Shown here piece after piece: positions 1 to 64,000 of a stretch of DNA of 64,000 nt. The translations under genes were made by a program, and so were the position numbers. The stretch's first letter is position 1; each line of letters opens with the position of its first letter. Source of the stretch: Mytilus edulis. Lineage: Eukaryota. Where the stretch lies: NCBI RefSeq assembly GCF_963676685.1, contig NC_092347.1, positions 82,832,001-82,896,000 of the forward strand, read 5' to 3'. A model generated the notes under the pieces. That model searched no databases. It saw nothing but the letters and a program-made list of their open reading frames with translations, and was not told where the DNA came from.

Positions 1-647
1 CAGTGTTCTCTAAAAACACACGAACTCATGGCGTATAAGTCAGTTCCGTGTTTTCCTCTTTTTAAATATTTTATATTTTGTTAGCTAAGAATGTATCATT
101 TATAATGAGGCCAACGTTATGTTTTTCTTTATTTGTTTTGATGGCCTGAAATTAAAAACAAACGCATAACATTTCTATGATGTCGTGTTTTTTTATGTTT
201 TATTTAGTACGAATATAATAAGGCAAGTTATTTTTATCAATATTTTCGATGACGGTAACAATTGTGTTGCATTATTGAAAGGAAGTTGATCACTGCATAT
301 GGTCAAATGGTTTGCTCTTTGTTGAAGGCCAGACGGAGACATGGTATTGTTCAAATCTTTGTCTTTTGTTTTTTATAAATATTGTCGCATTGTCAATCAA
401 AGTACAGCTCCGTATTTTTTGGTTTTATACGAATGTATAGTTTTCGTGATAAATCTAAGAACAAGAAGACTAAAGAAAAACGACATTACATCATACATCA
501 TTATATAACATTCATAGTATGAAGTATGTTTTGTGTGTTATTCTTCAGGACACACGACCATGTCTGTTTTTTTAATCGTCTTTTGTTATTTAGAAAATGC
601 TTTCGCAGCATTGATGCTTGAAATTTTTATTGTCTTTTATTATTCAG

Positions 648-2459
648 AAAATGCTACCGCAGTATTGAAGTCGTACATGGGTGCTGGAAACTCTAAGATC
701 ATGACAACAGTTTACAAATATGTGACTGGCATGTCTACTTCCTATATAACTATGGCTGATGACGGTTGTATACCAATGGCATATGAAGCAGCGGGTCAGA
801 ATGCGGATGGAGGTAAATCTATATACTTTTAACATATTGACCCCAGCGTTTCAATTATATGTTGTATTTGTAAACACAAGATACGGACCTAACTGTACAC
901 GAATAATCTTCATTTTAAGAAACAAATTATAATAAGTCTACAGGAATGCAGCACACGTATTCAACCTTACTGAAATAAAAGAGAGACAAAAGAGAGATAC
1001 TAAAGAATCAGACGGAATAATTAAATAATTAATGCTATGATTGCAAAAAAAACTAAAAATGATAAAAAGACAAACAACAGTATACAAAACAAAACATAGA
1101 AAACTAAAGAATTCAGCAATACGTTTCACATCAAAAACTGTGGTTGATCTCGTGTTCTCTGTTAATCTTGCTCCATATGTGACACAAGATATAAGATAAA
1201 CAAAATACCATAAAGCCCAATGATAATCTATATTTACATTTCAGGTGGATTCCAAATGACAGTTGAGTTTTTTGGAATAACACCAGGTATTGCAGATACG
1301 TCAGTCTTCAATGAACCAGCTCAGTGTGTAAGTATTGTTTTCGTTTTTCTTTTTGGAGAAACTAATTATAACCACTATGCTTATTGCATACAACAATTTT
1401 CTATTATATCATTTCAATAATATACATATATCCCTGCCAGTATCAACGTAAAGAGCATTTAGGCTGATTCACGAGCACTAAACCGCCCAAACAAAGAAAT
1501 ACAAACCACGTGACAATTAAAACTGGTGATGCAGCAACAAAAGTTGTATACAAAGTAAGGCATTTCTATAGATATTACTATCACATGTACAAACGAGTGT
1601 CATTTAAAATTGAGAATGGAAATGGGGAATGTGTCAAAAAAACAGCAACCCGACCATAGAGCAGACAACAGCCGAAGGCCACCAATGGATCTTCAATGCA
1701 GCGAGAAACTCCCGCACCCAGAGGCGTCCTTCAGCTGGCCCCTAAACAAATATGTATACTAGTTCAGTGATAATGAACGTCACACTAAACTCAGAATTGG
1801 CATGTTTTATTGTTACATATTTAAAACACAACCACGTGTTTATTTATTTCCAATGCTTACAATATAAGAATAAAAAGTCCAAGATGGGGTATCATCGAAT
1901 TTCCAGTAAGACAACTCTCTACTAAGGACCAATAACGTAGAAGTTAACAATTAAAGGTCACTATTTTCAGTTTTCCATATGTATGTCATTTTTGTTTTGT
2001 AAATTATAACAAGTGTGGACACAGATCTGTGTGGATAGTATGTGTGAATGTTTGACTGATTTCTGACAAAGAGACTTCTCTTGGGTTTTTTCACGCAGGG
2101 TTCTACATTATACTGTGTTGCACAGTGACAGCCAACCTGAGCCAAATACTAAACATTAGCAATGTTTTTAATCTAATATTAAGTTTTAATGTTCAAGGTT
2201 GTCATGGAGGAGAAACAAATTGCATTGATTTCCAAATAATCATGATAAAATAAATGCCACATCTTTGATATTGGATACATTTGTAGCTAGAAGAGGAACA
2301 CATTAGGTTTCTTTCTGCATTGTGTGATTTTTTGAAAGGGAGATGGTATCTGATTTTGTAAATTATAATAATTGTGGTTTATAATTTTTAATCGTTTTAT
2401 TTCTTTTACAGGGTGCAAATGTACCTGCATTTGCTGGAATTGGAGTTGGAAGACGATAA
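648..2459 (+). CDS. Ependymin-related protein, paralog 1 (3' part only; exons 1-3 lie upstream of the window)
   Basis: GT-AG exons 648-812 (165 nt, NATAVLKSYMGAG...MADDGCIPMAYE), 1245-1327 (83 nt, GGFQMTVEFFGITPGIADTSVFNEPAQC) and 2412-2459 (GANVPAFAGIGVGRR*). AATAAA at 2497-2502. Has the ependymin C-x-P and F-x-x-P-x-x-C motifs, and exon sizes and phases match the other three paralogs. Confidence 0.9.
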
Positions 2460-3798
2460 ATAATTTATCATTTGTTTGCCTTTTTACTTTTTGTACAATA
2501 AAATCTTTTACCATTTTATATGTTTGAATTATTTAGATGGAAACTGTAGCAATAATTGATTAAACGTTCATCTGATAGTTAAACGTCTACCAGTAGGTAT
2601 TTCGTTTATACTCCGGACACTAACAAGTCCAACAATTTAGTGCTAATTCAAAAAATGAGAAAGAAATTGTTAATGAATCATGGATTAAAGACATTTACTT
2701 GCTACTGAAAAAGAAAGAACAGTTAAATGTATGTTGCCAAAAACAAGAGACATATTCCTTTTTTGTTTGAGTTCTGTTTTGCTTATTCATCAAGATTAAA
2801 AATATCTAACGAGATAAACTGTGAGTAGAGCTTATGCAAATCGAGCAAGCTCCTTCATTCTTATTGATATGACAGAGTCCATGTGTTGTCATGGAAAAGT
2901 TGGAACCATAAAGCATTCGAGTACAAATGAAACAGGTTTACTGTGATTTTCATTAAAATTCCGCCGCTAGTATAAATGAGTAAGTTAACGGATATATAAA
3001 AAAGGGAAGAATAAACAAATGAGTAATTAAAAACTTGGTTCGAAGAATAAAAAAATGTTCGAAGAATAAAAAAATGGGTATTTGAAAGCTTGGGTCGAAG
3101 AATAAACAAATGGGTATTTAAAAACTTGGGTCGGAGAAAAACAGACAGTATCACGGCTGCACAAACGAATGTTAAAACTGAGACTTATTTCAGGGTTTCC
3201 ACTTGCATGATCAAAACGATCACAACGACGGATGCCATATATGATTCAGGATCCGAAGCATTTGAGATCATCCCAGTTTGTTTGTGGGTATATTTGTGTT
3301 GCATAGGCTTAAGTTTTCAATTTTGTGTTTTTGTGTACTAATGTTTGACTGTTTTTTTAGCAATGGCGTTGTCATTTTATTTTCGAGTTACTTATGAGTT
3401 TGAATAAAGGCAATAGTAGTATACCGCTGTTCGAAATTCGTAAATCGATTGAGAAAAAAACAAAATCCGGGTTACAAACTTAAACTGAGGGAACCACATT
3501 AAATATAAGAGGACAACAACGACACAACACTAAAATGCAACACACACAGAAACGAACTATAATATAACAATGGCCATTTTCCTGACTTGGTACAGGACAT
3601 TTCTGGAATAAAATGGTGGGTTTAACCTGTTTTATGGCTAGCCAAACCTCCCGCTTTAATGGCAATGTTAAATATAACATTAAAATTACAACATTACATG
3701 ACAGGATTACAATACAAATAAATGGGACATACAGAACATACAGGACAGAGAAACACACAAATAATAGCTATCAAAAGGTACCAGGCTTATAATTCAAT

Positions 3799-4202
3799 AC
3801 GCCAGACGCGCGTTTCGTCTACATAAAACACATCAGCGACACTCAGATAAAAATCTCGAATGCCAAAACAAGAACAAAATCAAAGAGCAGTGAGGGCCAA
3901 AAATTCCTCAAATGTAGTGCCTGGGATAAGACAATCCTTAGTATTTAGAATAGTACACACTTTTGCAATCAGAAAATTATAAAAAAAGACTATATGATAG
4001 AATACATGTGAACACCGAAGTGGTGACTAACTACAGAATAAAAATGAATATGAAGACAACCTAGATCAGCACATAAAAAGCACAGCCGAACAACATAAAA
4101 ACATTTCAAATATTCATTGAAATTATAGTTATAAAAGGTACCATGATTATAATTTAGTACGTCAGACGTGCGTTTCGTCTTCATAAGACTCATCAGTGAC
4201 GC
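3799..4202 (-). ncRNA. Two tandem minimal hammerhead ribozyme motifs, 360 bp apart (retrozyme/Penelope-type monomer)
   Basis: 4159-4202 on - reads GCGTCA-CTGATGA-GTCTT-ATG-AAGAC-GAAA-CGCACG-TC-TGACGT, an intact core. 3799-3842 is a degenerate copy (CTGATGT). The flanks (aaaaggtacca..ttataatt) repeat with a period of 360. Confidence 0.75.
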
Positions 4203-5574
4203 TCAGATCAAAATAGTTACAAAGCCAAACAAGTACAATTAATAATGTCTCGAATTTTAGTCATTTTGATCTTCATGGAAATGAGATGTACCAATGCTAA
4301 TACAACTGTATATCAAATAACATTGACTTATGAGAGGTGGTTTCCTTTAAACTAGCATACAAACAAACTTTCACTTGTAAAATATGAATTTATTTATGGT
4401 GAACCAACCCCTGAAGTAGTAATCGTGCAGTCGGGTAATAGTGGATGGATACCGAAACTGGTGGGTGGATACTTGTCAAATATTTCAGAGCTTCAAAGTC
4501 AATAGGCTATGACTAAGGGTGTGTCCAAATAATCTCCATGGAAATGAGATGTATCAATGCTAATAATTTTATATGTACAACTGCATACCGAATATCATAA
4601 AATTACACTAGTGGTTCTCCATAAACTAACCTAATCACAAACTAATAAATTGTTGACGCCACCATCGCAGACGCCGGAAACAGAATTCATATGTCTCGCT
4701 TGTGGCTTGCTTTTGATTCTATCAAGGCAAGACAACAAATCATTAGATGAACTTTAATTATAATTTCCCATATCATTGTTGACAGTATGAAGAATATGAA
4801 CAAAGCGCTTGTTTTGTTTTTTTCACAAAATGCAGTTGATGAGTTTTCAAAAGCTTATAATAATAATCATACATTACTGCTATAGAATCAACTTATGTTT
4901 ATTCAAAATTTACTGACACGGTTGACCTTAGAGAACCTTTTGAAACGACATCTGTACTGTGCTGATAAAATGTGTCAAAAGAAAAGAAATATGCTCAGTT
5001 ACGATAGTTTACATACGAGAATGAAAAATGTTTGATGTACACACAAACACATATAGTCACCAATAAATAGTCTATCAATAAGTAAATGCGAAAGCAATTT
5101 ACAGATCTAACATTGTTGGGTTGATGTTTAGACGAGTTGTATAAACATAATGTACACAGCCATGTTTCACCATCATTGCTGGTGATCCGATGGATAAATC
5201 TGTTGTAGAGTTGTCACTGAATCAGACGTACTTATAAATGTAATTATTTTCTGTGACTGTATGTTGCATTAATTTGTAGGATCCTTTACTATAGACAATT
5301 TAGCTGATCTGTAACAATAACATCTCCATGCCTTATATATCATGTACTTTAGTACGACGCTAGATTAACACTGACGAGGAAAGGTAACACACGACCACCG
5401 AAAGCTTTATTATTGTGAAGCTAAGGTGGCCGTGTAGTCTAGCGGGACGGCTACAGTGCAGGCGATTTCTCAGCAGCATGGGTTCGAATCCCGGTGAGGG
5501 AAGAACAACAAATTTGCGAAAGTAAATTTACAGATCTTTATACATTGTTGGGTTGATGTTTAGACGAGTTGTAA

Positions 5575-5614
<40 letters not shown>

Positions 5615-6780
5615 CAATTATTCAGACGTTTGATTATATATATATATACTTTTAATGAGAGCCCAGGTGGTCGTGTGGTCTAGCGGGACGGCTGCAGTGC
5701 AGGAGATTTGGTGTCACGATATCACAGTAGCATGGGTTCGAATCCCGGCGAGGGAAGAACCAAAAATTTGCGAAAGCAAATTTACAGATCTAACATTGTT
5801 GGGTTGATGTTTAGACGAGTTGTATATATATATATATGCCTTATATATCATGTACTGTAGTACGCCGCTAGATTAAAACTGACGTGGAAAGGTAACACAT
5901 GCCCACCGAAAGCTCTTTTTTTGAGAGCCCAGGTGGTCGTGTGGTCTAGCGGGACGGCTGCAGTGCAGGCGATTTGGTGTCGCGATATCACAGTAGCATG
6001 GGTTCGAATCCCGGCGAGGGAAGAACAAAAAATTTGCGAAAGCAAATTTACAGATCTAACATTGTTGGGTTGATGTTTAGACGAGTTGTATATACATTAT
6101 GTACACAGCCATGTATCACCATCATTGATGGCGATCCGATGGATACATCTGTTGTAGGGTTGTCACTGACTCAGACGTACTTATGAATATAATTATTTTC
6201 TGTGACTGTATCTTACATTAATTTGTGGGATCCTTTACTATAGACAATTTAGCTGATCTGTAACAATATCATCTTCATGCCTTATATATCATGTACTGTA
6301 GTACGCCGCTAGATTAAAACTGACGTGGAAAGGTAACACATGCCCACCGAAAGCTCTTTTTTTGAGAGCCCAGGTGGTCGTGTGGTCTAGCGGGACGGCT
6401 GCAGTGCAGGCGATTTGGTGTCACGATATCACAGTAGCATGGGTTCGAATCCCGGCGAGGGAAGAACAAAAAATTTGCGAAAGCAAATTTACAGATCTAA
6501 CATTGTTGGGTTGATGTTTAGACGAGTTGTATATATATGAACAGATGTATCCATCGGATCGCCATCAATGATGGTGATACATGGCTGTGTACATAATGTA
6601 TATACAGCTCGTCTAAACATCAACCCAACAATGTTAGATCTGTATATATATATATATACAACTCGTCTAAACATCAACCCAACATTGTTAGACCACACGA
6701 CCACCTGGGCTCTCAAAAAAAGAGCTTTCGCTGGCCGTGTGTTACCTTTCCTAGTCAGTTTTAATCTAGCGGCGTACTAC

Positions 6781-9654
6781 TGTCGGTGATTTAGAGACAG
6801 TTTAACTTACGCGTCAAACGTTAACACTACTTTTAACGCCGTTTCCATTCACATTGTTAACGTCATCATATCTTCTGTTAACGTTGTTCTATTGTTATGT
6901 ATCATGTTACTATATCGAGTTGAGATTATACGATCAAACGAACCAGACGTTGTTTTACTGCCTGTCCAGACTTTAAGTTAACCCATCCGTCACATTGGTG
7001 CCGTGACCAGGATAATGACGAAAAAGAAAGCCATTAGAGTGGGTCATCGAGGAGCCGCACGGAGATTAATTTCAAAGATTGAAGAGGAATTAGAGAAAGA
7101 AACAACACAACGCGACGAAATAGAAAGCCTATGTGAAACTTTGATTCATCGAAGTACTCAGACACAAAACAAGAATAACACAAATTTACCAACTCTTCAT
7201 GTATTTACCGATGCTTCAACTCATGCGTACGGCGCATGCGCGTACATCATGTATGACAGAAAACCAACAATAGTAATGGCAAAGAATAGAGTTGCGCCTA
7301 TCAAGACTATAACTTTACCAAAACTAGAGCTCATGGGGGCTGTAATTGGAGCAAGACTTGCTGATCATATTTGCAAAAACTTTCCGGAAACTTTCAGTGA
7401 AATACAATTTTGGAGTGATAGTCATTTCGTACTTAGTTGGCTTGCATCCGTAAAACCACAGAGACAATTTATCAAAAATAGAATTGAAGAAATTAAAAGT
7501 TTGTGTGGAGATAATGTATGGAGATATTGCCCTACGAAAGACAATCCCGCAGATCTGCTTACACGTGGTATAACATCTGAAGAATTGCAACAGAACGAAA
7601 TATGGTTTAGTGGACCTAAATGGTTAAACAGCAAAGACGATTGGCCGACATGGAACGGAAACAATGTAACGTCTAGTGTATGTACAACAATGTCGGAGAA
7701 CGATGACAAAATTGAAACAATGGAGAATAATCAAAATGTATGTATTGGTATAGGAGAAATCATAGATATCGAACGGTACAATTCTTATAGAAAATTAACC
7801 CGAATTACCGCATATGTAATGAGATTCGCAACAAACTGCAGAGCAAAGGAAACTGAACGAAAGAAAGATTTATTACGTATTGATGAAATTGAAAATGCAA
7901 AATTCCTATGGATAAGATATAAACAAGGTAAAATATTTAGTGACGAAATAAATTGTATAGATAATTCTACAAAACGTAAAACACTTGTGCGACAATTAAA
8001 GCTCTTTCTAGACGAAAAGCAATTATTACGTTGTGGTGGTCGCCGAATACACAATGCGACAGTAGGAGAAACAGTCAAGTTTCCATATCTGTTACCGGCA
8101 AAGGACCGTCTTACACATTTGATAGTGTTAGAAGCACATGAGAACACACTACATTCAGGTATAAATATCACTCTAGCATACATACAACAAACATTTTGGA
8201 TTCCAAAATTAAGACAGTGCGTGAAATCTATATTGATGAAATGTGTAACGTGCCGAAAAGTAATCGGAAAATCTTATCCCGCACCAGAAATTCCACCATT
8301 ACCAAAGGAGAGAGTTCAAGATGCTACACCCTTTAGCATAACCGGTGTAGACTTCACAGGAGCGCTAACGATAAGGAACAGACACAACGAAGAATCGAAG
8401 GCTTACATTTGCCTATTTACATGTGCTGTCACTCGAGCAGTACACTTGGAATTAGTTTACGATCTCAGCGAAGAATCTTTTTTATTGTGTTTCCGGAGAT
8501 TTGTAAGTCGACGATCAGTGCCGAAAATAATGATGTCAGACAATGCGCTAACATTTAAAGCTGCTTCAAACGAAATTTCACGACTTTGCAATTCTAGAAA
8601 AGTTAAAGAAAATATTCAGAATTATGGCATTGAATGGAAATTCATCCCAAATAGAGCTCCATGGTTCGGGGGCATGTGGGAAAGAATGATTGGCTTAACA
8701 AAAACATCACTTAAGAAAGTATTAGGACGTGCACATGTCAACGATGAGACTCTAAGGACTGTATTAACAGAGATCGAAGCCACACTCAACGATCGACCAG
8801 TGACGTATATTTCAACAGATATCAGAGATCCGGAGCCGCTTACACCATCCCATCTTATACATGGACGTAGGATAACAACTTTACCGTATGTATCGTCAAA
8901 TAGTGCTATTGACAATCTAAATGTATGTGAATTAACACACACAAACTTGAACAATCAAGCGATACGACAGAGACAATTGATTGAGAACTTCTGGACAAGA
9001 TGGAAAGGAGAATATCTTACTTCATTGCGAGAATATCACCAAAGAGCTGGAGTCGACGTTCGGAAGATTAAAGAAGGCGATGTCGTTCAGATACACGACG
9101 AATCGAAGCGCGTGCATTGGAAACTTGGAGTTGTGCAGGACACTATTAAAGGCAAGGACGGTTTAGTTCGCGTTGCTATGGTGCGTACCAATTCAGGAGT
9201 TACAAATCGACCCGTGACGAAACTCTACCCATTAGAAGTCAACAGCATGGAATGTTATCTGAGACGAAGTGAACGAAGAAACTAACGTGTGTGAACAGAC
9301 TTGTTAATTTTTCTTATTTGTGAAAAGACTGTCAAATTCAAAGAGTTTTTTACGTAATCTAATAATTTAATATTTTTTGTTCTTTCCGCATGCCACTATA
9401 TATCACAGCTAATGGACATTGCATCTGGTGGCCCCGAGTATGTCGGTGATTTAGAGACAGTTTAACTTACGCGTCAAACGTTAACACTACTTTTAACGCC
9501 GTTTCCATTCACATTGTTAACGTCATCATATCTTCTGTTAACGTTGTTCTATTGTTATGTATCATGTTACTATATCGAGTTGAGATTATACGATCAAACG
9601 AACCAGACGTTGTTTTACTGCCTGTCCAGACTTTAAGTTAACCCATCCGTCACA
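6781..9654 (+). mobile_element. BEL/Pao LTR retrotransposon, internally deleted, recent insertion
   Basis: Identical 214-bp LTRs (TG...CA) at 6781-6994 and 9441-9654. 5-bp target-site duplication (TSD) ACTAC at 6776-6780 and 9655-9659. Primer-binding site TGGTGCCGTGAC (tRNA-His type) at 6996. Confidence 0.96.
7015..9285 (+). CDS. BEL/Pao truncated polyprotein: short Gag N-terminus fused to RNase H + integrase
   Basis: RNase H motifs LHVFTDAS..AYG, PKLELMGA, WSDS, NPADLLTRG. Integrase HHCC (H..LH...CVTC) and DDE (GVDF, SDNA, WERM). BEL-type C-terminus FWTRWKGEYL...RPVTKLYPLE. No protease or RT motifs. First ATG at 7015. Confidence 0.93.
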   Translation: MTKKKAIRVGHRGAARRLISKIEEELEKETTQRDEIESLCETLIHRSTQTQNKNNTNLPTLHVFTDASTHAYGACAYIMYDRKPTIVMAKNRVAPIKTITLPKLELMGAVIGARLADHICKNFPETFSEIQFWSDSHFVLSWLASVKPQRQFIKNRIEEIKSLCGDNVWRYCPTKDNPADLLTRGITSEELQQNEIWFSGPKWLNSKDDWPTWNGNNVTSSVCTTMSENDDKIETMENNQNVCIGIGEIIDIERYNSYRKLTRITAYVMRFATNCRAKETERKKDLLRIDEIENAKFLWIRYKQGKIFSDEINCIDNSTKRKTLVRQLKLFLDEKQLLRCGGRRIHNATVGETVKFPYLLPAKDRLTHLIVLEAHENTLHSGINITLAYIQQTFWIPKLRQCVKSILMKCVTCRKVIGKSYPAPEIPPLPKERVQDATPFSITGVDFTGALTIRNRHNEESKAYICLFTCAVTRAVHLELVYDLSEESFLLCFRRFVSRRSVPKIMMSDNALTFKAASNEISRLCNSRKVKENIQNYGIEWKFIPNRAPWFGGMWERMIGLTKTSLKKVLGRAHVNDETLRTVLTEIEATLNDRPVTYISTDIRDPEPLTPSHLIHGRRITTLPYVSSNSAIDNLNVCELTHTNLNNQAIRQRQLIENFWTRWKGEYLTSLREYHQRAGVDVRKIKEGDVVQIHDESKRVHWKLGVVQDTIKGKDGLVRVAMVRTNSGVTNRPVTKLYPLEVNSMECYLRRSERRN

Positions 9655-10076
9655 ACTACAGTACATGATATATAAGGCATGAAGATGTAATTGTTACAGA
9701 TCAGCTAAATTATCTATAGTAAAGGATCCTACAAATTAATGTAATATACAGTCACAGAAAATAATTATATTTATAAGTACGTCTGAGTCAGTGACAACTC
9801 TACAACAGATGTATCCATCGGATCGCCATCAATGATGGTGATACATGGCTGTGTACATAATGTATATACAACTCGTCTAACATCAACCCAACAATGTTAG
9901 ATCTGTAAATTTGCTTTCGCAAATTTTTGGTTCTTCCCTCGCCGGGATTCGAACCCATGCTACTGTGATATCGTGACACCAAATCGCCTGCACTATGTTT
10001 TAATTTATAGATTAATTTGCTGCATTTTCTTTATTTTTTAATATATTTTCAGTAACATATTAAAAAGTTTGTAAAT

Positions 10077-13000
10077 TTATTTTATGCAGATTGACGGAAT
10101 ATCAAAAATGGAAACATTCATAGGTGCCACCACTATTCCCATGTATTCCGCCGCCATTTTCATATCTTCTGCAAGTAAAAAAAACGAAACAACTTTTGTG
10201 TCATCTATATAAAGCTATTATCGTTTGGTAACCTACTACACTAATTTACAAATCTCTGCATTATGTTCTCAAATGGATAGCTATGTTAATGAAAATTACT
10301 CCAGACCTACACCATTCGCAGAAATGTTTTGTTAAGTTGCTCCGAGAGAATTGTTTGTCTCTGACATTGCATAAGGGGTAGGAATGACCTATTATGTAAA
10401 TTTTTAATCAATCAATCATTTTTAGAGTGGAACTTTGTTACCAAATATGTTGAGGTAGCATCAAGTAAACAATGCACATCATTTAAAAGTTATTGCAAGG
10501 ATTTAATCTAATGTACACAGCGGCAATGTACTCCCTCAACACGAGATGACTGCGTACTGTGTATTTGTGCATTTCGTATATACCAAATAACTGCACAGGT
10601 CTTGTAGTTGACTCATTATAGATATATCTAAAGGACAGATAATATTTTTGAAATAAATACATTTATCATAAAATGTTTATTTTAAGATAAGAAGCTAAAT
10701 TTACCGCCTGTTTCTGTAATACCATTGCCATCGACCATTACTGGTATACATCCATCGTCTGCCATTGTGAGATGTACATCAAGGTTATCTCTGGTAAAAT
10801 GGTACATTGTAGCTTTCAGAGCTGTCTTTCCGGATCCAATGAAAGACTCTGTAACTACTTCTGCGTTTTCTAAAACAAACAAGGAAACGGTTGCTATACT
10901 TAAAGCCATAAAAATACAGTCTGATTTCTTTATGTTGATTTAGTAGTTGATTCCCGCGATTTTCTGTAAAATATCACATACTACACATATCAGTGGTTAC
11001 AAGGGATGTTCATTTTCTAAATCCCGTGTTTATGTTGGTTTTTTATTCTTTTTCTCAGACCCCACTCTATTGTCTCACTTTATCCCACATCTCATTATTT
11101 TAACCCCTATAAACCAAAAATTCATAAAAGTAAAATCACAAAAATACCGAACTTCGAGAATTCTAAATGAAAAGTTTCTAAGTAAATGGCAAAATAAAAA
11201 GCTCAAACACATAAAACGAATAAATAACAAATGTCATACAATATTTCAATGGTGGCCGGTTAAGGCCATTTCGCGTTTTCACCCATCATATTCTATAGTT
11301 TTCGTGTTTTCGCTATTAGAACATGAAAGGCGAAAAAACGCGAAATGGCCTTAACCACCTGTCACCATTATATTCCTGACTTAATTAATTAAACAGTAAT
11401 TTTCTTATGAAGGAAATGGTGGATTCAACCTGTTTTAAAACTAATACTGTTCTTTCACGTACTGAATAATGTAATTGTGAGAATTCAAACACTTATACAA
11501 CGTGTAGGCAAACAAATAAGACATCTTATACTATCTTACTTGGTATACAACGTGTCGGCAGACAAATAAGACATCTTATACTATCTTACTTGGTATACAA
11601 CGTGTCGGCAGACAAATAAGACATCTTATACTATCTTACTTGGTATACAACGTGTCGGCAGACAAATAAGACATCTTATACTATCTTACTTGGTATACAA
11701 CGTGTCGGCAGACAAATAAGACATCTTATACTATCTTACTTGGTATACAACGTGTCGGCAGACAAAAAAGACATCTTAATATACTATCTTACTTGGTATA
11801 CAACGTGTCGGCAGACAAATAAGACATCTTATACTATCTTACTTGGTATACAACGTGTCGGCAGACAAATAAGACATCTTATACTATCTTACTTGGTATA
11901 CAACGTGTCGGCAGACAAATAAGACATCTTATACTATCTTACTTGGTATACAACGTGTCGGCAGACAAATAAGACATCTTATACTATCTTACTTGGTATA
12001 CAACGTGTCGGCAGACAAATAAGACATCTTATACTATCTTACTTGGTATACAACGTGTCGGCAGACAAATAAGACATCTTATACTATCTTACTTGGTATA
12101 CAACGTGTCGGCAGACAAATAAGACATCTTATACTATCTTACTTGGTATACAACGTGTCGGCAGACAAATAAGACATCTTAATATACTATCTTACTTGGT
12201 ATACAACTTGGCTCAGAGCTCGATACATTCATCGTAAAACATGCACCACCTTTGATAACATACTGAAGACCCTACAATATAAAACATGCACCACCTTTGA
12301 TAACATACTGAAGACCCTACAATATAAAACATGCACCACCTTTGATAACATACTGAAGACCCTATAATATAAAACATGCACCACCTTTGATAACATACTG
12401 AAGACCCTATAATATAAAACATGCGCCACCTTTGATAACATACTGAAGACCCTATAATATAAAACATGCACCACCTTTGATAACATACTGAAGACCCTAT
12501 AATATAAAACATGCACCACCTTTGATAACATACTGAAGACCCTACAATATAAAACATGCGCCACCTTTGATAACATACTGAAGACCCTACAATATAAAAC
12601 ATGCACCACCTTTGATAACATACTGAAGACCCTACAATATTAAACATGCACCACCTTTGATAACATACTGAAGACCCTACAATATAAAACATGCACCACC
12701 TTTGATAACATACTGAAGACCCTACAATATAAAACATGCACCACCTTTGATAACATACTGAAGATCCTACAATATAAAACATGCACCACCTTTGATAACA
12801 TACTGAAGACCCTACAATATAAAACATGCACCACCTTTGATAACATACTGAAGACCCTACAATATAAAACATGCACCACCTTTGATAACATACTGAAGAC
12901 CCTACAATATAAAACATGCACCACCTTTGATAACATACTGAAGACCCTACAATATAAAACATGCACCACCTTTGATAACATACTGAAGACCCTATAATAA

Positions 13001-14998
13001 AAATAGTATATAAGTAAAAGTAGTGTTTTTTTAGACTTCATTTTAATGCAACTAGGGATATTATGTTTTTAATACTTTTCAAAATGTCTTCTGTATTTTT
13101 CACAATTAATAGTAACAACATGAAAACATACGTTATGTTATGTTTCTCGTTTGAATTATAACTTTTACATTTGTCATTTCGGGGCCTTTTATCGCTGACT
13201 ATGCGGAATGGGTTTTACACATTGTTGAAGGTCTTACGGTGAACTATTAATAGTATTAATCTCTGTGTGGTTTTGTCTTTTGTAGATAGTTGTCTAATTG
13301 GCAATCATGCCACATTTCTTTTATATGTATAACTCCGATGGCCAATCCGAAATTATTTGTTTTTAGATTTTGCATTAAATTCTTTTAATCTACAATTTCG
13401 AAAAATTATGTCCTCGCAAAAATCATATTTACCCGATCGCGAACTACAGTTCAAAAATGTAATATAGTAAATATTTTCATCAAGAAAATATTTTTAATAA
13501 ATTTCAAATTCCAAACTGCTGCTACGATTGAAAGAATCAACTTTCATATTTTAGGGCAAAATACTGGCCATTTCGAGTGGCCAAATCCCAGATAATAAGC
13601 AACCTTAACGACGAACATTTATAATCCCTAACACAAACCTCTGTCTTCATAAATTTTCTCTATTTATTTGGTAACTCTTAATGGTTCTTTCTTTTAGTCA
13701 ATTTTGATACACTTATGAATGATGCTATTTTCTTTTATATATTCATGTATTTTATTTCGTTTTGATTGGTTTTTTTTTAACAACTTACTGTGCTAAAGTC
13801 TTGATAAACTTGTTGTAAATATTCAGGTCCACCATTAAGACTTACAGTTTGATTTACATAAACTTTCCGAATGGTTTCATCGACAACTGTGTCCTGAGAC
13901 ATCTGTACGAGAAGGCAGATTTATGTATTTAAACTTAAAATATTAAAAAAAATAAAAAATAGAATAACCAGCACAAACATTTAAGGATGTTCGTTTTGGA
14001 ATTTTTATAAGATTTTCGGAATCCTCTGGATTTATCCATTTGAATGCCTTAAAAGTTTTGCCCATTAACCCCCATTTTTCTTTTTATAAATCTTTTACAT
14101 GAATTGTATGATTATTAGCCACCTGTAAAAGTCTTATATAAATCTTTGTTTTTTTTTTTAAATATATTTGAGAACTTAAATATGTCAAAGATAAAGCTAT
14201 GAAAAATCAAGAGAGAACATTTTCCCGCCAAAATTTCAATGGCTAATATCTCGAAAACCCACACATTGTTTTTTTTTTTTTTGTTCCGTTATTAATCCCC
14301 TATCAATATATAATAGTGTTATTAAAAGCTTGTTATGTTGAAACTGAGTAGCGAACTTCCTTAAATATGACGATAGAAATAAAGTATGATCATTTGTGAA
14401 AGTTAAGACACTTCTGAAACAAGACTACTTTTAAAACTGAATTTTATTCAACAGACACGAGCTATAAGCTGGTGATTTTAGGAATCAATAAAAAATATTA
14501 TGTTAAAGACCACCATCAGTCAAAACACACATCGGAAACGTATAGTGTGCTTTGTTTTACTCAATTTGGATGAACATGATAGGCGGGTTTGCTTTATTAT
14601 TTTATTTGGATCACCTCATATGTCAATAAAATCTTTACTTTATGATAAGTTACGGAAGATGTTTCCAAATATGTTGCTTTCTTTTGGTTATGTATGACGT
14701 TGTCTTGCGGTCTCAGTGAAGTATAAATAAATAATGAATAAATAATGAAAACGGATCTATTTCCTCCCTCCTTTGTTTTTTTTAACAAACTACACAATGT
14801 GAGGACATTCTTTCGTGTATGCCGCTAATATCTTGTTTGAATATTGTAAAATAAATTAAAACTAACTTGCGTATGGTATTCATGTCCATCAACTGTTTTT
14901 GTATTTGAATCAATATATACAGTCCCCCTCCATTGTTTCGGGGGACAGCATGATAGTACTAAGGCAGGTAAAGCCAGAAGTAGGATGTTCTGGAACAT
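10077..14998 (-). CDS. Ependymin-related protein, paralog 2 (5 coding exons, ~193 aa, secreted)
   Basis: Exons 14998-14867 (signal peptide MFQNILLLALPALVLS then CCPPKQWRG), 13902-13789, 12271-12196 (GLQYVIKGGACFTMNVSSSEPSCIP), 10869-10705 (MADDGCIP) and 10168-10077 (EDMKMAAEYMGI...SIFDIPSICIK*). All GT-AG with consistent phases. Confidence 0.88.
11495..12207. repeat. 50-bp minisatellite (~14 copies) containing the exon-3 splice donor of EPDR paralog 2
   Basis: Unit acatcttatactatcttacttggtatacaacgtgtcggcagacaaataag. Its reverse complement contains TGTATACCAA|gtaagatag. Confidence 0.95.
12236..12998. repeat. 45-bp minisatellite (17 copies) containing the exon-3 splice acceptor and first 36 exon nt of EPDR paralog 2
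   Basis: Unit aaaacatgcaccacctttgataacatactgaagaccctacaatat. Reverse complement atattgtag|GGTCTTCAGTATGTTATCAAAGGTGGTGCATGTTTT. Confidence 0.95.
13985..14360. mobile_element. Kolobok-like MITE in intron 1 of EPDR paralog 2
   Basis: TTAA on both sides (13981-13984 and 14361-14364). Terminal inverted repeats (TIRs) GGATGTTCG / CGAACTTCC. Confidence 0.6.
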
Positions 14999-15153
14999 TA
15001 CGAATTCTTTGAACACAGACAAGTAAACTTTAAGATTTATAAATAGTGTAATTGTAAACATGTTCATATCAATTTCTACTGATTAACATGATAAAGCATG
15101 CACCAGTGCGGATTTTCACCTTGAACAATAATCTCGGATTTTACTTTTTTTCT

Positions 15154-15556
15154 AGGTGTCAGACCAGCAATTAAAAATTCCTATCTGTTCAACCAAATTT
15201 TGCATTTTTCACAACATTCTTAATGTTTTATCATAAATTAAACTTCATAGAAACCAGGAATACCCAGAATTATACATGTATCACCTTTCTACATGCCAAA
15301 CCTCTGGTTTTCTGGTTATCTTAAACTAATATACTATGGAGCTCATTAATCCTGCATTTTTAATGCAAATTCATAGACAAGTGAATTTTGGCTCAAAATG
15401 CTCTAAATATATTTCTCTTTCACAAAAAACTTAATTTCTGCAAATGTTTTGGTTAGTTTAAGTAAACAATGACACCAAAAGCACTGTTTTGTGTCAGAGT
15501 AGGCCTACTTTTACATACGTTCTAAATTTAAGAGAGTAATTGGTGGTCTGACACCT
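15154..15556. mobile_element. MITE just upstream of EPDR paralog 2
   Basis: TIRs AGGTGTCAGACCAGCAATT / AATTGGTGGTCTGACACCT; non-coding interior. Confidence 0.65.
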
Positions 15557-16153
15557 TCTACGTCTTCGGGATTTGCAAACAGAATGACACAATTCTTAGA
15601 ATTTGAATTATAACTGTTCAAGGTTTATATACTTGCAAATACAGAAGAGGACATCATACCTTCTGTAAAGTGTTTGACTATAGTTGCTGTGTTTACAAGA
15701 TATTTACTTGTGTACAAACAACTGAAACTTGCATTTTATTTTGAAACAATGAGATAAATTAAAAGATGACAAAAGATATTTCTTTTAAAAGTCACCTCTA
15801 CAAAAGAAAGTTACATGGTGATTATTTTATCCACTAACAATAGAAGAGTAGAACAGATGACTACAATTTGCAGTAGCATGTCCAACACTTGAATACTGTA
15901 GAAATTAGATGACACCAACTAACTGTTGTCTAAATTCTAAATCTGTTTCCCCTGAGGGTATCACCAGCCAAGTTGTCAGGACTAATTCTGTGTTAACATG
16001 AATTATCATTGATATGGTCAAATTAAAAACTAACTGTTAACAAAACTTTAAATTTTTGAAATACTAAGGCTTTTCTACCCCAGGAATGGATTACATTAGC
16101 TGTATTTGGGAATTTTGGTCCTCCATGCTCTTCATCATCTTACTTTATTTCGT

Positions 16154-16197
16154 GCGTCACTGATGAGTTTTGTGTAGTCGAAACGCGCGTCTGGCGT
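16154..16197 (+). ncRNA. Minimal hammerhead ribozyme motif
   Basis: GCGTCA-CTGATGA-GTTTTGTGTAGTC-GAAA-CGCGCG-TC-TGGCGT. Core intact, stem II weakened. Confidence 0.65.
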
Positions 16198-17808
16198 ATA
16201 TACAAAATTTAATCCTGGTATCTATTGTGAGTTTAGTCACAAAAATCATGTATTAGAAAAACTGTAGACAAACTTAAGAATTTAAATATATTAAACTTAT
16301 GAATTTAAAAATAGTAAACTTAAGAATTTAAAAATAGTAAACTTCAGAATTTAAAAATAGTAAACTTAAGAATTATTCAATTATATACATCCCGCCGTTG
16401 TGTTTTTATGCTTAGATAATTTTTGTGTTTATATGTCTTTCATTTTTGCAGATGTGTTTTTTTTAATAGTATATACCATTTAGGTGTCTTTGTAGACATA
16501 ATTTACAGATGTTTTTCAATCGTTCAATATGTATGAGCTTTCGATATTACCATATGATATGAGACTTTCCGTTTGAATTTTCCTTGGAGTCCGGTATTTT
16601 TGATATTTTACTATATTATATCCGATACATAAGCGATAACAATTGTACTATATCAAATGTGCATTTTAGTGATGCTCTAGACAAAATATTTGAAAATCAA
16701 AAATCTTATCTAAACGTTTAAGAGTGTAAACAAATCATTAAATGACCAACAGTGAAGCTATACCTAGAAATTTTTTAATTTCTGGGTACTTTCTCTTTTC
16801 TTGTATCTGTTCCCGATGATCGCTTCTAGATTTTCCGTCCAAGCCAGATGAACATTAAATTTCCATATAAAATAGGATAAGAGTAGATGTGGGATAAACA
16901 CCTTCTACAAATAACCAAAGACGTATTAAACCTATGCATTCGTGTTCAACCTTATGAAAAAGGAAACAATTGGGTCGCAATTCTTCAATAGAGTATATTG
17001 AAGTTGTACAAAGAACGTTAGCTTCAATTAGGGGGGGGGGCTAGGATGAAAAATGTTGTCCTGCTTTTTTTTTTAGTTGTAATCTCTGTCTGTCTTTTTA
17101 TTTTTTACTCTATTCGGTCCTGCCTTTTTTTTTACTAGTTTATCCTGACTTTTTTTTACACAAATTGTCATCCTTCCTTTTTTTTTAACAAGTTTCTCAT
17201 CCTGCCTTTTTTTTTACTCAAAACTCCTGTCCTGCAAATGGTAGCTCCCTTAATAAAATTATGTTGTGTGCATTATAATTTTGTCAAACGGACAAGTGTA
17301 AGAAAATATTTGAAACTTCTTCAAAATGTTCAAGTGGATATGTCATACTGCAAAATATTCAAGATATTTCAAATATACATGTGCAATATGAATTTACACA
17401 AACACGTCTATACACATATAGTATCCTCAGCCTCATGCACTTAGTCATTTGTTATGTATTGTGCTAGATACACAATACCGGAAATATATACTTGTTATAA
17501 GAATGTGAAACGGATGTATTAACGACAATACGATACGAAGTTTATATGGTAAGTTTGTTTTCTTTATATATTAAAATTGAATTATTCTTACATTATTAAT
17601 AGTGGCACTATTCAGCTACACTTGAAATGATAATCAATCTACATACATTAATTGTTTTCATTAAGGTGATGAATAGATACAAAATGCACCTAGATGTAAA
17701 AATTACAAGCAAAATAAAGATTTATGATTACATGTAAGTTTTCTTCAAGCTGGATAGAGAGAATTGAATGAAATAAAATTGTATAATAACTTAACCATTT
17801 CAATTAGT

Positions 17809-18257
17809 ATGAAATTCAAAACAGTGTAGCTGTGGCCATTGATTGACACATTAAAATCATTCATTGACTGGGACAATTTAGGTGAACGTTTGTATGTAAC
17901 GACCAATGCTCACTATGTACTTTTTAAAGAAACTTAAACTATGGGGTCACCAAAGGTTCTCAAAACCTAAATAAAGTAATTCGAAAAATTAATCAGAAAT
18001 AACACGATATTTTGATTTATATCAATTATATAAATCAAAACACAAAGTTTATTCCTGATTAATTTTTCGAATTATTTTATAATTAAAGGCGTTAAGAAAC
18101 CTTTGGTGACCCCACAGTTTAAATGTCTATCGTAGGTACGTCATGAACAGTGGTTGTTACAGACAAACGTTCACGTAAATGATCGTAAATTGTCCCAGTC
18201 AATGGATGATTTTAATGTGTCAATCAATGGCCACAGCTACACTGTTTTGAATTTCAT
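17809..18257. mobile_element. ~450-bp near-fully palindromic foldback/MITE
   Basis: ATGAAATTCAAAACAGTGTAGCTGTGGCCATTGATTGACACATTAAAATCAT... pairs with ...ATGATTTTAATGTGTCAATCAATGGCCACAGCTACACTGTTTTGAATTTCAT. Complementarity continues, with mismatches, to a centre near 18025. Confidence 0.85.
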
Positions 18258-18447
18258 TCTATATACAAATACATATCATTCTGTTCTAAATTTTTAATGT
18301 CGGGAAATGCTGATTTGCAACTGCTATTTTCGTTGAAACACGTAAATAATTGCAAAAGAAAACACGACGATCTGAATTTATGATTAACACTAAACTTAAT
18401 CATTTGCGTTCTTTTAGGTTTTAACTTTCCTTCTCTGACCTAGAACT

Positions 18448-21183
18448 ATGTCGACAAAGACAGACCTACAGGCGTTCGCCTCATTAGTGACTCGAAATGA
18501 TACTGAGGGGTGCAAAGAAAAACTTCTATCATCACAAGACAATACTAAAGAAAAACTAGTAAATACAAGGATAAAAGGATTTAAAACTGTCCTGCATATT
18601 GCTGCTGATCAGAAAGTTGTACATGAAATATGGAACTTACTTTTACCATATGCGTCTGAAATTAATTTGTACGAAAACATTTGTAAAAGTCCTCTTCGAA
18701 AAATTATTCCCTATGCAGATCAAGAACAGAACAATAAATGCTTTACAATAGGTTTTCTCCGTCAATACTATCAACTCAATAAGATAAGAAGTTGGTTAGA
18801 AATGACAAAAAATGAGACTAGCCAGAAAGTAAACACTTACAGAAATCATTTTCTGTGTAAACTTTGTCGACTTCGAGGAAGTGATGAAGTTGGCAATATT
18901 TCACAAACCGATATCATAGAATTTGCTCGGGAACTTATACAAACTTATCATACCGACCCAAATGGTGACAGTGAACACCGACCTTTACTTTGGGCCATGG
19001 AAACAGCTAATCTTCCTCTACTATCTTTGTTTTTGTCTTTCGGAGCAGATGCAAATTGCAGAGATGATGATGACTTTACACCTTTGTTATACTCTCATTG
19101 TTTACAGGGAAGTGATGCGAGTGTAGATATAGTGCTGCTGTTAGTTAAACATAATGCAGACATTAATATATCAGAACCGCAAGGAATCGTGACAGCATTT
19201 CATAAATTATTATTACTTTTGACACCTGAAGAACTCAAAATGTTCATGAAGAGATGTTCTCCTAAGGTTAAGTTATCATCAACATGTTGTGCATTACCCC
19301 TTCCTCCGATACACGGACTGTTGGTTCGAGGCCTTTCTGATTCCATATACCGAATGGATAAAGAGAAAATGCAAACAGATATAATAACTAAGGTTGAAAT
19401 ATTATCCAAATATGGACTTGACCTTAACCAAACCGATTTGCATGGTCGTACAATATTGCATTATGCTAGTTGGTTTAGATTCACACGTTTGTTGAAGTTT
19501 TTTTTGAATGTAGGAGGTCGACCATTTGTCAGAGACGCATTAGGCAGGACTTGTTTACATTATTCTGTTTTACATCCTTCGAGAAATTACAAGATAAGAA
19601 ATGTGGAGGAGGAATTGTCTGTATTAAAATTGTTATCTGAAAACATAGATAAGAAAGATTTAGATGCACAAGATAATTATGGAAGACGTGTCCAACACCT
19701 GTCTTTATTTGAAAACAACACTGCAGCATTGAATGGCATGGGTGTTTTCGGATTTGATATGAATGTTATCGATAACCAAGGGAAATCACCTTTGGATTAC
19801 GACTCGTTAAACATATTAACTAATGCAGCATTTATGGAGCAGCATTTTAAATGGGCAAATAATAATAAACCACAAGAAAATGAACTGCCATATTCGTTGA
19901 AGACATGCAGGACAAATGGAAGTACCATATTATATGAGAGAGAATCTGTGCATTGTGAATCAACAGATGTCAAGAGAGAAGATTTAAAAGGTGCAAAGCT
20001 AGTAAATCTTTTACTACATGATCATAACGTTGGACCATTAGTCATTAGTAACATTGAACGCACTATCTTTGAAGATGTCAAGAAGTTGGTTAATAAGATA
20101 TCAGAGCACTTGACTGAAATCGATAAAAATTTTCAATCGAAGATAGAATTAGCAGGAAGTATAAGTGAGGAAACAAAAATTCTACCACTTGACGAATTTG
20201 ACTTTCAGTTTCATTTAATCTATTTAAGTCCTCGGTTTTATTTCGATACATTTGAGCAAGCGAATGAAGTAACATTAAAAGATATCCGTAAAGATATCCC
20301 CGTGAAAAGAGACGGTATTACAGACACTGTACATACCGGGGAATCATTAAGCTGGAACATCTACGAAAAATTTAATTCCTTCATTTATACAGTACTCAAT
20401 TCAAATGATTTTTGGAAAGATTCACCATTTTATTGGAATTTTCTTCCAATTGCAAAATCTGTAGAATGGATACAAACGAACCTTGTCGTGGAGAGCTCTC
20501 TCACAGCACCCCTACGATTAAAATGGATAGGACTGGAAGCACGAGATCTGAACATAAATATTGATTTAGTACCTGTTATAGTTAAACAACGCATACCTGA
20601 CGTAGTCCAAAACTTGATTCCCTCTCCGGTTACACATTTTATTAATCATAGGGAATATCAATGGCATGTAATTTGCCGAAAGAGCGACTTTGCTCGTCTG
20701 TCGTTCCTAAATGTAGAGAGATGTATACTAATGCGGCTAATGACAGAAGTAAAAGATGCATATAAATTGACAAAGTCTTTGCGGAGTTTCTGTGATTCAG
20801 GATCATATTGCAGTCCCGAAATTATTACATCATATATGCTGAAGAATGCTTTATTCTTTGAACTTGACCAACAGCTGTCGTATGGTCTTCTTAATGACCA
20901 ACTGGTATTCCATAGCTGTTATACACCAAGTCATGAACTAGCATTACGACTAATGAGGTACAATCTAGCGTGTTCATTAAGAAATAGAACAGGTTATATT
21001 CACATTTGGGCACTAAAAATATTACATAGACTGAAAACTTGGTTCGCTACTGAAAACTGTGCATTCGTTTATTGCCGTCCAACCGTCGCATTCCCTGACA
21101 GCTATGAAGTCCGTGACGAGTACATGGAGCATCCCTATATTAAAGCATTGGATATGATGACGAACCTCCTTCTTAGCAAATAA
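18448..21183 (+). CDS. Ankyrin-repeat + Mab-21/cGAS-like nucleotidyltransferase (cGLR), 911 aa, single coding exon
   Basis: Ankyrin repeats: FKTVLHIAA, RPLLWAM...GADAN, FTPLLYS...HNADIN, GRTILHYAS, GRTCLHYSV, GKSPLDY. NTase signature AGSISEETKILPLDEFDF (~20152-20205), third acidic residue in INIDLVPVI (~20563), Mab-21 C-lobe ITSYMLKNALFF (~20830). Splice acceptor at 18417 upstream of the ATG. Confidence 0.92.
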   Translation: MSTKTDLQAFASLVTRNDTEGCKEKLLSSQDNTKEKLVNTRIKGFKTVLHIAADQKVVHEIWNLLLPYASEINLYENICKSPLRKIIPYADQEQNNKCFTIGFLRQYYQLNKIRSWLEMTKNETSQKVNTYRNHFLCKLCRLRGSDEVGNISQTDIIEFARELIQTYHTDPNGDSEHRPLLWAMETANLPLLSLFLSFGADANCRDDDDFTPLLYSHCLQGSDASVDIVLLLVKHNADINISEPQGIVTAFHKLLLLLTPEELKMFMKRCSPKVKLSSTCCALPLPPIHGLLVRGLSDSIYRMDKEKMQTDIITKVEILSKYGLDLNQTDLHGRTILHYASWFRFTRLLKFFLNVGGRPFVRDALGRTCLHYSVLHPSRNYKIRNVEEELSVLKLLSENIDKKDLDAQDNYGRRVQHLSLFENNTAALNGMGVFGFDMNVIDNQGKSPLDYDSLNILTNAAFMEQHFKWANNNKPQENELPYSLKTCRTNGSTILYERESVHCESTDVKREDLKGAKLVNLLLHDHNVGPLVISNIERTIFEDVKKLVNKISEHLTEIDKNFQSKIELAGSISEETKILPLDEFDFQFHLIYLSPRFYFDTFEQANEVTLKDIRKDIPVKRDGITDTVHTGESLSWNIYEKFNSFIYTVLNSNDFWKDSPFYWNFLPIAKSVEWIQTNLVVESSLTAPLRLKWIGLEARDLNINIDLVPVIVKQRIPDVVQNLIPSPVTHFINHREYQWHVICRKSDFARLSFLNVERCILMRLMTEVKDAYKLTKSLRSFCDSGSYCSPEIITSYMLKNALFFELDQQLSYGLLNDQLVFHSCYTPSHELALRLMRYNLACSLRNRTGYIHIWALKILHRLKTWFATENCAFVYCRPTVAFPDSYEVRDEYMEHPYIKALDMMTNLLLSK

Positions 21184-21402
21184 AAAGACGGACGTGATAC
21201 AAGCAGATGTAATTCGTACTGTCGTAGGGAAGTTTTAAATATCAAATAATGTTATTTTCCCCAGCATAACTTTACATCAATAGTATTTATGAAAGGTTAA
21301 ATGTTTTTTGGATTAGAAAAACAATAAGATAGTTTATATGGTACCAAGCTTAAAATTTGATACACCAGGCGCGCGTTTCGTCTTCATTGAGGAATTTCAA
21401 AC

Positions 21403-21726
21403 GGTCGGTCATTTAAAGACGTACCAACCGTATCATATACGTTGACGTATACGCATTTGCAGATTTACCAATGAACATTATGTGATCCCGAGCTTTCCTT
21501 GTATATACTTTCAATAATGCAAATGGGCAACTGATTAATTTCAAATGCTAGTATTTGATTGCGTAGCTGACTAAATTGTTGGAAAAGAGGGACGAAAGAT
21601 ACCAGAGGGACAGCGGGAAAAATATAATAGTCTTTAGCTCGGGATCACATAACATTTTTGGTATATCTGAAGATGATTATACGTCAACGTATATGATACG
21701 GTTGGTACGTTTTTAAATGACCGACC
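21403..21726. mobile_element. Inverted-repeat element (arms ~90 bp) 220 bp downstream of the cGLR stop
   Basis: GGTCGGTCATTTAAAGACGTACCAACCGTATCATATACGTTGACGTAT...GTGATCCCGAGCT versus AGCTCGGGATCAC...ATACGTCAACGTATATGATACGGTTGGTACGTTTTTAAATGACCGACC. Confidence 0.8.
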
Positions 21727-24689
21727 TCTATTACAAAAGTATTGCATACTAATTTTACACTCTTTCGTTTTCTATGTTGTGTTATGTGTACTATTGTTTG
21801 TCTGTTTGTCCTTTTCAGTTTTAGCCATGGCGTTGTCAGTTTATTGTAGATTTATGAGTTTGACTGTCCCTCTTGTATCTTTCGTCCCTCTTTTACAGCT
21901 GATATGATATGTTTTGATATTTCCAGACACTTTCATTTGAATTATCATTGATATGGTCATAATTGTAAATCAAACGTTTGCAAAACATTCTAAGGATGTT
22001 GTAGACAAAACGAGCAGATTTATATTTTCACACAATATAAAAATAAGAAGATGTGGTTCGATTGCCAATGAGCCAATGAAACAAATCACTACAAGCGACC
22101 AAATGCATTTGAAATTAACAACTATAGGCCACCGTACGGCCTTCAACCATGAACGAAGAATATATCATATAGTCAGCTATAAAAGGCCCCAAAATGACGA
22201 AGTATTGTTTTATAAAATCTATAACACATACAATGAAAGATAAAGATTGTCGCAGGTTCCTTAATGAATGAACAAAATATCTTTCTATGAATCAGTACCC
22301 ATCTGGGTGATATGAATATGTAAAGATTAAGTATATTACAGTAAAAGAAACATTAAAGTTAAAATATTTCATTTGCATAAATACAAATGTGATAAACCAC
22401 AAGTCAAACTATTGTTTAAACACTTTTATCAAATGGTAAGTAAATTTAAATTGATGTAACAAAGACGAAAAAGAACGAAAAAACCTTACGAAAAGCTGAA
22501 CTTAGATGATGCTTTGGGCGTGGTCATGTTTAATTATCTAACCCATAAGGTGAACGAGGTTAATATATTTATAGCTACTAGGCATTTATTTGGACGCCTG
22601 ATAAGATTTTCTCAATGTTTTCTTAGTTTGTCTGAATAATTTATGCATTTAAAAAAAAATAATGATACAATTTTTTGTATAAAAAATAAATCTTTTCTCA
22701 GCTGTTTTTACAACTTACTCGACTCACAGCATTCAGTCGGGTATCCCTGTAAATTCGTAACTGTTTAACAAAGGAGATTATACAGTACAAATTATATCTA
22801 TTAAATATGGTTAGTTATACAATACATTGATTATGACTATTTGTTTTTCAAGTCTTTATTATGTAATGTAAATACAGAAATTGTACCATCTATTGTCCGA
22901 TGTTGTTTATAGGTTAATCGTTGATCAAAATACTTCACGGATTATTAAAGAGTATATAACACATGTAATGATGATGAGAGCAGATGAATCTCAACTGAGT
23001 TTTGTTGAGTTTTGGTAATATTTCCATTGGTTTATAAGAGTCATGATTTATCCTAAAACATCAAAGATGTTTCCAGTCAGCAGACAGTACAGGGTCAAAT
23101 TTTCATAAAACACATCAAAATAGAAATATAGATCAGATTATAATTATTATAAGTCCATAAACATCAATATTTTGAAGGGAAAAAAAGCGGATGATCGAAG
23201 TTGGAAAAGAATACAATAAAGATAACTTCTTCCAAATTCATAACGTTCAAAATACTTTTTACTAATCGGATTTTAAGTTTTATACATTCGTTGTGAATTT
23301 TCCTATGGTGTCACAGGTAATCGCACCGAGCTTATTAAACTAGGAAGTCACGATTTTCGACATCTAAAGTCTTTACTACTATTCTTTTGATAGAATTTAT
23401 AAATATTGTGACGAGGACTATTCAGGAAGTGCGGTCAATTAAATGAAAAGTTTCTACATTTCGCTAGCAAAGGGTCACGATCCACTCCTCTCCTGTATGC
23501 ACAAGAGTTGCAAAAACAAACAAAGAAACTTTTGAGACATACACCATTTCAACATATCGTTTTAAAGAATTAGATAGCCGGAATAGGAGTGGTTTAAATG
23601 TCATTGTGTTTTATGCATTTCCGTGTCTTAGTGTATAAATAATTAGCGAATAGTTGCATCTTATAGTGAAATATCTCCATTTGTCTTTAGCTTTTATTAA
23701 AACAGATTTTTTTTAAAGAAGTTAAGATATTCAAATAGTTTGGCGTCGATCATCACCGAAGAGATCTTAATTGACAAATTGTGCATCCGATGCAGTAAGT
23801 TAATATTGTTGTAATGGTTGCTACATTAATTTTCATAAAACATTTGAAGGATTTTTTAAAAACTTTATGAATATTAGAGTTGTCTATCTTTGTACAAAGA
23901 CTCGTGTGATACTGTTATGGATCTTTATATTTATTAATATAACATTACGATTATGTTAAAGGCAGAAAACAAGTACACTCTAGAACATAAATGTTTTCTT
24001 AAATTTCATTATGTTCTCTATCACATGATAGAAAAATAGAAAAGTGTAAGAACAAAAAGTATGTTTGCTAAGTATTAAGAAAAAACAATAAGTGAAAATG
24101 GTTGCATGTAAAATGAAGGATTGTCAATCTTCTTCATAAAAGGGTATTAGAATGCATTGTAATGCTAATGAGAAGAAGAACATAAGCCGGATTCACGTTA
24201 AAAAAATTGTTTTGTTTATTTCAATACAGTATATAATTTATCTTCATTTGTAAATGACTATCTGATGTGTTTACTTGAATTATCTTGATTTGGTCATACT
24301 TATAATTGTTCACAAAACGTTTTTATTTTTTTTTTGAAATAGATAGATTTTCTTGCAAAGAAATATACTATATTAGCTGTAACTAGCAAAACCGTTTGGA
24401 ATGTTAGGTATGCATGCTAATCATCTTAGTACATAACTTATCTTTGTTGAATTTTTTGAATCGATGGTCACATACGGTATATTTTTTGTAGTCAAAATGC
24501 GCATAATGCATACAATTTTTTAAGCCTGGTATATATCATTTTATTATTAATTTGCCTTTTCGTGCGCTACATTAATTGAGCTATTTACAAGATTTTTGTT
24601 CATTATGGTATTTGTAATTTCAGTACTTTATTACCTCAGTTCGATAAATGTATCATGCTCTTTTACATAACACAACACATAAAGAGAAA

Positions 24690-25895
24690 ATCCCGGATAA
24701 TCATAGGTCTTTTATGTTCTTTTGGAATGTCAACCAAAGATGAAGAAACGGATCTTCCATCCTTGTATTGGATACCTCAACTACATAAGTGTCCTTCATA
24801 AAAGAGAATGACCAACGTATATACAAGCATTTTGTCTTAGGGAGGAACAAATCCTACGGTGTAAAACTTTACTATTCAAATAAAACATTTTCTGAAACTT
24901 ACATAATCAAGCTGCTTGTTTTTTTTTATTGACAACATATTTGAACCATTTTGAGAACGTTTTTTTCAACAAACTATCGACATTCCCATGGAAACAAACT
25001 GTGCTCAACTTCTCTTCTTGTCGACTTGTTTTTTTATTCTTATATTTTTAAGCTGACTTCATACAGGAACTTTTAAAGAAGAAAGAAAAGAAGTTAGCAG
25101 TATCCTTTAACTTAACTTTCCGTTATAAAGATGATGTTCTTTCACTGAATAATCAATAAGCTTGTAAATATGTTCAATGCGTCTATCCAATTGAACTTGG
25201 GATAAAAGATACTATATTTACAGTTAATTCTGGCTCAAATCTTGACTTACATCTAGAAATTTACAATTAGGGTAGGATGAAAACAAAACTTTACAACAAA
25301 AGAGAAGATTTCAGTTTCCCAATTGTGAACTTTCCATTTATATGTAGCAACATTCCAGCTCCTGCATACAGAGTATATATCTCCCAGATGGTATGATATT
25401 TCCGGGCTTGTATTTCCAATTATGATTTCTTTGATAGAGGTTTACTGGCTATAAGGAAGGTATCAAACCAAGAGTTCCAAATGATGATATTGAAATACTC
25501 CTTTCGTGAATTTTTCGGTTGCCATCATGAGTATGTTCACCGTTATGGAATATCCATTTCACAGATGATAGCGAAAATGTTCCTAATGTCGTAACTACAA
25601 TCCCGTCTTCTTGTCACGAATGTTACCTACCGAATAAGATTTGTAACCGAGTTTTGACTAACATGAGCAACACGACGGATGCCATATGTGGAGCAGGATC
25701 TGCTTACCCTTCAGGAGCACCTGATACCTTCCCAAGTATTTGGTTGCGTTCGTGTTGCTTAGTCCTTAGTTTTCTATTTTATATGTTGCGTACTATTCTT
25801 TGTCTGTTTGTCACTCGATTATTAGCCATGGCGTTGTCAGTTTATTTTCTATTAATGAATTTGAATGTTCCTCTGGTATCTTTTGCCCTTCTTTT
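24690..25895 (+). mobile_element. Degenerate Penelope-type retroelement remnant (RT pseudogene + 3' tail)
   Basis: Broken frames give LPSLYWIPQLHKCP, IPMETNCA, FRYKDDVLSLNN, LYNKREDFSFPIVNFPF. Homologous to 48360-49735 and shares its 3' tail (gccatggcgttgtcagttt...). Further tail fragments at ~26948-27330 and ~28236-28445. Confidence 0.7.
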
Positions 25896-28800
25896 AAATA
25901 ATCGGCAAAACCATTAAACGTTGTATTTAGGAGGACATGATCCTTATACCGGTATATATAATGGTACAAGAACAAGTGAAATGTTTGATATATTTTACGT
26001 TTTTTTCTAAAGAATCATGATATTAACATCAATAATTATAAAAAGAATTAACAGATGTCCATACAATGAAAATGTCACATTTATATAGTTCAACTTTCAT
26101 TATGATAAGACACTGCGTCACATAAAGGGTAACATATAGAATGAAGTCAAAATTAAGCAACATTTATCGAATGAGCACCATTCAAACGATATATAGACAA
26201 TCTCTCGTAGAAATGTTTAGACATGGAATTCGAAAAAATGTAACATTCAAGCCTATAATTTCATTAACTGGAGATTTAAACTACGATAATGTATGTTGCT
26301 ATTTGATTGATTGTTACCAAGACAAAAAAAAACTGAAGTGTTTAATGCAATAAACGATTGTCTTTTGTCGGGAAATTGCAAACAAAGACTTATTGCATAT
26401 TACCTTTTACCTTTTTTTAATACAAATTTTGTATTTCACTTTTTTACCAATTCTCAATAATTTCTTTGCATTGTACTTTTAATTTGGCGAATATTTCAAA
26501 TTGGTTTCAACTTGAAACATAGCTTCCAGCGTATTGTTTTATGGGTGTTTCTTTCATATGAAAATTATGTATGGCATGATAGTGGCTACCCTCCCAATGT
26601 TTCTATATTTTTTCTCAATGTTTTTAACTCTCTGTTACGAAAAATTTACTGATTGAACCAACAAATTTAAAGCGGTTTTCTTCTATATGTTAAAACATGT
26701 GCATTTGTGAATAGTGTACATGCGATGTTAATTTTATTTAGTCACTTTCTGTCATTTTGTTGGTCTGGTGAATGCAACGAAGACTTTTATATGAATACAA
26801 CAAGGTTTGATTGTGTATCGTTATTATGTTGTCACTGTTGTCATAGTTATCATCGCAATGTCTTTTGTCAATTTTCCATGGTGTTGTTAGATTTTATCGA
26901 CAAGCTTTGAAGGTCGTATTGGTAGTTCCCGCCTCATGGCGCCTCATCGGACGCCATCACGAGTTGGTTGACCTTTATGGAATAACCGTTTCACAGATGA
27001 TATCGGATATGTTCTTTATGTCTTAACTACAATCCATTTCCCTTTTCACCCCTTATGTGACTACCTAATTAGACTATTTACCTGGTTTGTACTAACAAGT
27101 GCAGTACGACAAGTGCCACATGTGGAGCAGGATCTGAATACCATTCCGGAGCTCCTGTGATGGCAACCGGTTTTTGGTGGGGTTCGTGTTGCTTGGTCTT
27201 CGGTTTTATACGTTTTGACTTGTGTACTATTGTTTGTTTGTTTGTCTTTTCATTTTTAGCCATGGCGTTGTCGGTTTCTTTTCGATCTGTAAGTTTGACT
27301 GTCCCTTTAGTATCTTTAGCCCTCTTTTGTACATGAAAATGTTTGTACTACAACCTTCCTTCTGAGTGGTGAATGTTTTTGGACTTGCTTATCCGTTTAT
27401 GTCTTTGATGGAAAGGCAGGTAGATTAATTTACAGCCTCGAAGAATTATTTGACATGAGGTCAAACATTTAAACTCAGTATGACCATTATTGTAACACAA
27501 ATCTTTAAAATGTATATTTAATCTTTTAAATGTACGCGTAGTTCAAACTTGTTATGTGTCCTTATGCTTTTATTATCAAACCCACAATTATTTCACCAAT
27601 CAGCCGGACTATTAGTGTATGAAATTTAGGAATTATACATTCATAAGTAAATTAGCCAAAATATGTAGGCTACTTTGACTGAAGACCATTCATAAAAAGT
27701 CTTATAAAAGTCCTTTAAAAAAATGAAAACAACACGTTTAACAATTCAATGCGTTCGAAGCGCTTTTCTGGATTTACCTTCATCAAGAACGCTAACAGCC
27801 AATTATTTGAAAGCAGAGGATGTATAAATACTGGAACAGATGAAGAGCTATACGACAAAAATACTTTAAAAATAGTTAAATCAATCTAAGGTTAAATTTG
27901 CCTTAAAAGAGGCGTAAGACAAGCCCCCGCCCCGTGAAAAAAATGTTTTACTTAAAACTTCACTCTAGGAAAATTGAAATCGGAAGGTCCAATATCAAAT
28001 AGCACAACCAATCATCAAAATCTCTTTAACATCAAACGAATGGATAGCAACTATCATACTCTTCGCACTTGGTGCAGGCATTTCCCTATGTATACATTGT
28101 GGATTAAACCTGATTTAAGTTCATGTGTTTCCCGACGTTTTATTTTCTTTCAATCGATTTATAACGCGGTATACTACTGTTGCCGTTATTTATTGGTAGC
28201 TAAATCGCTAATCATTATGGAATATCTATTTTATAAATGACGACGGATATATTCAAATTATTGTTATAACAATTTCGTCCCCTTTGTCCCTTAATGTGAC
28301 AAATCGAATTCAAATTACCAACATTTGTACTACCTGAGCAACATGAAATGTGCCACTTATGGAGCAGGATCTGCTCACCCTTCCGGAGCCCCGGATATCA
28401 CTTGTGAATTTGAATATCTATTTGGTATCTTTCGCCTATCCTTTAGAAACTGCTGACTTCAAAAGAAGATTTTTGAAGAAATTCAGTATTTCTTTGGATT
28501 ATTTTGAAAAGTACCAATACATAGCTCACAGTTAGCAAACAAATGATAACCAATACAAGACTTATCAATCTTACTGACAAATTCTAAATCTTCTTCGAGT
28601 TGTTGCCCTTAAAGGATGATTTTTAATCAATTTTGCTTTTTAAATTTTAATCTTGAAAAAATTATTACAGATAGAAAAAACACTGCTTGCATCAAAAATG
28701 ATCAGCCATTCGAAAACAAAATTGAAATTATATTTCGACGGACACTACATATTCATAATAGATAATATGATTACAATATGATTAAAAGTTTGAAAGAAAG

Positions 28801-29049
28801 ATTTCAAAAAGACTTTTAAAAAGTTCAAATGTCCAAATGGAGTACGAAAATAAAGAGCATTTGGGACCCGGTTTCCATTTTTTTTTGTCGAGATACAGTT
28901 AATGTTAATCATGGTGTAGAAATCCAACAGTTAATTTATGACAATATCAAGGATAGGGAAATGATCATTCGTTTCAACACAGATGTGCAATATAACTGAC
29001 GCCTCAAAGAACTACTAAACAAAAATTTAAGATTTATTTTTGTCTAATA

Positions 29050-29985
29050 AAATTGAGAAAGGAAATGGGGAATGTGTCAAAGCGACAACAACCCGACCAT
29101 AGAGCAGACAACAGCCGAAGGCCACCAATGAGTCTTCAATGTAGCGAGAAACTCCCGCACCCGGAGGCGTCCTTCAGCTGGCCCCTTAAAAATATGTATA
29201 CTAGTTCAGTGATAATGGACGTCATACTAAACTCCGAATTATACACAAGAAAATAAAATAAAAATCACAAGACTAACAAAGGCCAGAGGCTCCTGACTTG
29301 GGACAGGTGCAAAATTGCGGCGGGGTTAAACATGTTTATGAGATCTCAACCCTCCCTCTATACATCTAGCCAATGTAGAAAAGTAAACGCATAACAATAC
29401 GCACATTAAAATTCAGTTCAAGAGAAGTCCGAGTCCGATGTCAGAAGATGTAACAAAAGAAAATAAACAAAATGACAATAATACATAAATAACAACAGAC
29501 CACTAGCAGTTAACTGACATGCCAGCTCCAGACCTCAACCAAACTGATTAAAAGATTATATCTTCATCATATGAATATCAGTCACAATCCCTCCCGTTAG
29601 GGGTTTAGTATCATACTATCATAAAATATACGAGAAGAACATAACCCATGTCATGCCAACAACTGTTTTTTTTTTAACAAATGTGTTTAGTTTCGATGCA
29701 AAGACCCTATAAGTGAATCAATATTAAAGCCAAAATATGCAATCTTTAATGATCTGATAACAGTTTCGTAACTATATCCCATCTTAATAAGCTTGTTTAA
29801 AGGTTTTGTGAGTTTTTGAGGTGAATACTGCTTTGTAAAGAATATTACCATAAAAGATTGGATGTGAAATACCTGAACGTATAAGATGTCTGCATGTTGA
29901 GTTATATTTACGAATTATTTCCTTACACAGATGATAAAATTTAGTAAATGTTTTGACTAGTTTGTGATATCGAAAACCCTTCATC
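29050..29985 (-). mobile_element. 3' fragment of a second non-LTR (Penelope-like) family; its terminal ~200-300 bp recur at 1606-1800 and 58433-58730
   Basis: Shared motif aaaattgagaa(t/a)ggaaatggggaatgtgtcaaa...cagctggcccct. Residual ORF end KGFRYHKLVKTFTKFYH on the - strand. Confidence 0.6.
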
Positions 29986-30920
29986 AGGGTAAATAATCGC
30001 TGTGAATATATCTAGATATTATGGTAACCATGCAAAATCATAACTATCCAAATATTTTAAAATTTTATTCGAAAAGGGATACCCGTAATAGTTAATCAGC
30101 ATTTGCTAGCATCAACACATCACATCATACTCTGCAATGAAATAAAAGGCAAAATTATTATCACCATCATCATAACTACAATGATTGCGTTATATAATTA
30201 TCAAAAGTACCAGGATTATAATTTAGTACGCCAGACGCGCGTTTCTTTTTCATAAGACTCACCAGTGACGCTCAAATCAAAATAGTTATAAAGCAAAAAA
30301 AGTTCAAAGTTGAAGAGCATTGTGGACCCAAAATTCCAAAACGTTGTGCCAAATACGGTTAAGTTAATCTATGCCTGGAGTAAGAACATCCTTAGTTATA
30401 TAATGGTAAACAAAGAATTGTAACTATTAAACACTATTTTAAACAAAACAAAAACATGGAAACAAAATGCTATTTTTTACAAGTTAGTTTAAAACTGCCA
30501 GCAATTCTGCATAGTGTTTACCCTTTTTTATTGATTTTGTGTGAGGTATCAAGTAAGCCGTTATTTCAGAATATAGTGTTTTTCAATCAAATTGCAAGAT
30601 TTAAACATCGGTAAACTACTTTTGCCTAATAACATTAATGGTACCATTTTTATTTTGCAACTGATGCACATTTCGATAAAAAATAAACAATATTATTTTT
30701 TTTTGTGATGCTCATGTCAAAACATCTTAAAATAAAATCCAAATCTTATTTCAGATAAAAAGAGCTAATATTCGAAACGGAAAAACAAGTTTATCCAATA
30801 CCGGTGGAGGAATCAGAGCTTTGCATGATGGAAATATATATTATATATATTTTGAAATGATTTGTTTAATTTTGTTAAAGCATATTTTAATAACAAAGAA
30901 TTCTGACTAAATTTACTTAC

Positions 30921-33900
30921 ACAACTGGCTGGTAAATTAAATACAGATTGATCAGTCGCAACTGCTTCAATTCCCATATACTGTATTCCCATTTTAACGG
31001 ATTCTATATAAAAAACAACGATAAAACGGTTACAGTGAGACAAGTCAATGACGTCATTTATACAAATTTATGTAACAATTTTGAGAAATATAGATAATTG
31101 GTAAAGCTCATTATTCTGAATAGTTTGCTCCTTTTAGATTTACTCTATTTTTATCGTTTCAAAAAAAAATAGACAAAAAATGGATTTTACCCCTATGTTC
31201 TGGTTGGCAGGCAGGGTCATTAGACACATTTTGTTAATCTACTACCCTAATGATAGTTTTGGACAAGTTTGGTTTTTATCTCAGCAGTTTCAAGGGATAG
31301 ATTTTGTAAAAAGATTACAAAAATTTACAAAAATTGTTAGAAATCAACAATAAAGGGCAGTAACTCCTTAAAGTTGAATTTCTAGTACATCTCAATTTAC
31401 TGAACAATATTGCTGTTTACAGTTTTTCTCTATCTATAATAATATTCAGGAAAATAGCCAAAAACTGCAAAATTTCCTTAACATTGCCAATTCAGGGGCA
31501 ACAACCCAACTACCGATTTTTTTATTTGTCTTAAAATTTCAGGACAGAGAGATCTTAAATTGATGAACTTTTTTATCTGTCAGATTTGCTCTAAATGCTT
31601 CAGTTTCAGAGTTTAAATTCACTATGCATTTTTACCCCTGTAATCGTTTTGTAGCCATGGTGGCCATCTTGGTTATCGGGCTAGGTCATCAAACACATTT
31701 TAAAAACAATTAGATACCCCAATGATGATTGTGGCCCATTAATTTCAGAGGAGAAGATTTTTATAAAAGTTAACAGACGACGACGAACGACGACGGATCA
31801 CGAACGCCAAGTGATGAGGAAAGCTCTTTTGGCCCTGAGGGCCAGGTTAGCTTAAAACTAAAAAAAACACGTATCTAAAACTAATATATCAATAAAGAAA
31901 ATATCAAACAACTAATAAATTTAGTGTAAAGACACCATTAACAGTAAAAAACACCTACATAACATTGTGTTAGATAGGTGTGTAGATTGTTTTGATATTA
32001 ATCAAGCCGAGGCTTTCCCATGTGAATTGTTTTACAATTTGTCTTTTCAGCACCGTTGGTTGCTTGCACCCTTTTTGTTTGAACTATTTAGCATTTCGTA
32101 TGATGGGTAGTGGATTTATTAGCTGAAATAAAAGTATGCGACTCTTTAAAGGTTGTAAATACCTCCTTTTCTGTTCATTCCTGCACCCTCGTAAAAAATT
32201 GGAACACAGCCATCATCTGCAACAGTCAGGTAAACCAACATTTGTTCATCTTCAAATCTATACATTGTTGTTTTCACCTTAGCTGCTCCAGCACCCATGT
32301 ACGACTGATTCATTACAGTTGCATTAGCTGGAATAAAAATAAATAACTGCTACAATCGTTTTTTAAAAACTGGAATCCAAACTTTCAGTTCATAATCTTT
32401 ATGATATTGTTATGGGCAGAAAAGAAAAATGCTGATAAGTATTATACTACAATCACAAATAACTCAACTTTAAATGTCTTTCTCTTAAAAATGAAAATTA
32501 TACATTTTCTGCCTGATGTTCTGCCTCTGAAGCACTTTGATGAATTTATCCTCATCAGTTAAGCACAGCCAAACATTTGAAAGCCAGGAATGCGTAAACG
32601 CCCTGCCACTTTGAGATGAGATTTAATACCAAAAAGGACTTTAACGTATACGTAATATCAAAATTTATCCAAAGGTCAACTTTGCTTAAAGGGAGTCGAC
32701 AGCTTTTTTTTTTTAATATTTTGTGATGCAAATTACTTACTAAAAGAAAGATACAATAAGAATGCAGTCTTATTCTCATTTTTACCTTCAATTGATTTTA
32801 TATGTATGATCTAAAGCTTATATGCTAATCAAACGCAGGAGTCTCGTTCAGAGCGTTTAAGCGTTGAGGTATTATTGACCAAGAGAAGGACATTGAATCA
32901 AAGTACTACACAGTAAAAACTTCATGTTAACTGTGTTTACATATTTCTATTTATTTCTTGTATTTCTCTGTTTGAATATTGTATGATGAATGCATATAGG
33001 AATACGGAGATATTACTATTTTGGTAATATTTTGTTAATAATTTGATAGTGTTAGAGCTAGCAACTAAAACTATCTTTTTTGTAACTTACTTGGTATGCA
33101 GCCTGGTTCCGTGGTTGTGATATTCATCTTCGTACATTTGTTATCCCGGACTATGTATTCCATACCCTGCACAATTAAATAGAAAGATCAATATCACAAA
33201 AAACAACACAATTGTAATGCTTCATCAAAGGAGAAAAGCTATTAATAGAGCATTTGCATAATTCACGTATCAGGATACGTGCACAGATCGACGAATACGT
33301 ATCGAAAAGATTTGTTTACAATAATGATTTTACCCCGATCTCAAATAAAATTTAATGCATTATATAATATTTTCATCGGGACCAACTTGACTTAATTTAT
33401 CCTTTCCTCATATACGTGTTATACGATACGTCGATACGGATACGCCAGCAAATTCGTGATTAATGCAAATGCTCTAATGATCAGAATTTCGCCATTAAAA
33501 GTATATTCGGTCTATAATTTTAAAACATTAAAGAAGATAATAATATAACTTCACATTCCAGGCATATTTTGCACCTGTCCTAAGTCAGAATCTGATGTAC
33601 AGTAGTTGTCGTTTGTTTATGTAATATATACGTGTTTCTCGTTTCTCGTTTTGTTTATATAGATTAGACCGTTGGTTTTCCCGTTTGAATGGTTTTACAC
33701 TAGTAATTTTGGGGCCCTTTATAGCTTGTTGTTCGGTGTGAGCTAAGGCTCCGTGTTGAAGGCCGTACTTTAACCTATAATGGTTTACTTTTTAAATTGT
33801 TATTTGTATGGAGAGTTGTCTCATTGGCACTCACACCACATCTTCCTATATCTATATATGTCTTATATTATGTATTATGTATAGTAATGACTTTTTAATT

Positions 33901-34996
33901 TTTTTTTCGATAGGTACGTTTTTTTAGGTAAGCTTGTATTACGCTTTTAATAAAATAAAACTGTTTGTTTGTTTTGAGATTGTGACACAGTGATTACTGC
34001 GTTATCCATAGTTTGACTATTTAACCTATTATGTCTGTTTTGTTCACGCATCGTTGTAAATATAATGGAATTCGATGAGACTGTCATACAAGTGAGAGGT
34101 TTAGCGGTAAAAAACAAGTTCAATCCACCATTTTCTACATTTGAAAATGCATGTACCAAGTCAGGAATATGACAGTTGTTGTACATTCGTTTGATGTGTT
34201 TTATCATATGATTTTGCTATTTGATTCGGGACCTTCCCTTTTTCAATTTTCCTCGCAGTATTTTTGTGATTTTACTTTTTTTTTTACAAATACAAATGAT
34301 GAAATTAATTTGAAGTTAAAAAAGCTACATACTAATATTTAGATTGTTTTCAGGTGTTGACATTTTATGAATAAGAATTCATTTCAGTACTTACCGTATT
34401 ATAGTCTAGTAAAGCTGTCTGGTGAAATTCAGGTCCACCGTCAACACTTAATGTTTGATTTGTAACCAACTTCCTAACTGTTTGATCGTAAATCAGACCT
34501 TCCGACATCTTCAATAAAAGACACAAACTTAGTAAGAGAATAATTATACAGTTGGACTAGTATTGCAAACTGTAATATACACATAACATGAACGGTGTTC
34601 TGATATGAAATTGGGATGCATCTTCGTTTTCCTAAAGTTTTCTAAAAGGGGTATTTTTGGGGGGGTTATAATATGATTTTTTTTTTCTATCATTAATGAA
34701 AATGAAAAAGAGAAAAAATAATTCGCTTTTAGAAGTAAGAATCGTTCAATTTTGTTAAAATAAGCGACCTCATTGGAATCCATATTCATGTGAACTTTTG
34801 CTAGAGATGGATTAGTATTTTGTTCAGTATTTTAATATTTGTTAGTGCGGAAAGCATTATTTACCTCACTCCGGTGACCTATTCCATCAGCACCCCGCAT
34901 GGAGTAATCGACGAACACCATACCTCTCCATTGTTTTGGAGGGCAGCAACCCAATATAAATGCTGGTAATAAAACAAGTGTAACAAATCGAGTCAT
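30921..34996 (-). CDS. Ependymin-related protein, paralog 3 (exons 1-5; short terminal exon uncertain)
   Basis: Exons 34996-34865 (MTRFVTLVLLPAFILG then CCPPKQWRG), 34508-34395, 33166-33091 (GMEYIVRDNKCTKMNITTTEPGCIP), 32327-32163 (VADDGCVP) and 31003-30921 (SVFNLPASC|gtaagt). Candidate last exon 30131-30120 (SMM*). Confidence 0.9.
31170..31857 (-). mobile_element. Degraded Helentron-type non-autonomous element in intron 4 of EPDR paralog 3
   Basis: Reverse-complement similarity to 59511-61370, including the gacgacgacg microsatellite and the ggccctgagggccagg end. Confidence 0.7.
33246..33476. mobile_element. Small MITE in intron 2 of EPDR paralog 3
   Basis: TIRs TAGAGCATTTGCATAATTCACG / CGTGATTAATGCAAATGCTCTA. 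Confidence 0.65.
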
Positions 34997-37143
34997 TTTC
35001 TAATCTTTGATTTTACAACTGAGAATATTGATATATTTACACAGGTACTTATGCGGAATTGACACCTGATAATTATACAGAAATTCCCATTGTTATATAA
35101 ATTTACATCTGGTACATGTATGATAAGGCATACGTTCTTATAATAACAGTGAATGACGTCTTAACTGTCAATTACACTTATGTCTCGAAAGTTAGAAAAC
35201 TGACTTGTCCTCACTAATCATTTCTTTAATTTACAATAAAAAAGAGGAAAGAGAAATCAGATGGACATATAACAAAACAAAACTAATGCAAAATTTATTA
35301 ATGTTATTATTAAGTCAATTCACAATGCGTTAATTATTGTTTTTCGACACTGTTCTGTCCCATTTGTGTCCTTTTTTGACGATATAACTCTGTGCCGGAT
35401 CTAAAATGTTGTGATATCAAGAAATATATGTATTCTGTTGGGCATAATTTGTGAAAAATATTTACGAACATCTTTTTATTTTTCGTATATTCTCAAAATA
35501 AGTAGATGTGATATGATCTCTTCGCAAACAAAAACCTCTCAAAGCTACATGTATGAGGATGAAAAACTGAAATCGACGTTATACAAGTTTTATCGTCAGC
35601 TTTACGAAAAGGTTGACCAATACGGTCTGTCGGTGTCATAGATCTTCAGTATAATCGTACGATCTGTAACTTGAACGATTATGTCCTTTTCCCGGTTATT
35701 GTCAACTGACTAATTGTGTATTGGCATGGCGGGTGATGCATTTATAGCTAAAGACGCTTACCCTGTTAAAGCACACATTGTCAATCTCTCTCTCTTCGAA
35801 ATTCATACGATTTTCTGAACTACTTCTTCCTACGTCGAGTATTCGAAGATCGAAGCTGTGTGTCTTTTGTGTGTATGTTATTGGTACGTTTGTGCTACGT
35901 TCCAATCTTAATAGTCGATCGATTTTTTTTTTGACAAACTACTGTTGTTTTCTATAAAATGCGTTGCTAGTTATATCAAGTTATTAGACATCACGCAATA
36001 TCAAATTGGTAATTGACACTTATCTAATATATTCATTTAGGGAATTTAAATAAATAAACGACACACTTGAACAAAAAATTAAATATCTTTTATTAGAAAC
36101 TGACTGAAAACATATTTTGAAAATGTGATGCGCAAGTTTAAGATCAAACAGGTGGGATTCTAATCATCTTCGATAGCCAAGGGTTACGATCCACTCCCTT
36201 CCTCTGATGAGTGGACCGTAACCCTTGTTAAACGAGTCCGAATCTGCTTTGACATTCCGATTATAAGTTTTTAATATTTTACCATTCTAGACCAAAGGAG
36301 GTGGCATGGCATGTATTGCTAGATGTGTATTATCATCGGTTCTTACCCAAAATAACTTTAGTTCAATTTAGTCAATGTTCCCAAAACCACCTAAGATCTA
36401 AATATGTACAAGTTGTGTGTGTTTAACAAACCAATACCGTGTAGTCGTCAGCAATGAACTGGGTTTTGTTATAGTTTGTAGGTTTTGTGTTAAAAGAGGA
36501 ATCGGATGTTTGGTTTTCATGTAGTCTGTTATACTGTCGGAAGATTTTGGTGATTCCTGTGTTTTTTCTTTTTATCTATTATTGACTAGAAAATCAAACA
36601 ATAGTGGTGAAACTAAACTCATTTAAAATTAAATATTCTCCATTTTAAATTGATCGACTACGTTGATTTCAATTGTAGATTGCTAGTCAAGGGAAACAAC
36701 TCCTATAAAGGAACGAGTTTATTCCTGCCTATAGAAAGGATGTTAATAATCAAGGTGTATTAGTCAATCAAATTATTTACCTTTGTTTCACTTTCAATGT
36801 TGACCTTTTTCCTTTAAATAACCAATCATGCACACTTCATACGTTATTCATCTCTAAGTGAGGTGTTAAATTGAAGTTCACATGGATACGGATTCAATGA
36901 GGTTGTATTATTCACTTGAAAGTGAATAATAAATCATCAATGGTTGTAAGCTTAATTTGACAAAATTAAACCATTCTGGCTTCTAAAAGCGTGCGATGAT
37001 TTCACTATTTCAATTTCTTAATGATTGAACAAAAAATTATAAAAATGAAATTTGAAACTCACGTACATACATATAAAATCTAAAGATCTTTCAAGCCTCA
37101 CATTTTTGAATAATTATCAAAGGTACCAGGATTATAATTTAGT

Positions 37144-37187
37144 ACGCCAGACGCGCGTTTCGTCTTCATAAGACTCATCAGTGACGC
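37144..37187 (-). ncRNA. Minimal hammerhead ribozyme, fully intact copy
   Basis: GCGTCA-CTGATGA-GTCTT-ATG-AAGAC-GAAA-CGCGCG-TC-TGGCGT: stem I, canonical core, perfect stem II, palindromic stem III, GUC cleavage triplet. Confidence 0.85.
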
Positions 37188-38430
37188 TCAAATCAAAATA
37201 TTTATAAAGCCAAACAAGAACAAAGTTGAAGAGCATTGTTCCACAAAGTTCTTAGCATGATACCATTTCTCAAAATATACCTTTCTTCACCATCTATTTT
37301 TTCAATTACGCCGGTCAGCTCCTGCCACGTGATTTTTCAATAAGGTAATATATATGGTCTTTTTGTAAACATAACTATTTAAATATTATATGCTACAAAA
37401 GGCTACATCCAGCCATACGTAAATTCTAAATTTTCTTTAAATGTAATAAAAACAATTCATTTATGTGATATGCCGACTGGCATTTAGATGCATGTTCTTT
37501 TTATTAGTTGTTAGTGGTTTGAACTAGCTATCATTAACTGTGAGCATTCTCAGATCTGTACTAAGTGTCTTTTTGTTGTTAGGGTATACATGTACAAATA
37601 CCCGACTACGTTCACTCTGTATTTCTATTTGTATCAATCTCATGAGTTAAGACTTTTTCAACTGATTTGTAATTCGTATGTATGTGCCTGTCCCAAGTCA
37701 GGAACCTATTATTCAGTGGTTGTCGGTTTTTTATGTGATACATTTTGGTTTTCGTTCATTTTATGTACATGAATTGAATTGTTTTACAATTGTCATTTCG
37801 GAGCTGACTATGGGGTATTGGCTTTGCTCATTGTAGAAGGCCGTACGGTGACATATAGTTGTTAATTTCTGTGTCATATTGTCTATTGTGGAGTGCTGTT
37901 TCATTGGCAGTCATACCACATTTTCTTTTTTATATGAATTGGGAATCATAAAATTATCAACAAGACAGCATCTGTATTATGTTGACTGTTTTGATTTAGA
38001 TACTTTTGATTGTAAAAATTAAATGACAAATTGATAAAAAATCTAATTTCCTTAGAATTTATTATTTTACAACAATGTAAAAGTTCTAAAATAGATACAC
38101 GATCGAATATTTTCACCTATACATACAACTCACTTATCAAGAGTACAAAAATGCGAGGAAAATGTTGTACGGTCGGTCAAAAATTCACGATGAAAGTTCA
38201 TATGATTAATGGGTCTTTTTTTTTTAGGTAAGTTCTAAACATTTCAACATACCAACATAAATACGTTCTGGTTAATGAACTGATTCTGATCTGCTTTATC
38301 TTATCGGTTAACTTCCATTACGAAGGCTATGCTCTTACTTTATAAATGGAAAAATAAGTGATAAGAACCAGCCTTTAATTCGTGTATATATAACACTGAC
38401 AAGTGGTAAAATTTAATTATATCGGACAAT

Positions 38431-41400
38431 ATGTTTCGTTACACAGCTTTGATTGTGCTCCCAGCTTTGGTTTGGTCTTGCTGTCCACCAAGTAAATGGG
38501 AAGGATCCGAGTATATTGCTCTTGGTTCCACAGATGGCAAGGGACAGGGACATTACACTGAGGTAACTTTACATATCGCAAAAAACTGAAGAAAAGTGTA
38601 AGGTGTTCATTTCTTTTTTACTGATGCTTGATTAAAAAAAATTATTTCTATCAAATTATTAATCATTTCACTTTAACCTATAGCTACTCTATCATTGACC
38701 ATGGACAAAAGAAGTATCGGTGTTACAGACAATCATCCATATAAGTAATGATTGAGATTTGTTTTCGGTAAACATGGAGTCTGGAGCCTTTAAACGCAGT
38801 CAGGAGACTATAAACTTAGAATTGAGAACTCAGTTGTAATTCAGAGGGTGTCATTTATAACCGTGTATCATATTTGGTTTTGTTTATTTTGTACATAATT
38901 AGATGTTAGTTTTCTCGTTTGAATAGTTTTACATGTTATGTTATGTAGGTGCTTTCTTGAGCTTACTAATTGCTATTTGTTTTGCTTATTGTTGAAGGTC
39001 ATAAGGTGACATATAGTAGCTAATAAATACGTCATTTGGTTGCTGGTGGATAGTATTCTCATTGTCAAACATGCCATATCTTCGTATTTTATATATACGA
39101 CCAATCTTTGAACCAGTTTCAATAATAGATTGTCTTATCGGGTCATACATGTATGCATGCATGCTCATAGTACATGGAAGCTCAAAAGTATAAATGTGTG
39201 TATTTAGTCTGATTAAGCACTTTAAGAATTCATAATTTAAATTTCAAAGAAATAATTCCAAAATAAGAAAAAAAGATTTTGGACGATATCTATAATACTA
39301 ATGCAGCACAATGCATTAGCGAAAGAATAAATATATTTAAATAGATTGATTCTTTATTGTCGTAAGTCGTTGAATCAAAGATCAGATAAATTAAAAAAAA
39401 AAAAAATTATTTTAACGATTTTGAATAAAGGGTCAATGTTTTTGAATATTTCAACGAAATGAGCAGATACCTCAAATTATGCTCTCTGAATTATTAAATT
39501 CGTACGAGGAGGTATCTTTGATGAAGTTGATAGAATTTAAAATGGAAACTTTTTTACTCCATGCAGCTTGAAATCTTCAGTTTCAGTTTCCGTGGTTGGC
39601 AATTATGCAAAAAAAAAAATGTTATCCTTTCAAATATATATACATTTTAGTTGTGAAACATTATCTCGAATGGTTTTCAAAAGAGGTAATTATCCCCCTT
39701 ACATACAAATACAAACTCTTGAAATAGAATTATAGCTGATTATTCTATTTTTAGATTTCACAGAATGTAACTGTAGATACAGACATGAGGAGAGTATTTA
39801 TAACACAACAACTTTCAATGGACGGTCAGGGTATGGAACAGAAAATATTACAAGATTATAGTTCTGTAAGTGAATAAATATATCGATCGTCATACTAATT
39901 CTTAAATGTTATCTACTTTAACTACCAGTTGATTATAGTGTATTATTATTTTTTTCCCTGTCTTTTGCAATTCCTTCAAAACTTTGATCATTACTCCAGT
40001 GACCAATCTCCAGCATTCAAACCTGTTTTTGCTTTTATGATGACTTATAAACATAATGCTGAAAAGAAATTTTAAAAGATTTAAAGTCATTACAATAAGT
40101 TTGTTATATAGTTAACTATGTGAGAGTCATATCTTTACGGATATGTTACCGGATTTAGTATCCATTGGAACTCAACTGAGAGTAAAATGAGTATTTGAAT
40201 AAGCCTTTATTTTCACTTATATTAATAAAAAAATAAAAAAATGCGTCAATTAAACTTTTGTCTTTTTCTCATGAACAGGGAGAACAATACGTAACAACAA
40301 CAAAAGATGGTATGGAAATTAGTTGTATGAGAATGCCAATTAACTCAATTGAGCCCGGATGTGTTCCAAGTAAGTATAGTGTTTTGTTGACATTTGTTTA
40401 TCTTTTTGACATTCGATTTGGTCATTGTGTTGTCTGTCGAATGACTGTTCTGGTTACCTCTTGGTGTTGTCTGTCGAATGACTGTTCTGGTTACCTCTTG
40501 GTGTTTTCTGTCGCATGAGTATTCTGGTTACCTCTTGGTGTTTTCTGTCGAATGACTGTTCTGGTTACCTCTTGGTGTTGTCTGTCGAATGACTGTTCTG
40601 GTTACCTCTTGGTGTTTTCTGTCGCATGAGTATTCTGGTTACCTCTTGGTGTTTTCTGTCGAATGACTGTTCTGGTTACCTCTTGGTGTTGTCTGTCGAA
40701 TGACTGTTCTGGTTACCTCTTGGTGTTGTCTGTCGAATGACTGTTCTTGTTACCTCTTGGTGTTGTCTGTCGAATGACTGTTCTGGTTACCTCTTGGTGT
40801 TGTCTGTCGCATGAGTGTTCTGGTAACCTCTAGGTGTTGTCTGTCGAATGACTGTTCTGGTTACCTCTTTGTGTTGTCTGTCGAATGAGTGTTCTGGGAA
40901 CCTCTTGGTGTTGTCTATCGAATGAATGTTCTGGTTACCTCTTGGTTATGTCTGTCGAATGAGTGTTCTGGTTACCTCTTGGTGTTGTCTGTCGAATGAC
41001 TGTTATGGTTACCTCTTGGTGTTGTCTGTCGAATGAGTGTTCTGGTTACCTCTTGGTGTTGTCTGTCGAATGAGTGTTATGGTTACCTCTTGGTGTTGTC
41101 TGTCGAATGAGTGTTCTAGTTACTTCTTGGTGTTGTCTGTCGAATGAGTGTTCTGGTTATCTCTTGGTGTTGTCTGTCGAATAAGTGTTCTGGTTACCTC
41201 TTGGTGTTTTCTAATTTTTATTGTATCAGTGTTAAACTTTTGGATACGTTCTACACTGATTGTATGGCGTTTTAATGTAAAAAATAATCAGCAGTATTTT
41301 AAATAGCCCGCATGCTATTGTATCAACTATAAAATTAATTCGCTTTTTCGGCTCATACCTAAAGATATCTGAAAATGTTTTCTGTAACAAACCTTCGCAG

Positions 41401-43462
41401 AAACAGTCTGTGCACCTAATTTGATCAAATAATTCGAACTGCATTGCATAAAATGAAAATAAAAAAAAATCATGCAAGACTTACTTAAATTAATTATACC
41501 TTTTGGGACGAGAAAACAATCCGTTGACACCAAAACGCAAAGGCCACCAATAGACCAACATTCAATTTTCTGACTACTAATTAGATATGGAAAATTTGAA
41601 CTAACATAAAATTTGTTTAATGGCGTCCATTTCAAAATGTGGGACAGGGGGTTAGCCTGAACAATATGATTATGTAATGGAATATGCTTACATCTTCAGA
41701 AACAAAATGTTCTCAAATGATTTGATATTCACTATTTTATATTTTACCTTTTTTTGTAGAGAATCATACAAAAATAATTCAGTCTTATTTCGGAGCTGGA
41801 AGCTCAAAGGTTATGGCTACAATGTACAAATTCAATATGGGCCAGAACGTTATCTATGCCACTATGTCCGACGATGGATGCATACCTCTGGCTTATGAAG
41901 CATCAGGAGCAACTGAAGATGGAGGTAATAGTTCGGAGCTACTTTAATTATTTCGATCAGATTGACAATTAAATGCATGGGAAAGCTTGATACTAAATTT
42001 GTTGTATGTTATACTCAATTTGTGTTAACACGTCTTGAACGGATTGCCTTGGAGATGTAAACAACTGCAGTTCGTTTTTTTTTATGGCAATGTGTAGTTC
42101 ATCTTAAGCAAACTTTAAGACAAACCTTTGGCATATGAAACCTCGGAAGAAACTGAAGGTGCAGGTAATAGTAAGAGCTACTTTAAGTATCTTCTATCAA
42201 AGTGAATATCTAATTCCTATAAATAACTAACTTGAAAAAAAAAATGTAGGATTCGCAATTTAAATTATTTATAGCGCCATTATATAATATTTTGATATTG
42301 TCCAGTTGGGGGAAAACATGATATTTAATTTGTTTATGTTATATTTAATTTGTGTACACACGTCTTGAGCGGATTTCCAAACAAATGTAGTTCGTTTTTT
42401 CATGGCAATGCCTTGATCATCTTAACCGGAATACAAGGCAAAGACAAAATATCAGATATCTGGCAGTTTCAATTCACGATATATATAGCATAACTTAAAC
42501 TGATAAACTGACATCCGTGTACTATTAAAAGTATAAACATATGTTGGAACTGCTTTTTTGAATATCACTAACATCATCAAAGAAAGGCACCATTTCCCAA
42601 CGTATGTTTTATAAATGCAAAAACTTAAAAAAATCAAATCATAGCAATCAAACTTAACTTTAAAGGATTCAAATTTTAAATTAATTTAATTGATCGCACA
42701 TGTGTATACAACTGTAACTTTTTTTTTATAATTTGACCTCATTTCGAAGAATGTGAAGAAAACATTCCCTTCCAGCTAGAGCACTTATTTTAACTCCTGG
42801 TGTCTGTTTGATTAAAATTACACAAATATTTAGTTATATATGGTGAAATGCTCATATGTTGTTACTTTACACTTATATTAATTTCTTATAGGTGGATATC
42901 AAATGACTGTCGAGTTTTTCGGAATTACCCCAGGAGTTGCATCCACATCTGTATTTCAAACACCAAAAAATTGCGTAAGTAGTATTTCACATCAGAATTA
43001 CCTTTATATATTCATCCACAAAAGTACTTAAGATTTTTATGGCACATTTTTTTTTGTACACATCAATTAGAAGAAAATGTAAAATTATGACTGCATTAAT
43101 GAAAAATATGAATTTACTGTAACGTCATTAAAAAGCAAAATTTGGGGATATGCACTCCAGGAACATTTAGGATAATCTGACATGGAGAAGAAACGTCGCC
43201 CAAATTATTATTTTGTTGTTAAAATGCAGCTAATTACAAAATACGTTCAGCATAACTATCTGTTTGTATCAGGGGTTGTGTCAAACAGTAAATAGGTTGA
43301 ACGACTTTGCAGTTTAACTGTATTTATTGGTGCTTCATAAATGTATAACCAAATAAACGGAAATGATTCATACTAAAATATGTTCTTGAACTTGATTACT
43401 CTAATGTTTATTCATTTTTTTAGCCGATGCCAAAACCAGTCATATCCGGACTTGGAAAATAA
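38431..43462 (+). CDS. Ependymin-related protein, paralog 4 (6 coding exons, ~206 aa, secreted)
   Basis: Exons 38431-38562 (MFRYTALIVLPALVWS then CCPPSKWEG), 39755-39865, 40279-40369 (EPGCVP), 41760-41924 (MSDDGCIPLAYE), 42892-42974 (GGYQMTVEFFGITPG...SVFQTPKNC) and 43424-43462 (PMPKPVISGLGK*). Confidence 0.92.
40425..41210. repeat. 37-bp minisatellite (~21 copies) in intron 3 of EPDR paralog 4
   Basis: Unit tgtctgtcgaatgactgttctggttacctcttggtgt. Confidence 0.95.
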
Positions 43463-46400
43463 GAACATTTCTTTATGATACTCAAGATTTCAACCTCAGG
43501 ATTGGATATATTAAAATGGTGTACTTTTTCATAGTTGTCTTGTTTTCATATATATTGTGAGAAGGAGGGTATGGTGTAAATGAGCACGAGTAAAAAAGCC
43601 TAATACTGGGAGTGTATCATTGTACTAGCAATATTATTGTTGTTTCTCTTCGTTTTGGTACATAAAGGCAATAGTATAGTTTATAACCCACTGCCTTATA
43701 TTGATTGATAGTTAAAATACATTGATTACTAGTGAAATGTTATTATCTGAAACTTCCGGTTTCATGGTATTTGTTAAACGAATTCACGATAATCCATTGT
43801 ATCTCAAATACACATATGTAGCAGAGCTTAAGTTTTCGTTCTTGGTTTTCGGTGTTGTTCAGTCTTTAAAATTCTCTATAGTAGTTTCTGTTTGTCTTTT
43901 TGCCATTATGTTGCTTGATTTAATTCTTTTTTGTTTGTTTTACTGCAATGTTACATGTTTGATTTTCAATGAAGTCCTTAGAGAAACAATCATCTTAATA
44001 ACAATAAACATTCGAACAACACATGCAATTGAAGAAAGACTTACAGTAGAAAATATGGTTGATAGGTAATGCCAATGTACTTTCTGAATAAATCGTCTTT
44101 CCGTTAATAAGGAATTTAAGTTGATATCAATTGTGTTCTTCCTTTTATTAATGAATCAGTCATTGCAAATAATTGCGCTTTTAAGTGAAAAACAAAGTTT
44201 TCGACCGCTAATCAATCGCATTGCTTGTAACAGTAAAAAACTTATGACAACAAAATTATCGACATTGCAAACAGGACTCCTCAGTATTCGATTTGTTCGC
44301 CTCAAGGACTCATTTGCTATTTGAATTTGAAACACATTAATTACATGTAGTTTAAAACTGATAAAAGATTCAGTGAAAACTAATTTCAATAAACATAGAT
44401 TTATCGTATATTGTTTTATTTTACTTTGAAATATGGCAAACAACGATAACAGTATCATTCGTGTATGTAACTATGACGACAAATAATGACAGAAAGAAAA
44501 CTATACTTAAAATATTCAAAATAACATAGAATAACGGATATTTTAAAGAACGATTTGTTCATTAATCATATCACGAAATTTTGGTCAAAACGGCCCATTT
44601 GCATAACGTTATCATTCTAATGTTTGCTTTCTTTAATGCTGTGTGACCACAACTCCATGGTAAACTATCTTTATCCATAATAACCCTAATTTCAACTTTA
44701 TACTCTATGTAGAAACTGACAAAGAACATGTTCACCCTAAGTATAGTAGACGGTACATAAACATGAACACTTGTGGTTTCGAAATAATTCATAATCAATT
44801 CCTTTACCAATGTAAGCAAACAAAATCTTTCTAACGCTGCTACAAAAGTTATATTATTTTACTGTTTTCAACTCAACAATTATATATCCCAAAATAGGCA
44901 AAATAATAACAAAATTTTTGAAACACGTCAACAAAATATAGATTTTTCATTTAGTTTTAATTAAATCAAACATTACTTTGACATAAATTTTAGAATCTAT
45001 AACATGATTTGTTTTCAACCGACCCTTCATGTCAATTTCTAGAAATAAGATATGGAACAGTCTTAACCATCTTTGGTTTCCTTTATTTCAAGTTTGATTT
45101 GATAGACGCGTTTTACTTTATCAATGATCTAATTTATACAGTGTGATGACAGCATCATCTAACAGAGTTTCGAGTTAAAGTTATTGCTGGCTTCATTTCA
45201 TTCTTTTTGAAAAGCTCATATATGAATACACAATTGTGTCCCAAACAATTTAGAAAGGTAGTTGAAAAACACATTCTCTAAATGTAACACATATGTTGAC
45301 AATCCAGATCCAGATTATATCAATTTCGGAGAATTGTTTGGTTAAATCAAATCCGTTTTTGACAAGGTTTATTGTTTCCTTTTCTAAAATTAGATATTTC
45401 TATCTACGTAAATGGAGGGAAATTTCATTAGTTTGAGTAAGGTCTTAACGCATCATTGTCGTTTTATCAGTAGCAACCATTATGTAGGTTTACTAGAAAT
45501 AAGCAACAATAAGAAGTGTGTTTAGCATATTTGCAGGACAACACAAAAGACTTTTTAAGTAGTAAAAATTAAAATCCTTAATCTGTAAACTTTCATTTGT
45601 TTGCTTGAAAAAGTCATAGGAAAGAAAATAAAAACAGCCGAATTTGAACATGAAAAACAATAAAGCATCATATCTAATTAATACTTAACGCCGAAAGACT
45701 GTATACTATAATTTATTTGCTCGATAAATCAAAAGGAAGAAAAATTCGAGCTTATCTCATACCATTTAAGGTAACAGTAAAAGAAATCCAAAAATGTAAA
45801 TGAAAAAAAAGAAAGCATTTCTCTAATGAAGATATGCAACGACAAAAGGCTTATAACAAAAATTGCAGTATGACGTGTCTTTTAAACAAATTCTTACGAA
45901 ACAAAACAGGGGAATTGGCAGTTATGAAATGTTTTTAAAAATAGTATAGATTTTATTAGTTATAAATGTTAGAAACTAGATAATTTTAAACTCTATTTCG
46001 GACAAGGTTTGTTGAACAACCTTGAACTTTCTAATCTTGTATTGAAGTTTAGAATAAGCGTGTTAAGTCTAACTTAGTAGTACATTATTACTTATAATCT
46101 TTATGCAAATAAAAAAAATCATTTCAATTGAATATGGACCGTTACTGGTTTAATAATTATATAAAATAAATCTCAATTCAAATTTGATTTTTTTTTTAAA
46201 AGCATAAAGTTAAAGTCACAAGATAGTATGAATATAGAAATGATAAAGGCACTTGCATCTGTGAAGGACACTGAATCAAACAATGATGAAAACTGTGTGT
46301 GTTGGCTTGTTATAGAAATATTGAGGAAAACAGTATTTTCACAATCAAAAGATTCATGAAAAGTCCAATTCTAAATAAAGAAAAAGGTTGTCACATAGAC

Positions 46401-46479
46401 TGGCAATTAGGACATCTAACACAATGATGTGACGAACGTGTTATTCGCTGCCCAATCTTCCAATCGTATGTGGGTCGAT

Positions 46480-46775
46480 TTTTGTTCTCAAATATTTTTC
46501 TGACATATATAGGAGAATATGACCGTCGTCATATGTGAAACAGATATCTCATATCATTTCAAAGGGATGATTTCGATTTCACCGCTTGGAATTCTATGAT
46601 CAATAGCATTCTTGCAAGCAGCAAAGAAATACAATTTCTGGAATGTCGTATCAAATTGTAGATATATATACCATATCCTGGTACATCTGAGATGTTGCTA
46701 CATAAAAAAGAAAGTTCACAATTTGCATGCTGAATTCATCTCTTTTGTGGTAAAGTTTTGTTCTCCACAGATCGT
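46480..46775 (-). mobile_element. Old Penelope-type RT fragment
   Basis: The - strand reads roughly TKLYHKRDEFSMQIVNFLFLCSNISDVPGYGIYI, homologous to the ORF at 48835. Confidence 0.55.
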
Positions 46776-48359
46776 CATTGTAAATTGTTAGATACACACC
46801 AATTTATTAATCAGATTATTATAAATATGATGGAATTTGATGCGACTGTCATACAAGTGAGAGGTTTAGCGCTATAAAACCAGTTTCAACCGACCATTTT
46901 CTACATTTGAAAATAACTGCACCAAGTCAGGAATATGACAGTTGTTGTCAATTGGTTTGATGTGTTTTATCATATGATTTTTCCATTTGATTAGGGACTT
47001 TTCGTTTTGAACTTTCCTCGGAGTTCAGTATGTTTGTGATTTTACTTTTTTTGTATTCTTTAATACAAGTTCGATGGATAAGATAGGGTTGGATTATTTA
47101 GTGAGATATCGTAATCCATCTTTCGGAACGTGAAGTTAAAGGATAATGCTAGATTGTGTTCATTCTTTTAATAAGATCCTATATAAAAACAGCCTTCAAA
47201 TGATAAAAAAATCGATTTTCAAGAAGAGGAGCACAATTAATTATTATGATTGTCCCAATAGTTTGTTGAAAAACACGTCCTGCAAACGTTGCAAAGAAAT
47301 CTATTATTTGATAACAAAAGTGTGTGGGAAAGTTTTATTTGATTCAGAGTGATGTGTTTTCAAAGTATGATTTCCCTCCCTATGGCTAGATACTTGTATC
47401 TACGTTAGTCATTTTTTTTTATGGAATTTAATTTGTTTTTTAGTTTGGAATATGGAAAAATTGTATAAAGGGTAGACACGTGAAATGTTTAAATAGTTTT
47501 GCAAGGGGAAAAATATTCAGATTGTATGTACTCTAACACATCTTTGGAATTCTGACGCCACCACTTCAGTAAGTAGTTTCACAATTACTAAAGCCAGGAT
47601 TTTATTGGTGGTAAAATTGTGTTTATAATTTGAAAAAAGGTCCCGCTATTTAATTATGTTATAATTACATTTATTTAATTAAGTTATCAAATTAAAGGCG
47701 GAATCAGGCGTTTTAACATGTTATATTTATAATGAACACAAAATTATCAAGGAATGAAACACAGGGTTTCAATTTCACTCTACTTTTATCAGTTTATGGC
47801 AAAACTGTATAACTCTATCATTATTCATTTACTCTTTTTGAGAAACAAGTAAACATATATATATATATTCCATTTGTCGCAGTCCTACTTTCCTCGGGTC
47901 CCTAGTTTTGACGTTGATGGGTATATAATCATGGACACTATACCTTGCCCCACCGCATTCATTTCTTGTAATATTTGCAAAATCTACCTAATGAAATAGT
48001 AATCATTTGTTTTCGTTTTGAATATGAATGAAATATTTGCCATTGAACGTTATAGAAACAATCAAGCAAACAATCATTCCTCAATTAAATTAAGACAACA
48101 GTGGTATACCTTGTTCAAAAGTCATAAATAAGTAAAGAGAGAACAAATACGGGTTACAAACTATAATCGAAATAAAACACATTAACTATAAAAGACAAGC
48201 AACAGAATAACAGAAGCAATGAAAGGCAACAAAAATATACACCAAGAGGACGTTTGAAGAACAAATGGTGGTTGAAGATGATTATAAGATCACACTGTAC
48301 AATGAAAATTTAACCCTTCACGCAGTAAACATAAAATTAATTAAATGTATAACTGTAAA

Positions 48360-49735
48360 GTTTACAAATGCAATGCAGATTCCAACTGCTCCACGAAACC
48401 TCTTTCTAAATTATTAACATCTATTTTATCAGCAATCAAAGCCGAGCTCCAAAGTTATCATGAAACTGCCTTTTCTAGAGGTGGCGTGAATCAGATGTGG
48501 ATACTACAAAATTCCAAAGATCTTTTATAGTCATACAATCTAAGACTCTCTCATCTTGCAATAGTATTAAAACATTTGACTTTTCTACACTTTACAGAAG
48601 TATTCCCCATTCCAAACTAAAAAACAAATTGAAAGAGTTGGTATTACTTTGTTTCCTCAAATAGAATGGTGAACGTAGATATAAGTATCTTGTCTTGGGG
48701 AGGGATAAGTTTTACTTTGTAAAGAATCACTCTGATTCAAACAAACAATTCTCTGAAACTGACATTATCAAGATGCTTGACAATATATTTGTAACGTTTG
48801 GAGGACGTGTTTTCAACAGACTGTCCGAATTCGAATGGGAACCAGTTGTGTCCCTCTTCTTGCAGACTTGTTTCTTTATTATTATGAGGCTGACTCCATA
48901 CAGGAACTTCTTAGGGCACAAGTTAAGTTAGCAATATCCTTAAACTTTACGTTCCGCTATATTAATGATGTTCTCTCACTAAATAATACAAAATTTGGTG
49001 ACTATGTTGAACGAATCTATCCAATCGAACTAGAGATAAAGGATACTACAGATACAGCTAAATCTGTCTCATATCTTAACCTACATCAAGAAATTGACAA
49101 TGAGGGTCGATTGAAAACAGAACTTTACGACAAAAGTGATGATTTCAGCTTCCCAAATGTGAACTTTCCATTTCTATGTAGCAACATTTCAGCAGCGCCT
49201 GCATACGGAGTATATATCTCTCAACCGATACGATATGTCCGGGCTTATATTTCCTATGATGATTTCCTTGATAGAGGATTGCTACTCACAAGGAAGCCAT
49301 TAAACCAAGAGTTCCAAATTGTGTAGTTGAAATCATCCCTTCGTAAATTGTACGGACGCCATCACGAGTTTGTTGACTGTTATGGAATAACCGTTTCACA
49401 GATGATATCGGATATGTTCCTTATGTCGTAACTACAATACCCTTCCTTTTCACGAATGTGACCTACCGAATAAGACAATTTTTATCGGATTTGTAATAAC
49501 ATAAGCAACACGACGGGTGCCACATGTGGAGCATGATATTCTTACCGTTCCGGAACACCTGAGATCACCCCCAGTTTTGGTGGGGTTCGTGTTCCTTAGT
49601 CTTTAGTTTTCTATGGTGTGTCTTCTGTGTTATTATTTGTCTGTTCGTCTTTTTATTTTTAGCCATGGCGTTGTCAGTTTATTTTCTATCTACGAGTTTG
49701 ACTCTCCCTCTGGTATCTTTTGTCCCTCTTTTAGA
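48360..49735 (+). mobile_element. 5'-truncated, frameshifted Penelope-type retroelement (RT remnant + 3' tail)
   Basis: IKTFDFSTLY, MGTSCVPLLADLFLY, FRYINDVLSLNN (mutated YIDD), LYDKSDDF, YGVYISQPIRY. Contains stops and frameshifts. Confidence 0.78.
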
Positions 49736-49764
49736 CGAGGTAAACCATTGAACCGTAAGGATTG

Positions 49765-51720
49765 ATTTGAAAATACAGATTTATTCATCTGATTTCATGC
49801 TCCTGACACTAAACCAATTCAAATGAAGGGGGTTGACCGTTTTGATATGGGATATAAAGAAACAAAACTACGTCTGTATACAAGTTGCATTTCTGTAAAT
49901 ATGGACAATGCAATTTCCCATAGAAACTTCTTTTACGGCGAAAACTGTACCACATTTACTATTAAGTTTTGAAGAAAAAAATACATCCTAGAATGAAAAG
50001 TTCATTTCCACTACTATTTTGTTCAAAGGTCAAAATATAGGGCTGTGCGGCATATGTTCAACGTTTATATGCCCAAAACTTCTACGAGTTTAAACTAATA
50101 CTAAATTTTTTAACTACCCCTACCTTGACTCTAGGATTACCACAGATTTCAATATAAACAATATTCGTATGTATTTTACTGGTAACATTTCCAAGTTATG
50201 TCTCTATGTGATGAACATAGAGATCATAACTGGGAAGCAGTACGTAAACACATAATTAAACACACAATTAATTATCTATGAATATACAACTGTATTTACA
50301 ACCTTTTTAAGGGCAACCTACAGATATTATGCATAGACACTTCAACGCTCATAGTACGTTGAAGAAAAAAACCAGAAAGGTCCATAAGCGGCTTGTTATA
50401 AGGCAAATTATCTACTTTTTTTTCGCATGGCAGTTTGTTGTCCAGGCCACTAGCTTTACAAAACCTATCTTTTGAACACGTAGTCAATCAATTCTCGTCT
50501 TGACTATGTATGAAATATTAATCACTGGATCAACCAAACAACATCAACCGACAATGTTTAAGGTCTTTCACCTAAGTTGGGAATTACCTTATTGTTTTGT
50601 AATTGTTTCTTTTCTTTTAATTCTACAAATTTTTATTTGACGTGGTCTAAGACTATTTAGAAAGGCTTAGTCCATGTGATGCTCCGGGAAAGCCCACAAA
50701 TTGATCCGATGAAGAGGTAAAATAGGAGACGCAAAAATACATGTCTATACTATTCTAATATTAATTGGGTAAGATTAAATGTTGATAAATTTTTCCTTGT
50801 GTAGAAAGTCCATGTACTATTTTTGTATTTGTCTTTGTGAATTGTTTACCTTTACTATTTATTCTTTTTTTAGTAATATCATTTTGGCGTGATATGATAT
50901 TTATATATCCCGAAACTGTGTCATTGTGCTTTGGTCATTTTGTTGTATTCTTGTATGTTATTTTTGCAAATGTGCTCTGTCCTTAGAGTGTTTACATGCC
51001 GTTTTGATTTTTCCTGAGATTTTCCTGAGAATTAAGTATTTTGTTATTTTACATTTCATTGTAAAGTTTATTATATTTGAAATTGACAAACGTTGGTGTT
51101 GACAGTTCAAAAACATTTCGGATCCGAGTATTTTGCCAGGAGTAGAATGAAGATTTTTTTTTTTTTTATATTATTCATAGTAGAAACAATTGCAAATTAT
51201 CCCAAAGACCCAGAAAATAATATCGTTTTACATTTAAGTGCATCCGAGTACAAATATATTATCGGCAGTTACGTACACATCAAGATAAACGTACATGTAT
51301 TCAATGACTTCCCAATGTCACAACAACTATTTTAGTTTGTGGTTTTATTTGTTTATTAAATCGTGCCTGGAAAACTTAATTAGCTGATATTGGTTTGTTC
51401 CTTTTTGATGCCTATAAACATGATAACATCTTAAGTTTCGAAAAGATACTTAGTAGAACAGAATAGAAGTGCATGTGTACGTAATATCCTATTTACTTTA
51501 ATGAAACGATAGACGCATAATCGGGTCATTGACCTACTTGCACTATAGCTGTGTTTTGATATGCTATTATTAACTTGTTATCAACAAGACGTGTATGATA
51601 ATATGTAAACATATTCTTACAAGCAGGTAATATTACAACTTTTATTGTTTCGAAATCAAATTGTTGTAGATTTCTAATATTCTGTTACAGTATTTTCTTT
51701 ATTTTTTAAACATGTTAAAA
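49765..51720 (+). repeat. Diverged segmental duplication (copy 1; copy 2 at ~56370-58320) carrying a probable promoter and non-coding first exon
   Basis: Collinear shared blocks: ctaaaccaattc, atagacactt.aacgctcata, gcggcttgtta.aaggc, catccgagtacaaata, cgatagacgcata..ggtcattgacctac, acatattcttacaagcag|gta. Confidence 0.8.
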
Positions 51721-52194
51721 TGTTAGACTAAAATAATCTGTTTTACTTTTGGGACAAGTTCAATATGTAGAGGACATAATTTTCTATGCATATGTTATGT
51801 TTAAATTCTAAGAATATGTTTCATTGATTAAATTCTTTGTTTTTATTCCATATTATTCCCTTTATTCTTTTCCGTTGACATCGATAAACCACTTGCGATA
51901 AACGCTGGTGAAAACTAACCTTGTTCACGAGGGTCTGCAGGATGGGGTTTGTAGAATAGAGAATAATTGGGATAAAGTGCAGAATAACTAGGCCCAACAA
52001 ATAACAAAATATAATAAAATAGGACAAAAATTACTGAAATTAATCAAAACCTCTAAACCGGAAGTAACTAGGCAAAACAGTTCAAACTTACTTAAAAGAT
52101 AATGATGGGGTGCTTAAATATAACGTTTGAGAGAACAATGGATAAAACAAATAACGGATGAATAGAGTAAAATGACATGTAAAAATGTTTAAAA

Positions 52195-53040
52195 CAGATG
52201 GCATGATCATATGACTTCTCTATGACGGTTCCATGGCATGATCATGTGATATATCTTTGACGATTACATGATCTCATGTTCCTCTTTGTCGATGGCATGA
52301 TCATGTGATATATTTTTTACGATTACATGATCTCATGTTCCTCTTTGGCGATGGCATGATTGTGTGACATATCTTTGACGATTATATGATCTCATGTTTC
52401 TCTTTGTCGATGGTAAGATCATGTGATATATCTTTGACGATTACATGATCTCATGTTCCTTTTTGGCGATGGCATGATAGTGTGATTACTGTTATGGGAT
52501 TAGATGATCTCATGCCTCTCTTTTGCGATGGCATGATCGTGTGATTACTGTTGGGGGATTACATGAACTCATGTTCCTTTTTGGCGATGACATGATTGTG
52601 TGATTACTCTTTTTGGGGATAACATGATCTCATGCTCCTCTATCATGTCTATGGCGATGGCAAGATTTTGTGATTACTCTTTTTTGGAATTACATAATCT
52701 CATGTTCCTCTTTGTCGATGGCATGATTGTGTAAACTATTGTTTAGGGATTAGATGATCTCATGTTCAACTTTGGCGATGGCATGATTGTGTAATTACTC
52801 TTTTTGGGGATTACATGATCTCATGTTCCTCTTTGTCGATGGCATGATCGTGTGATTACTCATTGGCGATGACATGATCTTATGTTCCTCTTTGTCGGTG
52901 ACATGATCTCATGTTCCTCATTGGCGATGGCATGATCGTGTGATTACTCTGTGGCCATGGCATGATCGTGTGATTCCCCTTTGACGATTGCATGATCGTA
53001 TTGTTCCTCTGTGTCGATGGTTTGATCGTGTAGTTCCTCT
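52195..53040. repeat. Degenerate ~29/59-bp minisatellite rich in CATGAT/GATC
   Basis: Repeating gatggcatgatc(a/g)tgtgat... and gattacatgatctcatgttcctctttg subunits. Confidence 0.85.
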
Positions 53041-53294
53041 TAAACTAAAGAATTTGAGAGTTAATGATATAGATTTGGTCGTTTTGACAATCTGAATGAT
53101 TTATTAAGAGGGAAACGCACTGATTGCCTTTGCTTTACATGTGTTTCGACAACCTATATTCTGCTAAATACTAATGGCTTTGTTTTAATTTTTAACTATA
53201 ATTTTAACTGGCTCATGTAACAAACTTAACACATTTATACCAAAACATGCTGTTGTTATTTCAAAAACAAATATTTTTCTTTTTTAGTTTCAAA

Positions 53295-55396
53295 ATGGAC
53301 AGAACGTCAGATGAAGCCTTGCATTGCTGTAAAGTTCCTATATCCAATGGACATCGTACATCTTTGGATGACGGACCACATTACCTGCCATTTTCCAAAA
53401 AATATCTTAGATCTTTTGATCTGTTTTCTTCAATTGAAAAGACAACAGATATAACTCCCGACGAAAATGAAGGTACTTACAATATATATGTTTTGGAATG
53501 CTTTCTGCTCTTTAGCCGGGTTGTTGTCTTTTTGACGTATTCCAAATTTCAACATCAGGAAAAGACTGCCTTAGCTGTATTTGGCAAAATTTTAAAGAAT
53601 TGTTTTGTTCTCCATGCTCTTTCAACTTCGTACTTTATTTTGATTTTTTAACATTTTTTTTATTCTCAATTTTATGTTTATATTTTTTATAAGGGTCAGT
53701 ATGCGTAATTGATTTTCCATAGGCGAAAAAGGTATTGTTTTCTTCTGTAGCTCCGTCCATATCGTAAACATGCATATGTATGATGACTCGTTTTGAATTA
53801 TCACACATGTGGTTAAATTTTCGGGGTACGAAATCGATTCAATTTTCAGTAAATGCACTCCAAAAATCCATTCGTGACGCGGTTCCTCGTGGAAAAAAAT
53901 CCCTTTTTTCACGCAATTCGTTCTTTGATCATTTTTAAAATACTTTGAATACATTGACTTACTATAGTTATACACATTTATTTTATGGTCCTATACTTTC
54001 CAAATCAACACAAATGGTAAAACTCAGTCACTTGTTAACAAAAAGAAACATGTCCAAGATCCCTACACAGATGTTGTTTGTTTTTTGTTTACGCGCACCT
54101 TTTGTGTTCCTTAATTTGAAACACATAAGGGATATTATTACCCCATGTATATTAAACTGAATATATAGTGTCTGATTGCTAATGAATTTTTATTTTTGAC
54201 AAAAATCAAATGAAGGTAAGTGAATCAATTTAAATGGGACGTTGACTGCACGGTGTTTTAGAATGGACAAAGCCATCTGTAATAAATTTGACACAAAACT
54301 TCTGATTCCCTGTTATCCTAATATTTTCTGGTTTTTGCTCATACATGTCTTTTTAGTTAAAGACAATTTCGTGAAAGTAAAGTCGTATGCATACGTCTGT
54401 AGTAGTCTCATCTTCATAATTTTCTCTATTGTAGATACTACCAATTTAACCTTCAGGCCAAGAGTAAATTCATGTCCACAGACTTTCAAAACTAGAAATA
54501 ATAAACAACATGCAATTTCTGACGAAGTTAGTAGGCTAGGACTAACTGCTGAAACAGTGTATGATGATTTCAAATCGGAAATTGACGAAAATGAAAGTTA
54601 TTTGGACGAAAATAACGACAGTCGTTTTTCGACAGAATATACAGGACGTAAATTGTTGAAAGATGTCCAAAATGTGACAAATTGTTCAATTTCAAGGGAA
54701 GAAAAAAAATTAAGAGAGAAAACTGCAGAGGAAATTAAAAAAGACAATATAGGCAGACGGCTTAGCGAATTTGGACACTTCGATATATTAGATTTAAATA
54801 ACATAGCCGATATTCCAGGCAAATCATCTACTAGCACAGCATTACAGAAAGCGAAAGATTGTAATAGATATCAAGATACCTTGGGATTATTGTGGTTGAA
54901 TGAAGACACTTTATCATTCAGCTCACCAGAAATGGTGGATGGAGAAGGTAAAACAAATAGTACAGAATCCGGATGGTCAAGTGATCCTGGTGATCGACAG
55001 AAAATAAGACATAAAAAAAGACTATCAAAGAAAAGAGCGCAAAAACAGATCGCAGGGGAACGTTCTAACATTGACGATACCAAATCTTTTCAAGTTCAAC
55101 CTGAAAATGAACAAAGAACAGTTGACATTGAAGGTCAAGTAGTGACAATAAAACATTCTACACACACAACTGAGACTAACAACTCCTCTGAAGACCAAAA
55201 CATATCAAATGTGAAAACTTTGAAAAATAAGACAAATACAGGATCGAAACACGTGACAGCCGAACATCACGATAGTAATGAAGAGGATATGCATGAACAC
55301 GCTTCTTTTCAGAAACAAACATTACAATGGGTCACGACTAGCAAGGTCCGACAAAGTGGACGTGAACAAAACATGCTTTCTCAGCCAACCTTTTAA
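53295..55396 (+). CDS. Uncharacterised ~379-aa hydrophilic, probably disordered protein (2 coding exons)
   Basis: Acceptor at 53287, ATG at 53295, exon to 53472 (GAA G|gt). Acceptor at 54434 and exon 54435-55396 in matching phase 1, ~320 open codons in AT-rich DNA. AATAAA near 56089. Probable non-coding exon 1 ending ~51627. Confidence 0.7.
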
Positions 55397-58300
55397 TGTT
55401 TTTTCAATAATGTTCCGAGTATGTTAATCCTTTGATATTGATTTGTTCATGTTAAAGAGTTATGTATTGTTACTTCCATGACTTCGAGAAGAGTCGAATT
55501 TGTGTTTTGTACAAATGAGTGGGAAGAACAGTTCATGGAGTTTCTTCATTTGCTATTCTGTAATTGTACGAATACCAGGTTTATAATGATGAATAGCAAT
55601 TTTAACTTTTGCTTCTGATTGTTCTAATGAGGGCTCTCAATATTTTCCCATTGATTGTTCTGAATGTTCCACATTATTGTTGAGGTTTTTATTAATTGCT
55701 AAATACCACATAATCATGTTATTTGATCATATTTACATAAACCCAAATTAACTTTCAATAAGCGCAATATTTCTCCTGCTTGAGTTCTATCCCAAGATTA
55801 TTTGAAGCCCACTTAAACTGCTGGTTGTAAATTGAAGTTTAAAAAAAAAATTTGTAATGCAAAACATACAATCACAATTAAAGTAAGATAAAACAAAATT
55901 TTGCATGTATCTACATCATTTTCGAATCGGAAGCTTCCCTTCACCCAGTCAACGTGTTACTGGCATAAGAATGAAATTTGTACATCATGTACGTTGGAGC
56001 TGGACAAATTATATACATAATACATGTTTTCATGATATTGTTTTATTTATTATTTATCATTGAAGGTCTTTTATCATCTTATTCTGTAAATAAATTAAAG
56101 AAATAATTTAATATAAATAGAAAAAAAAACATTGTTATGTTATCTATGAGTTGATGTAGCCAAGTAATCTACCATAAGAGAGCGAATTTGCATGATTTTA
56201 ATGATAACATAGCTCTTACTTCATGAAAAGTTATATAAGCTGAGATTTTAATTCCTTGTTCTCATATGCATACATATTTTTCTAGGCAAAAGCTTGTGTG
56301 TATTTGCAAATGGCTCTTGTAGGCACTTTTGCAAAATAACATTCTCCAAAAAAAAATGTGCCTGAGGTTGACTTGGAAATACAGATATAATCATCAGACT
56401 TTATGCTAGTAACCCTAAACCAATTCGAATGCAGAGGGGTTGTCTGTTTTCAGTACGGTACTGTATGTATAAATGCATGGATACGTCGGGTTGTATATGG
56501 AAACTATATCCGATTAATAGACACTTTAACGCTCATATCACGTTGAAAACACTTTGAGGGTCATATGCGGCTTGTTACAAGGCCAAAAAAATACTATGTT
56601 TTAACATATCAGTTTGTTGTCCTTCATCCCGACCACCAACTTTGCAAAACCGAGCTATCGGACACATTGCTAATCTTTTGACGTTAACAATCGACCAACA
56701 CTGTATTAAGGTCTTTCCACTTATTGATTTTTTTCTTTTCATTCTTTCATACTTTTGATAATGCCTCTCCCATTGTGTTTATCTTTTCCCAAACTCCTGT
56801 CCCTATTTTCAAAGGGTTTAGTTCATATGACGGGAAACCCCATACTTTGATCGTAAAAAGAAGTAAAATAACTACATGTTGCATTGAGAAATTAGATGAA
56901 ATAGTGAAGAGCTAGTCAATTTTAATGTATTTTTGAGTAAATTTAACGTTGGCAAATTTTCCCATATGAAGAAAGCCCATGTATAGAAATAGAGAAACAT
57001 CAATCTGTTCAAGAACTCGTTTTATTTTAAGTTATACAAGTAAAGTTTCTATGTACTGAAGTTTTGTATTATCTTAATTGCGTATTTTGGTGTTCTTTTG
57101 TATTTGTTTTTGTATATTTTTAACCTTTACTGTTATTCAGTTTTTGGTAATATCCCATTGGCATGGCTCAGAATTTATACATTCCCCACTGTGTTATTGT
57201 GCTTTTGTCATTTTGCTGTATTCAAATTGTCTTTCATTTTCGCATATATGTGCTTTGTCTATAGAGTATTTTCGTGACTTGCGTTTTTCTTTGTTGACAT
57301 AGTTTGTTATATAAGGATAAAGATTATAACACAGTATTGACGGCTTCGTACCAAACTTTATCTATTATAAATAAAAAAAAGAAGTTGTGGTATAAATGCC
57401 AATGAGACAACTCTACAAAATAGAACAAATGTCCCTTTGATTTATTCACATGTCGTTGTCAATATAATGAAATTTTATGCGACAGCTATAAAAGTGAGAG
57501 GTAAAGCTAGCTATAAAACTAGGTTTGATTCACCATGTTTTACATGAAATACCTGAGTATACTAAGTTAGGAAAATGAGATTTGTTTTTCATTCGTTTGA
57601 TGCAATTGAGCGTTTGATTTTGCCATTTGACAAGGGACTTTTCGTTTTCAAATTTCCTTTGAGTTTTGTATTTTTGGTATTAAATTTTCATTCCATTGTA
57701 GAATTAATGATGTTTAATTTAAACAACCTTTGCTGTTGATATGGATATTTTTTTTAATCCGAGTATTGTGCCAGCAGTAATAAATTCTTGTTTAAAATTA
57801 TACATAGAAGCTTTACTTAGAAAACTCTTACAAAATATCCGTAAGATCCAGAAAATAATATCGTTTCACCTCTTAGCACATCCGAGTACAAATAAAATAT
57901 CGGCAGTCACGCACACATCAAATTAAATGTATTCAATGAGTTCCCAATGTCACTATAACCAGTTTAGTGTGGTTTTTGTTGGTTTTTATAAATCGACTGG
58001 TAAACTCAGCTGATATTGGTTGTTCATTGTTGGTGTTTATAGTATACACATATTAAAAGTTTCGACTTTTATACTAAGTAAAATTGGATAGAAGTGTGTA
58101 CGTATTATAAACTTCTACATTAACATCCTTGTTACTTTAATGAATCGATAGACGCATACGGTCATTGACCTACACGATTCGCCGTGTTTTGATATTATCT
58201 TCTTATTAACTGGACTTGGATAATAATATGTTTACATATTCTTACAAGCAGGTATTGTTTTGAAATCACATAATTGTAGATTTCAAAAATTCGTTTACAG

Positions 58301-58949
58301 TATTTTCTTTATTTTTCTAAATGCATAATTTATATTTAAATAATATGCATTGTTTTATTTATTAGATTATTTGTTTCTATTTAAGTCATAGTGTTCTCTT
58401 AAAAGACTTAGCTGATAAAGGTATTATTGATAAAATTGAGAATGGAAATGGGGAATGTGTCAAAGAGACAACAACCCGCCCAAATAAAAAACAACAGCAG
58501 AGGGTCACCAACAGGTCTTCAATGTAGCGAGAAATTCCCGCACCCGGAGGCGTTCTTCAGCTGGCCCCTAAACAAATATATACTAGTCCAGTGATAATGA
58601 ACGCCATACTAATTTCCAAATTGTACACAAGAAACTAAAATTAAAATAATACAAGACTAACAAAGGCCAGAGGCTCCTGACTTGGGACAGGCGCAAAAAT
58701 GCGGCGGGGTTAAACATGTTTGTGAGATGATAAATGATCTGATAAATAATGAGGGTAAATCAATGTCTTTTGAGCAATACCAATATATTAATGAAATTAA
58801 ATCTAACTCTCTGGTTTAAAATTGGGTTCTATCAGCAATAAAATCATATCAAAGTTCTCTCAAACATTATATCCCTTTGGACAGTCTTGATTAAATTAAT
58901 GGACTACTTCAAATAAAATAAGAACACTTTTTTTTTTATCGTATAAAAG

Positions 58950-59500
58950 GCTCAAAAGATGTGTAAATATGATGTTTTTATTAGAAAAAAAACACGGTAA
59001 AAGGCTAAACGGTAAAGATAAATGGTCTCTAAGATTGAATAAAAATTTTGATTGTGAAAAGTGCAAATATGTCTTTTTACACCACTAAAAACTCAAAACA
59101 TCATTGTTTCCAATACAGAATAGTACGCAGAATCATAGGCAAAAATGAATGTTTATTATATCAAAATTAAGATACAACAAACATATAAATGTACTTTCTG
59201 TAATGAAGCTATTGAAGATATTAGGCACATATTTTGACATTCTATAAAATATCAGATTTATGGATTAAACTATGTGATTGAATTTATAACCAAACACAAA
59301 TAATAATTCTATTTAATACTGATATTGTTTTATTTGGAAATTTAAGAAAAAAAGGCAATAATAAGATAAAAAACATTATTATAATTATTTATTTAGACAC
59401 TTTAAAAAAAAAATATTTATAGCTAGGACACAAATTTGTGAAAATCAGGTAAATTTTATCGGACTGCAAAATTACCTAATCAATCTCTTACACTAGAAAA
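58950..59500 (+). mobile_element. Degenerate L1/Tx1-like ORF2 3' end (zinc-binding region)
   Basis: Broken frames give FQYRIVRRIIG and KCTFCNEAIEDIRHIF, resembling the zf-RVT motif. Confidence 0.5.
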
Positions 59501-59510
59501 TAATACATCA

Positions 59511-61370
59511 TTTTTAGCTCACCTGGCCCGAAGGGCCAAGTGAGCTATTCCCATCACTTTGCGTCCGGCGTCCGTCGTCGTCGTCCGTCGTCGTCGTCCG
59601 TCGTCCGTCGTCCGTCGTCCGTCGTCCGTCGTCGTCGTCCGTCGTCGTTAACTTTTACAAAAATCTTCTCCTCTGAAACTACTGGGCCAAATCAAACCAA
59701 ACTTGGCCACAATCATCATTGGGGTATCTAGTTTAAAAAATGTGTGGCGTGACCCGGTCAACCAACCAAGATGGCCGCCACGGCTAAAAATAGAACATAG
59801 GGGTAAAATGCAGTTTTTGGCTTATAACTCAAAAACCAAAGCATTTAGAGCAAATCTGACATGGGGTAAAAATGTTTATCAGGTCAAGATCTATCTGCCC
59901 TGAAATTTTCAGATGAATCGGTCAATCGGTTGTTGGGTTGCTGCCCCTGAATTGGTAATTTTGAGGAAATTTTGCTGTTTTTGGTTATTATCTTGAATAT
60001 TATTATAGATAGAGGTAAACTGTAAACAGCAATAATGTTCAGCAAAGTAAGATCTACAAATAAGTCAACATGACCAAAATGGTCAGTTGACCCGTTTAGG
60101 AGTTATTGCCCTTTATAGTCAATTTTTAACCATTTTTCGTTAATTAAAGTAATCTTTTACAAAAATCTTCTCCTCTGAAACTACTGGGCCAAATTAATCC
60201 AAACTTGGCCACAATCATCTTTGGGGTATCTAGTTTAAAAAATGTGTGGCATGAATTGGTCAACCAACCAAGATGGCCGCCACGGCTAAAAATAGAACAA
60301 AGGGGTAAAATGCAGTTTTTGGCTTATAACTCAAAAACCAAAGCATTTTGAGGAAATCTGACATGGGATAAAAATGTTTATCAGGTCAAGATCTATCTGC
60401 CCTGAAATTTTCAGATGAATCGGTCAATCGGTTGTTGGGTTGCTGCCCCTGAATTGGTAATTTTGAGGAAATTTTGCTGTTTTTGGTTATTATCTTGAAT
60501 ATTATTATAGATAGAGATAAACTGTAAACAGCAATAATGTTCAGCAAAGTAAGATCTACAAATAAGTCAACCTGACCAAAATGGTCAGTTGACCCGTTTA
60601 GGAGTTATTGCCCTTTATAGTCAATTTTTAACCATTTTTCGTAAATTAAAGTAATCTTTTACAAAAATCTTCTCCTCTGAAAATACTGGGCCAAATTAAT
60701 TCAAACTTGGCCACAATCATCTTTGGGGTATCTAGTTTAAAAAATGTGTGGCATGACCTGGTCAACCAACCAAGATGGCCGCCACCGCTAAAAATAGAAC
60801 ATAGGGGTAAAATGCAGTTTTTGGCTTATAACTCAAAAACCAAAGCATTTTGAGGAAATCTGACTCGGAATAAAAATGTTTATCAGGTCAAGATCTATCT
60901 GCCCTGAAATTTTCAGATGAATCGGTCAATCGGTTGTTGGGTTGCTGCCCCTGAGTTGGTAATTTTGAGGAAATTTTGCTGTTTTTGGTTATTATCTTGA
61001 ATATTATTATAGATAGAGATAAATTGTAAACAGCAATAATGTTCAGCAAAGTAAGATCTACAAATAAGTCAACATGACCAAAATGGTCAGTTGACCCCTT
61101 AAGGAGTTATTGCCATTTATAGTCAATTTTTAACAATTTTCATTAATTTGGTAAATTTATGTAAATTTTTACCAAATATAGTTCTCTGTTACTAATGGGC
61201 AAAGTTCATTATAGATATAATTGTAAGAAGCAAAATCGTTCAGTAAAGAAAGAACTTCAAACACATCACCATCACCAAAATACAATTTTGTCATGAATCC
61301 ATTTGTGTCCTTTGTTTAATATGCACATAGACCAAGGTGAGCGACACAGGCTCTTTAGAGCCTCTAGTTT
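59511..61370 (+). mobile_element. Helentron-type non-autonomous element (HINE/pearl-like) with internal ~502-bp tandem array
   Basis: 5' tttttAGCTCACCTggcccgaagggccaagTGAGCT, a (CGTC/CGT)n microsatellite, three ~502-bp units (starts 59653, 60155, 60657), 3' subterminal repeat AGGTGAGC plus hairpin AGGCTCTttAGAGCCT, T-run flanks. Confidence 0.88.
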
Positions 61371-61475
61371 TTAAAGTGACCCTTTTGACATAGCCAATAT
61401 ATATATATGTTGAGACCATTGGCTTCCAATACTAGAATATTTTTATTTTAAAATAATAGGTACTTTGTATACCTG

Positions 61476-62386
61476 GGGCCGTGTCAATGAAAGTATCCTA
61501 GGATATGTCCTAAGATATGTCTTAGGACATTATTTAGGATGGTCTTAGGACGTGTCTGAGACATGTCTTAGGATGTAAAACAAAGCTGTCTTAGGGCAGT
61601 CCTAACTACGATGGTCATAGGACCATCCTAACACATTTATTCAATTGGAAAAAAAGGTAGAGATGTCTATGACATAGATTTTATTGTATTTTAGTATCTA
61701 TATGTAAAGAGAGAGAGGACGACTCTTGTAGAGAAAACAATTAACGCAAAATAAAAGTTAAAGATTTAAAGTAATACTAATAAATACGTTATTAAATATG
61801 ATAACAGATATAAAAGAATCTAATACGAAAACAAAAGTAAATAGTCACAAAACTTTGTTAAATGCAATATCCGTGCTGCAATTTTAGTACATGAACTATT
61901 TTTGTCGTTAGGTCCTCTCGATTTCATTACATATATCGAATCAGGATTAGTTAGAAAAAAGAATTAATATTTTCCCATATTTAAATTAATATTGCACCGT
62001 TTTGGTTATGCTCAAAAATATATTGCTGATGATGATACATGTAGTCAGTAGTATTTTGTAGGCTTTAAAAAAGGCAGCACGAAATAATTTAATGTAATAA
62101 AATTGAATCTTTAACAAAATTGAAAAATATTTTGTTTTATTAATCTAATTATAATAACAGTATGATAGTTTAATATAGTATTGAGTTTATGCCATATATT
62201 TTGTTTTATTACCTTTTAGGACATTGTAACCTTTAGGACTATTCTAAGACACCTATTTGTATATCCTAACTTTAAGACCAAATTTAGGACATATCTTATT
62301 TTAGGACACTTTCGTTAACCTGACTTAGGACTAAGACGTATCCTAAGACATGTCCTGGTCCTAGGACAGCTTCGTTGACACGGCCC
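61476..62386. mobile_element. PIF/Harbinger-like MITE
   Basis: TIRs GGGCCGTGTCAA / TTGACACGGCCC, 3-bp TSD CTG, many subterminal TC(C/T)TA(A/G)GA motifs. Confidence 0.8.
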
Positions 62387-64000
62387 CTGAATTACTCCTG
62401 AGAATTGCTCTCACCTACATGTATTTAACTTATTCACATCACCATTTATGTTATATTATTTAATATTGTTATGTCTGAGGGTTATATCTATGATTGATGT
62501 TTTTTTTTCTATGTTTAATATATATTTACATCTATATATAGCTATCTTCTTAGTTATTGCTTATACAAATACATGAATCAAAACAAAACAAAAAACGTGT
62601 GAGCTGTAACGAACGCAGACACTCGTCTCAGAATCAACCCCCCCCCCCCCCCCCCCCCCTAGATCCCCCTACAAATCTGAGACGATTGTCTGTGGTGGTG
62701 AATGTTCAATTACTGCATGAAGATTAACAAAACATGCCAAAACATGCGAATGCATATTTAAGATATTTAAATCAATAGATAAATGATAGAAAATAGAAGA
62801 AAAAGAATATAAATCCACTTTTATCGACTGATTGGTGTGTATAACATGCATGACCTACTTAACAATCTGCATATTTGCTGTGTCAATGGCTTTAAATAGA
62901 TTTATTTGTATTCGGGAGAGAAAAAAAACCATATAGAATGATTTGTATGTATACGTTATTATTGCTTTGTTTAAAATATATTTTATATATGTATTGAAGC
63001 GTTTATTTGCTTTCTGTTTAAATATGTATATTTGAATGAAGATTTATTTGGATAACGGTCGATCTATATCTAGATTATTCCGGTTTTCACCCGTTTATTT
63101 ATATATTTATAGAATACGAAATTTTTCACATGTTCTCTGATATCATTAAGGTATCGTAATCTGGAAGTTACATATGATGCTACATGGCATGTTGTTTGCT
63201 TTTGAAAAAGGTAGGAACGATATATTTACACATATTTTACATGCCTATGGTCCATGAGATATCACACTCTAGTGTCAGCTACCTGTTGGAAACCAAAAGG
63301 CTATCATATTTTCTGCTGACACAGGATGACCCATATACATGCTTACCATTTTTGTTTTTGTTTTTGGCTAGTTGATTATATGTTTAACTAAACTAAATGT
63401 GTACAATATATATATGGAACTAATTGTGTACAATCTATATATGGAACTAAGTTAACATGGAACTCATTGTGTATACACACTATATAAATGGAACTATCTA
63501 TGTATGGGTATATATTTTTGGCTATATATGTATCATGTACATCTATATCAATCACACTTGCATTATAAAGCATTATAATATATGATTACAATTATATAGG
63601 TTCTTTATCCTTATTTTTCATTAATGTATTTGATTTTTATATTATTGTTTGTATTGTACATGTTCAGTTGTATTATGAAAATTGTTGATGTTGTAACTTG
63701 ATGTTTATGCCCTTTCGGGCCCATAATTTGAAATGAAATCTTCTTCTTCTAGCTTCTTCTCGATATGATCGTCCTCGTAAGAATCAGGGATGGCTAAATT
63801 GTGGTCTGTTATAATTGAAGTAGGAATGTAGCATGAGGAGTAATTGGTCTACGAGAAGGGTTGTAATACGTTAGAAAGTAAACGATTCGTTTATGTTGTA
63901 GTTGGTTATCAATCCAGAAGAAGATATGCAAAATGGTTCACTAGTTGATTCCTCAAATTTTCCTTAAAAGTATGGTTCTTAATTTTTACATTTTATCTGC

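Follow-up and report, generated by a model that had tools for sequence, protein, structure and literature searches.

A 76-nt exon of the mussel Mytilus edulis is set between two tandem arrays made of its own edges, with 17 near-identical copies of its splice acceptor on one side and 14 identical copies of its splice donor on the other, and only one pair of these sites is productive. The gene to which the exon belongs is annotated and conserved, and the structure is a two-sided case of a known kind of repeat, the mirage minisatellite. In amphioxus, where the name was applied, "mirages" are tandem repeats that extend across exon-intron boundaries, at 5' and at 3' boundaries (PMC3087553, PMC3902484). 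We think it fairly probable that two young mirage minisatellites flank exon 3 of an intact ependymin-related gene, that their outer copies are mostly silent, and that the arrays are tolerated by-products of a minisatellite-rich genome and not a regulatory device. Taken alone, the structure is ordinary in kind, though extreme and striking. It is of interest mainly because it offers a natural experiment and a ready-made test case for the choice among identical splice sites. For donors, human F7 is the example, and far less work exists on how one acceptor is picked from a set of identical ones.

The host gene and its conservation

The gene lies on the minus strand of the window, by which we mean the whole stretch of 64,000 nucleotides that was analysed. 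It is formed by five exons:

14867..14998, minus strand: exon 1, 132 nt; start codon, signal peptide and CCPPKQW motif; donor CAA/GTTAGT; matches the N-terminus of RefSeq isoform X1
13789..13902, minus strand: exon 2, 114 nt, phase 0 at both ends; skipped in RefSeq isoform X2
12196..12271, minus strand: exon 3, 76 nt; phase 0 at its start and phase 1 at its end
10705..10869, minus strand: exon 4, 165 nt, phase 1 at both ends; conserved ependymin-family segment with DDGCIP
10077..10168, minus strand: exon 5, 92 nt; stop codon TAA at 10079-10077

The exons were joined only for a frame check and for an equality test against database proteins, while the searches ran exon by exon. The joined model has 579 nt and 192 codons, with a single stop at its end. 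When the innermost splice sites are used, it is equal to the Mytilus edulis RefSeq protein XP_071169784.1, "ependymin-related protein 1-like isoform X1" (192 aa), and the same test shows that the model minus exon 2 is equal to RefSeq XP_071169785.1, isoform X2. An earlier reading of the locus, made from the sequence alone, had taken all exons other than exon 3 to be intact, which the equality with the RefSeq protein supports. Isoform X2 is given by RefSeq for both M. edulis and M. galloprovincialis; in it exon 1 is joined straight to exon 3, in frame, to yield 154 aa. M. galloprovincialis and M. trossulus have orthologues of the same length, 192 aa, at 97% and 93% identity, and the 25 residues of exon 3 are invariant among the three species.

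The protein belongs to the ependymin family (Pfam PF00811), a membership that rests on precomputed Pfam matches: PF00811.26 is precomputed on XP_071169785.1 and on the database protein P0015, and XP_071169784.1 shares the 90%-identity cluster of P0015, for which the names "ependymin-related protein 1-like" and "2-like" are given by NCBI. By tblastn of the exon peptides, three paralogues with homologous exons were found in the window, which form with this gene a four-paralogue cluster. Along the whole of its length, exon 3 is homologous to the paralogue exons 3 at 33166-33089 and 40279-40371. The first of these has the same boundaries, AG/GGT and CCAA/GTAAG, and for this reason the real exon 3 could be fixed as 12271-12196. 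A library search with exon 4 led to XP_071169785.1, and a further protein search with exon 4 returned genomic ORF fragments from Logan only, with no transcript products.

The paralogues also differ at their 3' ends. In the counterparts of exon 5, at about 1230-1330 (plus strand), 30920-31005 (minus strand) and 42890-42975 (plus strand), a GT donor comes right after the matching Cys codon and a further exon follows. The array-bearing paralogue stops inside exon 5 (10077-10168, minus strand; ..SICIK, then stop) and is without a terminal mini-exon.

The two arrays

Exon 3 and its surroundings can be divided into three parts, which are given here in the direction of transcription:

12235-13003, minus strand: acceptor array; Tandem Repeats Finder gives period 45, 17.1 copies, 98% matches, no indels
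12208-12236, minus strand: unique core of exon 3, 29 nt outside both arrays, from the unit listing and direct reading
11494-12207, minus strand: donor array; Tandem Repeats Finder gives period 50, 14.2 copies, 98% matches

Tandem Repeats Finder and a unit-by-unit listing thus agree with the sequence-only reading that the 76-nt exon (12271-12196, minus strand) lies between arrays of its own splice sites. That reading had given 16 extra acceptor copies and about 13 extra donor copies, and the listing counts totals of 17 and 14, numbers that come from the assembly. Contigs built from short reads, such as those of Logan, collapse arrays of this type. It had also put the unique part of the exon at about 28 nt, for which 29 nt (12236-12208) were measured. 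Nothing but this core distinguishes the innermost sites from the outer copies.

According to the listing, each acceptor unit consists of 10 nt of intron ending in AG and the first 35 nt of exon 3, and the exon start recurs every 45 nt, from 12991 and 12946 down to 12271. Every copy contains an in-frame TAG, since translation of the 45-mer in the frame of the exon yields GLQYVIKGGACFIL before it reaches TAG; from an outer acceptor, this stop is supplied by the TAG of the next acceptor itself. Acceptors 2-17 are alike for at least 45 nt upstream, barring single-base variants in a few units. Among the private variants, which are ordered along the array, are an A at -4 in copies 12-15 and a T-to-C change in copies 10 and 13. 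The outermost acceptor (12991), which had been credited with the strongest pyrimidine tract, does have the highest pyrimidine fraction between -40 and -3, but the gain is modest (0.61 vs 0.53 for the inner copies). The difference in branch-point context is of another kind: consensus motifs at -20 and -24 are present in the outermost copy only, and the inner copies have just one motif, at -9, which is unusually near the AG. The acceptor array is traversed by an open frame of 249 aa, for which a protein search gave no match.

In the donor unit, the final 12 nt of exon 3 are followed by GTAAG and some 33 nt of intron, and the last exon bases are found at 12196, 12143 and so on to 11540. The units are 50 bp long, except for copies 1 and 9, which have 53 bp, and the array ends in a truncated 15th unit that begins with GTTGTATA. 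All 14 donors read CAA/GTAAGA, so that the pseudo-sites are identical, as 9-mers, to the authentic 5' splice site.

In both arrays near-identical units are placed head to tail, each unit combines an exon edge with the adjoining intron and its splice signal, and the innermost copy continues into the real exon, as in a mirage minisatellite. The edge units are the most diverged within the arrays, and the near-identity of the units indicates that the arrays are young. Within the limits of a search of the 1.37-Gb genome, the 45-mer and the 50-mer were found at this locus only. The unit-to-unit junction had no exact match in the metagenome contigs that were scanned.

Since the copy numbers rest on the assembly, and one mirage is noted in the amphioxus globin paper as misassembled in a draft genome (PMC3087553), it might be asked whether the arrays were made, or their copy numbers inflated, by the assembler. 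We regard this as highly improbable. The private variants (the A at -4, the T-to-C change, the 53-bp donor units) follow an order, the edge units are the most diverged, as they are in real minisatellites, and the locus is otherwise colinear with the paralogues.

Outcome of splice-site choice

All 17 x 14 = 238 acceptor-donor pairs were tried by script. One pair, the innermost (12271 + 12196), leaves the frame open to the normal stop, and the other 237 lead to an early stop. The script bears out what had been expected of the outer sites, namely that every acceptor but the innermost reaches a stop from the TAG of the next acceptor and that the downstream donors lead to a stop as well: after any outer donor the reading continues with SKIVY and then ends. 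The earlier figure of one productive choice among more than 200 site pairs can now be given exactly, as 1/238. Skipping of exon 3 is no way out, as it shifts the frame and brings a stop after four codons. Productive mRNA therefore requires the innermost site on either side, 12271 as acceptor and 12196 as donor. RefSeq isoforms X1 and X2 both use this pair, as gene models of a kind that favours open frames. Of the words sampled from 10600-15100, 0.11-0.13 are present in four RNA runs from two studies, which by estimate is about the share of the exons only; this is a weak sign of transcription, not of site choice.

How the productive pair is chosen can be approached by considering what the copies have in common. 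The inner acceptors are the same apart from a few variants and the donors are identical 9-mers, and for this reason the choice cannot come from the sites themselves. We suggest that it would come from the 29-nt unique core, with exon definition acting over the shortest acceptor-donor distance. At the donors, a tendency to take the first site in the 5'-to-3' direction, as in intron 7 of human F7, may also play a part. With units of only 45 and 50 bp, the productive acceptor must have its branch point inside a copy of exon sequence. The outer copies would then probably be mostly silent pseudo-sites, and any leakage to them would give early-stop transcripts. The precedents argue in the same direction. 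Two points speak against this explanation. By local signals alone the outermost, unproductive acceptor should win, since it has the ancestral intron with the -20 and -24 motifs upstream; and the donor-scanning rule derives from mammalian cells.

A regulatory function has been proposed for the arrays, in which the outer sites compete with the innermost pair, the copy number sets the early-stop fraction, and length polymorphism tunes the amount of protein in a heritable manner, as an expression dial that would work through nonsense-mediated decay. The stops that end 237 of the 238 pairs would suit such a device, and so would the better upstream context of the outermost acceptor. Moreover, there are precedents for a partial use of outer sites and for changes in length: in human IFI6 and CBS two proximal pseudo-donors are used beside the authentic donor (PMC1557585), and the amphioxus mirage arrays are length-unstable (PMC3087553). 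Other precedents point the opposite way. F7, LMNB2, PDGF and the amphioxus genes use the authentic site only or mainly; in LMNB2 and PDGF it is the authentic donor only, and in F7 IVS7 the pseudo-donors are identical, functional but silent, the most upstream site being taken in an oriented 5'-to-3' process (PMC1557585). In addition, the abundance of minisatellite arrays in the genome suggests a mutational by-product. We therefore consider the dial unlikely. A bolder version would make the recognition of exon 3 wholly dependent on the 29-nt core, so that the copy number, which is likely polymorphic, shifts the share of productive mRNA and perhaps drives isoform X2, as a heritable splicing rheostat; more broadly, the arrays would be one visible outcome of a process, peculiar to mussel genomes, that forms repeats and is targeted to junctions. 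As a whole we hold this version to be decidedly unlikely.

The same arithmetic of 1 in 238 could be taken to mean that silencing of the gene, or of this allele, is under way and that the arrays already divert most splicing to dead ends. The weak branch-point context of the inner acceptors would fit with this, and a cluster of four paralogues could cover the loss. The state of the gene speaks against it: the five exons are open and equal to RefSeq X1, the innermost sites are used in X1 and X2, the orthologues are intact in two sister species with an invariant exon-3 peptide, and the word share in the RNA runs fits the exons. The near-identity of the units marks the arrays as young, so decay would not yet show either way. 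On balance, silencing seems to us very unlikely, and the reading as tolerated, mostly silent mirage arrays in an intact gene is the one that we prefer.

Origin of the arrays

Both units are bracketed by short direct repeats. The 45-mer begins with TTTTA, which is present again directly behind the final unit, and the 50-mer begins with GTTGTATA, which is present again in the truncated unit that closes the array. Because such bracketing is what would be expected for slippage, the first duplication of each array most likely took place by slippage between these repeats. The arrays may have grown later by slippage or by unequal exchange of blocks. A block pattern is seen in the donor array, in which the 53-bp boundary-type unit recurs at copy 9, and the ordered variants, together with the diverged edge units, argue for growth of this kind and not for an assembler loop.

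Other origins were considered and rejected. A dispersed repeat or transposon was discarded because both units were found at this locus only, within the limits of the genome search, and the arrays are therefore to be seen as local duplications and not as a dispersed satellite. Slippage driven by hairpins was rejected on fold z-scores of -1.15, +1.44 and +1.53, and pairing of RNA or DNA between the two arrays on the finding of only two 12-nt inverted matches. One point weighs against our preferred explanation here, which is that two long arrays only 27 bp apart may not be independent events.

Minisatellite density and chance

The genome around these arrays is rich in minisatellites. Sampling at fixed positions on four chromosomes covered 200 kb and gave six of them, and from this sample and the 64-kb window, which together are small, the density is about 30 per Mb, or about 7% of the DNA. 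Some of those in the sampled stretches are very long (67 bp x60 at L001:1-4024; 85 bp x25 at L012:1-2102; 80 bp x100 or more at L019:1975-10000, running off the stretch).

With units of about 50 bp and an assumed few hundred thousand internal exons, the chance that a given junction is spanned can be estimated, as an order of magnitude only, at about 1.5e-3, and that of both junctions of one exon at about 2e-6. About one two-sided exon would then be expected per genome, or about ten if junctions were favoured four-fold, which is likewise an assumption. The repeats themselves are clearly beyond chance, and their placement is less surprising than it appears.

The window holds further repeats. In the plus-strand paralogue, a 37-bp x21 minisatellite lies at 40427-41212, 55 bp past the donor of exon 3 (40279-40371). 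It is purely intronic and without a splice site, and the same intron in two paralogues thus bears unrelated arrays. At 52198-53041 there is a nested tandem array with periods of 30, 59, 88, 149 and 177 bp and 62-82% matches, older and more decayed than the arrays of exon 3. Repeated units with a tRNA-like tail (GGTTCGAATCCC motif) flank a BEL/Pao element (6781-9654) at 5463-6700 and 9800-9993, and give the same short ORF peptide several times. They resemble a tandem cluster of SINE-like units that was split by the insertion of the BEL/Pao element.

Comparison with known systems

In the literature searched, no Mytilus paper on the combination of minisatellite, intron and splice site was found. 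The model of intron gain by Rogers, in which a tandem duplication spans AG/GT (discussed in PMC3087553), likewise places extra splice signals in a gene. Unlike in that model, no new intron or exon arises here, as the copies lie within existing introns and each of them leads to a stop.

Another likeness is provided by the human intronic minisatellites that bear donors (PMC1557585), namely those of F7 IVS7 (37 bp x5-9), IFI6/6-16 (25 pseudo-sites), CBS IVS13, LMNB2 and PDGF, in which the first monomer also spans the exon-intron boundary. These human VNTRs are one-sided and repeat donors only, so the acceptor array of the mussel has no counterpart among them. Moreover, the mechanism of the F7 type was tested in mammalian cells and not in molluscs.

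The mirages of amphioxus (Adh3, BflGb6, BflGb9, troponin C and PGBD5) are similar too. Their units likewise span an exon-intron boundary and repeat its splice signal, the units are highly similar with diverged edge units, and the genes are intact. In Adh3, globin, troponin C and PGBD5, splicing is reported to be left regular by these repeats (PMC3087553, PMC3902484). The structure described here is known from the sequence and from gene models, and its units are short (45 and 50 bp). It differs from the amphioxus cases in its molluscan host, in its copy numbers of 17 and 14, compared with 3-6 units in BflGb6, and in that both boundaries of a single 76-nt exon were amplified together.

Follow-up and report, generated by a model that had tools for sequence, protein, structure and literature searches.

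Does the long reading frame that lies among ependymin-like genes in this mussel DNA encode a catalytically complete cGAS-like receptor (cGLR), and is it a new kind of receptor, set in an immune locus? In the window, meaning the whole 64,000-nt stretch of Mytilus edulis DNA that was analysed, an ORF of 911 aa runs from ATG to stop at 18448..21183 on the + strand, exactly as the initial annotation had it. At a local G+C of ~34% this frame is far longer than chance would give, and its product is identical to P0001 in the protein collection. The coding sequence was divided as follows.

18448..21183, + strand: CDS, 911 aa plus stop codon; identical protein P0001
18448..19857, + strand: N-terminal ankyrin/helical-repeat region, residues 1-470, from Pfam and PDB matches
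19858..20019, + strand: variable linker, residues 471-524, length-variable in alignment A1
20020..21180, + strand: cGAS/Mab-21-fold nucleotidyltransferase (NTase) domain, residues 525-911, from a profile against the PDB and the predicted fold
20155..20202, + strand: active-site motif GSISEETKILPLDEFD, residues 570-585 (G570, S571 ... E583, D585)
20560..20574, + strand: IDLVP strand, residues 705-709, with the putative third catalytic carboxylate D706
20695..20718, + strand: RLSFLNVE (R750, S752, E757), aligning with the cGAS segment WRLSFSHTEK
20830..20847, + strand: SYMLKN, residues 795-800 (S795, Y796, K799), aligning with cGAS SYHVKT

The Pfam families Mab-21 (PF03281) and Mab-21_C (PF20266) gave no match to the 911-aa protein, even at E<=10. 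With the C-terminal 432 aa alone, Pfam and NCBIfam scans returned nothing relevant and a single-sequence search of the PDB returned no match; a word-based search using just the C-terminal domain gave two Mytilus fragments only. A profile of the small subfamily to which the protein belongs, however, had 39 matches in the PDB, all of them cGAS or cGLR chains. The best was cGAS (E 9.4e-9), Cv-cGLR1 (8GJW) was also matched by sequence (E 5.5e-7), and GSISEETKILPLDEFD was aligned to GSYYEHVKISAPNEFD of mouse cGAS. At E<=1e-3 the profile search recovered 485 representative proteins, most of them 800-1100 aa long and with a C-terminal NTase. Among 49 aligned relatives, PF03281 is found in 38, an Ank family in 35 and PF20266 in 16, so that the link to Pfam Mab-21 is transitive, running through the profile-found relatives. 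The assignment as a Mab-21 NTase, although invisible to Pfam and NCBIfam, is in this way confirmed by subfamily profile and by fold.

For the active site, the cGLR and Mab-21 family criteria of Slavik 2021 and Li 2023 were used, with the pattern G-[GS]-x(9-13)-[ED]-h-[ED]-h ... [ED]. The mussel protein has G570-S571 ... E583-F-D585-F ... D706. Seven residues (G570, E583, D585, D706, E757, K776 and K799) are invariant in the 49-sequence alignment, and S571 and S752 are nearly so. D706 is the invariant D182 of alignment A3 and sits on strand 177-189 of the structural model; K799 corresponds to the invariant K275. The reading of the gene as an ankyrin fusion to a catalytically complete NTase agrees with this full acidic triad and the invariant G/E/D/D set. 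IDLVP and SYMLKN stand at residues 705-709 and 795-800, and the first motif is present too, apart from a trivial slip in its earlier spelling (GS-x-E for GS-x2-E).

A structural model of the NTase domain was generated using AlphaFold with the 49-sequence input, a first run with six sequences (pLDDT 40) having been discarded. It reached a pLDDT of 85.3 and a pTM of 0.85, and its top Foldseek matches were all cGAS, with a probability of 1.00. The best structural match was mouse cGAS (PDB 4K9B; Z 24.1, rmsd 3.0 Å over 302 residues), with GS...EFD, RLSF and SY..K aligned, so the comparison with cGAS proposed earlier did return a cGAS-like fold. In the unbiased structure scan, Tribolium castaneum Tc-cGLR (7LT2; a dsRNA-sensing cGLR, per its PDB entry title) scored Z 22.0 and Crassostrea virginica Cv-cGLR1 Z 21.8, matching over the whole domain with 311-312 residues aligned. 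These were followed by MiD49 (19.9), MB21D2 and Sp-cGLR1 (both 19.8), MAB21L1 (16.6), bacterial CD-NTases (13-15) and OAS1 (13.4); TUTases and poly(A) polymerases reached only 9-12. The modelled C-terminal domain has a bilobed cGAS-type NTase fold (Z 24.1 to cGAS, at most 12 to TUTases) with a conserved G-S...E-x-D...D active site.

The likeness is one of fold rather than of sequence. Identity is 17% to vertebrate cGAS and ~14-15% to Cv-cGLR1 and Tc-cGLR, from which the mussel protein further differs by an NTase pI of 6.2 and an ankyrin region of ~470 aa. This region stands where the N-terminus of cGAS is. cGAS carries a zinc-ribbon insertion and a basic, unstructured N-terminus; the latter is absent from the mussel protein, in which no segment resembling the zinc-ribbon insertion was noticed, on a comparison short of residue by residue. 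MiD49, MiD51, MB21D2 and MAB21L1 share the fold (Z 16.6-19.9), whereas the complete acidic triad sets the mussel protein apart from MiD49/51 and MAB21L1. A Mab-21-fold protein need not be an enzyme even when its core looks intact, which, with MiD49 at Z 19.9 and Pfam Mab-21 giving no direct match to the mussel protein, is a counterpoint to reading the domain as an enzyme. MiD49/51 and MAB21L1 are not known to act as signalling enzymes.

In the N-terminal part, the proposed check against Pfam ankyrin profiles was positive: Ank_2, Ank_4, Ank and Ank_5 match residues 158-241 and 323-372 (E 1e-16 to 5e-10). DARPin chains from the PDB match residues 168-247 and 313-451. Because these matches are confined to recognisable repeat blocks (residues 158-247 and 313-451), the N-terminal ~470 aa do not form a continuous canonical array. 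The ~450 aa of ankyrin repeats described initially hold in extent, as an ankyrin/helical-repeat region, but not as a single array. The region is conserved in the subfamily members P0003-P0006.

These members are 35-52% identical and share the same two-domain architecture. In the tree, the subfamily is a clade with 100% support and a long stem, placed inside the ANK-Mab-21 radiation; identity to other ANK-Mab-21 proteins is 18-25%. At least 149 Mab-21 loci are spread over all chromosomes of the same genome, which bears out the expansion of the cGLR family claimed at the outset. ANK-cGLR fusions already appear in the catalogue of Li et al. 2023 (Cell 186:3261; bioRxiv 10.1101/2023.02.22.529553, Fig. 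1C, S2A and 4C); their list comprises 3,020 entries. The fusion type occurs there in bivalves and corals, with examples from Stylophora pistillata and Mytilus coruscus, and Table S2 gives M. coruscus accessions with Ank domains. The mussel protein has the architecture of their Fig. 1C, a single polypeptide that joins ankyrin repeats to a cGLR NTase. Like the catalogued ANK-cGLRs, it combines N-terminal ankyrins with a C-terminal NTase whose putative active site is complete, and it comes from a taxon with extreme cGLR radiation (bivalves, cnidarians). Unlike them, its subfamily is missed by Pfam Mab-21, shows 18-25% identity and has a long stem. Since the fusion type had already been catalogued, Mytilus included, the gene is a new divergent member of the ANK-cGLR type within the large bivalve Mab-21/cGLR expansion, and the designation as an undescribed receptor does not stand. 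In the portions of the cGLR literature examined, no enzymatic activity, product or ligand was found for any ANK-cGLR.

STING genes are present in the same genome: five exons, located on C3 and C8, match STING_LBD (PF15009) with scores that exceed the cut-off. For Mytilus species, the number of STINGs given in Table S5 of Li et al. 2023 (bioRxiv 10.1101/2023.02.22.529553) is 8-9.

Four studies contributed RNA-like contigs, which span 18417-21432 and outline a transcript with the following parts.

17513..17547, + strand: non-coding 5' exon, variant a (minimum extent); donor GTAAGT after 17547, joint 17547->18417 in X10
17673..17733, + strand: non-coding 5' exon, variant b (minimum extent); donor GTAAGT after 17733, joint 17733->18418 in X2
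17805..18261, no strand assigned: MITE-like hairpin repeat within the 5'-UTR intron; inverted arms 17805-17880 and 18186-18261, 97% complementary
18418..21432, + strand: single coding exon, with a 30-nt part of the 5' UTR, the CDS and ~180-250 nt of 3' UTR

A 2974-nt X1 contig covers 18417-21359 and shares the exon end of variant a (17547) with one mismatch; X2 contigs extend to 21432 and X10 contigs to 21416. The acceptor is TTTTAG at 18417, and the X10 and X2 joints are both of the GT..AG type, that of X2 with 61 nt on its upstream side. The runs were presumed to be RNA, for which the GT..AG splice joints in their contigs speak. The gene is transcribed, with a spliced 5' UTR. One transcript-like contig carries both the ankyrin and the NTase parts. 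The description "all in one exon" is correct for the coding sequence and not for the gene, which has a non-coding upstream exon.

The neighbours on both sides were found only by comparing frames of the window with the genome's own ependymin exons.

518..1417, + strand: ependymin-like gene 1, two recognisable exons, inside frames 518-829 and 1214-1417
10080..10939, - strand: ependymin-like gene 2, two recognisable exons, frames 10685-10939 and 10080-10214; Pfam Ependymin E 0.0022, below the cut-off
30816..32349, - strand: ependymin-like gene 3, two recognisable exons, frames 32149-32349 and 30816-31067; Pfam Ependymin E 0.0059, below the cut-off
41726..43028, + strand: ependymin-like gene 4, two recognisable exons, inside frames 41726-41944 and 42882-43028

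The window is not among the matches of a whole-genome search with Pfam Ependymin (PF00811), and exons searched singly reach 14.7-18.6 bits, where the cut-off is 32.3. The four two-exon sets are nevertheless mutually similar (E 1e-12 to 2e-22) and resemble the genome's above-threshold ependymin exons at E values down to 1e-4. The ependymin cluster reported initially is real as remote homology: four paralogous sets, two on each side.

This setting raises two accounts of how the gene came to be there. It could be a recent processed retrocopy, or a transposon-captured gene inserted into the ependymin cluster, as its intronless CDS and the MITE-like repeats on both flanks might suggest. The GT..AG intron in the 5' UTR, spliced from two alternative donors, limits the single exon to the coding part and leaves a retrocopy origin unsupported. 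The 3' end of the gene lacks a poly(A) tract, target-site-like direct repeats are absent from its flanks, and uninterrupted long frames are normal for Mab-21 genes of this genome. The flanking elements are separate hairpin MITEs, the one in the intron being multi-copy, given a depth in the thousands over 17785-18375. The suggestion of a retroposed gene was rejected on these grounds, such an origin being very improbable. The cGLR and its four flanking neighbours could instead form a functional immune locus, co-regulated or pairing a sensor with secreted effectors. The neighbours, however, lie on both strands, 5-10 kb off, with transposon remains in between, and the other loci among the at least 149 of the Mab-21 family are spread across all chromosomes. 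Ependymin-related proteins are secreted, whereas cGLRs are cytosolic. Around the nearest paralogues (C5, ~1.02-1.03 Mb), no ependymin-like exon was found in ~47 kb, comprising four stretches of 10 kb and the paralogue loci themselves, so that there is no sign of functional linkage. The proposed immune locus with ependymin-related proteins finds no footing in this comparison and is highly unlikely.

Two further alternatives concern the gene itself. It may be dispensable and in the course of being lost, intact in this assembly by chance, under relaxed constraint and without a function that is maintained across much of the species complex. In transcript-like contigs, single bases outside homopolymers are deleted at 18898 (X1) and 20969 (organism B), and both deletions would truncate the protein: to a stop after 156 aa in X1, and to 843 aa in organism B (607 aa in one of two contigs). 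A further deletion is at 20261. The M. trossulus and M. californianus orthologues are modelled as truncated proteins of 308 and 515 aa, and the model in M. galloprovincialis is fragmented; both closest paralogues in the same genome, on C5, are broken by stops or frameshifts; and other runs of the same studies contain almost none of the gene's words. The short models and frameshifted contigs hint at dispensability, although the former may be annotation errors. Of the 21 non-synonymous differences to organism B that were listed, 12 fall in residues 386-523, the last ankyrin repeats and the linker, against two synonymous ones there. Over all listed differences, on the other hand, pN/pS is ~0.4 and no invariant site is hit. 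The frame is open over 911 aa here; it runs to 912 aa in a second M. edulis assembly, to 907 aa in a transcript contig and, at 85% identity, to 913 aa in M. coruscus, and the catalytic and nucleotide-binding residues are invariant among members merely 35-40% identical. Ongoing loss is on this evidence unlikely. Alternatively, the protein may have the Mab-21 fold and no second-messenger role, as a scaffold like MiD49/MiD51 or MAB21L1 or as an RNA or protein transferase whose target the ankyrins recruit. The structural nearness of MiD49, MB21D2 and MAB21L1 would fit, as would an acidic pI unlike that of known nucleic-acid-activated cGLRs, and among the Atlas neighbours are Ank proteins with a core that Pfam labels MTPAP-like. 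Yet active cGAS and cGLRs are the best structural matches, well ahead of the TUTases and poly(A) polymerases, and neither the full acidic triad nor the RLSF and SY..K segments shared with cGAS vary, which makes a non-signalling role quite improbable.

The preferred reading, to which we assign a probability of roughly 0.6 as a whole, is that of an intact, transcribed, divergent and mytilid-centred ANK-cGLR, a putative ligand-gated second-messenger enzyme regulated by its ankyrin region, whose position among ependymin-like genes is incidental. The C-terminal domain would act as a ligand-gated nucleotidyltransferase, and its product would be a cyclic di- or oligonucleotide second messenger read by one of the mussel STING paralogues. 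The ankyrin array may be the regulatory module, either binding a protein ligand or partner or keeping the enzyme off until such binding. The place among ependymin-like genes would be a by-product of gene birth and death.

The NTase domain has a pI of 6.21 (43 K+R against 48 D+E, counted over the whole domain). Nucleic-acid-sensing cGLRs have a higher pI, according to Li et al. 2023 (bioRxiv 10.1101/2023.02.22.529553); judged by this whole-domain figure, the mussel protein lacks the high predicted pI that, like a basic ligand-binding surface, marks the cGAS, Tc-cGLR and Dm-cGLR1 type. Because the domain is mildly acidic, direct sensing of dsDNA or dsRNA on the usual basic groove seems less likely, and the pI is consistent with a non-nucleic-acid ligand. 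A more specific proposal is tentative and, taken whole, rather unlikely: that the ankyrin array senses a protein (a pathogen effector or damaged self) and not nucleic acid, that the fast-changing residues 386-523 are its specificity surface, and that different signals could come from the two deep NTase types of the M. edulis complex.

By itself, the gene is one more in a family of hundreds. It also indicates that whole bivalve cGLR subfamilies are missed by Pfam-based counts. Most animal cGLRs lack a known ligand, and in the literature examined no cGLR bearing an added repeat domain was found to be characterised. Being transcribed, with a putative active site that is complete, orthologues and a good structural model, this ANK-cGLR is a concrete candidate with which to ask whether cGLRs can sense anything besides nucleic acids, and a protein-activated ANK-cGLR, if confirmed, would extend cGLR signalling to a new class of ligand.

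At positions 18448-21183 (+) of the window, an uninterrupted frame of 911 codons runs from ATG to stop. A frame of this length cannot arise by chance at the ~34% G+C of the surrounding DNA, and the protein collection contains an entry identical to its product, in agreement with the coordinates given in the initial annotation. The ankyrin repeats were likewise recovered: residues 158-241 and 323-372 match Pfam ankyrin families (E 1e-16 to 5e-10), and residues 168-247 and 313-451 match designed ankyrin proteins among PDB sequences. All three motifs that had been quoted are present in the protein:

Residues 570-585: active-site motif GSISEETKILPLDEFD
Residues 705-709: IDLVP
Residues 795-800: SYMLKN

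The identification of the C-terminal domain as a Mab-21 nucleotidyltransferase (NTase) held by an indirect route. At thresholds as loose as E<=10, Pfam and NCBIfam returned no nucleotidyltransferase family for the whole protein or its C-terminal 432 aa, and a single-sequence search against PDB sequences gave zero matches; membership in the cGAS/Mab-21 group rests instead on a subfamily profile and on fold comparison. A word-based search recovered five subfamily members of the same architecture (35-86% identity, precomputed Ank Pfam domains), all of which retain the three motifs. Against the PDB, the C-terminal profile of this subfamily matched 39 distinct sequences, all of them cGAS, cGAS orthologues or cGLR1 (best E 9.4e-9). 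The profile alignment set the GS...EFD segment opposite cGAS GSYYEHVKISAPNEFD, RLSF opposite WRLSFSHTEK and SYMLKN opposite SYHVKT. With the domain unassigned by Pfam, an exhaustive profile search was also run; it returned 485 representative proteins at E<=1e-3 (150 at E<=1e-10), the majority 800-1100 aa long and matched in their C-terminal domain. In an alignment of the window domain with 48 of these proteins, Pfam detected Mab-21 in 38, Mab-21_C in 16 and ankyrin families in 35 of the 49 rows. G570, E583, D585, D706, E757, K776 and K799 (window numbering) are invariant throughout, and S571 and S752 nearly so.

An AlphaFold model of the NTase domain built from this 49-sequence alignment (pLDDT 85.3, pTM 0.85) was used for structural comparison, and a six-sequence model (pLDDT 40) was set aside. 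The best Foldseek matches were exclusively cGAS (probability 1.00), and re-alignment to mouse cGAS spanned the entire model (Z 24.1, rmsd 3.0 A, 302 residues), so that the comparison with cGAS suggested earlier did reveal a cGAS-type fold.

Structural similarity of the NTase model in a scan independent of Foldseek
Tribolium cGLR: Z 22.0
Oyster Cv-cGLR1: Z 21.8
Mouse cGAS: Z 20.4
MiD49: Z 19.9
MB21D2: Z 19.8
Coral Sp-cGLR1: Z 19.8
MAB21L1: Z 16.6
Bacterial CD-NTases: Z 13-15
OAS1: Z 13.4
TUTases and poly(A) polymerases: Z 9-12

These sequence and fold comparisons place the C-terminal domain in the animal cGAS/Mab-21 clade, with a complete acidic triad. A rapid maximum-likelihood tree of the NTase alignment columns recovers the window subfamily as a 100%-supported clade inside the ANK-Mab-21 radiation, on a stem of 1.28 changes/site; this long stem explains why Pfam misses the subfamily. 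Within the subfamily, conservation of the ankyrin half is similar to that of the enzyme half: overall identities are 52/36/33/35%, and those of the C-terminal part alone are 53/41/35/40%.

Most of the gene's words are present in 20 public sequencing runs, 14 of which are contig sets of 40-290 Mb, presumed to be RNA given the 1.37-Gb genome. Four contig sets, from four studies and two organisms, were compared over window 16800-22700. A single 2974-nt contig of set X1 spans 18417-21359, and the contigs of sets X2 and X10 reach 21432 and 21416 at the 3' end. A GT..AG joint connects 17547 to 18417 in X10, with the same exon end (one mismatch) in X1, and another connects 17733 to 18418 in X2; donor and acceptor sequences are consistent with both. 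These spliced joints argue that the contigs are genuine transcripts. They further reveal an untranslated 5' exon that can be spliced from either of two donors, and the complete CDS shares one exon with the 3' UTR; the single exon of the initial annotation holds for the coding sequence and not for the gene as a whole. MITE-like inverted repeats lie in the 5'-UTR intron and after the 3' end:

17805-18261: MITE-like hairpin inside the 5'-UTR intron (76-nt arms, 97% complementary)
21403-21897 region: MITE-like hairpin directly past the 3' UTR (69-nt arms, 91% complementary)

Contig depth over these elements runs into the thousands, which marks them as transcribed repeats of very abundant families. 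The suggestion that the gene is a retroposed copy is not supported, since its 5' UTR is spliced, no poly(A) tract follows its 3' end, no direct repeats bracket it, and long uninterrupted frames are usual for Mab-21 family genes in this genome.

The window occupies C4:82832001-82896000 of the 1.37-Gb Mytilus assembly. At least 149 Pfam Mab-21 matches were found in this genome (150 of 510 candidates scored), most of them in open frames of 600-950 aa, and STING_LBD exons are present above cut-off. Two tandem groups of ANK-Mab-21 genes lie on other chromosomes:

C5:1020338-1031771: two tandem paralogues of the same subfamily, 34-37% identity, both broken
C14:48861842-48893031: tandem trio of ~910-aa genes of a different subfamily

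The C5 pair, near 1.02-1.03 Mb, are the sole close paralogues. One copy carries in-frame stops; the coding sequence of the other is spread over three frames, and one of the breaks falls in a lysine/A-rich run. As both are interrupted, the window gene alone represents its subfamily in intact form in this assembly. In the C14 trio, two long frames are intact and the third is divided into frames of 247 and 664 aa.

Orthologues of the window protein
M. edulis, another assembly: 912 aa, 96% identity
Transcript contig: 907 aa, 95% identity
M. coruscus: 913 aa, 85% identity
M. trossulus: 308 aa model, 93% identity
M. californianus: 515 aa model starting at residue 400, 84% identity
M. galloprovincialis: fragments of 492, 494, 412 and 217 aa, 79-97% identity

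The proposal that the gene is dispensable draws support from the truncated orthologue models and from frameshifted contigs. One-base deletions, none in a homopolymer, would stop the protein after 156 aa (18898, X1 transcript-like contig), 607 aa (20261, one of two contigs of organism B, the second organism among the contig sets) and 843 aa (20969, organism B contigs). Against it, the gene has been retained over a long period, as the catalytic residues do not vary even between members sharing 35% identity. At least 35 coding differences from organism B are listed, 21 non-synonymous and 14 synonymous (pN/pS ~0.40), with 96 further differences beyond these; none of those listed falls at an invariant site. 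Among them, residues 386-523 (window 19603-20016, the last ankyrin repeats and linker) hold 12 non-synonymous and 2 synonymous changes, versus 9 and 12 in the remaining CDS. The gene behaves as a fast-evolving, perhaps dispensable, mussel immune gene.

The NTase half also occurs as two deep types. Compared with window 20020-21180, the M. galloprovincialis form (VDI40125, VDI06675) shares only ~82% identity, and its match to the M. coruscus and M. californianus versions is a little better (85-87%). ANK halves from the same 377-kb contig of M. galloprovincialis match the window at 94-99% identity. The window's own genome has no ~80% NTase copy, and the second type may represent a paralogue since lost or an allelic lineage of long standing.

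The placement of the gene within an ependymin cluster was upheld by remote homology. The window was absent from the results of a Pfam Ependymin search across the genome, and its frames were compared with the genome's own above-threshold ependymin exons, searched singly and unjoined. Eight frames, with E down to 1e-4, pair up into four co-linear two-exon sets, two on each side of the cGAS-like receptor (cGLR) gene:

518-829, 1214-1417 (+): ependymin-like gene 1
10685-10939, 10080-10214 (-): ependymin-like gene 2
32149-32349, 30816-31067 (-): ependymin-like gene 3
41726-41944, 42882-43028 (+): ependymin-like gene 4

The four sets are mutually paralogous (E 1e-12 to 2e-22), and Pfam Ependymin also matches three of the eight frames below its threshold (E 0.002-0.03), at the model positions expected. 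The idea of a functional immune locus did not fare as well: about 47 kb of sequence sampled near the C5 paralogues holds no ependymin-like exon, and so nothing points to a functional link. Other features of the window are:

7003-9285 (+): 760-aa RNase H/integrase-like retrotransposon frame, between ependymin-like genes 1 and 2
12213-13041 (-): minisatellite with long repetitive frames of MFYIVGSSVCYQRWC units, adjoining ependymin-like gene 2
48835-49326 (+): 163-aa frame resembling a mobile-element protein fragment
54242-55396 (+): 384-aa Ser/Glu/Asn-rich frame

Architecture, fold, conserved active site, transcription and the presence of STING in the genome are established. The protein would act as a ligand-gated NTase whose nucleotide second messenger is read by STING, and the ankyrin array would serve as sensor or autoinhibitor. 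A non-nucleic-acid trigger is mildly favoured because the pI of the NTase domain, a whole-domain figure rather than a surface map, is 6.2, and cGLRs responding to dsDNA or dsRNA have a higher pI (Li et al. 2023, bioRxiv 10.1101/2023.02.22.529553).

The initial annotation had raised an undescribed innate immune receptor, but ANK-cGLR fusions are already catalogued. Li et al. 2023 (bioRxiv 10.1101/2023.02.22.529553; Cell 186:3261) curated 3,020 cGLRs, reported that stand-alone enzymes make up 87% of them and that some carry fused ankyrin or TPR repeats (Fig. 1C, S2A), and showed coral cGLRs with ANK and death-domain fusions (Fig. 4C). The same study counts 218 cGLRs and 9 STINGs for M. galloprovincialis and 119 and 8 for M. 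coruscus, and its domain table includes M. coruscus accessions with Ank domains. Named relatives in the broader ANK-Mab-21 family come from Orbicella, Ruditapes, Mercenaria and M. californianus, and in the ESM Atlas the protein falls into a cluster of molluscan proteins labelled 'Mab-21-like nucleotidyltransferase domain-containing' that have ankyrin repeats (score 0.99). No paper characterising an ANK-cGLR turned up in literature searches. The window protein shares the ankyrin and cGLR architecture of the catalogued fusions, whereas its subfamily is unusually divergent; that it is a real and unusually divergent addition to them is well supported. The gene is a reasonable choice for testing, for the first time, the biochemistry of a cGLR fused to repeats.
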